From a virus: a stretch of 37,066 nt of DNA. Below the pieces are notes generated by a model. The model saw only the letters and a program-made list of their open reading frames with translations. It had not been told where the DNA came from and did not search any database. Positions 1 through 37,066 of this stretch are shown in pieces. Each line of letters starts with the position of its first letter. The stretch's first letter is position 1. The position numbers and the translations under genes are program-made. The stretch is from IMG/VR virus record IMGVR_UViG_3300045996_001975, one strand, 5' to 3'.

Positions 1-127
1 CAGCGGTGTCGGTCAGGCCGGCCGCCGGCACATGCAGCAGCATGTGCACCGCGATCTCACCGTCGAAGTCGTAGGCGTTCACCCCGCCCCGCAGTTCGCC
101 CGCCGTGGTGACCGGCAGGGCGCGGGA
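1..127. repeat. Terminal direct repeat, copy 1 (identical to 36940-37066)
   Basis: Base-by-base comparison: nt 1-127 (cagcggtgtcggtcaggcc...ggcagggcgcggga) equal nt 36940-37066. This implies a circular or terminally redundant unit of 36,939 bp. Confidence 0.95.
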
Positions 128-1348
128 GCCGGGGAAGCTCGTCGAGTTGCTGGACATGGTGACGCCTGGCGTCATCGTCATGGCCGCGCCACCGTCGATG
201 CCCGAGCCCGGCCGGGTGGTGTCCGACCCGTCTTCCAGCGGCCAGTACGCGACCACGTAGTCGGCCATGCTGTCCGCCCGGACCGCGCGCCGCATGGCCG
301 ACACGAGCGCCCGGCTCGTGCCGCCGGCCAGCCGGCGCAGAATCCCCGCGGCCTCCACGTGGATGGCGACATCTCGGCCACCGCGGGTCCATCGCGGCTT
401 CCAGCTCGGGATCTCGCCGCTGAAGCGGATGTTGTCGCTGGAGACCTCGGCCATCCCCGTGCCGCCGACCGGGCCCACCGTCCAGCTCCGCCCGGCCGAG
501 TCGGCCACGGTGGTGTCCGTCAGCGCCCACGCCGTGAAGGCAGGGTTGGCCACGACGGTACCGCCGATGGACGAGCGGATCTGCGCGGCGTAGAACTTGC
601 CGGCGCCGTCCGCCCAGCCGTGATCGTCCGTCCCGCCGTTGGAGAATCCAATGTAGACGAAGGCGGCGGACGAGTAGATGGACGTCGTGCCGGCCGTGAC
701 GACAGGATCGCCCAACTGCGTGTAAGCGCCCCCCAGGCGCGTAGCGGTGTAGAAGGTGACCGTGTGGCCGGCCGCGCCGTTGTTGGCGTCCAGTGTCGCC
801 CGGATCGACTGGCGGTACGCCGCGGGGACGGGGGCGGTAGAGGTGGCCGTCAGTATCGTGGCCGTCGTGCCGGCCGTCGTCCACGCCAGCATCACCGTGC
901 CGTCCGGGTTGAGCAGCAGCGCCCACGAGCGCTCGTCGCTGAACGATTCCCACTTGCTCATCAGTACGCGCGGCGCGGCGTTGTACTCCGGCGCGCACTC
1001 GACCCGTAGGTCGATGTCGCCAGTGATGTCGAGGGAGGCGTGATCGGCGGTGAAGGCGAAGCTCGACGACCGCGGGCCCCAGGTGCGGATGTGCGACTCG
1101 ACTGGCCCGGAGATGATGCGAACCCTGGTGTTGCGCGGGAGCTTGCCGTAGTACGGGCTGGCCGGGTTGCGATTGGTCAGGTCCGAGTCCGACAGCACGA
1201 TGGGCAGGCCGGACGCCGCCCGGGAGCGCTCATCGCCACGCCCGCGCGTGATGTTGTACTGCGGCTCCCCGCGGCCGGTGACCGACGTCCACACGCCGTC
1301 GATGAGCAGCTGCGTAACAAGATCGGTCGGTGTCGTCGGGAAGCCCAT
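1..1348 (-). CDS. Minor tail protein, N-terminal part of a wrap-around ORF (continues 36939->34883; about 1134 aa in total)
   Basis: The ATG at 1348-1346 overlaps the tape measure stop (ATGA). I scanned this minus frame for tca/tta/cta and found no in-frame stop down to nt 1. The frame matches codon GTG 82-80, which equals 37021-37019 (..GGVNAYDFDGEIAV..). It is absent from the ORF track because no stop lies inside the left edge. It sits directly after the tape measure gene. Confidence 0.8.
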   Translation of the reverse strand, partial: MGFPTTPTDLVTQLLIDGVWTSVTGRGEPQYNITRGRGDERSRAASGLPIVLSDSDLTNRNPASPYYGKLPRNTRVRIISGPVESHIRTWGPRSSSFAFTADHASLDITGDIDLRVECAPEYNAAPRVLMSKWESFSDERSWALLLNPDGTVMLAWTTAGTTATILTATSTAPVPAAYRQSIRATLDANNGAAGHTVTFYTATRLGGAYTQLGDPVVTAGTTSIYSSAAFVYIGFSNGGTDDHGWADGAGKFYAAQIRSSIGGTVVANPAFTAWALTDTTVADSAGRSWTVGPVGGTGMAEVSSDNIRFSGEIPSWKPRWTRGGRDVAIHVEAAGILRRLAGGTSRALVSAMRRAVRADSMADYVVAYWPLEDGSDTTRPGSGIDGGAAMTMTPGVTMSSNSTSFPGSRALPVTTAGELRGGVNAYDFDGEIAVHMLLHVPAAGLTDTA

Positions 1349-3339
1349 CAGGCCGCCGCCAGCAGTACGTTGACGTCGCCGCCAGCCTCGGTGCGCACCT
1401 TCCACGACAACCCGCGCACGAGCGCGCTCACGATGTCCTGATCCGGGCCCGGGGGCACCTTCACCACGAGGGTCAGGTGACCACCCCGCTGGCCGCTTCC
1501 GCCTCCCGCCATGAGGGAGCGCGACTGCTCGGCCGTCAGCACCGTGGTACCGCTCGGCAGCTTCAACAGCTCGTCCCCGCGCTCGTGTAGCCGGCGCAGG
1601 CCGGACGCGATACCGCCGTGTGCCGACCCCGGCGCGCGGGGTTTGCTCTTGTAGCTGGACGTGTTCTGGCCGGGGTCTGCGATGTCCATATTGGACATGC
1701 CAGCCTGTAGCTTCACGCGGTCTTCGGCGGAGATCAGACCACCGATCGCCTCCAAGGCCATCTGTCGGATCTTCTTGTATGCCGCCACCCATGGGCCGAT
1801 GACAGCGTTGTAGATGAAGTTCCACCCCTTCTTGATCCAGCCGGGGATGGTCTCAGTGAAGAACTTCTCAATCGCCGCCCACGCCTTTTTGATGAAGTCG
1901 ACGGCACCGACGAAGATATCCCGGACTTTGCCGACTGCGGCGTTGACCTTATTGCGGAACGTTTCGCTCGTCTGGTACGCGGTGACGAACCAGGCCACCA
2001 GGGCGGTGATGGCAGCGACTACGCGCACGATCGGGTTCATCCCGATGACCTTGTTCAGGATGTCGAAGCCCGACGAGAACGCGCCGGTGATGACTGTCGC
2101 CGCCTTGAGCGCTCCCATGAACGTCACCACGGCAACGATGAGCGGCTGAAGCCAATGCCAATTCTCTTTGATCCACCGCACCATCGCCGCGATAGCGGGG
2201 ACCACTTTGTCTTGGATGAAGACGGCCAAGTCGCGTAGGCGGGGAATGACGTTCGACGAGATGTAGTCGACGACCTTCTGTTTCCACTCCCGCCACATAA
2301 CCACGAGGTCGTTTTTGGCGTGGTCGGACATGGCCTTGCCGGCCTTGTCCGTCGCGCCCGCCAGCTTCCCCATCTCCATCACGGCGGTGGTGGGGTCGAG
2401 CGCGTAGAGAGAATCCTGAAGGTCTTCAGCCTTCGTGCCGAACAGGGCCACGGCCGTGGCGTCCTGGTCGACCGGGTTCTTCATCGCCTTCAGCCGATCG
2501 ATGACCGTCTTCATCGCCTTGTCGGCGTTAGGGCCACCGCGGGCGAAGATGTCGAACGTCTTATCCGCGTCCAAGCCCAGGTCGGTGAACGCCTGGCGGG
2601 ACAAGTCGCTACCATCCTTGCTGCGGATGGCGAATTCCTTGATAGCGTCCGCGACAGTATCGCTATCGCGCGCGCCAGCCTTGAGCGCCTGGCCGATCAG
2701 CCCCATGGCCTTCGGGCCGTCGATGCCCAGCTCGCGGAACTGCGTGCTGTACTCGTTGATGGTGTCGAGCAGATCGCCGGACTTGTCGGCACCCTGCTGG
2801 ATGCCGCGCGTGATCAGGTCGAAAGCCTCGTCGGCGTTCTTCGCCAACCCGTTACGCAGCAACTGCGCAACAGCCGTCGTCGACTTGCCCAAGTCCTGAT
2901 CAAAGACCTTGGACAGCGTGAGCGCCTTCTCGCTCATCCGCTGAATCTCTTCAGCGCCAGCGTCCTCGGACAGGAAGCCGGCGCCCAGCACCGAACGGAT
3001 CGCCTGCTGCCCTTCGGCGATCGAGTCTGCGAAGGCGGACGTGTAGAGCTTGCCAGCGACCGCCCCCAGCATCTTCACCTGGTCGGGGTCGGACATGCCC
3101 GTCTGTGCGGCCGTCTTCGCAGCTTCTGCCCCGGCGTCCAGCCCTTCGACCACCCCGCCGATGAGCGCGGCGCCGGCGGCCAGCCCGCCGGCCGCCATGA
3201 GCCCCTTGAGGCGGGAGAAGCGGTCACCGACGGCGCCGGCCGCCTGGTCCGCGCGACGCTCTACCGAGTCGAAGCCCGGCTTCGTGTCGTCGCGTGCCTT
3301 GACGCGGATCTCAATGTCATTGCCATTGGGACTCGTCAT
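1348..3339 (-). CDS. Tape measure protein (663 aa)
   Basis: Largest ORF immediately after the G/G-T chaperone pair. Ala/Gly/Lys-rich helical sequence with hydrophobic segments (WLQPLIVAVVTFMGALKAATVITGAF). Strong SD (GGAGGGGAGGGGG) precedes ATG 3339. Confidence 0.85.
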   Translation of the reverse strand: MTSPNGNDIEIRVKARDDTKPGFDSVERRADQAAGAVGDRFSRLKGLMAAGGLAAGAALIGGVVEGLDAGAEAAKTAAQTGMSDPDQVKMLGAVAGKLYTSAFADSIAEGQQAIRSVLGAGFLSEDAGAEEIQRMSEKALTLSKVFDQDLGKSTTAVAQLLRNGLAKNADEAFDLITRGIQQGADKSGDLLDTINEYSTQFRELGIDGPKAMGLIGQALKAGARDSDTVADAIKEFAIRSKDGSDLSRQAFTDLGLDADKTFDIFARGGPNADKAMKTVIDRLKAMKNPVDQDATAVALFGTKAEDLQDSLYALDPTTAVMEMGKLAGATDKAGKAMSDHAKNDLVVMWREWKQKVVDYISSNVIPRLRDLAVFIQDKVVPAIAAMVRWIKENWHWLQPLIVAVVTFMGALKAATVITGAFSSGFDILNKVIGMNPIVRVVAAITALVAWFVTAYQTSETFRNKVNAAVGKVRDIFVGAVDFIKKAWAAIEKFFTETIPGWIKKGWNFIYNAVIGPWVAAYKKIRQMALEAIGGLISAEDRVKLQAGMSNMDIADPGQNTSSYKSKPRAPGSAHGGIASGLRRLHERGDELLKLPSGTTVLTAEQSRSLMAGGGSGQRGGHLTLVVKVPPGPDQDIVSALVRGLSWKVRTEAGGDVNVLLAAA

Positions 3340-3900
3340 GGCCTACCCCCTCCCCTCCGCCTAGCTCGACCAGGGCGATGATGCGGTACAGCTCTGCGTC
3401 CTCAGCGAAAAGCTGACTCGGCAGACAGTGAAACAGCTTGCAGAGGTTCAGGATTCGCTCGGCGCGAGCAAGCTCTCCCGGCTTTCCGACAACGGTTCCA
3501 TCGGAATCGACCCCTCCACCGACGACGCGCCATCTCTCGATGGCCGAGACAAAGGGCCGGAGACCCCCATGACTGCCGTCATGTACGCCTCCACCATCGC
3601 GATGAGCATGTCGGGATCGACCAGGCGCAGTCCTTCGGCACCGACCGGCGCCACCTCGTATTCGCCCGACTCCGTCTCGACCTCGAAATTCCACTCGATG
3701 ATGGCCGGCCCGAACGCTTCGCAGATCTCGCCGAGGACGTCGCGGGCGTCGGTCGCGCTCATCCTCTTGATATCGACATCGGCCAGCCCCATCAACCGCT
3801 CCATCATGGCGATGGACGCTGGTCGACACCGCACGTACAGTCCCTCGAACTGCTCGTCTTCGAAGGTGAGGCGGTACGCCTTGCGGCGGTACCCCTGCAT
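3317..3900 (-). CDS. Tail assembly chaperone G-T fusion made by a -1 programmed frameshift (about 194 aa)
   Basis: The -1 frame is open from the slippery site to the stop at 3317. It encodes protein-like sequence (PFVSAIERW...ARAERILNLCKLFHCLPSQLFAEDAELYRIIALVEL) and overlaps the tape measure start by 23 nt. Confidence 0.6.
3448..3900 (-). CDS. Tail assembly chaperone (gpG-like, 150 aa; start ATG 3900 rather than track start 3957)
   Basis: Lies between the tail tube genes and the tape measure gene. Acidic protein (MQGYRRKAYRLTFEDEQFEGL...). The N-terminal track extension is Arg/Gly-rich junk that overlaps the upstream gene. Confidence 0.75.
   Translation of the reverse strand: MQGYRRKAYRLTFEDEQFEGLYVRCRPASIAMMERLMGLADVDIKRMSATDARDVLGEICEAFGPAIIEWNFEVETESGEYEVAPVGAEGLRLVDPDMLIAMVEAYMTAVMGVSGPLSRPSRDGASSVEGSIPMEPLSESRESLLAPSES
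3550..3556 (-). promoter_or_regulatory. Candidate -1 slippery heptamer C CCU UUG
   Basis: On the minus strand the sequence reads GGC CCT TTG in the G frame. This fits X XXY YYZ (CCC UUU G). The target frame is exactly -1 (codon starts go from 0 mod 3 to 1 mod 3). Confidence 0.55.
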
Positions 3901-3905
3901 CGGTG

Positions 3906-4313
3906 CTACGCCCACGTGGGCACCGTGCCGTCCGCGAGCACACCCGGCGCCGTCCACGTCAGCTCACCCGACGCCGCGCGCGTGAGCGAGTAGTCGGTGA
4001 ACAGCACCTCCGCCGCGAGCGTCTGCCCGGAGATGGTCAGCGTGACCGTACGCGCCACGCTGGTCGAGGGAACCGTCTTGAACACGTCGTGGGACGCGTT
4101 GGCCGCATCGTTGAACACGCCGGTCGGATCGACAGAGAAGTCGGCCAGCAACAGCAGCCGCTCATATGCCGACTTGTCGATGCCGGTCACGTCCTGCACC
4201 CCGCGGGGGGTGGCGAACCCGAAGTTGGTGATGTCGTTCTTGATCGCCCGGACGCTACCGCCCGAGTCGTCCACGCTGAACGTAGTCCAGCCGAGTCCAC
4301 TCTCCTTGGTCAT
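3906..4313 (-). CDS. Tail-tube-like protein, short paralogue of the major tail protein (135 aa)
   Basis: It shares MTK(E/Q)SGLG at the N terminus and the TGIDKSAYER motif with the 248-aa protein at 4766-5512. SD AGGGGATAGGAA lies upstream of ATG 4313. Confidence 0.6.
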   Translation of the reverse strand: MTKESGLGWTTFSVDDSGGSVRAIKNDITNFGFATPRGVQDVTGIDKSAYERLLLLADFSVDPTGVFNDAANASHDVFKTVPSTSVARTVTLTISGQTLAAEVLFTDYSLTRAASGELTWTAPGVLADGTVPTWA

Positions 4314-4316
4314 TTC

Positions 4317-4766
4317 CTATCCCCTTTCAACCATCTTTGCGACACCCTGCTGGTGCAATGCGAAGTCTTCCACCCAGTGCTCCGGGCGCGTGTGCCGACG
4401 GATGAGCCCGAGCGGCGAGCCCCGCCAGTCGCCGGACCGCACGATGTAGAACTCCGGCCGATCCAGCGGCACGCGATGCGAGGCACTGTCGAAGCAGCGC
4501 TGGCCGGCCGGGAAGGTGAACGCCGTCCAACCCTTCTCGGTGCGCTCCTCGCGGAACGAGCGGCCCGACTCCTTGCGGATGTAGTACGCCTGGCGCTGGC
4601 CCAGCTCGGTCCGCTCGTCTACCGCCGTGGCCCACCCCTGGGTGTGGGGACGGCATTCGACCTCCGCGCACGTGGCCGGGCGCGTGTGCGTGGAGATGGG
4701 CGACGAGACCTGGTACGTCTTCATCGCCTGCACAGGCAGCTTCGGGGAAATACGAAACACGTTCAT
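4317..4766 (-). CDS. Hypothetical protein (149 aa) inserted between the two tail-tube paralogues
   Basis: The ATG at 4766 overlaps the upstream stop (ATGA). The sequence looks protein-like (His/Arg/Trp-rich, with a CAEVEC motif). I recognise no family. Confidence 0.65.
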   Translation of the reverse strand: MNVFRISPKLPVQAMKTYQVSSPISTHTRPATCAEVECRPHTQGWATAVDERTELGQRQAYYIRKESGRSFREERTEKGWTAFTFPAGQRCFDSASHRVPLDRPEFYIVRSGDWRGSPLGLIRRHTRPEHWVEDFALHQQGVAKMVERG

Positions 4767-5512
4767 CAGAACACCACCGCCGTATCGTTGCGAACAGCCA
4801 CCACAGCGAACGTGACGGAATCGAACGTGCCGCTCGTCACTACCCGCAGGTACCGTTCGATGGTCGCATCACCAGCTGTGGCGATACGTTCCTCCGTCAC
4901 GCCCGCGACGAGCGTGAAGCCACCCCCGGTCACGTCCGCGAAAGCGTCACCGGCCCCATCGTCCGAAGAGGACTGAATCTTGATGGTCACGTCAGTGCCA
5001 GTGAACTCGGTGACGTGCAAGAAGAACTGCGCCCCGAACGCCGTGCTTCCCGTACCGAAGTCCACCCCCGTGCCGTCGGTGGCGGCCGTGTCGGTGCGCA
5101 GGCCGGCCGTCAGGCTCTTGCCCCACTGCAAGCCGAAGTCGGTCGCCTGCGTCGACACCGCGATGGTCAGCGCCCCGTCCTGCGCGCGGTTCGGGTTGTA
5201 GTCGATCTGCTTGCACACCTGGGACGCCGCCGGGTTGCCCAGCGTCGTGCCGCGAAAGTAGCTCGCGATCCGGCTGGTCCGCGGGAGCGTCGACAGTGCG
5301 GCGTGCGCCTGGCCGGCGGCCTTGTTGAAGTACGACACCCAGTCGATACCGCCGTCGCGCTGGCCGCCGACCCGCTCGTACGCGCTCTTGTCGATGCCCG
5401 TCAGGTCGAGCGCGGCTGGTCCGCCGCCGATGCGCCCCAGCGAGTTCACGTCGCCGGACAGGTTGTACGACCCCAGGTAGAAATTGTCACCGAGCCCCGA
5501 TTGCTTCGTCAT
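4766..5512 (-). CDS. Major tail (tube) protein (248 aa)
   Basis: Lies after the head-tail joining genes and before the chaperones. Gly/Thr/Ser/Ala-rich beta-type sequence. SD GGCGAGGTGAG is present. A paralogue lies at 3906-4313. Confidence 0.7.
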   Translation of the reverse strand: MTKQSGLGDNFYLGSYNLSGDVNSLGRIGGGPAALDLTGIDKSAYERVGGQRDGGIDWVSYFNKAAGQAHAALSTLPRTSRIASYFRGTTLGNPAASQVCKQIDYNPNRAQDGALTIAVSTQATDFGLQWGKSLTAGLRTDTAATDGTGVDFGTGSTAFGAQFFLHVTEFTGTDVTIKIQSSSDDGAGDAFADVTGGGFTLVAGVTEERIATAGDATIERYLRVVTSGTFDSVTFAVVAVRNDTAVVF

Positions 5513-5516
5513 CTGC

Positions 5517-5984
5517 TCACCTCGCCTGTGTCCACGCGTCGAAGAACATCACCGGTACGGACAGGGTCATCACGCGGAACATCTTCTTATCGATCTCCAG
5601 GTAGCCGGCCGCCCCGCCCAGCGCCGGCCCGTGGGTACCGAGCAGGTCGACTTCGGCCCCCGTGGTCCCCAGGTCGAAGTCCCCGGCGTACGCGGCCATC
5701 AGCGCGCCGGCCGCCTTGACGATGTTCGGATCAATGGCGTCGGCAGGCTCCTGCAACATCGAGCTGTAGACCCGCAGGCTGAACACCACCAGGGCGGACG
5801 TGACGGCCAGACCCGACGTCTTCGCCACCGCGGCCATCCGATCGGCCCACACCGCTGCCGTCAGGCCGCGCACGCTCGGCGCGGACTTCGGCTCGGCACC
5901 GTTGACAGCCTCGAACCAGCCCGACGCGGCGGCCGCCGACGTGAGCCGGTCCAGCGCCGTCCCCAGATCGTCGTCGAAGCTCAC
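5517..5984 (-). CDS. Probable tail terminator / head-tail joining protein (155 aa)
   Basis: GTGA start-stop overlap at 5981-5984. It is the last gene before the major tail protein. The function is assigned by synteny only. Confidence 0.4.
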   Translation of the reverse strand: MSFDDDLGTALDRLTSAAAASGWFEAVNGAEPKSAPSVRGLTAAVWADRMAAVAKTSGLAVTSALVVFSLRVYSSMLQEPADAIDPNIVKAAGALMAAYAGDFDLGTTGAEVDLLGTHGPALGGAAGYLEIDKKMFRVMTLSVPVMFFDAWTQAR

Positions 5985-6379
5985 GCCGACCCGCCCCCCA
6001 GCCGCGCCATCATCCGCCGGTGGACCACGGCCACCAGCTCGGGCACGCGCGCCTGCGTGCGCTGGGCCGAGCGGCGAAACGCCGCGTAGCCCTTGAACCG
6101 CGTGCGGCGGTTGCGTTCGCTGACCCCCTCGAGCCAGGGTCCGTAGATCACGCCGCGATCGTGCGTCACCATGTCCGCCACCTGGCGTTCGGTCGTAATC
6201 TGCGTCTCGTAGTAGGGGGTCGGCCGCTTGATGTTCTGATCCAGGATGAGATGCACCTCGGCCTGAGCGGCGGCGGCCACCTCGCGCTGGGCCGCGTCGC
6301 TGAACTCGGCCACGATGCGCGGCGCCAACCCGTCCAGCAGGGGGCCGGCCATCCTGAAGTCGAGCTGAATGTCAGCCAT
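5981..6379 (-). CDS. Head-tail joining protein, HK97 gp10-like by position (132 aa; start ATG 6379)
   Basis: ATGA overlap with the upstream stop at 6379-6381. The sequence starts MADIQLDFRMAG... The track start at 6409 adds non-protein-like residues. Confidence 0.45.
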   Translation of the reverse strand: MADIQLDFRMAGPLLDGLAPRIVAEFSDAAQREVAAAAQAEVHLILDQNIKRPTPYYETQITTERQVADMVTHDRGVIYGPWLEGVSERNRRTRFKGYAAFRRSAQRTQARVPELVAVVHRRMMARLGGGSA

Positions 6380-7440
6380 CAGACAGCCCACGTCCGGCCC
6401 TTGCGGCACAGCGGCGAGGCCTGCACCCGCTTGCGCAGGTCCACCAGCCCCTTGCCGGCGCTCTCCCGCTCGTTGTCACCCGAGCCGGCGGTCCGGGCGT
6501 AGCCGGCGCCGGCCTGCAACCGGTCCACCACGGCCTCGGCGATGGTGAGCTGCTGGGCCAGGGCCGGCGCTCGCCACACCGTCAGGGCGCCGGCCGTGCT
6601 GTGCGTCGCCGCCGTGGTGCCGGCCGCGCCGCGCTCCACCGTCAGCGTGCGCGCGGCGTAGATGTCCGCCCCGCTGGTGTGCGCGGCCAGCACGGTGCCG
6701 TCGGTGGCGCGCTTGACGATCAGGTTGTTCCCGGCGATCGCCTGCACCGTCATCCGTTCGGAGTCGATGAGGATCGTTTCGCCCTTGGCGAACGAGGTGC
6801 CCGACGACACGGGGACGGTGGTGTTGGCCAGGCTGGCCGTGAGGTTGCCGCCGAGATTGACCGTGGTGTCGGTCAGCGTCCGGTCGGTGACGAGCATGCG
6901 CTCCGAGTCCACCTTGATGAGTGAGCCGACCCCCACGTAGGGGCTGGAGGTGACGTCGATGTCCGTCTCGCTGGCGTCGAGCGCTTCGGCGAGGGCGCCG
7001 GCCGAACGGGACTCGTCGGTGTACCCCCACAGGCCGAGCAGAGCGATCGCCCGCTGGTGCGTACTGGCGTTCGAGGCGAACGCGCCGGACGTCGACAGGT
7101 CGATCTCTACCCGGTCGTACGGCGGGCCCGAGTTGGCCGGGCCGAGCTGATAGCTCGCGATGGCGGTGCCGCCGGCCGTCAGGGACGTCGCGGAGATCAG
7201 CCCGTGCTTACCGAGCCAGAGTCGGTAGTAGGCGGTGCCCTGATCGTTCGGCCAGTCCCAGTACTTGGTGGCCAGGACGGGGTGCAGGTGGTCGCGATGG
7301 CACAGCGCGTCGACAGCGGCCATGGCGCCCCGCAGAGCGTCATCGACTTCCGCGTCGTCGTAGGCGGAAGCGGTGGAGCCGAGGGCGGTTTTCACCTGCT
7401 CCCGTGTTGCGTACCCGATGCCCATCCTGTGCCCTTGCAT
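6379..7440 (-). CDS. Head-to-tail adaptor-like structural protein (353 aa; alternative start ATG 7425)
   Basis: The N terminus (GYATREQVKTALGS...DDAEVDDALRGAMAAVDALC) resembles adaptor N termini. There is an internal duplicated motif: (I/L)(K/L)(V/I)DSERM(L/T)V, then LIVKRATDGTVLAAHTSGADIY. Confidence 0.45.
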   Translation of the reverse strand: MQGHRMGIGYATREQVKTALGSTASAYDDAEVDDALRGAMAAVDALCHRDHLHPVLATKYWDWPNDQGTAYYRLWLGKHGLISATSLTAGGTAIASYQLGPANSGPPYDRVEIDLSTSGAFASNASTHQRAIALLGLWGYTDESRSAGALAEALDASETDIDVTSSPYVGVGSLIKVDSERMLVTDRTLTDTTVNLGGNLTASLANTTVPVSSGTSFAKGETILIDSERMTVQAIAGNNLIVKRATDGTVLAAHTSGADIYAARTLTVERGAAGTTAATHSTAGALTVWRAPALAQQLTIAEAVVDRLQAGAGYARTAGSGDNERESAGKGLVDLRKRVQASPLCRKGRTWAV

Positions 7441-7559
7441 TCTTGGCCGGCCGCGGTCCGGCCGCGAGCGGGAGAGGCGGTATTCAGTTGTCGACGACCG
7501 GCGGCCACACCCTCAGTTTCCCCGGGTCCGCCGCCCCTTCCAACAAGCGGACCGCCCTG

Positions 7560-8291
7560 CTACTGCGGTCGCCAGCCGTCGTAAGGACAGTAGAGCACAC
7601 CGCCGGGCCCTTGCCGTAGAGGTTCTCCGTCGTTGGGGCAGGCGATCGCCGCCCGGCCGGATTCCTCCGCCGCGATGGTGCGAGCTTCCTTCACGTAATT
7701 GAGTAACGAGTGCCAGCCGCCCCCGGCCGTGGCCACGACTGCCGCCGAGCCGGTGGCGCGCACCTCGACATCCAGCCCGCCCAGCACCACGCTGATGGCG
7801 CCGGTGAGCGCGTCGCCGATGATCACATCGGCGAAGTAGCAGTTGTCCCCGCCGTCGCCGTTCGGGAAGGCGACGGCCCCGGAGGTAATGAAACGGCCGT
7901 TGACCGCGCCGGCCGAGCCGTTGGCGGGGGCGGTGATGACCCCGTTGACCAGCCCGCCCACGAACAGATCCACCGTGGCCACATAGGCATTGACGGGCCC
8001 GTACGCGCTGACCACCCGGGTTCCCGCGGTAACGAGTGTCGGCGTGTCGTAGAGCGCCACATTCCACGCGCCCACGCTGTTCGCGCCGTACTCCTTGCGC
8101 GCCAGCTCCACGCCGTCGGCCGTCCATAGCAGTTGGTACGGGGTGGTCGACAGTGCCGACGTCGCGGCGAAGCGCCGGCCGCCCAACACGTACACGTCGC
8201 GGGAGAATTCCAACTCAGTGCCCAGGTTGTACGTGTTGTCCGTCTCGTTGGGGAGGGCCGGCTCCTGCGTAGTGAATAGCGTGACGCCCAC
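7560..8291 (-). CDS. Hypothetical virion-region protein (243 aa), possible DUF4082-like N-terminal domain
   Basis: ORF with high GC3. The N terminus (TLFTTQEPALPNETDNTYNLGTELEF...) recalls DUF4082-type domains, but this is from memory only. The C terminus has CPNDG...CPYDG. Confidence 0.5.
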   Translation of the reverse strand: MGVTLFTTQEPALPNETDNTYNLGTELEFSRDVYVLGGRRFAATSALSTTPYQLLWTADGVELARKEYGANSVGAWNVALYDTPTLVTAGTRVVSAYGPVNAYVATVDLFVGGLVNGVITAPANGSAGAVNGRFITSGAVAFPNGDGGDNCYFADVIIGDALTGAISVVLGGLDVEVRATGSAAVVATAGGGWHSLLNYVKEARTIAAEESGRAAIACPNDGEPLRQGPGGVLYCPYDGWRPQ

Positions 8292-8295
8292 GAGG

Positions 8296-8661
8296 TCAGC
8301 TCGCTACGGACAGAGTGGCGTCGAAATCCCCGCTGGCCACGGTCACGTTGTCTCCGGCCGTCGCCGCCACCGGTGCGACCATCTCGCCCGTCCAGCCGCA
8401 CGAGCCGCCGGTCTCCGCGCTCCACCCCGATACGTGCGTCCACGTCTCCGTCGCGGCAACCGCGGCCCAGGCGAGGGGGGAACTCGAGGTTGCCGCCCCG
8501 CTGGCCACCGAGACTTCCACCTGCTTGCGTGTCGTCTCGACCGCGGGCGAGTCGGTACCGCCCGAGCCGGGCGCCCCGATGTGCATCTTCACCCACGGGT
8601 AGGCCGCGAACAGCGCCGTCAGGGCACTATTCGCGGCCGCCGTGGTGAACCCCAGGGCCAC
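8296..8661 (-). CDS. Hypothetical protein (121 aa)
   Basis: Compact ORF packed tightly between neighbours. Ala/Thr/Gly/Ser-rich. Confidence 0.6.
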   Translation of the reverse strand: MALGFTTAAANSALTALFAAYPWVKMHIGAPGSGGTDSPAVETTRKQVEVSVASGAATSSSPLAWAAVAATETWTHVSGWSAETGGSCGWTGEMVAPVAATAGDNVTVASGDFDATLSVAS

Positions 8662-8663
8662 CG

Positions 8664-9062
8664 CTACTTCTCGGTGTTCTTGCCGCGCTTGCTGGTCGAC
8701 TTGGGCTCGACCGCCGGCGCGTCCTCCGGGGCGGCCAGGCCGGACTCGTACAGCGCGACGGGCTCGCGCGGCTCGTCGTCGGCCGGCGGCAGCGCTTCGC
8801 CGGTACCGTCGCCGGTCAGCTCCCGCTCATCGTCGGTCCTCTCTCGCGGCTCGACCTCGTTGACGTCCTCGCCCTTGGCGTCCTCGTACGTGACGTGACG
8901 CGGTTCCAGGATGCCCTCGTACGACGGGCCCGCGAACTTACTGATCTTCGGCATCTGATCTCCCTCTGTCGCTTCGTGGTACGACCCGCTACCGCACTGC
9001 GGGCACCGGTCAGCGCCCACCGAATAGAGCGAACCGCACTCCTCGCATACCCACAACGCCAT
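8664..9062 (-). CDS. Zinc-ribbon protein with acidic disordered tail (132 aa)
   Basis: N-terminal CEEC-x13-CPQC motif, followed by a highly acidic Glu/Asp/Pro-rich tail. Confidence 0.6.
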   Translation of the reverse strand: MALWVCEECGSLYSVGADRCPQCGSGSYHEATEGDQMPKISKFAGPSYEGILEPRHVTYEDAKGEDVNEVEPRERTDDERELTGDGTGEALPPADDEPREPVALYESGLAAPEDAPAVEPKSTSKRGKNTEK

Positions 9063-9065
9063 GGC

Positions 9066-9521
9066 TCAGGCCGCGACGATCGTGGCGCCGTCTTCGATCG
9101 GCACGTACGTCAGGTACCACGTGATACCGCCGTCGGCACCGGTCGCGGTCACCTGCTCGATGGTGCCGGCATCGAGCACGAGCGGCCGGGTCGACAGCGG
9201 AGCCACCCCCACGCCGAAGAGCGGGGTGTCGCCGGTCAAGCCGGGAAAGCCAATCAGCGATCCGGCCGGAGTGTCGGCGGTGCCCAGGTCGGTCGCGGCG
9301 AAGATGTCCTTCGTCGTCCCCGTGGTGGGGTTGGCCTGGAGCTTCACCGTGTTGGCCACCGTGATGGCCGTGGTCACCTTGCCGAACATCGACGTGATGA
9401 GACACAGACCCGAGATGGTGAACAGGGTCTTCGTCTCCACCACCAGCGGCGTATAGGCCTTGCTGACGACGACGCCGAACGCCGACTTGGTGTAGGCCGC
9501 GGACGGGTTGAGAACGCTCAT
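9066..9521 (-). CDS. Hypothetical structural protein (151 aa; start ATG 9521)
   Basis: The sequence starts MSVLNPSAAYTKSAF... and is preceded by TAGGGGGTCGGAC (upstream stop plus G-rich SD). The track start at 9602 adds Cys/Arg/Pro-rich junk. Confidence 0.6.
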   Translation of the reverse strand: MSVLNPSAAYTKSAFGVVVSKAYTPLVVETKTLFTISGLCLITSMFGKVTTAITVANTVKLQANPTTGTTKDIFAATDLGTADTPAGSLIGFPGLTGDTPLFGVGVAPLSTRPLVLDAGTIEQVTATGADGGITWYLTYVPIEDGATIVAA

Positions 9522-9531
9522 GTCCGACCCC

Positions 9532-10032
9532 CTACGCCTGCGGGTTGGCGAGGTTGGCGGGGGCGCGCTGCACGAGCAGATCGCGCAGGATGTAGAGCAC
9601 ACTCACGTACTTGGATCCGTTGGTACCGAGGTCCGGCACGTCCAGCGAAACCCATTCGTAGCCGTCGGCCAGCTCCACCGCATCGACCTCGATCACGAGC
9701 AGACTCTGTTCGCTGGCGCCGTCGGCGTCGGTGATCTCGCTCGCCGCGCTCTGCGCGGTGCGCGTCCACGTCTCGTCACCGTCGAGCGTGGTCTCCGCCT
9801 TCGTGTAGTAGTGGTCGATGACGTCGAGATCCGCGCTCGTACCGCCGGATGCGGCGGTGTGCTGGCGCAGGTCGACATCGAGCCGGTCGGTCGAGCCGGC
9901 CGAGCTGACGACCACGATCGTCACGCCGCTGGCGTTCTTCAGGTGGACCCGGTTGCCCGTGATCGCACCGCCAACGGCGTCGGTGGGCACGGCGCCCACC
10001 GAGATGTCGAAGAGCCTTCCCAGTGCTTCCAT
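9532..10032 (-). CDS. Hypothetical protein after the major capsid gene (166 aa; start ATG 10032)
   Basis: ATG 10032 has SD GGAGAGG five nt upstream. The track extension to GTG 10101 has many A/T third positions and consists of a 14-nt direct repeat. Confidence 0.6.
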   Translation of the reverse strand: MEALGRLFDISVGAVPTDAVGGAITGNRVHLKNASGVTIVVVSSAGSTDRLDVDLRQHTAASGGTSADLDVIDHYYTKAETTLDGDETWTRTAQSAASEITDADGASEQSLLVIEVDAVELADGYEWVSLDVPDLGTNGSKYVSVLYILRDLLVQRAPANLANPQA

Positions 10033-10200
10033 ATCTGCCTCTCCGGGCGGGGGTTGATTGCCACCCTGGATATCGGCCCCCGTGGGGGGTTGATTGCCCA
10101 CGGTGGGCTGTGCGTGGGGACCGGGAGACTTGCACTCCCACTACGCCAGATCTCGCCAACCCAGGCTAGATGCGTGTGCTTCTTACACCATGTCCCCGAA

Positions 10201-10239
10201 TCCACAGTGGAGCCCATCACCAGTAAGCTCCACTGTGGA
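10201..10239 (-). terminator. Hairpin just after the major capsid gene (13-bp perfect stem, 13-nt loop)
   Basis: tccacagtggagc (10201-10213) pairs with gctccactgtgga (10227-10239), 5 nt past the capsid stop codon. There is no U-tract, which is common in actinobacteria. Confidence 0.5.
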
Positions 10240-10244
10240 CGATG

Positions 10245-11714
10245 TTACGCGCGCTCCGCCAGCGTGACGAACGGGCTGAGGGTCGCGCCGTTGTTCTTCG
10301 GCGTGATCGGGCTGTTGAGCCACGGCCGGCCGTCGACGCGCGAGATGATGCGGTACGCGGTGACGTCGTTGCCGAACTTGTAGTGCGGCGAGCTGTCCGC
10401 GCTCATCGCCTGGCGGTCACCGATCAGGTAGTGGCCGAAGTCGACGAAGCTGATGTCACCCTGGTTGCCCAGACTCGGCACCTTCTCCGACACGATGACC
10501 GGCCGGCCCAGGATGGTCATGGGCGGACCCGCGACGCCGTTGTTGAGCCACACCGCCGACCCGCCGGTACCGACCGACAGCGCCATGGTGGCCAGCTCGG
10601 GGAAGGTGTCCGGGCTGACAATCCACACCGCGCGGTTGAGCGAGCCCGGCAGCATGCGGGCAAACATTTTGATGATGTTCTCCCACACGATGGTGTCCGC
10701 GGCCTGGCCGGCTTCCTTCGACACGGCCACAGTCGCCGTGTTGTTGGTGTCCAGCACGCCCAGCGGCATGCCGACCCCGGAGCCGGTCATGAACGCGTCG
10801 TCCTCGTACCAGGCCAGCGCCTCAGGGAAGATCGACTGGATGAAGGCCTCGAACGACCCGATCGAGTCCGCGATCAACTCGTTGGGAACCTCGGTGTAGG
10901 CCGTGAGCTTCTTGGCCTCCAACACGACGCGGGAGAAGCTCGGCGACGACGTGGTGAGTGCCGCCCCCTCTTCTGTCCAGTACGCGACCACGCCACCGAA
11001 CACCGACGAGACGTTGCTGTTCGCGTCCAGCGCCGGGAACGGCACGCGGAGCGTCTCCATCGGAATGACCCGGGCCCGCGGCCGCACGATGGCCGTCTCG
11101 AGCGCCACCTGGAGCAGCTCAGAGCGCAGCGTCTCCGGGATCAGGAAACCGCCCTCGCTCGGCACGCCTGAGCTGAAGGCGTTGCGCAGCTTCTCCCGCA
11201 GCAGGTTGGTCTGCGCGTCGCGGTCACGGCGGTGCCAGATGGTGGCGAAGAAATCAGCGGGCGACTCGAAAATGCCGTCGACCTTGGTGCCCAGCGCCTT
11301 CGGGTTGTACTGGGCCGACTTCATGGCCATGGTGCGCGAAGGCGCCTGCGTGTGGTCCAGGTTGAGCCGGCGGATCTGCTCCGGCTCGTGTTCCTTGAGC
11401 CAGTTGGTCAGGAACGTCTGCACCTGCTCGTTGACCTGCTTCGCGACGTCCTGATTCTTGGCCAGAACGATGCCGGCATACTTGTTGATGACGTCTTCGA
11501 ACTTGCCGGCCTTGGCGACGGCGGCCATCTTCTTGCCGTCGCGCAGAAAGTCCTGAAGCTCTTCGGCGGTCTCCGGGATGGTGACGTCGTCCGCCGAATC
11601 GCGCACGGAGCCCGGCGCCGCGCGGTTGAACAGCTTCCCCAGGTCCGTAGCGGACGCGCCGAGTGCGGCCAGCTTGGCACGCTGCCCCCGTGAGAGGGTG
11701 CGGGTATTGCTCAC
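10245..11714 (-). CDS. Major capsid protein, HK97 fold, with an N-terminal delta/scaffold-like domain (489 aa)
   Basis: Follows the prohead protease. The N terminus is coiled-coil (AEELQDFLRDGKKMAAVAKAGKFEDVINKY). The core has GGFLIPETLRSELLQVALE...VPFPALD, typical of HK97-family capsids. GTGA overlap at 11711-11714. Confidence 0.85.
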   Translation of the reverse strand: MSNTRTLSRGQRAKLAALGASATDLGKLFNRAAPGSVRDSADDVTIPETAEELQDFLRDGKKMAAVAKAGKFEDVINKYAGIVLAKNQDVAKQVNEQVQTFLTNWLKEHEPEQIRRLNLDHTQAPSRTMAMKSAQYNPKALGTKVDGIFESPADFFATIWHRRDRDAQTNLLREKLRNAFSSGVPSEGGFLIPETLRSELLQVALETAIVRPRARVIPMETLRVPFPALDANSNVSSVFGGVVAYWTEEGAALTTSSPSFSRVVLEAKKLTAYTEVPNELIADSIGSFEAFIQSIFPEALAWYEDDAFMTGSGVGMPLGVLDTNNTATVAVSKEAGQAADTIVWENIIKMFARMLPGSLNRAVWIVSPDTFPELATMALSVGTGGSAVWLNNGVAGPPMTILGRPVIVSEKVPSLGNQGDISFVDFGHYLIGDRQAMSADSSPHYKFGNDVTAYRIISRVDGRPWLNSPITPKNNGATLSPFVTLAERA

Positions 11715-12886
11715 TTGAGTCCCCCTTCCAGGGCAGTACTGAGTTTCGCGAAATCGAGAACGAAGAGATCATCCTCGTCGAACACCGGAGCGGCGTCCGG
11801 CTGGGCCGGTGTCACCACCTCCGGGAGATTGCTGGCCGCGTGATCGACCAGGGTGCGGAACTGTTCGGCTCCGCCCTGCGCGTTCCACGCCGTGGCGAAC
11901 TCGTCCCACTCGTCGTCGGCGGCGGGGGTCGGCTCGGCGGGCTCGGGGTCGCGATTGACGGGTTCCGGCTTCCGGTCGTCCACAGTGGAGCGCGGCTTCG
12001 GCTCGCCGAACATGCGCAGGTCCCACGTGTTGGTCGGCACGCCAGCCGCCGCCGGCACCTCCGCCACGATGCGGTCGGCCAGGCCCGCCTCCACCGCCTC
12101 TTCGGCGGTGTACCAGGTGGTCGCCCGCATGCGTTCGCGCCACTGGTCGGCCTTGCCGCCGGCCCGCGCCGCGTAGAAGCGAGCGATGTTGTCGCTCTCC
12201 TGATCGAGCAGGTCGGCCAGCTCGCGCATCGTCGCCGCGTCACCCAGCGCCAGCCCCTGCGCGTCGTGGATCATCATGCGCGACCCGCGGCCCATCTCCA
12301 CACTGTCGCCAGCCATGGCGATGACGCTGGCAATGCTCGCGGCCAACCCGTCCACCGTGACGTTCACGGCCGCGCGGTGCCCGCGCAGGACGTTGTAGAT
12401 AGCGATGCCGTCGAACACCTCCCCGCCGGGCGAGTTCAACCGGAGGTTGATGGTGTCCACGTCGAGCCCGGCCAGCTCTGAGGCGAACGCCGAGGCAGTG
12501 ACGCCGTAGTAGCCGATCTCGTCGTAGATGAAGACGTCCACCGCGCGACCGCCGGCGGGCCCCAGGTTGCGGACCTTGTCGATCTTGTACCAGTCCGTGC
12601 GCCCGTTGCGCAGCGTCGGGCGCGGCACGAAGTTACCGGCGCGGTTGAACACGTGTACATGCCCACGCAGTCGCGCCAGCTTGGCGTACGCCGCGCGGCG
12701 CCGGTCAACCTCCGCGCACCACGCGGCTGACTCGCGGATCAGCAGGGGTTCCTCCATGGCCGGCGCAAGGGGCGGCTGGTCCCACATCTCGTGCTTCGGA
12801 TCGCGAACCGTCGCCCCCATCTGGTCGGCAGCCCACAAGATCGCGTCAGCGTGCAGCTTGTCGGCGGTCAGTCTATCGATACTCAT
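11711..12886 (-). CDS. Capsid maturation (prohead) protease, ClpP/S14-like (391 aa)
   Basis: Motifs LNSPGGEVFDGIAIYN, GLAASIASVIAMAG (Ser) and MMIHDAQG (His). Lies between the portal and the capsid gene. Confidence 0.85.
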   Translation of the reverse strand: MSIDRLTADKLHADAILWAADQMGATVRDPKHEMWDQPPLAPAMEEPLLIRESAAWCAEVDRRRAAYAKLARLRGHVHVFNRAGNFVPRPTLRNGRTDWYKIDKVRNLGPAGGRAVDVFIYDEIGYYGVTASAFASELAGLDVDTINLRLNSPGGEVFDGIAIYNVLRGHRAAVNVTVDGLAASIASVIAMAGDSVEMGRGSRMMIHDAQGLALGDAATMRELADLLDQESDNIARFYAARAGGKADQWRERMRATTWYTAEEAVEAGLADRIVAEVPAAAGVPTNTWDLRMFGEPKPRSTVDDRKPEPVNRDPEPAEPTPAADDEWDEFATAWNAQGGAEQFRTLVDHAASNLPEVVTPAQPDAAPVFDEDDLFVLDFAKLSTALEGGLK

Positions 12887-13059
12887 GATCCGCTCCCGCT
12901 GGAGAGATTCACCGAGGGCAACGAAGGCACCAGTTCGTTATGGGCGTGATGCCACATGGAATTTGCCACCGCCTCCCAGTCCTGCGTTTCCTCCCACACC
13001 TCGCGCGCCACCGTGCCGAGTCGGCGTAGACGCTCGCGGTGCTCATCCTGCTCGCTCAT
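12883..13059 (-). CDS. Small hypothetical protein (58 aa; start ATG 13059)
   Basis: ATGA overlap with the portal stop (13056-13059). The sequence starts MSEQDEHRERLRRLG... ATGA overlap again with the protease start at 12883-12886. Confidence 0.55.
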   Translation of the reverse strand: MSEQDEHRERLRRLGTVAREVWEETQDWEAVANSMWHHAHNELVPSLPSVNLSSGSGS

Positions 13060-15152
13060 GATCCCGCTCCGCTGGTCGTTTTCGGACGCCACACGCCAAC
13101 AATCGTTCCCCGACAGCGAGAACCGCCGAGGCAATCCACATATCCGCCATACGCACCCTGCGGATACGTCTGGTCCAGACGCGACAGATCATCAGTGTTA
13201 CCAAGCCATCGGCCATGCACGGCCCGACAGTTCTTGCAGGTGTTCGTGTCCAACTGCTCGCTCGCGTAGAGCGCCCCGACCGGCCCATGGCGCATCGTCT
13301 CCAGCCTGCCCGCGTTCTGGGCGCCGGTGAGCGCCCCGCCCAGCACCTGACGGGGGTAGGCGTCGGTCAGCTCGTTCAGGTGCGCCCGGACCCGATCCCC
13401 GACCTCGGCGGGCGTCTGGCCGGCGCCGTTGACCCGTAGCGCTTCCGCCCCCGCGCTGGTACCCATCCAGCGGGCCAACAGCTTGGCCAAGGCCTTGGCC
13501 GGTTTCTTCCACGTGCTGGTCGGCGGCACCCGGGCCGGAATGTCCTCCGGCGGCACGCCCTGGCGGCCGGCCTCGGTGGTGACCTGACGCGCCGCGCGCA
13601 GGGCGATCGCCGCCATAGCCGCGGCGAGCAGGGACGCGCCCAGCTCCCACGGCAGATCGATATCGGCCAGCGCGGTCACGTCGCCCGCGACCAGCGCGGC
13701 CTCCACGGCTTCCACCGCGGCGTCGCGCTGGTCGGCGGTGACCGACGTCCAGTCCGCGAGCAGCTGGCCCAGCAGCTCATCCCAGTCGTCTTGGACCTCG
13801 GACAGGTCGATGTCGTCTACCGGCGACTCCGCGTTGACGACGGGAACGTACGGCGGGCGCGAGGCCCGCGCCTCGATCGCCTCGCGAGCCGGCGCGTCGA
13901 TGGTCGCGGTCGCCTGCACGGGGGGTGGCGCCGGCTTCGCGTACGACGCGGCCAGTTCGACCGGCAGGCCCAGATACTCACACGCGGCGTCCGCCTCGAA
14001 GCCAGCCCCCACCAGGGCGACCAGCGCGTCTACCGCTGTCTTCATGTCGGCGTTGTCCGCGGTACGGTCCGCCGGCACAAGGTCCGGGTCGTATCTCCAG
14101 CAGTAGGCATCCTGCGCTCCGAAGAGCTTGAGCAGGTCGTTGTTCATCGCGCCCTGCCAGCGCTTCAGCCGCGGGATCACCGAGTGCCGGGCGTAGATCA
14201 CGTCCATGGCTTCAGCGGTCGCCCGGTTGACGTCGTCCACGGCGCCGGTCAGCGGCTTCGGGAAGCCGTACGCCTCACGAATGGCGCCGTCCGACACTCC
14301 CCGTAGCGACGTGAATTCCATGTCGCGCATGGTGTACTTGCGGTCAACCCATTTGCCCTCTTCGATGATGGCCACGCGGTGCGAATTGGCTACGCCGCGG
14401 TGCTGCTCACGCCAGCGCGTGGTGACCCGTTCGAACTCATCGTCATCGAGCGAACGATCGAATTCGATCACGCCGCCGGGCTCAGCGGAGTTACGAAAGA
14501 AGTTCGCGTTCCACTCCTGCGCGTACCGCATGCCCTCGAGATCGAGCGTCAGCGCGGCGACTGGCGACATGCCGCCGAACATGTCCAGGGGGCTCGGCCA
14601 GCGGATGCAGATCACGTCTTCGCGCGCCAGCGGTACCGGCTTGCCGTCCGGGTCGCGATACACGTAGCCGGAAATGAAGTCGGTCGCGCTCTTGACCGGC
14701 GCGATCCGGTCGGGCCGGACCGGCCACAGCTCGATCGGCAACGACCGGGCACGCGCGACCACGAGGTAGCCCATGCCGGTCAGCTCCACGTGCTGCTGCA
14801 CCGTCTCGCGCAGTTCCTGCCCGGTCATGAACTCGTTCGGCCGATGGAACAGATCAAGGGCGGGATGGCGAGCGACTTCGGTCTCATCCTCTTCGCGCCC
14901 GGACGCCGCCTTGCGGTGCAACGTCCAGTCGACCTGAGAGACGGACACGGCCAGCTTGGAAACGACACCGAACAACGTGCCGATCGCCCCGTACGCTTCC
15001 AGCCCCGCGGTGCCGGCGGCGGTGACCCTCCCGGCCGGGGCGCCGGCCCCAGAGCGGCCGACGTAGGCCACGGGCGCCTTGTCGGTGATCGGCGCGCGGC
15101 GCAGGCGGGCAACCGCCTGGCCGACATCTCCCAGCAGCGACCGCCCGGCCAT
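13056..15152 (-). CDS. Portal protein fused to a MuF-like head morphogenesis domain (698 aa; start ATG 15152)
   Basis: The N-terminal ~430 aa are portal-like (HPALDLFHRPNEFMTGQELRE...). The extra ~250-aa C terminus ends in a Cys-rich MuF-like tail (TNTCKNCRAVHGRW...CLGGSRC). ATGA overlap at 15152-15154. Confidence 0.75.
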   Translation of the reverse strand: MAGRSLLGDVGQAVARLRRAPITDKAPVAYVGRSGAGAPAGRVTAAGTAGLEAYGAIGTLFGVVSKLAVSVSQVDWTLHRKAASGREEDETEVARHPALDLFHRPNEFMTGQELRETVQQHVELTGMGYLVVARARSLPIELWPVRPDRIAPVKSATDFISGYVYRDPDGKPVPLAREDVICIRWPSPLDMFGGMSPVAALTLDLEGMRYAQEWNANFFRNSAEPGGVIEFDRSLDDDEFERVTTRWREQHRGVANSHRVAIIEEGKWVDRKYTMRDMEFTSLRGVSDGAIREAYGFPKPLTGAVDDVNRATAEAMDVIYARHSVIPRLKRWQGAMNNDLLKLFGAQDAYCWRYDPDLVPADRTADNADMKTAVDALVALVGAGFEADAACEYLGLPVELAASYAKPAPPPVQATATIDAPAREAIEARASRPPYVPVVNAESPVDDIDLSEVQDDWDELLGQLLADWTSVTADQRDAAVEAVEAALVAGDVTALADIDLPWELGASLLAAAMAAIALRAARQVTTEAGRQGVPPEDIPARVPPTSTWKKPAKALAKLLARWMGTSAGAEALRVNGAGQTPAEVGDRVRAHLNELTDAYPRQVLGGALTGAQNAGRLETMRHGPVGALYASEQLDTNTCKNCRAVHGRWLGNTDDLSRLDQTYPQGAYGGYVDCLGGSRCRGTIVGVWRPKTTSGAGS

Positions 15153-15436
15153 CAGGTGGTCCGCCAGCTGATGATCCAGCACGACGCGGCCAGCGCCAGC
15201 AGGCCGGCCCAGGTCCCCACCTGGAACGCGGCACCGGCAGCGAACAGGCAGCCGGCCCCTTCCAGGGCGACCCGCAGGTGCTGGCCGGTCACATATCCGA
15301 CCAAAGTCCGCAACGTGACGAGCGTGGCCAGAGCGAGTGCCGCCGGCCGGCGCCGGGCGCGACGCGCGGCCCGGTCCTGCTCGGCGCGCACCGAGGCGCG
15401 CGAACGGCGGGGCTGGGCGAAGTCGATGACGGCCAT
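15152..15436 (-). CDS. Small membrane protein (94 aa; start ATG 15436)
   Basis: ATGA overlaps at both ends. Two hydrophobic segments (AALALATLVTLRTLVGYV and AGLLALAASCWIISW). The track ORF 15152-15634 is the same frame over-extended. Confidence 0.5.
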   Translation of the reverse strand: MAVIDFAQPRRSRASVRAEQDRAARRARRRPAALALATLVTLRTLVGYVTGQHLRVALEGAGCLFAAGAAFQVGTWAGLLALAASCWIISWRTT

Positions 15437-15681
15437 CAGGTGATCACCACGGCCTTCGGCGGGCCCGCGAAAGTGACGCCGTCCGGGCTCGGCCCGGAGT
15501 CGCACATGAGACACACCCCGACCGGGTAGCCGCCCATGGCGCGCACGCCCCGTTCCTGGAGGCAGGCGACGTCTCCGCCGAACGGCGGGACCATCGTCTT
15601 CACGAAGCGCCATTTCGAGCCGCACGTCGGGCAACCCCGCTCCGGACGGACGAGAGCACTGGGCAGATTCTTCACGGACAC
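15436..15681 (-). CDS. Small Cys-containing (zinc-ribbon-like) protein (81 aa)
   Basis: CPTCG ... CLMCD motifs. Lies between TerL and the portal. GGAG lies upstream. Confidence 0.5.
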   Translation of the reverse strand: MSVKNLPSALVRPERGCPTCGSKWRFVKTMVPPFGGDVACLQERGVRAMGGYPVGVCLMCDSGPSPDGVTFAGPPKAVVIT

Positions 15682-15690
15682 CGGCGCCCC

Positions 15691-17058
15691 CTACTCCATA
15701 AACCGCAGACCAGGCTGCCCGCGTAGATCACGGTGAGCCACAATGTACCGCATCGCGTCGCAGCCGTGGTCGTCCTCTTTGCGTGGCGTTTCTTTAGGCG
15801 CTTTGTCCGCAATTTTAGCGGCGGCCGTGATGTCCCAGACGTAGCCGGGGATCTCCTCGATCGTGGAGACGGGCCGGCCGCGATCGCGTAGAGACTGGTC
15901 GGTCTCGACCACCACCCCCTCCATCAGCTCGATGCCCGGGCGGCCATCCCCGCGGGGACGCATCCGCCGGTCCACCGCCTGAATGCCGTCGATCACGTCC
16001 TTCTTGGCGGCCACCGTCACCAGGCCCGTCTCCCGACGCCAGACCACGCGCCCCTCGGCGTCATGATCACAGATCACCGCGCTCGGACGCGGCTCGCGCC
16101 ACTCACCCGTCCACGGCAGGGTCGGCCCGCGCTTCACCGGATTCTTGAGAACGATTTTCATTATCGTCTCGGCGTGCTGGTCCACCGTACGTGCAGTGTG
16201 ATATATCTCACGATAAAGGATCAGGCGGCCGTCGGGATCTTCAGCCCAGCACTGCAACACGAAGGGGTTGGTGAATCCGAAGTCGATCACCCACCACCGC
16301 CGCCACGCGTGCGGCGGCTCGAACGCCGGTACGACGTGCAGCCGCGGCTCCCACTGCTCCCAGATGATGCCCTCGCTGGCCACCCAGCGCCCGAACCGCA
16401 AGCGCTGCTTGCGCACACCCGTCAGCGCGTCCAGCCTGGCCATGTAGGCCACGCCGCGCGCCGTCAGCTTCCCGTCGTCGCCGAAGAGGATGGGGTTCTC
16501 TTCGTGGCGGCTGTGCAGCATCAGACAGGCACCGTCGTCGCACCGCAGCTTGAGCCAGTGCGTGGGGGTGGACGGGTTGGTGTCGGCAATCAGCTGCTGG
16601 TACGGCATGACGCCGTTGCGCAACCGAGAGTTCGCGTTCTCCCAGTCGGTGACAGTGAACTCGATCGCTTCCTGCACATAGATCAGGTCGTACTCGCTGG
16701 ACATGATCCGCGTGGGATTGTCCATACCGCCGACCATGACCTTCGACCCGTTGGCGAAGCGGTACTGGGCCGGCTCCTCGCTCGACCCTCCATAGTAGAC
16801 AACTTCGCCGGTCTCGATGTGATCCACCGCGACGTGCTTGCGCCACGTGTCGAGCGCCGTCGTACTCAGCGACTTCAGCGTCTTACGCAGGATCAGCGCC
16901 TTCATGCCCGGGTACTTGATAGCGCAGGCGAGAATCTTCTCCAGACACGCGCGGCTCTTGCCCGTGCCGGCAGGGCCGCTGAGCAGAATCTCAGCGGCCC
17001 TGTTCTCCATCAGCTCTTTAGCGCTACCGCGGGGGCGGTAGATGTGCGTGCGGTTCAT
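15691..17058 (-). CDS. Terminase large subunit (455 aa; start ATG 17058)
   Basis: Walker A LLSGPAGTGKSRA. The ATPase is followed by a nuclease-type C domain (VIDFGFTNPFVLQCWAEDPDGRLILYREIY ... DDHGCDAMRY). ATGA overlap with the upstream stop at 17055-17058. Confidence 0.9.
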   Translation of the reverse strand: MNRTHIYRPRGSAKELMENRAAEILLSGPAGTGKSRACLEKILACAIKYPGMKALILRKTLKSLSTTALDTWRKHVAVDHIETGEVVYYGGSSEEPAQYRFANGSKVMVGGMDNPTRIMSSEYDLIYVQEAIEFTVTDWENANSRLRNGVMPYQQLIADTNPSTPTHWLKLRCDDGACLMLHSRHEENPILFGDDGKLTARGVAYMARLDALTGVRKQRLRFGRWVASEGIIWEQWEPRLHVVPAFEPPHAWRRWWVIDFGFTNPFVLQCWAEDPDGRLILYREIYHTARTVDQHAETIMKIVLKNPVKRGPTLPWTGEWREPRPSAVICDHDAEGRVVWRRETGLVTVAAKKDVIDGIQAVDRRMRPRGDGRPGIELMEGVVVETDQSLRDRGRPVSTIEEIPGYVWDITAAAKIADKAPKETPRKEDDHGCDAMRYIVAHRDLRGQPGLRFME

Positions 17059-17225
17059 TGCGATTGCTGCACGATCACCCAAGCCAACGCCTCAACGTGC
17101 GCCGAGAATCGGCGCACCTCGGCGTCGATAGCAGTTTCCCTGCCCCACGGCCGATAGATGACGCACCACTGCTTGCCTGACGGATGCGTCCACTTGTCGC
17201 GCAGTATCGTCCAGTGTGGCTTCAT
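17055..17225 (-). CDS. Small hypothetical protein (56 aa; start ATG 17225)
   Basis: The sequence starts MKPHWTILRDKWTHPSGKQWCVIY... The start overlaps the previous stop (TGATG), and its own stop overlaps the TerL ATG. Confidence 0.5.
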   Translation of the reverse strand: MKPHWTILRDKWTHPSGKQWCVIYRPWGRETAIDAEVRRFSAHVEALAWVIVQQSQ

Positions 17226-17389
17226 CACCGACGGCGCTTCGCTCGCGGCGCGACCGGCCACCAGTGCTCACGCCAGACATAGAGCATGATCAGCGTGACG
17301 ATCGCCGCCCCCATGGCCAGGCCGATCGACCACACCACGATCATGTCGCGGAAGTAGATGTTCAGCTCGCGCCCCTCGCCTACCCCCAT
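17225..17389 (-). CDS. Unlisted small membrane protein (54 aa)
   Basis: The ATG at 17389 overlaps the upstream stop (ATGA). Sequence: MGVGEGRELNIYFRDMIVVWSIGLAMGAAIVTLIMLYVWREHWWPVAPRAKRRR, one TM helix plus a basic tail. It is below the track length cutoff. Confidence 0.5.
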   Translation of the reverse strand: MGVGEGRELNIYFRDMIVVWSIGLAMGAAIVTLIMLYVWREHWWPVAPRAKRRR

Positions 17390-17709
17390 CACCGCACCCC
17401 CCTAAGCCAGCGCCACACGCCGCGCAGCCCCAGTCGCGGCAAGCCCTTCTCGACCAGACAGCCCATGACGACCTGACGCCGCAGGTGAGCGACGATAGCC
17501 GTCTCGGGGACGAACGCCCGAAAGATGAACTCGCCCGTAATCCACTCCGACGCAATGCCGTCCATGTCGCAGTAGGCATACAGCGTGACGTCGCGCAGGA
17601 AGTCTTCCGGACCGCGCCACAGCACCCAACCGTCGTCGCTGGCCGCCCTTGCCCATTGCTCGCGCGGCACACGGATCTCCGACCATGGCACCAACGGCGT
17701 CTCCATCAC
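17389..17709 (-). CDS. Hypothetical protein (about 105 aa)
   Basis: The start is GTG 17709 (GTGA overlap) or ATG 17706. The sequence looks protein-like and is Trp-rich. Confidence 0.55.
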   Translation of the reverse strand: MMETPLVPWSEIRVPREQWARAASDDGWVLWRGPEDFLRDVTLYAYCDMDGIASEWITGEFIFRAFVPETAIVAHLRRQVVMGCLVEKGLPRLGLRGVWRWLRGVR

Positions 17710-18008
17710 TCCACCGTCCCTTCTCGCAGCAGCTCACCCTCGCTGCTCCACAGCTGCCACGCGCGCCAATCGAAGTCGTCGCGCAGTACCACCTGCACCC
17801 CGAACACCCACCACGAGTCCCACTCCCGCCCCTGCGCCGGAGTCGACACCATGCGGAACGCTTCGTGGGCCAGGCGCCCCACGAACAGCCGCGCCGGCAT
17901 CGGCCGCGGGGGGCGCATCTGCTCGATCAGCCCCAGCAGCTCGCGGTACATCGGCGCGTCCGGATCGCCATCCCCGTGGTCCCTCTTCTTTACCCAGTCG
18001 CTACTCAT
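17706..18008 (-). CDS. Hypothetical protein (100 aa; start ATG 18008)
   Basis: The sequence starts MSSDWVKKRDHGDGDPDAPMYRELLGLIEQ... The track extension to 18101 is Arg-rich and overlaps a better small ORF in another frame. Confidence 0.5.
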   Translation of the reverse strand: MSSDWVKKRDHGDGDPDAPMYRELLGLIEQMRPPRPMPARLFVGRLAHEAFRMVSTPAQGREWDSWWVFGVQVVLRDDFDWRAWQLWSSEGELLREGTVE

Positions 18009-18094
18009 CGAATCACCCATTCGAACAACACGTAGCCGACGGTGATGCCGAAGGACAGCCCACTGAGCCACGTCCAAACGAATGCTTTTCTCAT
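18005..18094 (-). CDS. Unlisted 29-aa transmembrane micro-ORF
   Basis: ATG 18094 lies 6 nt after a TAGGAT -10 box. Sequence: MRKAFVWTWLSGLSFGITVGYVLFEWVIR. Its TGA overlaps the next ATG (ATGA at 18005-18008). Confidence 0.4.
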   Translation of the reverse strand: MRKAFVWTWLSGLSFGITVGYVLFEWVIR

Positions 18095-18100
18095 GACGCA

Positions 18101-18129
18101 ATCCTACCGCACCTTCACTGTAATTACAA
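18101..18129 (-). promoter_or_regulatory. Predicted sigma-70-type promoter with a leaderless start (TTGTAA-17-TAGGAT-6-ATG)
   Basis: On the minus strand the sequence is TTGTAAttacagtgaaggtgcggTAGGATtgcgtcATG. The -35 box overlaps the stop of the upstream HTH gene. Confidence 0.45.
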
Positions 18130-18666
18130 CTTGTCGACGTCCACGCCCTCGAGCCGAAGCGTCGCTTTCTCCCCGGCCACGGTGACCTGCACGCGGGACG
18201 GCAGCTGGCCCAGCTCTTCGGCGATCGAGCGCAGGGCCCGGTCCCTGGCCTTCAGTAGCCGCGCGAGAACGTCGCTGGTGTCGGCCGTCAGCATGATGGG
18301 CCCGTCAGGGTGCTCGCCATCGAGCAAGCTGCGCAGCGAGTCGGCGTCGACCATGCGCCCAGTTTCGAGCGCCTCGATCTGATCGTCCAGCAACTCGACG
18401 GCATCCTGGTACGCGGCCACCCGGGCGGTCTTCTTGGCCGCCCAGAGTCCGGCGAACTCATCAGTCATGTCCTCGCGGTAGCGCTGGATCTGCACGCGCC
18501 AGCGCTGCTGGAACTGACTGATAGCCGATTGCGTCACCCCGTACTCAGCCGCCAGCTCGGATTGCGTCTTCTGCCCCAGCGCCAACTCACGCTGTAGCTG
18601 CACGCGCGTGTACGGGCGCGACAGGACGAACCTGACGCGCCCGGCGCGCTCTTCTTTCTCGCTCAC
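18124..18666 (-). CDS. HTH DNA-binding protein, possible terminase small subunit (180 aa)
   Basis: HTH motif KTQSELAAEYGVTQSAISQF followed by a coiled-coil region. It lies upstream of TerL with four or five tiny genes between them. Confidence 0.45.
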   Translation of the reverse strand: MSEKEERAGRVRFVLSRPYTRVQLQRELALGQKTQSELAAEYGVTQSAISQFQQRWRVQIQRYREDMTDEFAGLWAAKKTARVAAYQDAVELLDDQIEALETGRMVDADSLRSLLDGEHPDGPIMLTADTSDVLARLLKARDRALRSIAEELGQLPSRVQVTVAGEKATLRLEGVDVDKL

Positions 18667-18678
18667 CCCGCGATCATC

Positions 18679-19368
18679 TCACCCCGCGCGGCCGAGCCCC
18701 TGCACCTCGGCCGCGGCTTCCACCATCAGCTCGGACATCCGCCGCCGCGATCCGTTGATCACCTTCATGTAGGCCAACTGCCCCGCACTCAGGCCGGCCC
18801 GGTACGCGGCCAGCAGCTCTTTGCGCACGACTCCGGCCGGCGCAACCGTCAGGACATCGAGCTTCTCCATCGCCGCCGACAGGTCGAAGCTGGGCATGAC
18901 CAGCGCCGGGCCCACGCGCATATCCTCGCCAGTCCGGGCGACCAACGCCCGGCAGTCAGGGCACGTCGCGACGTGTGCCCGCCAGAAAGCCTCACCCTCT
19001 TCGTGCCTGGCCGAGCAGGAGCACTCGCCCGGCCCGCAGCACTCCCCGTAGCACGGTTCGTAGGTGTCGCAACAGCATTCGCCGCGCGGTACCGGGTCGA
19101 ACGAATTGCGAAGGCAGCCAGGAAACAGGCAGTAGGCCTTTCCGTCGTCCCACTCCACGGTCTTGTACCGCGGCGCACGCCGGGCGGTGCCGCCCGTGTG
19201 GCCAACGACCGGACAACGCCAGTCGCGCCACTCCAGGTGCAACCCGTCCGGCCCGGCGCCCGCGTGGCGCACCTGCAAGCCGCCCCGCAGCGTCGTCCAG
19301 TCCTGGCCATGGAACACCGCGCGGCCAGCCACGCGACCGTTCGCGGTTGACGTGTCATCAGTCGACAT
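18679..19368 (-). CDS. Cysteine-rich hypothetical protein (229 aa)
   Basis: Dense Cys cluster: CLFPGC...ECCCDTYEPCYGECCGPGECSC...CPDC. ATGA overlap at 19368. Confidence 0.6.
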   Translation of the reverse strand: MSTDDTSTANGRVAGRAVFHGQDWTTLRGGLQVRHAGAGPDGLHLEWRDWRCPVVGHTGGTARRAPRYKTVEWDDGKAYCLFPGCLRNSFDPVPRGECCCDTYEPCYGECCGPGECSCSARHEEGEAFWRAHVATCPDCRALVARTGEDMRVGPALVMPSFDLSAAMEKLDVLTVAPAGVVRKELLAAYRAGLSAGQLAYMKVINGSRRRMSELMVEAAAEVQGLGRAG

Positions 19369-20012
19369 CAGGTCTTTACCTCCATTTGGTCCGATTTAAC
19401 ACTAAGTGCCAGTTTGTATACCTTGTCGATACCGACCGACGCAGGCAGCGCGCCCTGCCACCACCACCACGCGCCATCGGTGCGGCCGTCCCGCCACACC
19501 GCGACGGTGCGCTCGAGGAACTGCCCGCACAGCCGCCGGGCTCGGACGGACACGAACTCGGCCAGCTCATCGCGGTCGGCCATCTTGCCGTCCGCGCCCT
19601 GGCGGCGCCGTCGCGTCCACGCCTTGCTATAGACCACCGCGAACACGTCCCAGCCGTCCCCTCGCAGGGCGGTCAGAAACTTCAGCGCCTCCCTCGGCAC
19701 CTCCGAGCCGCTGGCCGCCCGGCCGCGCACAGTGCCGACGGTCGGCAACGGCTCGACGTGATCGCGCCCCTCGCGCTCGCCACGCAGTTGTTCAGCGATC
19801 TCGCGGTGCACCTGTCGCGTCGCCCGCCACCACGCGTCGTCGGTGGCGCCGTACTTCTCCCAGAGCGCGTACAGCCGCACAGTGCTGGGGGTGGGGTCTG
19901 CGATGTCGCGCAGCCCCTGATGGCGCAACGGGACGCCGATGGGCCAGTCGACCCAGAGCAGCGTCCCGTCCGGGCCGAAGACGATAGCCCGAGCGTCATT
20001 CAGAAGTGACAT
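19368..20012 (-). CDS. Hypothetical protein (214 aa; start ATG 20012)
   Basis: The sequence starts MSLLNDARAIVFGPDGTLLWVDW... The track extension is Arg/Ser/Pro-rich. Confidence 0.55.
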   Translation of the reverse strand: MSLLNDARAIVFGPDGTLLWVDWPIGVPLRHQGLRDIADPTPSTVRLYALWEKYGATDDAWWRATRQVHREIAEQLRGEREGRDHVEPLPTVGTVRGRAASGSEVPREALKFLTALRGDGWDVFAVVYSKAWTRRRRQGADGKMADRDELAEFVSVRARRLCGQFLERTVAVWRDGRTDGAWWWWQGALPASVGIDKVYKLALSVKSDQMEVKT

Positions 20013-20403
20013 CGGCTCTCGCGGACTCGGCCGCCTGGCGCCAGAACTCATCGAGAGCCGCACGGCCCTGCCCGTCCAGCTTCACCCATTCACGGATCGC
20101 CGCGGTCAGGCCTTCGATCGATTCGGCCAGCCGGGTCAAATCGCTCTTCGCGCCAGCGCCCAGCGCCGACCCCTCGGGCAACTCCACCACCGAAATGCAC
20201 CCACCGCCAAAGCAGCCATCACCATACCCCTCCAAGTGCACTACCCACTTGCTCAGGGTGGTGTACCAGGACGATGCAGCGACCGCCTCGCTCGCAGTAC
20301 GCGCAACAATCACCTGATTGCCACCGATCCCCGTGTTGTCAAACGTCACCAACGTACCGATCGGGTATCGCGCGTTCCACTCGTCCACCGTCAGATCGCT
20401 CAT
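19996..20403 (-). CDS. Hypothetical protein (135 aa; start ATG 20403)
   Basis: ATGA overlap with the RusA stop (20403-20405). The sequence starts MSDLTVDEWNARYPIG... Confidence 0.55.
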   Translation of the reverse strand: MSDLTVDEWNARYPIGTLVTFDNTGIGGNQVIVARTASEAVAASSWYTTLSKWVVHLEGYGDGCFGGGCISVVELPEGSALGAGAKSDLTRLAESIEGLTAAIREWVKLDGQGRAALDEFWRQAAESARADVTSE

Positions 20404-20900
20404 CAGACACTCTCCACTTTGCACAGTAGGCCGGCACTCTCGCCGCGATCGTCGTCTGCCCAGCGCTTACGCGCGTTCAGCGCTACCACCTGAGAGTCGT
20501 CGCCATACACTCTAGCTACAGTGAGTGCGTCGAGCAAGGTACGCGATATCTTGTCGATATCACCATACGTGCGCGCGATCGGCTTGATCCCATAGGGACC
20601 ACGCTTCGGCGTATCGAACAGAAACTCTGCCGTCACGCTCACCCCGTCCACACCGTACGGTGGCCGCACCCTGTCCGACTGGCGATACCGCGCGTTGGCA
20701 ACCTCGGCCACCTGGCGCTGCCAGTCGGTCAACGTCTCCTCGCTGGACATATAGGTGCGCACGCCGTCCTTCAGCGAGCACAGCCCGCACTCAGCGTTGT
20801 TGTGACGCACGCACCGCACCATCGGTTTGTACGATCCCTTAGGGCGCGGCTTGCCCGGAACCCAGAACTCAACCAGTAGCACTACGACTCCACCTTCCAC
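20403..20900 (-). CDS. rusA: RusA-like Holliday junction resolvase (160-165 aa)
   Basis: Motifs VPGKPRPKGS ... GDIDKISRTLLDALT...YGDDSQVV match the RusA catalytic Asp pattern. The alternative start GTG 20882 overlaps the upstream stop. Confidence 0.7.
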   Translation of the reverse strand: MEGGVVVLLVEFWVPGKPRPKGSYKPMVRCVRHNNAECGLCSLKDGVRTYMSSEETLTDWQRQVAEVANARYRQSDRVRPPYGVDGVSVTAEFLFDTPKRGPYGIKPIARTYGDIDKISRTLLDALTVARVYGDDSQVVALNARKRWADDDRGESAGLLCKVESV

Positions 20901-21127
20901 GCGCTAACGGGTATCCAGCGCTCGTCCACCTTGACGTAGCAGGAGCCGTCCAGTGCCGGCCCAACCCATTTGGTCTCGTTGCCCGTCGTCTCGCCAAGGC
21001 GAGCACACGCGCGCTCCGCCGACCGGTTGCTGAAGTACACCCCCGCCATCGTTCCGCCGACAACGAACGCCACGACAGCAAACGTCACCGTCACCAGACC
21101 CTTCCATGAAATCCAGAAGTCTCCCAT
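20882..21127 (-). CDS. Small membrane protein (81 aa)
   Basis: One TM helix (LVTVTFAVVAFVVGGTMAGVYF). The ATG lies 6 nt after a TAGAGT -10 box. Confidence 0.6.
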   Translation of the reverse strand: MGDFWISWKGLVTVTFAVVAFVVGGTMAGVYFSNRSAERACARLGETTGNETKWVGPALDGSCYVKVDERWIPVSAWKVES

Positions 21128-21133
21128 GACCCT

Positions 21134-21163
21134 ACTCTATCACACTGCACATACATTGCACAA
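21134..21163 (-). promoter_or_regulatory. Predicted promoter with a leaderless start (TTGTGC-18-TAGAGT-6-ATG)
   Basis: On the minus strand the sequence is TTGTGCaatgtatgtgcagtgtgaTAGAGTagggtcATG. It lies directly after the helicase stop. Confidence 0.45.
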
Positions 21164-22891
21164 TCAGCGTGCGTACGAGATGCGCGCGTCCAGCCGCGCG
21201 CTGGCCCTGCGGATCAGGATCGCGTCGTTGACGTCGCCGCACCGCATGTCGGCGGTGACCACGATGCCATGCTCCCGTGCCGTCGCCTTCAGTCGCGCGC
21301 TGGGCTTCTGCTTGCGCCACCGCGCGTCGCGCACCGTCAGCATCTGCTCGTGGCCGGTCACGTTGGCCTCCCCGTAGCTCATCGCATACGACATGTCCTG
21401 CACCCCACGCTCGATACCCCAGGACACACCCGGGGTTGGCGAAGCGCGAATGACCATCCACCCCCCGGTCGGGTCGGGAATGATGGCGATGAGGTCGAGT
21501 CCCGCCGGCAGAAACCAGATGCCGCCATCGGTCTGAAGCCATGCCGCGTGCGAGGTGCCGAACAGGTCGACATACTCCGACACCAGCCGACCATCGCGAT
21601 ACTCCACAATGGAGTCATCTGTCGACTCTCCGTCGACAAGCAGATCGTCCAGCCCCGGCTCGTCCTCGACCAGCAGCCCATCCACCGTGTCGGTAGCTTC
21701 TTCCACGTCGGACAGGTCCAACGCGGCGAGGGAGGCCAGGCGCATCCGCTTGGACACTCCGACGACGTCAAGTACGAGCGCGTTGCGCTTGCCGGGCCAC
21801 GGCCTCAGGACGCGGCCGGCCATCTGGATGTAGAGCCCGCGGCTCTTCGTCGGCCGAGCGATCACGCAGACCTCGGCCATCGGCAAATCGGTACCTTCGG
21901 TCAGAACCATGCAGTTGGTGAGCCACTGGACCTTTCCGGCGCGGAAGGCCTCGAGGGTCGCCCGACGCTCGTCCATCGGCTGCCGGCCCGTCACCACGGC
22001 CGCCGGCAAGCCGGCCTCATTGAGCCGCTGGGCCATCAGTTCGGCGAAGTCGACGGTGGGGGCGAAGAGGATGCCCTGGCGCCCCTCAGCGTGATTCTGG
22101 ATGGCTTCGACGATGCGGTCGGGCGCCATCGAGTCGGTCATCGCCCGACCCAGGTCTCCGTCCGCGAAGTCCCCGCGGCTGCGCTTCACGGTGTCCAGGT
22201 CGAGATCGTCGATCCGAACGTGAATACCTCTCGGCTTGACCAGGTACCCATCGTCGATCAGCGGCTTGATCGGGATCTCAAACGCCAGCTCTTGCCAGAC
22301 GTCGCCGAGCTTCGCGCCGTCGGCCCGCTCCATCGTGGCGGTGACGCCCAGCGCCAACGCCCCGCCGGTCGTGAAGCAGCCCAGCCCTTCCATAACCCTG
22401 CGATAGCTCGGCGCGGTCGCGTGGTGACCCTCATCGACCACCAGTAGCCCGACATTCTTCAGCCGCGCCAGCCGCTTCGGATTGGCCACCGTCTGCACGC
22501 TGGCGTAGACCACCCGGGCGTGCGACTCGTCCCGCCCAGCCGCCACCACACCGGCCCGCAGGTGGGGCGCGACGGAAGCCAGCTTGGCCATCGCCTGCCC
22601 CAGCAGCTCGTCACGGTGGGCCAGCAGGACCGTGCGCCGGCACCCCCGGGCGTGCGCCCGCTCGATCACCGAGGAGAAGATCACCGTCTTGCCGGCCCCC
22701 GTCGGGGCCACCGCCCCGAGCCGCTGCACCCCGCGGTCCCAGCCCGCGAAGACGGAATCCACGGCGTCAGCCTGGTACGGCCGTAGCGCCAGCCCGGTCA
22801 CAGAACCCGCTCGATCCCCGACACCGCGTACCAGCCGGTAGCGCCCCTCCGCCACTCTTCGCCACAGACGGCCACCGCGCACGGCTCCCAT
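21164..22891 (-). CDS. SF2 DEAD/DEAH-type DNA helicase (575 aa as listed; likely start GTG 22801, giving 545 aa)
   Basis: Motifs LRPYQ, APTGAGKT (I), VVDEGHH (II), TATMER (III) and QMAGRVLR (VI). GTG 22801 overlaps the upstream stop as GTGA. Confidence 0.85.
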   Translation of the reverse strand: MGAVRGGRLWRRVAEGRYRLVRGVGDRAGSVTGLALRPYQADAVDSVFAGWDRGVQRLGAVAPTGAGKTVIFSSVIERAHARGCRRTVLLAHRDELLGQAMAKLASVAPHLRAGVVAAGRDESHARVVYASVQTVANPKRLARLKNVGLLVVDEGHHATAPSYRRVMEGLGCFTTGGALALGVTATMERADGAKLGDVWQELAFEIPIKPLIDDGYLVKPRGIHVRIDDLDLDTVKRSRGDFADGDLGRAMTDSMAPDRIVEAIQNHAEGRQGILFAPTVDFAELMAQRLNEAGLPAAVVTGRQPMDERRATLEAFRAGKVQWLTNCMVLTEGTDLPMAEVCVIARPTKSRGLYIQMAGRVLRPWPGKRNALVLDVVGVSKRMRLASLAALDLSDVEEATDTVDGLLVEDEPGLDDLLVDGESTDDSIVEYRDGRLVSEYVDLFGTSHAAWLQTDGGIWFLPAGLDLIAIIPDPTGGWMVIRASPTPGVSWGIERGVQDMSYAMSYGEANVTGHEQMLTVRDARWRKQKPSARLKATAREHGIVVTADMRCGDVNDAILIRRASARLDARISYAR

Positions 22892-23127
22892 AGCGCCTCG
22901 CCATCATGCTCCGGACCATGCTCGCCCTTCCCCGTGCGCACCACCCGACGCCACCCCCCAAGCCGAACGAGAGCTTCGCGGCCACGAGCGATCGTCAGCG
23001 CCTCCATCAACGCTTCCGACATCGAGACTCGCCCGTTCGGCTCTTCGGCCATGCGCTCACCGGTGTAGCGACGCAGATCCGCCGCAGCCTCTTCGGTCAG
23101 TCTGATGCTCGTAAACACCTTCGCCAT
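22798..23127 (-). CDS. Ribbon-helix-helix (CopG/Arc-like) domain protein (109 aa)
   Basis: N terminus VFTSIRLTEEAAADLRRY...VSMSEALMEALTIA fits a beta-alpha-alpha RHH. The gene sits directly downstream of the palindrome array. Confidence 0.55.
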   Translation of the reverse strand: MAKVFTSIRLTEEAAADLRRYTGERMAEEPNGRVSMSEALMEALTIARGREALVRLGGWRRVVRTGKGEHGPEHDGEALWEPCAVAVCGEEWRRGATGWYAVSGIERVL

Positions 23128-23133
23128 GCCACA

Positions 23134-23142
23134 AGTGTAGCA
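23134..23142 (-). promoter_or_regulatory. Extended -10 promoter element TGCTACACT, leaderless (6 nt to ATG 23127)
   Basis: On the minus strand the sequence is ctgTGCTACACTtgtggcATG. There is no good -35 box at 17-18 nt, so the promoter may depend on an activator bound to the upstream palindromes. Confidence 0.4.
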
Positions 23143-23180
23143 CAGTTTTTCTTCTTACCTATCGTCAATCGACCCTCGGC

Positions 23181-23380
23181 GTTCACAGCCTCTGGGTCTC
23201 AGAAACCCAGAGGGCTGTGAACCGTACGCCCTGCTGGTTCACAGCTTGTGAACCGCTGTGAACTTTTTCGCGTTTCCCCTGGTCAGACGTTTTTCGGCTA
23301 GTTCACAGCCTGTGAACGTGAGTGACTTTCGCGTTCACACGGCTTGTGAACTACTGGCCAGTAGTTCACAGCTTGTGAAC
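23181..23380. repeat. Array of five GTTCACA...TGTGAAC palindromes with T-rich spacers (candidate replication origin or operator array)
   Basis: 17-mers GTTCACAGC(C/T)TGTGAAC lie at 23237-23253, 23301-23317 and 23364-23380. A 19-nt variant lies at 23333-23351. A 42-nt hairpin with the same outer arms lies at 23181-22222 shifted, i.e. 23181-23222, and an extra half-site at 23256-23263. A 14-nt palindrome CTACTGGCCAGTAG lies at 23351-23364. T5-T6 runs flank the repeats. Confidence 0.75.
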
Positions 23381-23404
23381 TCACGCTCTGTAGTTTTTTC
23401 GCAT

Positions 23405-25465
23405 TTAAGGAGAGGGGGTCAGCCATGATCCATCTCCGCCCCCGTCGCCGCCGAACCCGGACCATCTGTCGAATTTCGCCTTGTCCGCCCACTTCTGACC
23501 ATTCCGGACAACCAGCCCCTTCTCCAGCAAGCCGCCCATGGTCCCCTCGCGGGTCAGCGCGTAGGTCAACGTCGACTTGCCCATGGGGCCCCGGCCGTGC
23601 GCCTTGCGGAATTCGTTGATCTTGCCGAGGATGACCGACTGCGTCTCCCCTTCGGGTAGGCCGACCTCCCGCAGGACGTGCAGCACTTCAGCCTGTATCT
23701 CGGTGGGGGCGGCCCGGTACTCCATCTCCGGCAGCCGCGCCGGCCCTTCCTGGTCGTACACCAGGGTCAGCGAGGAGCGGGCCCCGTGCGCGTCCGCCGG
23801 CAGCGCCACCACCGTCAGCGCCAGCCCCCACTCCAGGTCGTCGCGGCCGTCCTTGGACTTCTCGCACCGCAGGCGCGCGCGCATCTCGCCCTTCGGCCCG
23901 ATCCGTTCGATCTTCCACTCCATGTCCTGCGCGGCGTCGATGGCGCTGGCGCCCCGGGCGTCGCCGCCCCCGCGCCCCGTGTGGTGCACGACCAGCACGC
24001 AGGCGCCGCACGCCTCCCGGAGCGCGGACACCGCGGCGATCCACTGCCCCATCTGTCCGTTGTCGTTCTCGTTCAGCCCGACCGACAGTCGAGCCTGCGT
24101 GTCCAGGACGACCAACACGGGCCGGTCCTCGGCGGCCAGCTCGATCAGCTCGCGCCACTCCGGCGTCATCGCCACTCCGCCGCCGGCCACCCTGACCGCT
24201 TGCACGGGAAGGGGAAGGATCATCAGCTCGTCCCCGACCGGCCCGTGCCGGCTCTCCCAGGCCTCGATCCGCTGGGCGATGCCGGCCGCCCCCTCGGCGG
24301 CCACGTAGAGCACCACGCCCTGCCGTACCGGCCGGTCGTTCCACAGCTTGCCGGTGGCCACGTGGCAGGCCCAGTCGATGGCCACGAAGCTCTTGCCCGA
24401 CCCGGACGCGCCGATCAGCCACGAGTCGGAGTCGAGGTTGAGCACCCCCTCGATCAGCGGCGCCGGCCGCGGGAGGCGCCCGAGCTCCGAGCGGCGCAGC
24501 AGCTTGCTACGCAGTCCGCCGGACTCCGGTGGTGGCTCGGTAGCCGACGCCGGGAAAGGGGGCACCGCTTGGGGCGGGAGCGCCCCCGGCAGGAACGCCG
24601 CGCGCTGCACGGGCCCCACCGGCTCCACCATCTTGGCCACGCTCTTGACGTCCCACAGCTCAGCCGCCTCGGCCTGACCCAGCCCGGCCCGGGCCAACGC
24701 GTCCAGATAGTGATCCCGGTAGACCTCGGCGTCCACCCCGCCGCCGGCGCACACCTCCCGTATCCGCCGGGCCAGGCGCCACCCCTCATGGTTGCGCCTG
24801 CCCTCGGGCAGCTCGGCCAGCTCGCGCAGCATGCCGCCGACCGCGGCCGCGACATACCCCAGGTTCGGCGCGGCCGGTGCGGCGGGTGCCGGCGCGGTCT
24901 TCGGGGCCGGGCGGATCAGGCTCAAGAGCTGCTCGGCGGGGGCGTACGCGCCCGTCATCATCCCCGGCAGCATGACGTACGGGCCCTTGGCGCTGACGCT
25001 CGGCGGTACCACCACCTGCCCGCCGGTCCCGCGGATGTCGAAACCCGCCGGCAGGCGCCCGGACGAGTTGTTCGGTTCAAAGTCCGTGGGCATCTGGAAG
25101 TACCAGTGATACCCGCCCCCTCCCGTGCGGGTGTGCGGGGGCGGCAGAACGCTTAGGTCAACCGGTCCGGTCGCGTTGGCCGGGTCCCAGTCCAGTACGA
25201 AGATTCCCGACACCGCGCCGGTACGCACCCCCCAGTTGGCGTCCGGGTCTTCGTCGAGCCAGGCTTGCACGTCCGGCCAGCTCGGCGCTGGGCCGCTCTC
25301 CCACCCCGCCCCGACGTTCGGATGCTTGCCGGCGCTCTTGCCGCACTGGGCGCCTCGGCGGCACGTGCAGTGCCCGTCCACGATATGGTGCAAACGCACC
25401 AGGGCCCACCCCCTGGTGTGGTACTCGCGCAGCATGGCCACTACATCTTGTGTATCATCCACCAT
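23405..25465 (-). CDS. Bifunctional primase-polymerase (prim-pol) / AAA (RepA/DnaB-like) replicative protein (686 aa)
   Basis: The N-terminal domain has prim-pol motifs: GKHPNVGAGW, VLDWDP, GGGYHWYF, FDIRGTGGQVVVPPS. The central domain has Walker A GASGSGKS and Walker B VLVVLDT. The C terminus looks like a winged helix. Confidence 0.85.
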   Translation of the reverse strand: MVDDTQDVVAMLREYHTRGWALVRLHHIVDGHCTCRRGAQCGKSAGKHPNVGAGWESGPAPSWPDVQAWLDEDPDANWGVRTGAVSGIFVLDWDPANATGPVDLSVLPPPHTRTGGGGYHWYFQMPTDFEPNNSSGRLPAGFDIRGTGGQVVVPPSVSAKGPYVMLPGMMTGAYAPAEQLLSLIRPAPKTAPAPAAPAAPNLGYVAAAVGGMLRELAELPEGRRNHEGWRLARRIREVCAGGGVDAEVYRDHYLDALARAGLGQAEAAELWDVKSVAKMVEPVGPVQRAAFLPGALPPQAVPPFPASATEPPPESGGLRSKLLRRSELGRLPRPAPLIEGVLNLDSDSWLIGASGSGKSFVAIDWACHVATGKLWNDRPVRQGVVLYVAAEGAAGIAQRIEAWESRHGPVGDELMILPLPVQAVRVAGGGVAMTPEWRELIELAAEDRPVLVVLDTQARLSVGLNENDNGQMGQWIAAVSALREACGACVLVVHHTGRGGGDARGASAIDAAQDMEWKIERIGPKGEMRARLRCEKSKDGRDDLEWGLALTVVALPADAHGARSSLTLVYDQEGPARLPEMEYRAAPTEIQAEVLHVLREVGLPEGETQSVILGKINEFRKAHGRGPMGKSTLTYALTREGTMGGLLEKGLVVRNGQKWADKAKFDRWSGFGGDGGGDGSWLTPSP

Positions 25466-25508
25466 GTACCTCCATCATTCAGTTGTCGTGTCCACCCCGA
25501 CAGCACGC

Positions 25509-25540
25509 GACCCCCGCCCGTCTACAGCGGTGCGGGGGTC
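25509..25540 (-). terminator. GC-rich hairpin between the RHH gene and the primase gene
   Basis: gacccccgc (25509-25517) pairs with gcgggggtc (25532-25540): 9-bp stem, 14-nt loop. It lies 18 nt after the stop at 25558. Confidence 0.4.
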
Positions 25541-25557
25541 GATCGTATCTCCGGGGG

Positions 25558-25893
25558 TTACCGGGCGGCGGCCTTCGCCTTGCGATTGAGCTTGCGCTCG
25601 GCGGCGGCCAGCTCGGCCGGCTCGCACGCGGCCTCGGCGCGGACCAGCGCCTCATCGACCAGGGTGCGGATGAAGTCGCTGCGCAGTACGCCGCGCACGA
25701 GCGCGACGCGGTCGACGCGCCGGAGGACACTGGGACGAAAGTTGACGGTGGTCTGCGCGGACACCGCCTCGATCCCCGCGTCGCCCAACGCCTTACGACC
25801 CCGGCGCACAGGGGCGGCGACGGGGGCGGGCTCGACGGGAGGGGCGGTGCGCGCCGCGCGCTTGCGCGGCGGCTTCATTGTAGTTTCACTCAT
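25558..25893 (-). CDS. Ribbon-helix-helix DNA-binding protein, candidate early regulator (111 aa from ATG 25893; track start GTG 25902)
   Basis: A basic N-terminal tail is followed by TTVNFRPSVLRRVDRVALVRGVLRSDFIRTLVDEAL (RHH pattern). The gene is divergent from the rightward arm. GTG 25902 would lie inside the predicted -10 box. Confidence 0.6.
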   Translation of the reverse strand: MSETTMKPPRKRAARTAPPVEPAPVAAPVRRGRKALGDAGIEAVSAQTTVNFRPSVLRRVDRVALVRGVLRSDFIRTLVDEALVRAEAACEPAELAAAERKLNRKAKAAAR

Positions 25894-25900
25894 GGTCGAC

Positions 25901-25930
25901 ACGATACCTCAAGGTCAGCACGTGCGGCAA
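25901..25930 (-). promoter_or_regulatory. Leftward promoter of the divergent switch (TTGCCG-18-TATCGT-7-ATG 25893), leaderless
   Basis: On the minus strand the sequence is TTGCCGcacgtgctgaccttgaggTATCGTgtcgaccATG. Confidence 0.45.
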
Positions 25931-25936
25931 GTGACA

Positions 25937-25965
25937 TTGCATGTTCACTGTATTTGCGGTAGGGT
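25937..25965 (+). promoter_or_regulatory. Rightward promoter of the divergent switch (TTGCAT-17-TAGGGT-6-ATG 25972), leaderless
   Basis: The sequence is TTGCATgttcactgtatttgcggTAGGGTagtggtATG. The two -35 boxes are back to back, 6 bp apart. Confidence 0.5.
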
Positions 25966-25971
25966 AGTGGT

Positions 25972-26238
25972 ATGACGATAGATTACAGGCTGAGTCGCCT
26001 GATCGAGATCGCCGAAGGGGAGCTAGCCCGAACCGGCGGGGATGAGATGCCGGAGGAAACGGCCTACGCCCTGGCGCGTGGCGTCTTCGGGCAGGTCGAG
26101 GGAGCGTCGGAGGTTTACGGCATCTGCTCGGAGCTGGAATCCAACTTCCGGCGATCGCGCGAACTCTGGGACGCGCTGATTCAAGAGGTGCGCGACCGGC
26201 AGGCGCGGTTGCGCCAGATCGGACAGGAGGAATCATGA
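25972..26238 (+). CDS. Hypothetical early protein (88 aa)
   Basis: First gene of the rightward arm. Acidic and helical. Leaderless context. Confidence 0.65.
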   Translation: MTIDYRLSRLIEIAEGELARTGGDEMPEETAYALARGVFGQVEGASEVYGICSELESNFRRSRELWDALIQEVRDRQARLRQIGQEES

Positions 26239-26507
26239 GCGGTGACATGGATTACAACGACGCCATCGCCCTCATGACTGAGGCGGGAGAGACGGCGGAA
26301 GCGATCGTGGCGGCGATCGCCGCCGTCGAGTCCGAGCAGGACAAGCTCGTCGGCCTGCTCCGCCAGCTGAAGGAGGGCACGGGGACCAGCGGAAGCGCGC
26401 CGGTCTTCGGCTACGCCGACCAGGTCGGCATCAGTCTCAGCGACGCGAAGGTGAACGCTCACGGCGTAGCCCAGATCATGTCGCGCAGTATCGCCCTGCT
26501 GGGGTAG
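26235..26507 (+). CDS. Hypothetical protein (90 aa)
   Basis: ATGA overlap with the upstream stop. Acidic, Ala-rich and helical. Confidence 0.65.
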   Translation: MSGDMDYNDAIALMTEAGETAEAIVAAIAAVESEQDKLVGLLRQLKEGTGTSGSAPVFGYADQVGISLSDAKVNAHGVAQIMSRSIALLG

Positions 26508-26521
26508 GCAAAAGAAAATCA

Positions 26522-26560
26522 CGCGGGGCATTGCACATGCAGTGCCCCGCGTGCTATAGT
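26522..26560 (+). promoter_or_regulatory. Cassette 1: terminator-like hairpin (9-bp stem) with -35 TTGCAC in its loop, plus extended -10 TGCTATAGT
   Basis: cgcggggca (26522-26530) pairs with tgccccgcg (26543-26551). TTGCAC lies at 26531-26536, followed by an 18-nt spacer and TATAGT at 26555-26560. A 36-nt identical copy lies at 27041-27076. Confidence 0.55.
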
Positions 26561-26604
26561 TATCTCATAAGGAAAGAGGTAGCCCGAACCGAGAGGGAGC
26601 AGAA

Positions 26605-26781
26605 ATGATCGAGATGACTGAAACTCAGATGGACGACATGATCAACGCCGAGCGGGACGAAGAGCGGGCGAAGACGGCGGCCGACGTCCTGGCCGCCCTG
26701 AAGGATTTCCTGTCGAGTTGCGAGCCCGGCGAGCGGGCCGGACTGAAGCTGGCGATTCAGATCGTCGAAAGCAACTTCTGA
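26605..26781 (+). CDS. Unlisted micro-ORF (58 aa), MIEMTETQMDDMINAERDEERAKTAADVLAALKDFLSSCEPGERAGLKLAIQIVESNF
   Basis: ATG lies 5 nt after SD GAGAGGGAG in the conserved leader. High GC3. A perfect palindromic terminator follows. It is below the track cutoff, and the track shows only antisense ORFs here. Confidence 0.6.
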   Translation: MIEMTETQMDDMINAERDEERAKTAADVLAALKDFLSSCEPGERAGLKLAIQIVESNF

Positions 26782-26786
26782 GGAAA

Positions 26787-26830
26787 AGAAAGGGAGGGGG
26801 TTGCGCAACCCCCTCCCTTTCTGATACACT
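26787..26830 (+). promoter_or_regulatory. Cassette 2: 36-nt perfect palindrome (terminator) with -35 TTGCGC at its apex, plus extended -10 TGATACACT
   Basis: aagaaagggagggggttgc / gcaaccccctccctttctt spans 26787-26822. TTGCGC lies at 26801-26806, followed by an 18-nt spacer and TACACT at 26825-26830. Confidence 0.6.
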
Positions 26831-26873
26831 GTACTTACAAGGAAAGAGGTAGCCCGAACCGAGAGGGAGCGAA

Positions 26874-27032
26874 ATGATCGAGAACATCAAGCAGGCGAAC
26901 GAGTACTTCGAGGCCGTTGAGGGAACCCCGATGGAGAGGCTGGCGCGGCTGTACATCGCCTCCCCGGCCCTGCGCCGGATTCAGCGGGCCGCCCGGAAGT
27001 ACGAAACTTTCGCTCCCATCAAGCGGGTCTGA
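26874..27032 (+). CDS. Unlisted micro-ORF (52 aa), MIENIKQANEYFEAVEGTPMERLARLYIASPALRRIQRAARKYETFAPIKRV
   Basis: It has the same 32-nt leader and SD as cassette 1 and also starts MIE. The cassette-3 hairpin follows. Confidence 0.55.
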   Translation: MIENIKQANEYFEAVEGTPMERLARLYIASPALRRIQRAARKYETFAPIKRV

Positions 27033-27041
27033 GAAACAGAG

Positions 27042-27080
27042 CGCGGGGCATTGCACATGCAGTGCCCCGCGTGCTACACT
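27042..27080 (+). promoter_or_regulatory. Cassette 3: the cassette-1 hairpin repeated, with -35 TTGCAC in the loop and extended -10 TGCTACACT
   Basis: cgcggggca (27042-27050) pairs with tgccccgcg (27063-27071). TTGCAC lies at 27051-27056 and TACACT at 27075-27080. Confidence 0.55.
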
Positions 27081-27121
27081 TACTTCACAAGACGAGGTAA
27101 CCCGAACCGAGAGGGACTGAG

Positions 27122-27355
27122 ATGAACGAGGTCACCACCGTCAACCGCCGGGCCTACGTCATTGCGCTGGCCACCGACGCGAAGGACGGCAAGCGGCTGG
27201 GCGAGTTCAAGACCACCATGAAGGCCGCCGGGTTCGAGGGCCGCGCTGGTGGATACATCTACGCTCCGGGCGCCGGCAGTCCGATCTGCCAGGGCTGGCG
27301 CAAATTGGCCGAGAGGGTCACCCAGGACCACTCGCTAGTCACGCAGCTCGCCTAG
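27122..27355 (+). CDS. Hypothetical protein (77 aa)
   Basis: Listed ORF. It is preceded by a variant of the conserved leader (..GGTAACCCGAACCGAGAGGGAC..). A 10-bp GC hairpin follows. Confidence 0.65.
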   Translation: MNEVTTVNRRAYVIALATDAKDGKRLGEFKTTMKAAGFEGRAGGYIYAPGAGSPICQGWRKLAERVTQDHSLVTQLA

Positions 27356-27363
27356 CCCGCCCC

Positions 27364-27395
27364 GCCCCGGCGCTCACTTCCCCGGGCGCCGGGGC
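27364..27395 (+). terminator. GC-rich hairpin after the 77-aa gene
   Basis: gccccggcgc (27364-27373) pairs with gcgccggggc (27386-27395), with a 12-nt loop. Confidence 0.45.
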
Positions 27396-27422
27396 ACCCC
27401 AACCGCAAAGGAGAATACGATC

Positions 27423-27803
27423 ATGAGCAGCAAGCAGAAGTGGGAGTACCGGGCCGGACTCATCGCCCGCAATGCCGGCATGACCGAAGAGCCGCCCCAG
27501 GGCTCCGTCGCGGATCGGGTGCTGGAGGTCTTCACGTCGTTGCGCGAGCAGCAGATCGAGGCCTACATCAACGGACCGATCCCACAGCACACCTCGCGGT
27601 ACGCTACCGCGGGAGCGTCGGATCTGGAATGGTCAGAAGACGGCACCCCGTGGCACGGCGACGACCGCCCCGTGGCGCGCTTCACGTTCGAATGCGTCCG
27701 TTCGTCCGTCGCCGAGTCGGTCCTGATGACCTTCCGGGCGTACGGCTTCATCTGCGATCGCATCGACCTGACCGTCACCGTGTCCACGACGACCAGCGAC
27801 TAA
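27423..27803 (+). CDS. Hypothetical protein (126 aa)
   Basis: SD AAGGAG lies 7 nt upstream. The composition looks protein-like. Confidence 0.7.
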   Translation: MSSKQKWEYRAGLIARNAGMTEEPPQGSVADRVLEVFTSLREQQIEAYINGPIPQHTSRYATAGASDLEWSEDGTPWHGDDRPVARFTFECVRSSVAESVLMTFRAYGFICDRIDLTVTVSTTTSD

Positions 27804-27921
27804 CATACCCCAGTGCCGAACTACCTGCCCCTCCGCCCCGCGCTGCTCGCGCACGCACTGCACGTCCGGTATGTGCGCGAGCAACTATCCCCTTCCCCTC
27901 TCCTGTGCTGGAGACTCGATC

Positions 27922-28353
27922 ATGGCGACAGTGCAGCTTACGGCCTGGCGGGACGTGACCCCCTGGTCGGTGGTGCTGGACCCGGCCGACGACCGCTGGA
28001 CCGTACTTCCGTCCTACCCCCGTGGGGTATTCAGGCTGCGACAGTGGCTGCCCCCGTACGCGGTCGTGACGCTGACCCCCGCCCCGGGCGACACCGTTCC
28101 GGTCGTCGTACTCGACGAGCGCGAAGTCGTCGCGCTCCTGCACCGCGAGCTGGGAGCGGTGGCCATACCCGACCTCATCACCTGTCGCGCTGAAGCTGAC
28201 GCGCACGCACGGGAGATGCACGACGTGCCGATGGCCCAGATCGACCGCTGGCACCGCTCCGACGACGAGTGGAAGCGCTGGCACATCGGCCTGCATACTG
28301 GCCAGGCGGGCGCCCCTTACGCGCTCATGTCCGTACCGCACACGCACCAGTAG
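27922..28353 (+). CDS. Hypothetical protein (143 aa; start ATG 27922)
   Basis: SD GGAGA lies upstream of ATG 27922 (MATVQLTAWRDV...). The listed start at 27871 lacks an SD. Confidence 0.6.
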   Translation: MATVQLTAWRDVTPWSVVLDPADDRWTVLPSYPRGVFRLRQWLPPYAVVTLTPAPGDTVPVVVLDEREVVALLHRELGAVAIPDLITCRAEADAHAREMHDVPMAQIDRWHRSDDEWKRWHIGLHTGQAGAPYALMSVPHTHQ

Positions 28354-28366
28354 AGAGGCTACGCAC

Positions 28367-28567
28367 ATGTTCTGGAATCACCCCACGCTCGCCCTCTTGC
28401 TCGTCCTGCTCGCGATCGTCGGACGCTACCGGCGCATCGGTCACCACTCCTACGGCAAGCCCGCCTCCGCCATCCTCGGCCGGCTCTACGCCGAGCGGCA
28501 CGCCGCGCTGGGACGCCACCTGTCGACCTCGTGGCCCGGTACCGTGGTTGCCCGCCATGTCGCCTGA
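28367..28567 (+). CDS. Small membrane protein (66 aa)
   Basis: SD AGAGAGG. N-terminal TM helix LALLLVLLAIVG. Confidence 0.55.
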   Translation: MFWNHPTLALLLVLLAIVGRYRRIGHHSYGKPASAILGRLYAERHAALGRHLSTSWPGTVVARHVA

Positions 28568-28724
28568 AGGGGGCGGCGAACTGGACGAGTTGGACGCCAT
28601 GCTCAAGCCGACCCGTACCCGCGACCCGAACCTGGCGGAGATGCTGGAGTACCTCGCCCTCACGGCCATCATGGCCTTATGCCTGATGGGGCTGGCCCTG
28701 CTCATCGTTCCGATCTTCATTTGA
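28557..28724 (+). CDS. Small C-tail-anchored membrane protein (55 aa)
   Basis: In-frame ATG 28557 inside track ORF 28269-28724. The sequence is MSPEGGGELDELDAML... followed by the TM helix LALTAIMALCLMGLALLIVPIFI. The upstream part of the track ORF is Arg/Pro/Ser-rich junk. Confidence 0.45.
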   Translation: MSPEGGGELDELDAMLKPTRTRDPNLAEMLEYLALTAIMALCLMGLALLIVPIFI

Positions 28725-28750
28725 CAAAGGCACTGCACCTGCGGTAGGAT
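28721..28750 (+). promoter_or_regulatory. Promoter TTGACA-18-TAGGAT-6-ATG 28757 (leaderless)
   Basis: The sequence is atTTGACAAAGGCActgcacctgcggTAGGATtggcacATG. It shares the 14-nt block ATTTGACAAAGGCA with the promoter at 30070. Confidence 0.55.
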
Positions 28751-28756
28751 TGGCAC

Positions 28757-29200
28757 ATGACAACTGACCTGATATCGCTACTCGACTCCAGCAACACCGC
28801 GACATCGTTTCGCGCACTGGCCGACGCCATGCGCGCGGACGCCGGGCGCCGTACCGCCAACAAGCGGCCGGAGCTGGCCGAGCTGCCCAAGTCCGCGCTG
28901 AACGGGGTGGCCGACCTGCTCGACAAGCTGGCGGACGCGCTGCCCTGGCCGGCCGCTGAGGTCGAGCGCGCTCAGGCCGGCCCCACCTCTGTCGACCTGT
29001 CGCACCTGGCCGTGAGCGAGCTTCCATCGGACGTCGTGGCCAACGCTCAGGCCGTGGTCGACTCGCTTCCCGACGGAGAGCTGACCGTAGCCGTCGAAGA
29101 GCTGCCGTTCCCGCCGTTCATGATCCTCTGGCCGATCGGTGTTCCGGCGCCGCACGACGACAGTGAGGATGAGCCGGAGGACGAAGGCCCAAAAGCCTGA
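28757..29200 (+). CDS. Hypothetical acidic protein (147 aa)
   Basis: Listed ORF with a leaderless context and an acidic C terminus (HDDSEDEPEDEG). Confidence 0.65.
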   Translation: MTTDLISLLDSSNTATSFRALADAMRADAGRRTANKRPELAELPKSALNGVADLLDKLADALPWPAAEVERAQAGPTSVDLSHLAVSELPSDVVANAQAVVDSLPDGELTVAVEELPFPPFMILWPIGVPAPHDDSEDEPEDEGPKA

Positions 29201-29268
29201 GCGGCGATGAGCCGCGCTACCGCCAGACACGCTCACCGTCGCAACTGTCCGCGTATGACAACTGCGGG

Positions 29269-30087
29269 TTGCAGTACGGTCTCAAGTATAGGTTGCGCAG
29301 ACCTCGGCGTCCCATGTGGGCGAGCATCGGCGGCATCGCTTATCACGCCTGCGTCCGCGAGTTCGAGACAGACATGTTCGAGGTGGACCCGTTCTGCTCG
29401 GACGGCGGGGACGACTACTGGGAATCGCGCGCCACCATGCACGCGGACAAGTTCGCGAAGCACTTCGCCAACGCCACGGCTGAAGAGCAGCTGAAGTCCG
29501 ACGTGCCGATGAAGGACTGGTACGTCAACAGCGCCAAGGAAGATCGGGACTGGTGGCTCACCAACGGGCCGGGGATGGTGCACCGCTACATCATGGCCCA
29601 GCGCGGCCGCGAGTGCGTGCTGGCCACGGTGGACGGGGCGCCGGCCCTGGAGGTCGAGATCAATATCAACATCGACGGCGTGGACGTGAAGGGCTACATC
29701 GACCGGATCATGTACTACCCCGAGACGAAGCGGATCGTTATCGAGGACGACAAGACCGGCGCCCGCTGGCCGCAGGACCGCATCCAGCTCGACACGTATG
29801 CCGAGTGGGCGATCCTCAATGCCGATGCCTTCGGCGTGTCGGTCAAGTCGGTGTGGTCGCGCTACTGGCACGCCCGCAACGGTGAGCACATCCTGAGCAA
29901 GGAGTTCAACCCGGGCGCGGCCTACGCTCTCGCGTACCGCTATCGGCAGCTCGACCGGGCGGACCGGGCCGGCATCTATCCCGCTCGTCCGTCCAACCTG
30001 TGCAAGGCATGTCCGGTACGATCATCTTGCCCTGTCGTCGAGTCTGGCAACACCGACGTCTTCGTCGATTTGACAAAGGCAGGGTAA
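29269..30087 (+). CDS. Cas4/RecB-like PD-(D/E)XK exonuclease (272 aa as listed; conserved N terminus extends upstream to about 29197-29230)
   Basis: Motifs GYIDRIMY, IVIEDDKTG, QLDTYA and the C-terminal Cys cluster CKACPVRSSC. The in-frame upstream codons encode ..RSPSQLSAYDNCGLQYGLKYRL, the usual N-terminal Cys motif. No ATG/GTG/TTG lies between the stop at 29170-29172 and TTG 29269. Confidence 0.7.
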   Translation: MQYGLKYRLRRPRRPMWASIGGIAYHACVREFETDMFEVDPFCSDGGDDYWESRATMHADKFAKHFANATAEEQLKSDVPMKDWYVNSAKEDRDWWLTNGPGMVHRYIMAQRGRECVLATVDGAPALEVEININIDGVDVKGYIDRIMYYPETKRIVIEDDKTGARWPQDRIQLDTYAEWAILNADAFGVSVKSVWSRYWHARNGEHILSKEFNPGAAYALAYRYRQLDRADRAGIYPARPSNLCKACPVRSSCPVVESGNTDVFVDLTKAG

Positions 30088-30099
30088 GTGCAGTACAGT
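30070..30099 (+). promoter_or_regulatory. Promoter TTGACA-18-TACAGT (tandem TACAGTTACAGTTACA)
   Basis: The sequence is atTTGACAAAGGCAgggtaagtgcagTACAGT. It overlaps the Cas4-like stop codon. Confidence 0.5.
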
Positions 30100-30134
30100 T
30101 ACAGTTACAAGAACCGCTCAACGAAGGGACGCAC

Positions 30135-30317
30135 ATGAGCGAGCAGGGCAGCAACGACCTCCCGGTCCACGAGAGCTACCGGGCCGAGCGCGCGACCGAC
30201 CCCCACGCCGAGCCCCCGCTGGAGTCGCTGAAGGTCGAGCAGGAGACGGCCGAGGAGTCCGAGGGCGCCGACGAGCCGAACGGCGACAACCGGCGGAACG
30301 AGCAGAGCGAGAACTGA
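30135..30317 (+). CDS. Small highly acidic protein (60 aa)
   Basis: SD GAAGGGA lies upstream of ATG 30135. Sequence: MSEQGSNDLPVHESYRAERATDPHAEPPLESLKVEQETAEESEGADEPNGDNRRNEQSEN. Confidence 0.55.
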   Translation: MSEQGSNDLPVHESYRAERATDPHAEPPLESLKVEQETAEESEGADEPNGDNRRNEQSEN

Positions 30318-30323
30318 GCACTA

Positions 30324-30361
30324 CGCGCGCGCCACGATGGGTCGCACCAACGGCGCGCGCG
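30324..30361 (+). terminator. GC hairpin (10-bp stem, 18-nt loop) after the acidic ORF
   Basis: cgcgcgcgcc (30324-30333) pairs with ggcgcgcgcg (30352-30361). Confidence 0.4.
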
Positions 30362-30365
30362 ACAC

Positions 30366-30444
30366 GCCCCCGGCAGTGCACTGCCTAGGATAGTTCCCCG
30401 GTTCGCCGCTTGGGACGAGCGTGGTTCAAGTCCACGCGGGGGCA
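30366..30444 (+). ncRNA. tRNA-like RNA 1: canonical acceptor stem and T-arm, non-canonical D and anticodon regions (79 nt)
   Basis: The acceptor GCCCCCG (30366-30372) pairs perfectly with CGGGGGC (30437-30443). The T-arm is CGTGG-TTCAAGT-CCACG. Internally, a GGCAG-TGCA-CTGCC hairpin and a stem capped by a TTCG tetraloop replace the normal D and anticodon arms. Position 8 is not U. Confidence 0.4.
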
Positions 30445-30543
30445 CGGTTCGATCGTGGTTGGCGAGCCTGTGAACGGCTGCCATTCCCGTGGCGCCGGAA
30501 GAATAGGACGACCAGCGATCGAGGGCCGCGCGGGAACGCGGTC

Positions 30544-30616
30544 AGCGCGGTAGCTCAAATGGGAGAGTCGCTCCGAACCTGAGGGAGACATGCTGGTTCG
30601 AATCCAGTCCGCGCAC
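30544..30616 (+). tRNA. tRNA-like gene 2 (73 nt, canonical geometry; best reading is anticodon CCU/Arg, but with A33 and a weak anticodon stem); possible pseudo-tRNA or decoy tRNA
   Basis: U8, A14, G18G19 and A21 are present. The D-arm is GCTC-AAATGGGA-GAGT and the T-arm is GCTGG-TTCGAAT-CCAGT. Six of seven acceptor pairs form, with an A1:A72 mismatch. The anticodon region CTCC-G-AACCTGA-G-GGAG gives only 4 bp and lacks U33. Confidence 0.5.
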
Positions 30617-30641
30617 GTAGTCAACAACAGAGAGGGGAATC

Positions 30642-31115
30642 ATGCGGTTCCGTAAGCACATCTTCCCGGCCATCGCGGTCGCGCTGATGCTCATCGTCGG
30701 CCTGGCCGCCGCTCCCGCCGACGCGCAGGCCGGCCGCCCCCGGGTCGCCGCCGCCGTCGGTGTGGTGGACTGCACGCCCAACGGCATTTCGTGGGGGCCC
30801 TGGAAGTACATCGGTCCGAACGACTCGGCCGCCGGCAAGATCTGCGGCTCGCCGGGCGTCGGGCAGGCTGCGGTGCGCACCTGGGACCGGGCCTCGGACG
30901 GCCAGTGCGTGTCGATCTTCTTTCAGATCAACCAGGGCGCCACGATCTACTACGGCGGGACGACCAGCTGCGGCATCGGCGTGATCACGGCGGGCTGGAC
31001 ACCGGCCTACCCGGTCTATGAGGTGTTCGTGGCCAAGCACCCCACCGGCCAGAACACGTGGTCCGCGGTGACGGGTTGGCGGTACCTGTGCGGGCCCACT
31101 CAGAACTGCGCTTGA
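30642..31115 (+). CDS. Secreted Cys-rich protein with a Sec signal peptide (157 aa)
   Basis: MRFRKHIFPAIAVALMLIVGLAAAPADAQA is a signal peptide with an AxA cleavage motif. The mature part has six Cys. SD GAGAGGGGA. Confidence 0.7.
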   Translation: MRFRKHIFPAIAVALMLIVGLAAAPADAQAGRPRVAAAVGVVDCTPNGISWGPWKYIGPNDSAAGKICGSPGVGQAAVRTWDRASDGQCVSIFFQINQGATIYYGGTTSCGIGVITAGWTPAYPVYEVFVAKHPTGQNTWSAVTGWRYLCGPTQNCA

Positions 31116-31260
31116 CGCACACCGCACCTACAGTGTAAGCTGTAAGTGTCGCCCCCGCACTTCGGGTAGGCCGAGAAAGACTGGCCAGTAGTCAGCCCGT
31201 TCGAGCCGGGCCGGGGGCGCGCAACCCTGAACACCCAGCACCCAGATTGAACGGAGCACC

Positions 31261-32130
31261 ATGCAACCCAACCAGGCATACGCCTACCCCCAGCAGCCGC
31301 AGCAGCCCCCGCAGGGTTGGGGCCAGCCGCCCCAGCAGCCGCAGTACGCCCAGCCGCCGCAGGGTTGGGCCCAGCCCGCCCAGCAGCTCGCCCCGCCACC
31401 GGCCAACCCGCTCGCCGGTCTCCAGCCGCCGCAGCGTCGCGCCGAGGGCGAGGGCGCCGGCCAGTCGCCCCGGATCAAAGATCTGGGCATCGGTCGGCTG
31501 ATCCTGATCTGCCCGAAGTCGCTGGAGAAGGACGCGCCCGGGTTCCAGCCCGGACAGAAGCTCGACAAGCTGATTGCCGACATGGTCGTGCTCTCCGGCG
31601 ACCCGTACCAGTTCGGCGGCTCGGACGGCGGCAACGGCAACCCGGCCCGCCCGCACGACAAGGTGGGCTACGCGCCGTGCCGGTACAACAACGTCTGGAT
31701 CAACTCGACGGCCGTCGTCAAGGCCTGCTCCGGCGCTCTGGCCGAGGTGCAGGCCGGCCGTCCCGGGATGGTTCTGGGACGCCTGGCCAAGGGTGAGCGG
31801 GCGTGGCTGCTCGACGCGCCCAGCGATCAGGACATGGCGCTGGCGTCGGACTACTTGACCCGCACCTCCGCCGGCCAGCAGCTGGACAAGCAGCCGACCC
31901 CCCTCGCGGGGCAGGCGCCCCAGCAGCCCCCGCAGGGCTACGCGCAGGCCTACATCGGCAGCCCGGACCCCGCAGCGCAGTACGCCCCGCAGGCACCGAT
32001 GCCGATGCCGCAGCAGCCGGCGATGGATCCGCAGTACGCGGCCTTCCTGGCTTACCAGCAGCAGCAGATGCAGGCCCAGCAGCAGCCCCAGCAGCCGCAG
32101 CCTCAGGCCGGCTGGGCAGCGGGGGTCTGA
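31261..32130 (+). CDS. Protein with P/Q-rich low-complexity termini flanking a globular core (289 aa)
   Basis: The N terminus is QQPQQPPQGWGQPPQQPQYAQPPQGWAQPAQQ and the C terminus is QQQQMQAQQQPQQPQPQ. The central ~170 aa are ordinary sequence. SD ACGGAG. Confidence 0.7.
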   Translation: MQPNQAYAYPQQPQQPPQGWGQPPQQPQYAQPPQGWAQPAQQLAPPPANPLAGLQPPQRRAEGEGAGQSPRIKDLGIGRLILICPKSLEKDAPGFQPGQKLDKLIADMVVLSGDPYQFGGSDGGNGNPARPHDKVGYAPCRYNNVWINSTAVVKACSGALAEVQAGRPGMVLGRLAKGERAWLLDAPSDQDMALASDYLTRTSAGQQLDKQPTPLAGQAPQQPPQGYAQAYIGSPDPAAQYAPQAPMPMPQQPAMDPQYAAFLAYQQQQMQAQQQPQQPQPQAGWAAGV

Positions 32131-32132
32131 TC

Positions 32133-32324
32133 GTGGCGACGACCAACGACCGCATCGCGGCCACCACGGCCGAGACGCGCCCCCGCGCCACCCCACCGCC
32201 GGCGCACCTCCAGTCCGGACCGCTCGGCCGGCGGTTGGCGCAGGCCTCGGTGGGGCAGGGGCAAGGGGATCACGACGAGCGCCGGGGCGGCTTCATCCGC
32301 CGCGCGCTGGGCGGCCGTCGATAG
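32133..32324 (+). CDS. Possible small ORF (63 aa, GTG start)
   Basis: It forms the in-frame tail of track ORF 31803-32324. Third-position G/C is very high. It ends 15 nt before the bidirectional terminator. There is no clear SD. Confidence 0.3.
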   Translation: MATTNDRIAATTAETRPRATPPPAHLQSGPLGRRLAQASVGQGQGDHDERRGGFIRRALGGRR

Positions 32325-32339
32325 CGGTTCCGCATAGGG

Positions 32340-32371
32340 CAAGGGGCGTAGCGAATTCGCTACGCCCCTTG
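32340..32371. terminator. Bidirectional terminator: 32-nt perfect palindrome between the convergent arms
   Basis: caaggggcgtagcg-aatt-cgctacgccccttg, with 14-bp arms. It lies between the end of the plus arm and the stop of the minus-strand holin gene. Confidence 0.7.
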
Positions 32372-32446
32372 CGTGTGTCGGCGGGGAAGGGCCGAGGGGG
32401 TGGTGGGGGTGGCGGCCCACGTCACGACCGACTCCGCAGACTCTAC

Positions 32447-32677
32447 CTAATCGACCGGTACCGCACTCGGCGAGTCGCTCGGGCCGACCCCTGCCCCTGC
32501 CGTGGCGACGCTGGTCAGGATCGACAATGCGAAGCCGCCGGCCGCCGCGTACAGATACGGGCGCCAGTCGCCCGGCGTCCAGTTGGCCGCGTCACTGCCG
32601 GCCACGAGCAGCAGTCCCTGCGCCGCGGTCTTGACGGCACGCTCCATGGCCTGCCGCCAAAACGTTACAGTCCACAT
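32447..32677 (-). CDS. Holin-like membrane protein (76 aa)
   Basis: Two hydrophobic segments. The N terminus (AMERAVKTAAQGLLLVAG) recalls r1t/LL-H-type holins, from memory only. It is the last gene of the lysis cluster. Confidence 0.5.
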   Translation of the reverse strand: MWTVTFWRQAMERAVKTAAQGLLLVAGSDAANWTPGDWRPYLYAAAGGFALSILTSVATAGAGVGPSDSPSAVPVD

Positions 32678-32683
32678 ACCCCA

Positions 32684-32992
32684 TCACTCCCCTTTGATTT
32701 TCTCGTGCTGCCGGCGCCACAGGAGGGCGACGCGCCACCACGCGGCCACCGGCAGGCCGGCCAGGGCGACCGCCCACGCCCATTGGGGCAAGCCGTCCGG
32801 CAGCCAGCCCAGGACGATCGTAAGCCGGCTCGCCAGCCACATGATCAGAAGCAGCGCCAGCGCGGCCGTGAAGAACATGACGTGCCGGCCTTCGCGGGTG
32901 CCGCGCCAGTCCCGCCGGGCGTACATCGCGACGAACGCCACCAACCCGGCCGCCGCTGCGGCGATCTCGATGGTGACCACCAGGCGGACCAT
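32684..32992 (-). CDS. Membrane protein with 3-4 TM helices (102 aa), holin/antiholin candidate
   Basis: Hydrophobic segments IAAAAAGLVAFVAMY, VMFFTAALALLLIMWLA and WAWAVALAGLPVAAWW. SD GAGAGGTAGG. Confidence 0.55.
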   Translation of the reverse strand: MVRLVVTIEIAAAAAGLVAFVAMYARRDWRGTREGRHVMFFTAALALLLIMWLASRLTIVLGWLPDGLPQWAWAVALAGLPVAAWWRVALLWRRQHEKIKGE

Positions 32993-32997
32993 AGCGC

Positions 32998-33189
32998 CTA
33001 CCTCTCGGGCCGGGGGGGCGCCCGGAGCGCGTCGGCAATCAGGGGCCCCAGGTGGTTCATCTGGCGGACGCGCCTGCGCAACTCGGCGGCCGTGCGGTCG
33101 ATCTCCACGGTAGCCCGCTCCGCCTGCTCAAGGCGATCGCCGGGTGGCTCGACTCGTTCGCGTTTGCGCCAGAACTTCCACCAGCCCAT
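32998..33189 (-). CDS. Small basic coiled-coil protein (63 aa)
   Basis: ATGA overlap at 33189. Sequence starts MGWWKFWRKRERVEPPGDRLEQAERATVEIDRTAAELRRR... Confidence 0.5.
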   Translation of the reverse strand: MGWWKFWRKRERVEPPGDRLEQAERATVEIDRTAAELRRRVRQMNHLGPLIADALRAPPRPER

Positions 33190-33503
33190 CAGTCAGCGCC
33201 TTCCCGGTCTTCTCCCCGGCGCAGCTTAGCTTCCTGCTCGATGGAACGCAGAAGAGCCGTAGCCGACTTCAGCTCGCCCAGTGCGGTCAGCACCGCGCCC
33301 GCGTGCGTGTCCGCTACGGCCTTCCACTCGGCCGCGCGCTGGTCCGCTCGAGCGATGGACTGCCGGGACCAGTACCACTGCAAGCTGACGACCACCACCG
33401 TGACGAAAACCCACGGGCCGCCCTCCCTCGCAAGCGCGGACAACCCGCCCACGGGGTCAGCTTCGGCGTAGGCGTACAGGGCGGCGAGGACGTCAGCGAA
33501 CAT
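33189..33503 (-). CDS. Single-pass membrane protein (104 aa), lysis-associated
   Basis: TM helix PWVFVTVVVVSLQWYW followed by a helical tail. It lies directly after the endolysin. Confidence 0.55.
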   Translation of the reverse strand: MFADVLAALYAYAEADPVGGLSALAREGGPWVFVTVVVVSLQWYWSRQSIARADQRAAEWKAVADTHAGAVLTALGELKSATALLRSIEQEAKLRRGEDREGAD

Positions 33504-33514
33504 AAAAAACTATC

Positions 33515-34330
33515 CTACGGGGACGGCTGATTGACGACGATCTCGACGTCGGTGCGCGCCAGCACCTCGGCCACCGCGGCGTGCACAACGGGCTTCAGCG
33601 CCGCGGCCAGCTGGGCATAGTCGATCTGCACGGGGGCTGGCGCCTGAATCTGGCCGGCCAGGGCATCCACCTTCTCGATGACCGTACCGACCCCGCGCGC
33701 CGCGATCTCGCCGCGCTTGATCCACCAGTCCGCCCCCGACGTCACACCGAGGTTGTCCGAGCCGATGACGTGCGCCCAGACCGCTCCCGCGATTTGCTGA
33801 ATATCCTGTGGTGTCACAGCTTTTACCGCCTCCCATAGCCTGAGTGCCTTGGCCTCCAGGGCCGGCACGTCTTGTGGCCGACGCACGAATTCGAAGTGCA
33901 TCGGATCTTTCGTCCCGCCGTACCATCCGCCCCAGAAAAATCCGAACGCCCAGAGGACGCTGACCATCCGAGGTGGGATGGTGGATTTCCAAGTGGTGGA
34001 CGACATCGGGTTGTCCCGCCAGTTCACGTCCACGGCCAGCCCCCACGAGTGGTTGCTGGGGTAGGTCGTACCGGCGATGGCGCGGCAGTTGAATCCGCCC
34101 GTGTCCTCACGGCGGATCACGTAGTTGTCCACTGTGGAGCAGTAGTTGAGCAGGGACCGCACCAACACCGCGATCTCGTGACGTACGCTGACGCGCGCCC
34201 CGCCGACCAGCTCAACCACTGTCATCTTGCTTGCCTGGCAGTCCGGCCACCCCGTACCCCAGCCGCGCTCCTGCGCGTTGTTGCGGGCGACCGGACCGGG
34301 CGAAGACGGGTACTCCGATTGGGCGACCAT
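33515..34330 (-). CDS. Endolysin, peptidase M15 (VanY / L-Ala-D-Glu peptidase-like) with an unknown C-terminal domain (271 aa)
   Basis: Zn-ligand motifs SNHSWGLAVDVN (H-x6-D) and DPMHFEF. SD GAGGGAGG lies upstream of ATG 34330. Confidence 0.8.
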   Translation of the reverse strand: MVAQSEYPSSPGPVARNNAQERGWGTGWPDCQASKMTVVELVGGARVSVRHEIAVLVRSLLNYCSTVDNYVIRREDTGGFNCRAIAGTTYPSNHSWGLAVDVNWRDNPMSSTTWKSTIPPRMVSVLWAFGFFWGGWYGGTKDPMHFEFVRRPQDVPALEAKALRLWEAVKAVTPQDIQQIAGAVWAHVIGSDNLGVTSGADWWIKRGEIAARGVGTVIEKVDALAGQIQAPAPVQIDYAQLAAALKPVVHAAVAEVLARTDVEIVVNQPSP

Positions 34331-34873
34331 CTAAGCCTCCCTCTTCATCTCCATATACGAGCCAGCGTACAGAATCAGATCGGTAGCAACGGCCAGGTTC
34401 TGCGCCCACTGGAAAACAAGCTGGCCGGCGGTGCTACCCATGGCCAGATCGAACCAAATCTCAGCCGTCACTGGTGCGGCCGTCCCGCCGCCGGTGTTGT
34501 GCGTGCCGAACACCATGTCGGACAAGGGGCTGGCCATGGCCAGGATCGACCCGAAACGTACGTCGCCTTCGAAGTCCGACTGGTTGGTGCCCGACTCCGG
34601 CGCGAGCCACCCCGCCGACACCGTGGCGCCGGAGGGGTAGGTGAACCTTCCCTTGAGGTCGATCGTGTTGGTGGCTGAGTAGATCAGGTGCAGGTGCCCT
34701 GTATATGTGGTGTTGATGCTCGGTGTCAGGAGAAGGTGGTTATCGTCCTGGTACGTCGTCGAGTTGTTGACAGTTTCGTTGCCGGTCTTGCGCGCCTTCA
34801 GCGTCTCGACGGAAGCGAACGCATCATTCAGATCGTCCGCCGTCAAGATCTGTCCGCTCAGAAACGACGTCAT
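34331..34873 (-). CDS. Minor tail / fibre-like protein (180 aa)
   Basis: Lies after the large minor tail protein. Beta-rich and Thr/Asn/Gly-rich, with ILTADDLND at the N terminus. SD GGTAAGGGGAAGGG. Confidence 0.55.
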   Translation of the reverse strand: MTSFLSGQILTADDLNDAFASVETLKARKTGNETVNNSTTYQDDNHLLLTPSINTTYTGHLHLIYSATNTIDLKGRFTYPSGATVSAGWLAPESGTNQSDFEGDVRFGSILAMASPLSDMVFGTHNTGGGTAAPVTAEIWFDLAMGSTAGQLVFQWAQNLAVATDLILYAGSYMEMKREA

Positions 34874-34882
34874 CCCTTCCCC

Positions 34883-37066
34883 TTACCTGGCCAGGCGTAG
34901 CGGGTACGCCAGTTGGAAGCTGTCCCCGGCGCTGGCCGCCGCGGCGAAGCCGTTGTGCCCCCGGTCGGCGGTGACTGTCTGCGCGTCACACCGTAGCGCC
35001 ACCACGGCCGCGCGGGAGATAGCGCTCGCGCCACCGGTCACCGCGAACGTGCCGGCCGAGATGTTCACCGCATCGGTCTGTATCTGGTACGCCCAGACGA
35101 TGCCCTGATCGTCGCCGGTGGTGGTGTCCGGCTCGGAGATCTCCGTCCCCGGGCTGGCCACCGATGTCCAGTCGTCTTGCTTCCAGCCGACGTAGAGAAT
35201 CAGCGAGTTGCGCTGCTCCACCCGCAGCGGGGGGTAGGTGATGTCCTGCGCGGACCCGTTGATGGTGGCCGCGAATCCGTGGAAGCAGTTGGCCGCGCTG
35301 TACCACTTGCCCGGCAGGTAGATGATCTGCGCGGTGGTGTCGGCGTTGGCCACGCCGCCGGTGAACGCCACCGACGGGGCGGCTTCGCTGCCGTCGTGGA
35401 TCTTCGCGAAGAGCTGCACGTTGGATGTCGACGGGAAGACGTCGAGCCGCGTCCAGTCGGTGGGCGTGGTGGGCACTCCGGCTCCGCTGTTGCGGATGGC
35501 CGCGAGCAGGACCATCAGGTTGCCCGCCCCCGCCCCCGCTGGGATGGCCGGGGACACGCTCGCGTTCACCCCGTGCGCGACCGTACCGACCCCGCCGAAG
35601 GTGATCGGACTCTCGGCGATGGCAGTCACGCTCATCACCTCGCCGCCGCGCCGGGTCAGCATCGGTTCGACGAATTGCGCGGTGTCGGTAACCCATAGCG
35701 GCCCGGTCGTGGTGGCCACGTCGAAGCTGGTGTCGGCCGAGGTGATGGCCTCGGCGAGCACACTGCCGGCGGTGTCCAGCCGTGAGCGCGCCGCGAGGTC
35801 GAGCTGGCCCACCGTCCAGATGCCGCCCGGCGAAGCGTTCCACCACAGGCCGCCGCTGGACTTGTTGCCCAGCGTCTCGCGCACCCCCTGGATAACCGCA
35901 CTGATGGTGTCGGGCGGGAGCCAGGCCGGCGGGTTGGCGATGGTCACCAGGTCCCCGACGTCGAGCGCGTGCAGGTCCGCGGTCAGCTCGCTGTCCGCGG
36001 TGAACACCGTGCGCGCGCGCTCGATCCCGATGGACGGCCAGCGGTACTCGTCCCACGTACCCTCGTGCAGCCACCATCCCGCCACCCCGGGCAGCTGCTC
36101 GTCGGTGGCGACGTTAACCGTCTGCGGGTACTCGTACACGCCCGCCCCGGCCGGCGGCTGGGCGGTACTGAGCGGGCCGGTCAACTGCTCGGCGGTGTAC
36201 GAGCCGCCGTCCGGGCGGGACGCGATGATCAGGTTGCGCAGTGGTTGATCATCGTCGTTCGGGTCGAACGGTTCGGAGATGTGCTGCTCGTAGTCGAGCT
36301 GCAACCCGGGCTGGTTGTAGAGGCTGATCCGCGTGCGGTACGCCACGCCGAACGCGGCGCGCGGTTCGTAGAGGATGCCGCCGTCGGCCAGCTCGGCGGC
36401 CACCAACAGGTCGATCAACTTGCCTTCGCCCTGCGGCCCCATCGGGGCGGTGTCGCTCAGGTCCCCGACGTTGACCAGGTTCACCCCCTCTTCTTGGCAC
36501 AGGCGTTCGATACGTGCGCCGGCGGTCTCGCCCGCCCAGCCGCTCATCGCCGAAGGCAGGTCGTTGAGCGCGGCCACCGAGTTGGCCACGACGAGATGTC
36601 CAACCACCGTGTCGACCAGCAGCCCGCCGTGGCCAGCGATGACCAGGTGCACCCGGGTGAGGGTCTGCGACGCGAAGGTGCCGCTGAACAGGGTCTCCGT
36701 CAGGGTGCCGTCGCTGGCCGCCCGGGTGGTCTGCACGCCCCAGTCGACCCCCGTGCCGTCCTGAGCCAGGGTGACCGACAACAGGACCGCGCGGTTGCGC
36801 ACGTCGAAGGCGAGAGCGCCGGAGGTGGCCAGCTCGGTGTCGGTCGCGTCGTAGATGTGCAGCGAGAGCTGCCCGCCGGAGCGGTAGCGGATCGCCATGC
36901 GGCGCACGCCCCCGGCGTCGCAGTACCAGTCCGCGAGGACAGCGGTGTCGGTCAGGCCGGCCGCCGGCACATGCAGCAGCATGTGCACCGCGATCTCACC
37001 GTCGAAGTCGTAGGCGTTCACCCCGCCCCGCAGTTCGCCCGCCGTGGTGACCGGCAGGGCGCGGGA
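34883..37066 (-). CDS. Minor tail protein, C-terminal part of the wrap-around ORF (joins 1-1348)
   Basis: The frame is open to the right window edge. The listed start at 37021 is only the first GTG inside the window. Upstream codons (SRALPVTTAGELRGG) continue the frame. The stop TAA lies at 34883-34885. Confidence 0.8.
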   Translation of the reverse strand, partial: SRALPVTTAGELRGGVNAYDFDGEIAVHMLLHVPAAGLTDTAVLADWYCDAGGVRRMAIRYRSGGQLSLHIYDATDTELATSGALAFDVRNRAVLLSVTLAQDGTGVDWGVQTTRAASDGTLTETLFSGTFASQTLTRVHLVIAGHGGLLVDTVVGHLVVANSVAALNDLPSAMSGWAGETAGARIERLCQEEGVNLVNVGDLSDTAPMGPQGEGKLIDLLVAAELADGGILYEPRAAFGVAYRTRISLYNQPGLQLDYEQHISEPFDPNDDDQPLRNLIIASRPDGGSYTAEQLTGPLSTAQPPAGAGVYEYPQTVNVATDEQLPGVAGWWLHEGTWDEYRWPSIGIERARTVFTADSELTADLHALDVGDLVTIANPPAWLPPDTISAVIQGVRETLGNKSSGGLWWNASPGGIWTVGQLDLAARSRLDTAGSVLAEAITSADTSFDVATTTGPLWVTDTAQFVEPMLTRRGGEVMSVTAIAESPITFGGVGTVAHGVNASVSPAIPAGAGAGNLMVLLAAIRNSGAGVPTTPTDWTRLDVFPSTSNVQLFAKIHDGSEAAPSVAFTGGVANADTTAQIIYLPGKWYSAANCFHGFAATINGSAQDITYPPLRVEQRNSLILYVGWKQDDWTSVASPGTEISEPDTTTGDDQGIVWAYQIQTDAVNISAGTFAVTGGASAISRAAVVALRCDAQTVTADRGHNGFAAAASAGDSFQLAYPLRLAR
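36940..37066. repeat. Terminal direct repeat, copy 2 (identical to 1-127)
   Basis: Same 127-nt string as the window start. Confidence 0.95.

Follow-up and report, generated by a model that had tools for sequence, protein, structure and literature searches.

The SaPI origin lies directly 3′ of rep, and the C-terminal winged-helix domain of the initiator binds 6–12 iterons that are opposed around a central AT-rich region; in SaPI5, a primase is fused to Rep (PMC9371898). RSF1010 distributes the work over an iteron-binding recognizer, a RepA-family helicase and an AEP-related primase that starts on the 40-nt inverted repeats ssiA and ssiB after melting (PMC8567376; PMC4234260). In pRN1 (orf56/orf904) and the Bordetella phage BIP-1, a small CopG/RHH-type gene precedes the gene for a PrimPol–helicase–C-terminal winged-helix protein, which is followed, at a distance of no more than about 170 bp, by an essential cis element in the form of a stem–loop (PMC4234260). 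The pRN1 helicase belongs to SF3, and the pRN1 origin, a stem–loop of ~100 nt, is stated to be without iterons (PMC4234260). The multifunctional primase–helicase alpha of P4 binds repeated short origin sites via its C-terminal winged-helix domain (PMC4234260).

We analysed a stretch of viral DNA of 37,066 nucleotides (IMG/VR record IMGVR_UViG_3300045996_001975; the window), which represents a complete, 36.9-kb siphovirus genome with 67.5% GC. Relatives of the phage point to Actinomycetota. An array of GTTCACA heptads lies between a gene for a PrimPol/RepA-like helicase protein and the leaderless promoter of an RHH-like gene, and all genes around it are on the minus strand; an earlier note on this DNA, which placed the array 3′ of the prim-pol gene and 5′ of the RHH promoter, is correct when read in minus-strand orientation. 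We consider the array to be, with a probability of about 0.7, the phage replication origin, of the iteron type, for an all-in-one, self-loading initiator. The elements of the locus are listed below.

25558-25902, minus strand: small gene upstream of the primase–helicase gene; synteny conserved, product weakly CopG/RHH-like
23405-25465, minus strand: replication protein gene (686 aa) with N-terminal PrimPol (AEP primase-polymerase), RepA-like AAA_25 helicase and C-terminal winged-helix domain (the last predicted)
23483-23707, minus strand: predicted C-terminal winged-helix domain (residues 587-661), proposed heptad-binding module
23552-23578, minus strand: predicted recognition helix H3, KSTLTYALT (residues 630-638)
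23364-23380, no strand: palindrome 1, GTTCACA-N3-TGTGAAC, nearest the primase–helicase stop codon
23333-23351, no strand: palindrome 2, the N5 spacing variant GTTCACA-CGGCT-TGTGAAC
23345-23370, no strand: 26-nt palindrome formed by palindromes 1 and 2
23301-23317, no strand: palindrome 3, GTTCACA-N3-TGTGAAC, which ends the six-heptad cluster on the primase side
23264-23300, no strand: central spacer (37 bp, A/T-enriched, 49% GC), proposed melting region, with A5/T5 runs on either side of the conserved box
23278-23286, read on the gene strand: conserved box CTGACCAGG inside the spacer, unique in the window
23237-23263, no strand: three heptads in a 10-bp register, that is, a half-site (23257-23263) and palindrome 4 (23237-23253)
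23181-23222, no strand: 42-nt hairpin/palindrome with inverted copies of the heptad as its outer arms, a candidate structural or priming element
23133-23142, minus strand: extended -10 promoter element TGCTACACTT
22798-23127, minus strand: gene for a 109-aa protein that is RHH-like only in its sequence pattern; a GTGA overlap couples its translation to that of the SF2 helicase gene
21164-22801 (likely span), minus strand: SF2 helicase gene, with SF2 domains by Pfam and the start inferred from a 545-aa homologue in L005

The locus resembles the SaPI origin in its position 3′ of an initiator–helicase gene and in its short, lineage-differing iterons (6–12 in SaPIs) opposed around an AT-rich centre; in SaPIs, the C-terminal winged helix sets specificity. 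It differs in having an AAA_25/RepA-like helicase rather than one of the SF3 or MCM-like class, an AEP PrimPol as primase, and 7-bp repeats that mostly form 7-N3-7 palindromes; moreover, a long hairpin with inverted-repeat flanks and a cross-lineage box are present, and the element is an actinobacterial siphovirus rather than a satellite. Because its helicase is AAA_25 (PF13481) and IncQ RepA-like, the 686-aa protein is not a member of the SaPI Rep/Pri-Rep family, although it appears to work like one. With the IncQ oriV of RSF1010 (RepC, RepA and RepB′), the locus shares the same parts list and a helicase of the same Pfam family (PF13481), but a single polypeptide combines the three activities here, with no separate RepC, and one 42-nt hairpin and the 26-nt palindrome are found as opposed to two ssi hairpins on opposite strands. 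The repeats here are also 7-bp units, mostly in inverted pairs, whereas the RSF1010 iterons are direct repeats of ~20 bp. Like ORF904 of pRN1, the protein combines PrimPol, helicase and a modelled C-terminal winged helix, with the array and hairpin downstream of the gene; unlike in pRN1, the helicase is AAA_25, iterons dominate and the hairpin measures 42 nt. P4 alpha is also a primase–helicase with a C-terminal winged helix and repeated short sites, and the P4 type I iteron (TGTTCACC) resembles GTTCACA. The P4 primase, however, is Toprim-type and its helicase SF3, whereas the primase here is an AEP PrimPol, and P4 needs a second cis site (crr), whereas this genome has no second heptad cluster. 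The layout turns out to be known from other mobile elements and, for the PrimPol/RepA-helicase protein family, to be both widespread and undescribed; our literature search found no described origin for this family.

The heptads are strongly over-represented and concentrated at a single place. The palindrome GTTCACA-N3-TGTGAAC occurs three times in the window (23237-23253, 23301-23317 and 23364-23380) versus 0.06 expected, with 0 of 100 shuffles reaching three copies, and the bare heptad GTTCACA 12 times per 37 kb versus 2.7 expected (shuffle maximum, 6). Eleven of these 12 heptads are confined to 23181-23380, 25-224 nt 3′ of the primase–helicase stop codon; the remaining one stands alone elsewhere in the genome, where a further cluster did not appear even with one mismatch allowed. 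The repeat inventory of the earlier note (three perfect 17-mers, an N5 (+2) variant, a half-site, the 26-nt palindrome and the 42-nt hairpin) was recovered in full, as were the T5-T6 runs in the array. The spacings also hold, as the coordinates place the site centres 43.5, 64, 33 and 30 bp apart; since these distances deviate from integral helical turns by up to about 1.5 bp, the phasing of the sites is only loose, and the whole-turn argument built on it is weak. The 300 bp at 23112-23411 are the lowest-GC stretch of the genome (0.507 versus a mean of 0.675). GC skew, which follows gene orientation, gave no origin signal and is uninformative because transcription strand bias dominates. On inspection, the spacings fit neither a LexA box (GAAC-N4-GTTC) nor a CRP site (TGTGA-N6-TCACA).

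Six heptads proximal to the gene and five distal ones enclose the 37-bp spacer, and the heptads that flank the spacer read in opposite directions ('<' then '>'), a layout that is also found in L007, L091 and L092. The spacer is AT-rich only in relative terms (49% GC versus 67.5% for the genome). The arrays of L008, L010, L031, L091 and L092 use different repeats and also contain the box CTGACCAGG of this spacer, in unchanged orientation and at 60-150 nt past the stop codon. The design of the distal end, a hairpin whose outer arms are the lineage-specific repeat, 32-42 nt apart, is common to L003, L005, L007, L008, L010, L013, L091 and L092. Rfam returned no RNA family match in the array region. 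A candidate ECF-type promoter in the spacer (GGAAAC-N18-GTT) was dropped, as it is not conserved in L008.

The 686-aa protein matched PF09250 (1e-23; residues 14-169) and PF13481 (5.7e-40; residues 327-500) in Pfam. In plasmids, tblastn with the protein found genes annotated 'helicase RepA family' (IncQ-type), which match its helicase part and to which it is 32-37% identical, including records of 7.8-9.2 kb; matches there were helicase-only or PrimPol-only, and no full-length homologue was detected. The exact protein sequence is not on record, and a megablast search of the INPHARED phages with a 5-kb query around the array gave no match. For the C-terminal domain, neither Pfam (no meaningful match) nor a database of 5.8 billion proteins (no match at E <= 1e-3) returned a relative, and the matches to PDB sequences (LexA, H1, Zur and MCM4 winged helices) were weak and insignificant. 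Structure prediction confidently gives the domain a winged-helix fold: the AlphaFold2 model from a 28-sequence alignment (pLDDT 91.6, pTM 0.81) has the topology H-b-H-H-b-b, and its best Foldseek matches are almost all winged-helix domains (TM 0.55-0.69, but all with E >= 0.06). Within the family alignment, variability is highest in the H3 region. An earlier model from a 12-sequence alignment (pLDDT 65.6, with uninformative Foldseek results) was superseded by the 28-sequence model.

Relatives share a synteny in which a small RHH-like gene is followed by the PrimPol–helicase gene and a non-coding gap of 270-540 bp, and each gap carries its own repeat (ATCCGTGCA, ATTGTCAT (in L005), ATGACGACA, TCCGCACA, GTGACACA and others). 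Defining an array as at least six copies of one 7-mer within 500 bp past the primase–helicase stop codon, we found arrays 3′ of the homologous gene at 51 of 81 viral loci versus 17 of 1860 control windows, and at 30 of 73 independent loci in bacterial genomes versus 13 of 1252 controls; about 40-60% of the relatives have no array at this threshold of six or more copies. The earlier note looked to related genomes for the motif, and what recurs there is the position of the array and not the repeat sequence, which is lineage-specific. Loci with the same repeat have similar C-termini (L044/47/49, L027/29, L028/30 and L008/L091). A global Mantel/Spearman comparison of repeat similarity with C-terminal or helicase identity across 46 lineages gave no significant correlation (rho about 0.02); as unrelated pairs swamp the signal in such a test, support for co-variation is drawn from close pairs only.

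Two natural cassette swaps bear on which protein domain goes with the repeats. In the first (L045 versus L049), 6.8 kb of DNA align at 89-92% identity, apart from about 370 bp that correspond to the last ~95 codons of the primase–helicase gene and the array. Identity is 99% between the helicase domains and 19% between the C-terminal domains, TCCGACA replaces CGGGACA as the repeat at collinear positions, and the inner stem–loop ATCCCTTTAGGGAT is unchanged. In the second (the window versus L005), homology covers 26551-24520 and sets in again at 23144, where the downstream promoter lies, so that helicase, winged helix and array are all replaced together (identities of 85% for the PrimPol domain and 40% for the helicase, with a C-terminus that cannot be aligned). 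At the level of these alignments, the swaps show that the repeats track the C-terminal domain of the primase–helicase (in the second swap, the helicase and C-terminal domains), and not PrimPol or the flanking RHH-like proteins. From the two swaps we infer that the C-terminal winged helix probably sets repeat specificity. The DNA for the winged-helix domain lies next to the array, and the second swap moves the helicase domain too; because of this adjacency, one recombination event could swap domain and array without a functional link.

The family-wide 3′ arrays, the cassette swaps and the winged-helix model together support both the origin and the C-terminal wHTH of the primase as its probable binder, a role for which that domain had already been named as a possibility. 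That no phage protein can be assigned to the motif from sequence alone, as the earlier note held, is right for the window by itself and ceases to apply once relatives are compared.

Heptad binding, melting, loading, priming and origin activity are all steps that we infer. In the proposed mechanism, the C-terminal winged-helix domain of the PrimPol/RepA-helicase protein would bind the GTTCACA heptads, with the 6 + 5 opposed heptads around the 37-bp A-rich spacer receiving the protein. Multimeric binding, plausibly of one hexamer per side, would melt the spacer, in the least stable part of the genome; the helicase domain would then load itself and the fused PrimPol domain would make the first primers. 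Priming may use the extruded 42-nt hairpin with its heptad arms in the manner of an ssi signal.

More tentatively, and at slightly less than even odds, we suggest that the array exemplifies a widespread, previously undescribed class of origin for all-in-one PrimPol/RepA-helicase/winged-helix initiators. Such origins would comprise lineage-specific heptad-to-nonamer repeats that are exchanged with the winged-helix domain as a specificity cassette, a central melting spacer with the cross-lineage box CTGACCAGG, and a hairpin with a pyrimidine-rich 5′ arm, a TTTA-type loop and inverted-repeat flanks that would act as an ssi-like priming signal for the fused AEP primase. The class would range over actinobacterial phages and prophages, with more distant relatives in Proteobacteria and Planctomycetes, and, if real, would amount to the IncQ initiation pathway with its three proteins merged into a single one. 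If the assignment of the array is true, origins could be predicted from sequence alone in many actinobacterial phages and prophages, among them those of Streptomyces, Micromonospora, Mycobacterium and Segniliparus. The initiator gene with its ~250-bp array would then be a small candidate replicon on which vectors for high-GC Gram-positive bacteria could be based, and the natural winged-helix/repeat swaps may provide a ready set of orthogonal initiator–origin pairs and a readable protein–DNA recognition code. The hairpin and the conserved box offer testable hypotheses on the start site of an AEP PrimPol at the origin of a bacterial virus.

Downstream of the array, the extended -10 promoter proposed in the earlier note is borne out by the pattern TGCTAYASTT, of which the window holds three copies versus 0.01 expected. 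The end of the -10 hexamer lies 6 nt upstream of the start codon (ATG, 23127), and the transcript is therefore predicted to be leaderless; L005 and L007 have a TAnnnT hexamer at the corresponding positions, 7-9 nt before the start codon. A sigma-70 promoter consensus scan made no detection in the region, the promoter at 23133-23142 included. The 109-aa RHH-like protein had no Pfam, PHROG or PDB match, and its TSIRLTEEAAA strand is identical in the L005 homologue. Profile searches with the product of the upstream gene (25558-25902) gave CopG (1b01 and 2cpg) at E = 0.38 and phrog_4738 ('transcriptional repressor') at 0.0015.

We regard it as unlikely that the array is instead a transcriptional control region, in which the heptads would be operators or an upstream activating array for the leaderless RHH/SF2-helicase promoter, or insulation against read-through, and the regulator would be an RHH-like protein or the primase–helicase itself. 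The array lies directly between two transcription units and ends about 54 nt upstream of the supported promoter, yet no heptad overlaps the -10 element or the start (the nearest ends at about -54 from the leaderless start), and the two other TGCTAYASTT promoters have no heptads. Of the two readings in the earlier note, the activator–operator array is disfavoured by this distance, and the origin is the one upheld by the comparative evidence, the swaps and the winged-helix model. Palindromic 7-N3-7 sites are typical of dimeric regulators, but both RHH-like proteins, which had been put forward as binders, keep identical predicted DNA-reading strands in L005 (QTTVNFRPS in the upstream protein and TSIRLTEE in the downstream one) despite entirely different repeats (GTTCACA versus ATTGTCAT), which argues against them. 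Strong hairpins could serve as U-less terminators, although a consensus scan of the array region found no intrinsic terminator. Also in favour of this reading, iteron-binding initiators often autoregulate. The homology between the window and L005, however, resumes exactly at the promoter, and the array therefore belongs to the upstream module; in L008, L091 and L092, where the following gene is encoded on the other strand, the array likewise stays 3′ of the primase–helicase gene.

Far less probable is a partition (centromere) or packaging recognition site, bound by an RHH-type centromere-binding protein or the small terminase. The RHH centromere-binding proteins omega and ParG do bind arrays of 7-bp heptads, direct and inverted, but the 32 ORFs scanned, a subset of those in the window, contain no ParA/ParB-type ATPase, integrase or plasmid–prophage module, and it is the primase–helicase C-terminus, not the RHH-like proteins, with which the array co-varies. 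The terminase gene has a gene for an HTH protein beside it (18124-18666), although the terminase genes are about 5 kb from the array.

Least probable of all are non-functional repeats, a recombination scar or a selfish palindromic family, in an intergenic gap: such gaps tolerate repeats and palindromes can grow by slippage, but dozens of distant lineages have comparable arrays at this position, each with its own sequence, the remainder of the genome is practically free of the motif, and the array is better conserved than the flanking genes in a comparison with L001. Against this 95%-identical relative, identity is 98.2% for the non-coding array, 97.9% for the DNA that encodes the winged helix and 91-96% for the flanking genes (P(<=5 mismatches) = 0.003), a pattern that shows purifying selection on the spacer DNA.

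The window begins and ends with the same 127 nt (1–127 = 36940–37066), as is typical of circular assembly with k = 127, and is thus the complete genome, 36,939 bp in length, of a siphovirus. The terminase, portal, protease, major capsid and tape-measure proteins are all encoded on the minus strand, as is every gene around the array of GTTCACA heptads (23181–23380):

25465 to 23405, minus strand: primase-helicase gene, 686 aa, PrimPol (PF09250) and AAA_25/RepA-like helicase (PF13481)
277 bp between the primase-helicase gene and the 109-aa gene: non-coding gap holding the array
23127 to 22798, minus strand: 109-aa RHH-like gene, next after the 277-bp gap
after the 109-aa gene, minus strand: SF2 helicase gene

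The 109-aa gene ends in a stop codon that shares bases with a GTG (GTGA, 22798–22801), and the SF2 helicase start is therefore probably 22801 (545 aa, as in the relative L005), not the longest-ORF start at 22891.

The description of the gap in the earlier note was correct. GTTCACA-N3-TGTGAAC occurs three times (0.06 expected). The N5 variant and the additional half-site were recovered, as were the palindrome of 26 nt and the 42-nt hairpin that has heptads as arms; the proposed spacing of centres by whole helical turns holds only approximately. Eleven of the 12 heptads in the genome (2.7 expected genome-wide) lie within 23181–23380, and the 200–300 bp around the array have the lowest GC content of the genome (0.50–0.51 versus 0.675). 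Counted from the primase-helicase stop codon along the gene strand (> and <, the two orientations), heptads start at 25>, 35<, 54>, 66<, 88> and 98< and, beyond a 37-bp spacer, at 142>, 152>, 162<, 183> and 218<. Six heptads (three palindromes) thus lie on one side of the spacer and five on the other, those bordering it being in mutually opposite orientations, and 183> and 218< form the outer arms of the 42-nt hairpin. The spacer (TAGCCGAAAAACGTCTGACCAGGGGAAACGCGAAAAA; 49% GC) has A5 runs around CTGACCAGG.

No close relative was found among isolated phages; in IMG/VR, a single genome (L001) reached 95% identity and many others were distant, and protein searches recovered graded relatives (63–30% identity). 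Relatives retain the order small RHH-like gene, PrimPol-helicase, gap of 270–540 bp, small gene and SF2 helicase, and RusA. Each gap inspected holds its own short-repeat array, with repeats in both orientations:

L003: ATCCGTGCA
L005: ATTGTCAT
L007: ATGACGACA
L008 and L091: TCCGCACA
L092: TTCGCACA
L010: GTGACACA

Scoring the commonest 7-mer within 500 bp 3′ of the stop codon, with a threshold of six copies, identified arrays at 51 of 81 non-redundant viral loci (against 17 of 1860 windows taken from these loci as controls) and, in an independent set, at 30 of 73 bacterial-genome loci (13 of 1252 control windows). Most of the relatives in bacterial genomes belong to the Actinomycetota (for example, Segniliparus, Streptomyces, Micromonospora and Mycobacterium), and some to the Proteobacteria and Planctomycetes. 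Given these counts, the array is a family-wide property of the 3′ flank of the primase-helicase gene and not a quirk of the window phage. By our own tally of a consensus list of 46 lineages, about half of the repeats end in ACA and most others in NCA (GTTCACA, CCGCACA, TGACACA, CGGGACA, TGCAACA and others), which may point to a conserved contact, or to a TGT/GTG template for priming, inside otherwise variable repeats. In the distant relative L004, ten tandem ~60-bp units (7566–8171) just 3′ of the helicase gene are probably a coding repeat.

Three candidate readers of the repeats are encoded near the array: the upstream and downstream RHH-like proteins and the primase-helicase C terminus. Between the window and L005, DNA homology (75–78%) extends from 26551 as far as 24520 and is picked up again at 23144, precisely where the downstream promoter lies, to continue through the RHH and SF2 genes, with no alignable DNA between 24520 and 23144. 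Protein identity is 85% in the PrimPol domain, 81% in the linker and 40% in the helicase, and the C termini are unalignable. The small upstream proteins share 70% identity and the same QTTVNFRPS strand, and the TSIRLTEEAAA strand of the downstream RHH-like protein is likewise unchanged; the repeats differ (GTTCACA versus ATTGTCAT). On this pattern, the repeats travel with the helicase and C-terminus block and independently of the PrimPol domain, both small proteins and the promoter.

A second pair, L045 and L049, is 89–92% identical over 6.8 kb except for one segment:

L045 4812–5175 versus L049 4809–5184: replaced cassette, ~370 bp, clean boundaries

The cassette consists of the final ~95 codons of the primase-helicase gene together with the ~125-bp array. 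Identity is 99% between the helicase domains and 19% between the C termini, and the repeats (CGGGACA versus TCCGACA) are collinear in position; the hairpin keeps its inner stem-loop (ATCCCTTTAGGGAT) within the swapped segment. Among loci, a common repeat goes with similar C termini, a link that draws on close pairs; a global Mantel test was not significant across 46 mostly unrelated lineages, in which both similarity measures are at noise level. Since the domain adjoins the array, one recombination event would be expected to co-transfer both even without function. Pure hitch-hiking seems the poorer explanation, because the swap boundaries match the domain boundary and the array end and the hairpin core is kept inside the swapped segment. 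In L008, L091 and L092, the array still lies 3′ of the primase-helicase gene although the gene that follows is encoded on the other strand.

We favour, with a probability of roughly 0.7, an iteron-type origin bound by the C-terminal winged helix of the primase-helicase. The alternative offered in the earlier note, an operator or activator array, would act on the downstream promoter:

~40 nt beyond the last heptad pair: extended −10 element TGCTACACTT, hexamer ending 6 nt before the ATG

This hexamer position predicts a leaderless transcript, and the three copies of TGCTAYASTT in the genome (0.01 expected) support a genuine promoter type of the window phage; no sigma-70 −35/−10 consensus, intrinsic terminator or Rfam family was detected in the array region. 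An operator or activator function is disfavoured by the position of the array, by RHH strands that are invariant while the repeats differ and by the module boundary at the promoter, although initiator binding may have a secondary regulatory or insulating role. A partition site is opposed by the failure to find ParA or ParB among the ORFs scanned, and a packaging site by the distance of the terminase genes from the array. Junk repeats are excluded by the family-wide locus counts and by the comparison with L001, in which DNA identity is 94.7% overall, 91–96% in neighbouring coding regions, 97.9% in the winged-helix coding DNA and 98.2% in the non-coding gap (5 mismatches in 277 bp; P = 0.003 under the average rate). 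None of the five mismatches hits a heptad, which alone is not significant.

The C-terminal domain (residues 587–661) was modelled with AlphaFold2 from an alignment of 28 sequences gathered by a local iterative profile search (pLDDT 91.6, pTM 0.81). The modelled topology, H1-b-H2-H3-b-b, is the winged-helix pattern, and H3 (residues 630–638, KSTLTYALT) falls at the segment of the family alignment that varies most. Foldseek returned no match at E ≤ 1e-3; the top matches, all above this value, were almost all winged-helix domains (TM 0.55–0.69; cullin WHB, Fur/PerR, LmrR, Sso10a, MCM4, Cdc6 and Z-alpha), and sequence-level matches to the LexA, H1, Zur and MCM4 winged helices were insignificant. 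The model supports a winged-helix fold, and we infer that this domain binds the repeats.

Other elements are conserved where the repeats are not. The box CTGACCAGG (gene strand; CCTGGTCAG on the plus strand) lies at the centre of the array (23278–23286), is unique in the genome and recurs mid-array in the same orientation in L008, L010, L031, L091 and L092 despite different repeats. Downstream of PrimPol-helicase genes (L003–L172 flanks), 74 hairpins have a pyrimidine-rich 5′ arm and 17 a purine-rich one; control windows gave 128 and 108, so the excess is not general to hairpins of these loci. Typical forms have a TTTA or TTAG loop (CCCCC-TTTA-GGGGG, CTCTCTC-TTAG-GAGAGAG), as exemplified by:

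L013 227–248: pyrimidine-arm hairpin
L055 76–93: pyrimidine-arm hairpin
L092 210–241: pyrimidine-arm hairpin
L141 55–78: pyrimidine-arm hairpin

Such hairpins are common even in distant Proteobacteria and Planctomycetes loci, and the window hairpin (inner arm CTCTGGGT) is an atypical member. The obvious candidates for reading the box and hairpins are a host factor and a region of the protein that is itself conserved, such as the PrimPol or helicase domain.

Self-loading initiators with a C-terminal winged helix are well known to have iterons beside their genes, and an origin assignment would not surprise a specialist; the value of the finding lies in how broad the family is, in its naturally occurring cassettes for specificity and in the additional conserved elements. 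Our literature search found no origin described for PrimPol/AAA_25 proteins of actinobacterial phages. The SaPI origin sits immediately downstream of rep, its 6–12 short iterons are recognized by a C-terminal winged-helix domain and lie in opposite directions on each side of a central AT-rich region, and one hexamer is proposed to load per side (PMC9371898). The window array reproduces this published layout, with the modelled winged helix as the putative reader of the repeats, whereas the protein chemistry is closer to that of IncQ plasmids (RepA-family helicase and AEP-type primase). In RSF1010, RepB′ primes, starting at a GTG, on two 40-nt inverted repeats exposed once RepC and RepA open the origin (PMC8567376). 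In pRN1, a CopG-like gene precedes the PrimPol/helicase/winged-helix gene and a stem-loop just downstream of the latter is used, as has also been suggested for Bordetella phage BIP-1 (PMC4234260). From these parallels we infer, beyond the sequence anatomy and co-variation, an order of events in which winged-helix domains would dock on the heptads, the spacer would melt, the helicase would self-load and the fused PrimPol would prime, perhaps on the hairpin, which has TGTG in its 3′ arm.

Further repeats occur elsewhere in the window. A 30-nt GC-rich palindrome (CGCGGGGCATTGCA..TGCAGTGCCCCGCG) is present in two copies (26520–26561 and 27042–27081, plus strand), both directly adjoining the extended −10 motif (TGCTATAGTT / TGCTACACTT) that also precedes the RHH-like gene; together they look like a repeated promoter-operator or terminator-promoter cassette of a divergent early module. 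A perfect 36-nt palindrome between plus-strand genes (26787–26822; AGAAAGGGAGGGGGTTGC/GCAACCCCCTCCCTTTCT) might terminate transcription in both directions. Four small plus-strand genes are each preceded by a copy of a conserved leader, GAGGTAGCCCGAACCGAGAGGGAGC..ATG:

26020–26047, plus strand: leader copy
26576–26619, plus strand: leader copy
26846–26889, plus strand: leader copy
27094–27137, plus strand: leader copy

The leader may serve these genes as a common 5′ UTR or translation signal, and L005 carries three comparable copies of ~90 bp.

Follow-up and report, generated by a model that had tools for sequence, protein, structure and literature searches.

Three consecutive units in an uncultured, high-GC phage genome (26520-27121), each consisting of a hairpin, a promoter and a leader with one small open reading frame (ORF) behind it, are probably composite intergenic terminator/promoter/ribosome-binding-site modules that would serve both for monocistronic expression by the host RNA polymerase and as linkers for recombination. 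The module, which is ~95 bp long, is a real yet familiar kind of shuffling-prone expression cassette. A preliminary description had suggested a modular expression cassette with divergent cargo, and this is strongly supported in that relatives carry the module before different ORFan genes and have gained and lost genes within limits set by the module.

The window, i.e. the whole 37,066-nucleotide stretch of DNA analysed, contains a complete tailed phage genome of ~36.9 kb with siphovirus-type modules and the host is probably a high-GC actinobacterium-type organism. When the genome was compared with 50,697 phage records no near-identical match emerged, and Streptomyces phage Dagobah is the closest cultured relative on the basis of the portal protein (47% over half the protein). 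No integrase, immunity-type repressor or other lysogeny gene was recognised in the genome. The hyperplastic region that holds the modules has the replication genes on one side and the exonuclease gene on the other, and copies of the leader core described below are confined to the plus-strand accessory block and to non-structural genes. A further promoter, P0, heads a plus-strand block reaching up to hairpin 1 (Table 1).

Hairpins and promoters

All the elements that had been assigned to the three units were found in place, including the perfect palindrome of different sequence in unit 2. The block shared by units 1 and 3 is identical, as had been claimed, but it measures 35 nt (26522-26556 = 27042-27076) and not 36, and the stems are 14 - 16 bp in length instead of the 9 bp originally given. 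As folded RNAs the three hairpins have energies of -31 to -32 kcal/mol and lie at z-scores of -6 to -7 relative to shuffled sequences. Hairpins of type A (units 1 and 3) and type B (unit 2) are unrelated in sequence and have only a central TTGC in common, and among the cassettes of relatives there are at least five unrelated stem sequences with variable spacing between recurring outer parts. Within the type-A family there are compensatory double changes at four pairs, with 96% of cells paired, a figure equalled by none of 500 shuffles. The compensatory changes and the differing stem sequences indicate that it is pairing that is selected, making a repressor operator unlikely.

Table 1. Features of the module region and its surroundings (positions refer to the window)
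Feature	Position	Strand	Details
Promoter P0 (context)	25938-25971	+	TTGCAT, 17-nt spacer, TAGGGT; read from sequence
ATG behind P0	25972	+	Six nt after the -10 box, i.e. leaderless; read from sequence
Partial core copy	26020-26047	+	GAGCTAGCCCGAACCG...; inside an 88-aa ORF, just 5' of an in-frame ATG
Hairpin 1 (type A)	26520-26553	+	15-bp stem, 4-nt loop; -31.9 kcal/mol, z -7.05
Promoter P1	26531-26560	+	TTGCAC (26531-26536, hairpin apex), 18-nt spacer, extended -10 TGCTATAGT (26552-26560); predicted start near 26567
Leader 1	26567-26604	+	~38 nt, unstructured, 78% purine; core GGTAGCCCGAACCGAGAGGGAG at 26578-26599, contains the Shine-Dalgarno sequence
ORF58 (cargo 1, ORFan)	26605-26781	+	Shared with L002 and L018; L014/L015 lack it
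Hairpin 2 (type B)	26787-26822	+	Perfect 18+18 palindrome (36 nt), TTTCT next; -31.1 kcal/mol, z -6.1
Promoter P2	26801-26830	+	TTGCGC (26801-26806), 18-nt spacer, TGATACACT (26822-26830); predicted start near 26837
Leader 2	26837-26873	+	Core at 26848-26869
ORF52 (cargo 2)	26874-27032	+	74% identical to an L014 gene behind a unit-1-type promoter
Hairpin 3 (type A)	27041-27072	+	-31.6 kcal/mol, z -6.8
Promoter P3	27051-27080	+	TTGCAC (27051-27056), 18-nt spacer, TGCTACACT (27072-27080); predicted start near 27087
Leader 3	27087-27121	+	Core variant GGTAACCCGAACCGAGAGGGAC at 27096-27117
ORF77 (cargo 3)	27122-27355	+	Uncharacterised ~60-aa domain
GC-rich hairpin after ORF77	27365-27394	+	No promoter behind; L001/L002 have lost part of it, L014 retains it

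The GC-rich hairpin, situated right after the preceding stop codon (hairpin 1 starts 13 nt past that of a 90-aa ORF), would insulate each unit by acting as a terminator or attenuator and/or as a stabiliser of the 3' end. A terminator scan detected no canonical U-tract after the stem of any hairpin on the plus strand, and flagged hairpin 1 on the minus strand only; the AT-rich -10 and start region would constitute the sole U-rich tail. In vitro, hairpins without U-tracts do not bring mycobacterial RNA polymerase to termination (PMC3993855), and termination at these putative terminators may therefore be partial or absent. An A-rich tract 5' of the window hairpins was considered as an UP element or a minus-strand U-tract and rejected, since it is not conserved in the relatives.

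The pattern TTGCRC-N18-TAYANT occurs three times in the window against an expectation of 0.07, each time in one of the three units, in agreement with the promoters originally described, and every -10 box is preceded by TGn (TGnTAnAnT). The promoter would be recognised by the host primary sigma factor mainly through the extended -10 (TGnTAnnnT), with a weak -35 (TTGCRY) 18 nt upstream that lies inside the hairpin because the 3' arm of the stem fills the spacer. The -35 box matches TTGACA at just three of six positions, and the promoters are predictions from consensus matches. TTGCRY stands exactly 18 nt from the -10 box in five independent hairpin types, and does so too in an L014 copy without the 5' arm of the hairpin; it is missing from the inverted-loop copies L008+561 and L006-193 and from L008+1469, and is replaced by CTGCAC in L014-b. 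The start site predicted for P1 is deduced from RYAAG, which is conserved 7 nt downstream of the -10 box. Every small ORFan gene would thus form its own transcription unit, dependent on the host polymerase and presumably expressed early.

Leaders and the conserved core

In all three units a motif GGTA(G/A)CCCGAACCGAGAGGGA stands 5 - 6 nt before the ATG, and GGTAGCCCGAACCGAGAGGGA, allowing up to three mismatches, is found three times in the window compared to 0.00 expected. The 32-nt identity between leaders 1 and 2 (26569-26600 = 26839-26870) was correctly reported previously, and ORF58 and ORF52 both start with MIE because the identity between units 1 and 2 extends into the first codons (ATGATCGAGA). 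The leader of the module would be an unstructured, purine-rich stretch of 35 - 38 nt whose core of 21 - 22 nt ends in a Shine-Dalgarno sequence. This core comprises 13 invariant bases (GGTARCCCGAACC) 5' of the Shine-Dalgarno sequence, followed by GAGAGGGAG. Throughout the window and the relatives its copies are in the sense orientation, 5 - 9 nt before an ATG and 15 - 20 nt after TGn(n)TAnnnT. The three copies in the window are all at ribosome-binding sites with none elsewhere, and the relatives have 3 - 6. With respect to the predicted transcription start the core is fixed at +11 to +31, a position compatible with either an RNA-level or a DNA-level role.

The suggestion of a structured leader, or a riboswitch, is rejected: none of the 13 leaders tested folds better than shuffled sequences (z >= 0, mean z +0.9) and a cmscan search of Rfam 15 gave no match on the leaders, the palindromes producing only sub-threshold matches at chance level. 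The purine content is 68 - 78% in 12 of the 13, the leader of L008+2595 having 50%. Pairing energies of the Shine-Dalgarno sequences, calculated with a general anti-Shine-Dalgarno sequence and not the host's own, are average for the genome (-9.5 to -10.4 kcal/mol, approximately rank 19 - 24 of 46), so the Shine-Dalgarno sequence alone does not explain 21 invariant bases, and a "very strong Shine-Dalgarno sequence" is rejected as the cause of their conservation. At L008+2595 the core and its spacing to the ATG are kept whilst a -10 box is not visible, and the core is therefore tied to the start codon. The half of the core outside the Shine-Dalgarno sequence most likely has a role in translation initiation, and translational control through the core is possible. 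The partial core copy upstream of the modules is of borderline significance, as 3 of 100 shuffles score equally high. A likeness of the core to the anticodon arm of the phage tRNA-Val proved to be at chance level (score 21 compared to a shuffle mean of 22), and an upstream second Shine-Dalgarno sequence (GAGGT) was discarded as a conserved feature on finding CAAGGT/CAGGGT in the L014 copies.

Relatives and cassette shuffling

The core recurs almost unchanged in ~15 further cassettes, before mostly unrelated ORFan genes. These cassettes are in the JACCDR metagenome contigs L006, L007 and L008 and in L014/L015. The module family is a small one of 4 - 5 phage lineages, all metagenomic. The core was absent from the PrimPol-based loci L003-L005 and L016/L017 and from the exonuclease-based loci L010/L011; a scan of a genome collection produced a chance match only, in a Sphaerochaeta MAG, and a looser viral scan added one match, out of context (L012). 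Flanking proteins of the core-bearing phages are only 45 - 77% identical and homologous proteins 44 - 77% (PrimPol 53 - 63%, exonuclease ~47%, flanking small proteins 53 - 77%), and across these phages the core is identical whilst adjacent leader bases and cargo differ.

Cargo sets vary from phage to phage between flanks that stay syntenic, and the gains and losses of genes are, from the sequence comparisons, cassette-bounded. The window is itself a mosaic, with hairpin A and leader a in unit 1, hairpin B and leader a in unit 2, and hairpin A and leader b in unit 3. At one junction in L014 the upstream sequence matches the unit-1 promoter and the downstream sequence the unit-2 leader and ORF52, without ORF58 and hairpin 2, and these two therefore form an indel whose limits are set by the repeated leader. 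Also in L014, a gene for a C5 DNA methylase is inserted in a hairpin loop, with ~26 nt of the 3' half of the hairpin repeated on both sides. Since the module is repeated almost identically it would also be a homologous-recombination linker, through which cargo would be inserted, deleted or swapped.

Alternative explanations

The -35 box is overlapped by the palindromes, a ribbon-helix-helix gene is transcribed divergently at 25558-25902, and an outer stem, CACATCAT/ATGATGTG, is found repeatedly in the JACCDR phages, all of which would suit operators for a dimeric phage repressor (e.g. a ribbon-helix-helix protein) that blocks the -35; a repressor operator overlapping the -35 was among the roles proposed originally. 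However, this is very unlikely given stems that are unrelated between types A and B apart from TTGC, at least five unrelated stems with variable outer spacing in relatives, and type-A pairs in which compensation keeps the pairing and not the sequence; in one relative CTGCAC is accompanied by a better stem, and the clear operator-like repeat of the genome is another motif, GTTCACAGCTTGTGAAC, with three copies elsewhere. It is improbable, too, that the core is an asymmetric, stoperator-like operator downstream of the promoter by which a phage regulator silences all the cassette genes together. Such an operator would account for an asymmetric core in a single orientation in short intergenic gaps, for conservation exceeding what Shine-Dalgarno pairing needs and for the fixed distance from the predicted start, but there are only three copies per genome, all at ribosome-binding sites, one copy (L008+2595) is retained without a promoter at the correct distance from the ATG, no integrase or immunity-type repressor was found in the genome, and Cluster A stoperators, as summarised in PMC3203893, are spread genome-wide. 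Near-identical blocks common to units 1 and 3 and to units 1 and 2 might be put down to recent tandem duplication with no function of its own. This is exceedingly improbable and is effectively refuted by conservation across lineages, the core remaining identical between phages with homologous proteins of 44 - 77% identity where neighbouring leader bases and cargo are different, and the stems evolving by compensatory changes.

A more specific proposal, compatible with the composite module, is that a trans-acting factor targets the core in the RNA and in this way times or shuts off translation of the cassette mRNAs or affects their stability. A phage translational repressor, an endoribonuclease or a ribosome-associated factor would be candidates, RegA and RegB of T4 being the model for a translational repressor and an endoribonuclease acting on mRNAs. 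The 13 invariant bases upstream of the Shine-Dalgarno sequence have no pairing role, the leader is single-stranded and hence accessible, and the core is conserved before unrelated genes; against this, no candidate RNA-binding protein was identified, the genome encodes no antisense or complementary RNA beyond chance and there is no match to an Rfam family; the proposal is conceivable but rather doubtful. That GGTARCCCGAACC in particular is a recognition element for a trans-acting partner, providing a private translation-control channel over the accessory genes of the clade, is a long shot. Speculatively, such recognition might work by mimicry, the core imitating helix 45 of 16S rRNA in its 5' strand and GNRA loop: together with its flank the core (CAAGGTAGCC-CGAACCGAGAGG) would be similar to CAAGGTAGCC-GTACCGGAAGG of a general actinobacterial 16S rRNA, and cmscan gave no report of a helix-45 likeness for the core.

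Comparison with other phage motifs

The composite module that we favour has its closest parallel in the promoter-early stem-loops (PeSLs) of the T4-type myoviruses RB49/phi1, PST and nt-1, which have been demonstrated experimentally to act as promoter and terminator and which recombine, with mini-circles (PMC2839356, PMC4122927). Like the modules, PeSLs are composite intergenic motifs of ~100 bp made up of a stop codon, a stem-loop overlapping or abutting a sigma-70-type promoter, a Shine-Dalgarno sequence and a start codon, they are repeated between small ORFan genes of a hyperplastic region, and they bound gene gains, losses and replacements, with crossovers between the -10 box and the ATG or inside the stem-loop's loop, as at the L014 junctions. 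However, there is no sequence similarity, the modules rely on an extended -10, their leaders include an invariant core that, at 21 nt, greatly exceeds the length of a Shine-Dalgarno sequence, and their promoter and terminator activities are predicted. PeSLs belong to T4-type myoviruses, whereas the modules belong to a 37-kb siphovirus-like phage of a high-GC actinobacterium-type host, and since its siphovirus-type genome has no near match among known phages they are an analogue of PeSLs and not a member. The T4-type composite linker that drives ORFan shuffling would have an independent analogue in small high-GC actinophages, with natural recombinants documenting the mechanism.

Cluster K mycobacteriophages and Cluster EF Microbacterium phages have start-associated sequences (SAS) and extended SAS, of unknown function, that the core resembles (PMC3203893, PMC7302621). 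These are likewise asymmetric, in one orientation and contain a Shine-Dalgarno sequence; they stand 3 - 8 nt ahead of a start codon that is, by strong preference, ATG (every core copy has ATG), are limited to non-structural genes, have an inverted repeat just upstream, and are conserved beyond their potential to pair with 16S rRNA, across subgroups and before different gene families. They differ in sequence (GGGATAGGAGCCC in K or GGGAAAGGACCCC in EF, compared to GGTARCCCGAACCNAGAGGGAG here), in length (13 nt, not 21 - 22 nt) and in copy number (10 - 19, not 3 - 6); the 17-bp inverted repeats of the extended SAS are conserved in sequence without RNA pairing, whereas the stems here vary and co-vary, and only here does the promoter belong to the module. 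An 18-bp motif in Cluster EC, inverted repeats in EG and O, a 30-bp motif in EI (PMC7302621) and a 50-bp motif with TATAAT in the Cluster DJ phage Vardy (PMC9671010) are similarly short and conserved, in one orientation, of unknown role and placed upstream of non-structural genes where the intergenic gaps are small, that of Vardy also including a -10 box. Their sequences are unrelated, and none has been described as a composite of hairpin, promoter and invariant leader with cassette-bounded gains and losses. Lambdoid morons, as discussed in PMC2839356, are also single genes with their own promoter and terminator, but according to that discussion no conserved repeats flank them and their movement is attributed to illegitimate recombination, whereas here the regulatory repeats are the recombination sites. 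Cluster A stoperators are mentioned in PMC3203893 as asymmetric, intergenic, ~13 bp or more in length and oriented with transcription, but in that account the immunity repressor binds them and they have no tie to ribosome-binding sites. To this class of start-associated elements, whose function is unknown in every phage group in which they have been seen, the modules add one that is unusually long (21 nt) and unusually well conserved, and with their clean, small layout of promoter, 38-nt unstructured leader and ATG they lend themselves to tests of what such elements do. In actinobacteria the module might, in addition, be of use as a compact, insulated expression part.

Cargo genes

The ORFs of 58, 52 and 77 aa were correctly recognised from the start. 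All three look coding, with GC3 values of 0.83 - 0.90 and, relative to a 95%-identical relative, synonymous and non-synonymous codon changes numbering 4 and 0 in ORF58, 9 and 2 in ORF52, and 6 and 7 in ORF77. A Pfam scan of the cargo proteins gave no match at the curated cutoff other than the methylase of L014, ORF58 having one sub-threshold match to Fic_N (E = 0.059), and there were no PHROG matches for the three ORFs. A word-index search for cargo homologues recovered the 91% relative alone, and the multi-stretch matches from a full HMMER search with ORF77 were to repetitive proteins and are probably spurious. The AlphaFold model of ORF77 has a mean pLDDT of 48.5. The domain in this protein recurs in L007, where it makes up the N-terminal half of a cassette cargo of 135 aa. 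The modules mark an accessory, possibly counter-defence, gene set of the phage clade, and the sole clue to anti-defence or host takeover is the C5 DNA methylase carried as cassette cargo in a relative.

Architecture and setting of the cassettes

Every element of the layout proposed for the three tandem cassettes, in which a hairpin, a promoter and a leader precede a small ORF (ORF58, ORF52 and ORF77 in units 1-3), was found in the window. TTGCRC-N18-TAYANT has three matches against 0.07 expected, confined to the three units and with TGn preceding each -10 box, and the leader core, a conserved segment of 21-22 nt that includes the Shine-Dalgarno sequence, has three matches against 0 expected; an HMM built from all copies found no weaker ones elsewhere in the window. 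Some dimensions in the preliminary description required minor amendment: the block common to units 1 and 3 is indeed identical but 35 nt long, the stems are of 14-16 bp and not 9 bp, and the leader shared by units 1 and 2 was confirmed as a repeat that reaches further, into ATGATCGAGA. The three cargo ORFs have GC3 values of 0.83-0.90, and they differ from their counterparts in IMGVR_UViG_3300044648_000263 (loci L001/L002), a relative with 95% identity, by 4/0, 9/2 and 6/7 synonymous/non-synonymous codon changes.

The two ends carry an exact 127-bp repeat (1-127 = 36940-37066), which shows that the genome is complete at ~36.94 kb and was assembled as a circle or has terminal redundancy. Its G+C content is ~67%, no integrase was recognised among its genes and no close known phage was found for it, the best cultured match being Streptomyces phage Dagobah, with a portal identity of 47% over half of the protein. 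The cassettes sit at the beginning of the plus-strand block.

Genes and hairpins of the window
Feature	Position	Strand	Remarks
Tape measure, major capsid, protease, portal and large terminase genes		minus	
Helicase gene		minus	
PrimPol/AAA_25 replication gene	23405-25465	minus	
Small ribbon-helix-helix-like gene	25558-25902	minus	ATG 25902; apparently leaderless
Divergent block	25972-32130	plus	small ORFs of unknown function, RecB/Cas4-type exonuclease, tRNA
ORF88 (88 aa)	ATG 25972		apparently leaderless
ORF147	ATG 28757		apparently leaderless
Cassette hairpins	26520-26553, 26787-26822, 27041-27072		folding -31 to -32 kcal/mol; z-scores -6 to -7

Conservation of the leader core

An exact-pattern scan of metagenome contigs returned three from JACCDR01 that contain the core (L006, L007 and L008); L013 (from the same contig as L006 but longer), L014/L015 and L018 were reached through PrimPol homologues. 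These relatives are syntenic with the window: PrimPol flanks the region at one end, and homologues of the exonuclease and of the 126-aa and 160-aa ORFs flank it at the other, with protein identities of only 45-77%. In all of ~15 further cassettes the core reads GGT[A/G/C][G/A]CCC[G/A]AACC[G/C/A]AGAGGGA, always in sense orientation with an ATG 5-9 nt downstream, and in all but one it lies 15-20 nt downstream of TGn(n)TAnnnT, whereas the cargo genes and the bases immediately 5' of the core mostly differ. Retention at such protein divergence, between a largely divergent flank and cargo, indicates from sequence comparison that the core is under purifying selection at the nucleotide level and is not the product of recent duplication. 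In one copy, L008+2595, the core stands at the proper distance from the ATG with no recognisable -10, which ties it to the start codon and not to the promoter.

The 3' part of the leader, GAGAGGGAG, is predicted to pair with the 16S tail at -9.5 to -10.4 kcal/mol, merely mid-range among the phage's 46 genes, and so the 13 invariant upstream bases are not accounted for by Shine-Dalgarno pairing. A structured leader, as had been suggested, does not agree with the folding results, since all 13 leaders tested were unstructured (z >= 0, mean +0.9); the purine content was 68-78% in 12 of them and 50% in L008+2595. The leader had no family match in Rfam, and no sequence complementary to the core occurred elsewhere in the genome above chance. 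A likeness of the core to the phage tRNA-Val was rejected as being at chance level. Taken together with the bases on its 5' side, the core (CAAGGTAGCC-CGAACCGAGAGG; 26574-26599 and the L014 copies) is similar to helix 45 of 16S rRNA, in the 5' strand and loop of that helix, which in actinobacteria would read CAAGGTAGCC-GTACCGGAAGG and may differ in the host; cmscan reported no SSU rRNA match. A partial core copy, GAGCTAGCCCGAACCGGCGGGGA, lies within ORF88 (26020-26047), 4 nt ahead of an in-frame ATG at 26047; equal scores were reached by only 3 of 100 shuffles, and the copy could be a relic or could serve as an internal start. In L010, which is more distantly related (48% identity in the exonuclease), a GC hairpin abuts an extended -10, TGTGATACAAT (3530-3619), and the leader that follows, CAGCTAGCGAACGGAGCGAG, has only a faint likeness to the core.

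Predicted promoter and hairpin

The constant promoter element across the cassettes is the extended -10. TTGCRY lies exactly 18 nt upstream of it in five independent hairpin types and is retained at that distance in an L014 copy lacking the hairpin 5' arm; because the chance of this is ~1 in 1000 per site, a genuine but weak -35 is very likely. Its placing at the hairpin apex holds for the window units, but in relatives it is found in the loop, on the 3' side of the stem or just past it. It is absent from L008+561 and L006-193, whose inner hairpin is inverted relative to L008+1081, from L008+1469, and from L014-b, which reads CTGCAC and has a better stem. A -35 in the loop is best explained as compaction, with the hairpin 3' arm filling the promoter spacer. 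RYAAG is conserved seven nt downstream of the -10 and likely marks the transcription start. Other plus-strand genes have TTGACA-type promoters and several are leaderless, making the leadered cassettes a distinct class in this genome. Leaderless-looking genes, with the start codon 6-7 nt past a TAnnnT -10, are seen at 25903-25971 and 28721-28759.

The hairpins had been read as possible repressor operators overlapping the -35, a reading made unlikely by the presence of at least five unrelated stem sequences and by the behaviour of type A (hairpins 1 and 3). Among seven type-A copies (window, L002, L014), compensatory double substitutions occur at four base pairs and 96% of cells are paired, values reached by none of 500 shuffles. 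Selection thus acts on pairing, which argues for an RNA structure or for a DNA hairpin or cruciform. As to termination, no canonical U-tract follows the stems on the plus strand in any unit, the sole U-rich stretch being the -10/start region itself (CUAUAGUUAUCU); mycobacterial RNA polymerase in vitro requires a U-tract but tolerates imperfect ones, and NusG helps (PMC3993855). Termination at the hairpins, maybe partial, is plausible, and a role in 3'-end protection would be equally possible. In L008 (505-545 and 1025-1065; also L006 near 230) the outer stems, CACATCATGAGGC/GCCTCATGATGTG, are identical and the inner 15 nt are inverted (GCAACCCGAAGGCTG vs CAGCCTTCGGGTTGC), a flip-flop that places TTGCGC on the sense strand or removes it. 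The two longest perfect palindromes genome-wide are that of unit 2 (the type-B hairpin) and a 17+17 palindrome at 32339-32372, where the plus-strand block meets convergent minus-strand genes; the latter is probably a bidirectional terminator.

Gene shuffling and comparison with known systems

The suggestion of a modular cassette with divergent cargo was borne out in the relatives, where the same module precedes different genes and bounds gene gain and loss. The window units are themselves mosaic, combining hairpin A with leader a, hairpin B with leader a, and hairpin A with leader b. Ahead of the L014 homologue of ORF52 (74% identical) the module corresponds to unit 1 between the hairpin loop and the end of the -10, and to unit 2 from the core on. 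The repeated leader thus delimits a single segment, ORF58 plus hairpin 2, that is either present or missing, exactly the outcome expected if leaders 1 and 2 recombined. The L014 cargo also includes a C5 DNA methylase (PF00145; 2087-3236, minus strand of the locus) that interrupts a type-A hairpin; upstream of it lie a complete hairpin and a leaderless promoter, downstream the hairpin 3' half and -10 are repeated, and the last nine codons and stop of the methylase gene are made of the hairpin 3' arm and -10 box (…CATTGCATGTGCAGTGCCTCGCGTGCTATAG). Two more new cargo genes occur in L014, and the JACCDR phages carry other cargo sets. Apart from the methylase, every cargo protein scanned is an ORFan; ORF77 is a member of a ~60-aa domain family that is uncharacterised, and its structure model was of too low a quality for use.

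The promoter-early stem-loops (PeSLs) of T4-type phages are ~100-bp composites of a stem-loop and a sigma-70 promoter, with a Shine-Dalgarno sequence and a start codon at their end, that are repeated between the ORFans of hyperplastic regions, with crossovers mapped to the loop or between the -10 and ATG (PMC2839356, PMC4122927). The window cassettes share this architecture and, as judged by sequence comparison, this behaviour, but have no kinship to PeSLs in sequence or phage lineage and are thus an analogue of that class, not part of it. Actinophages commonly carry repeated intergenic motifs (PMC7302621, PMC9671010), and the situation of the core is that of the start-associated sequence (SAS) of Cluster K and EF actinophages (PMC3203893, PMC7302621); it fits the operational definition of an SAS but not the consensus, and the upstream inverted repeats of the extended SAS behave otherwise than the window hairpins. 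The cassettes are real, and the comparative data explain their architecture and evolutionary role well.

Other features of the region

A 17-bp palindrome, GTTCACAGC(T/C)TGTGAAC, occurs in three copies at a spacing of 63-64 bp (0.04 expected), together with partial copies, at 23180-23395, in the stretch that separates the PrimPol stop from a second ribbon-helix-helix-like gene (22798-23127, beginning MAKVFTSIRLTEE); it is likely an operator array or a replication origin. A GTTCAC half-site is also present in the spacer (25944-25960) of P0, the promoter heading the plus-strand block. At 30366-30443 and 30544-30616 lie a tRNA-like element with acceptor and T arms and an odd middle, missed by ARAGORN and sub-threshold in Rfam, and the neighbouring 'tRNA-Val(AAC)', which scores just below the tRNA gathering cut-off, its anticodon loop, read by eye, seemingly lacking U33; L010 has similar elements in the same place. 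In the RecB/Cas4-type exonuclease the motif conserved at the N terminus, SPSQLSAYDNCGLQYGLKY (29230-29268), is in frame yet upstream of the first canonical start, TTG 29269, and the ATG at 29207 is in a different frame, which may reflect initiation at a non-canonical codon, a frameshift or a fault in the assembly.
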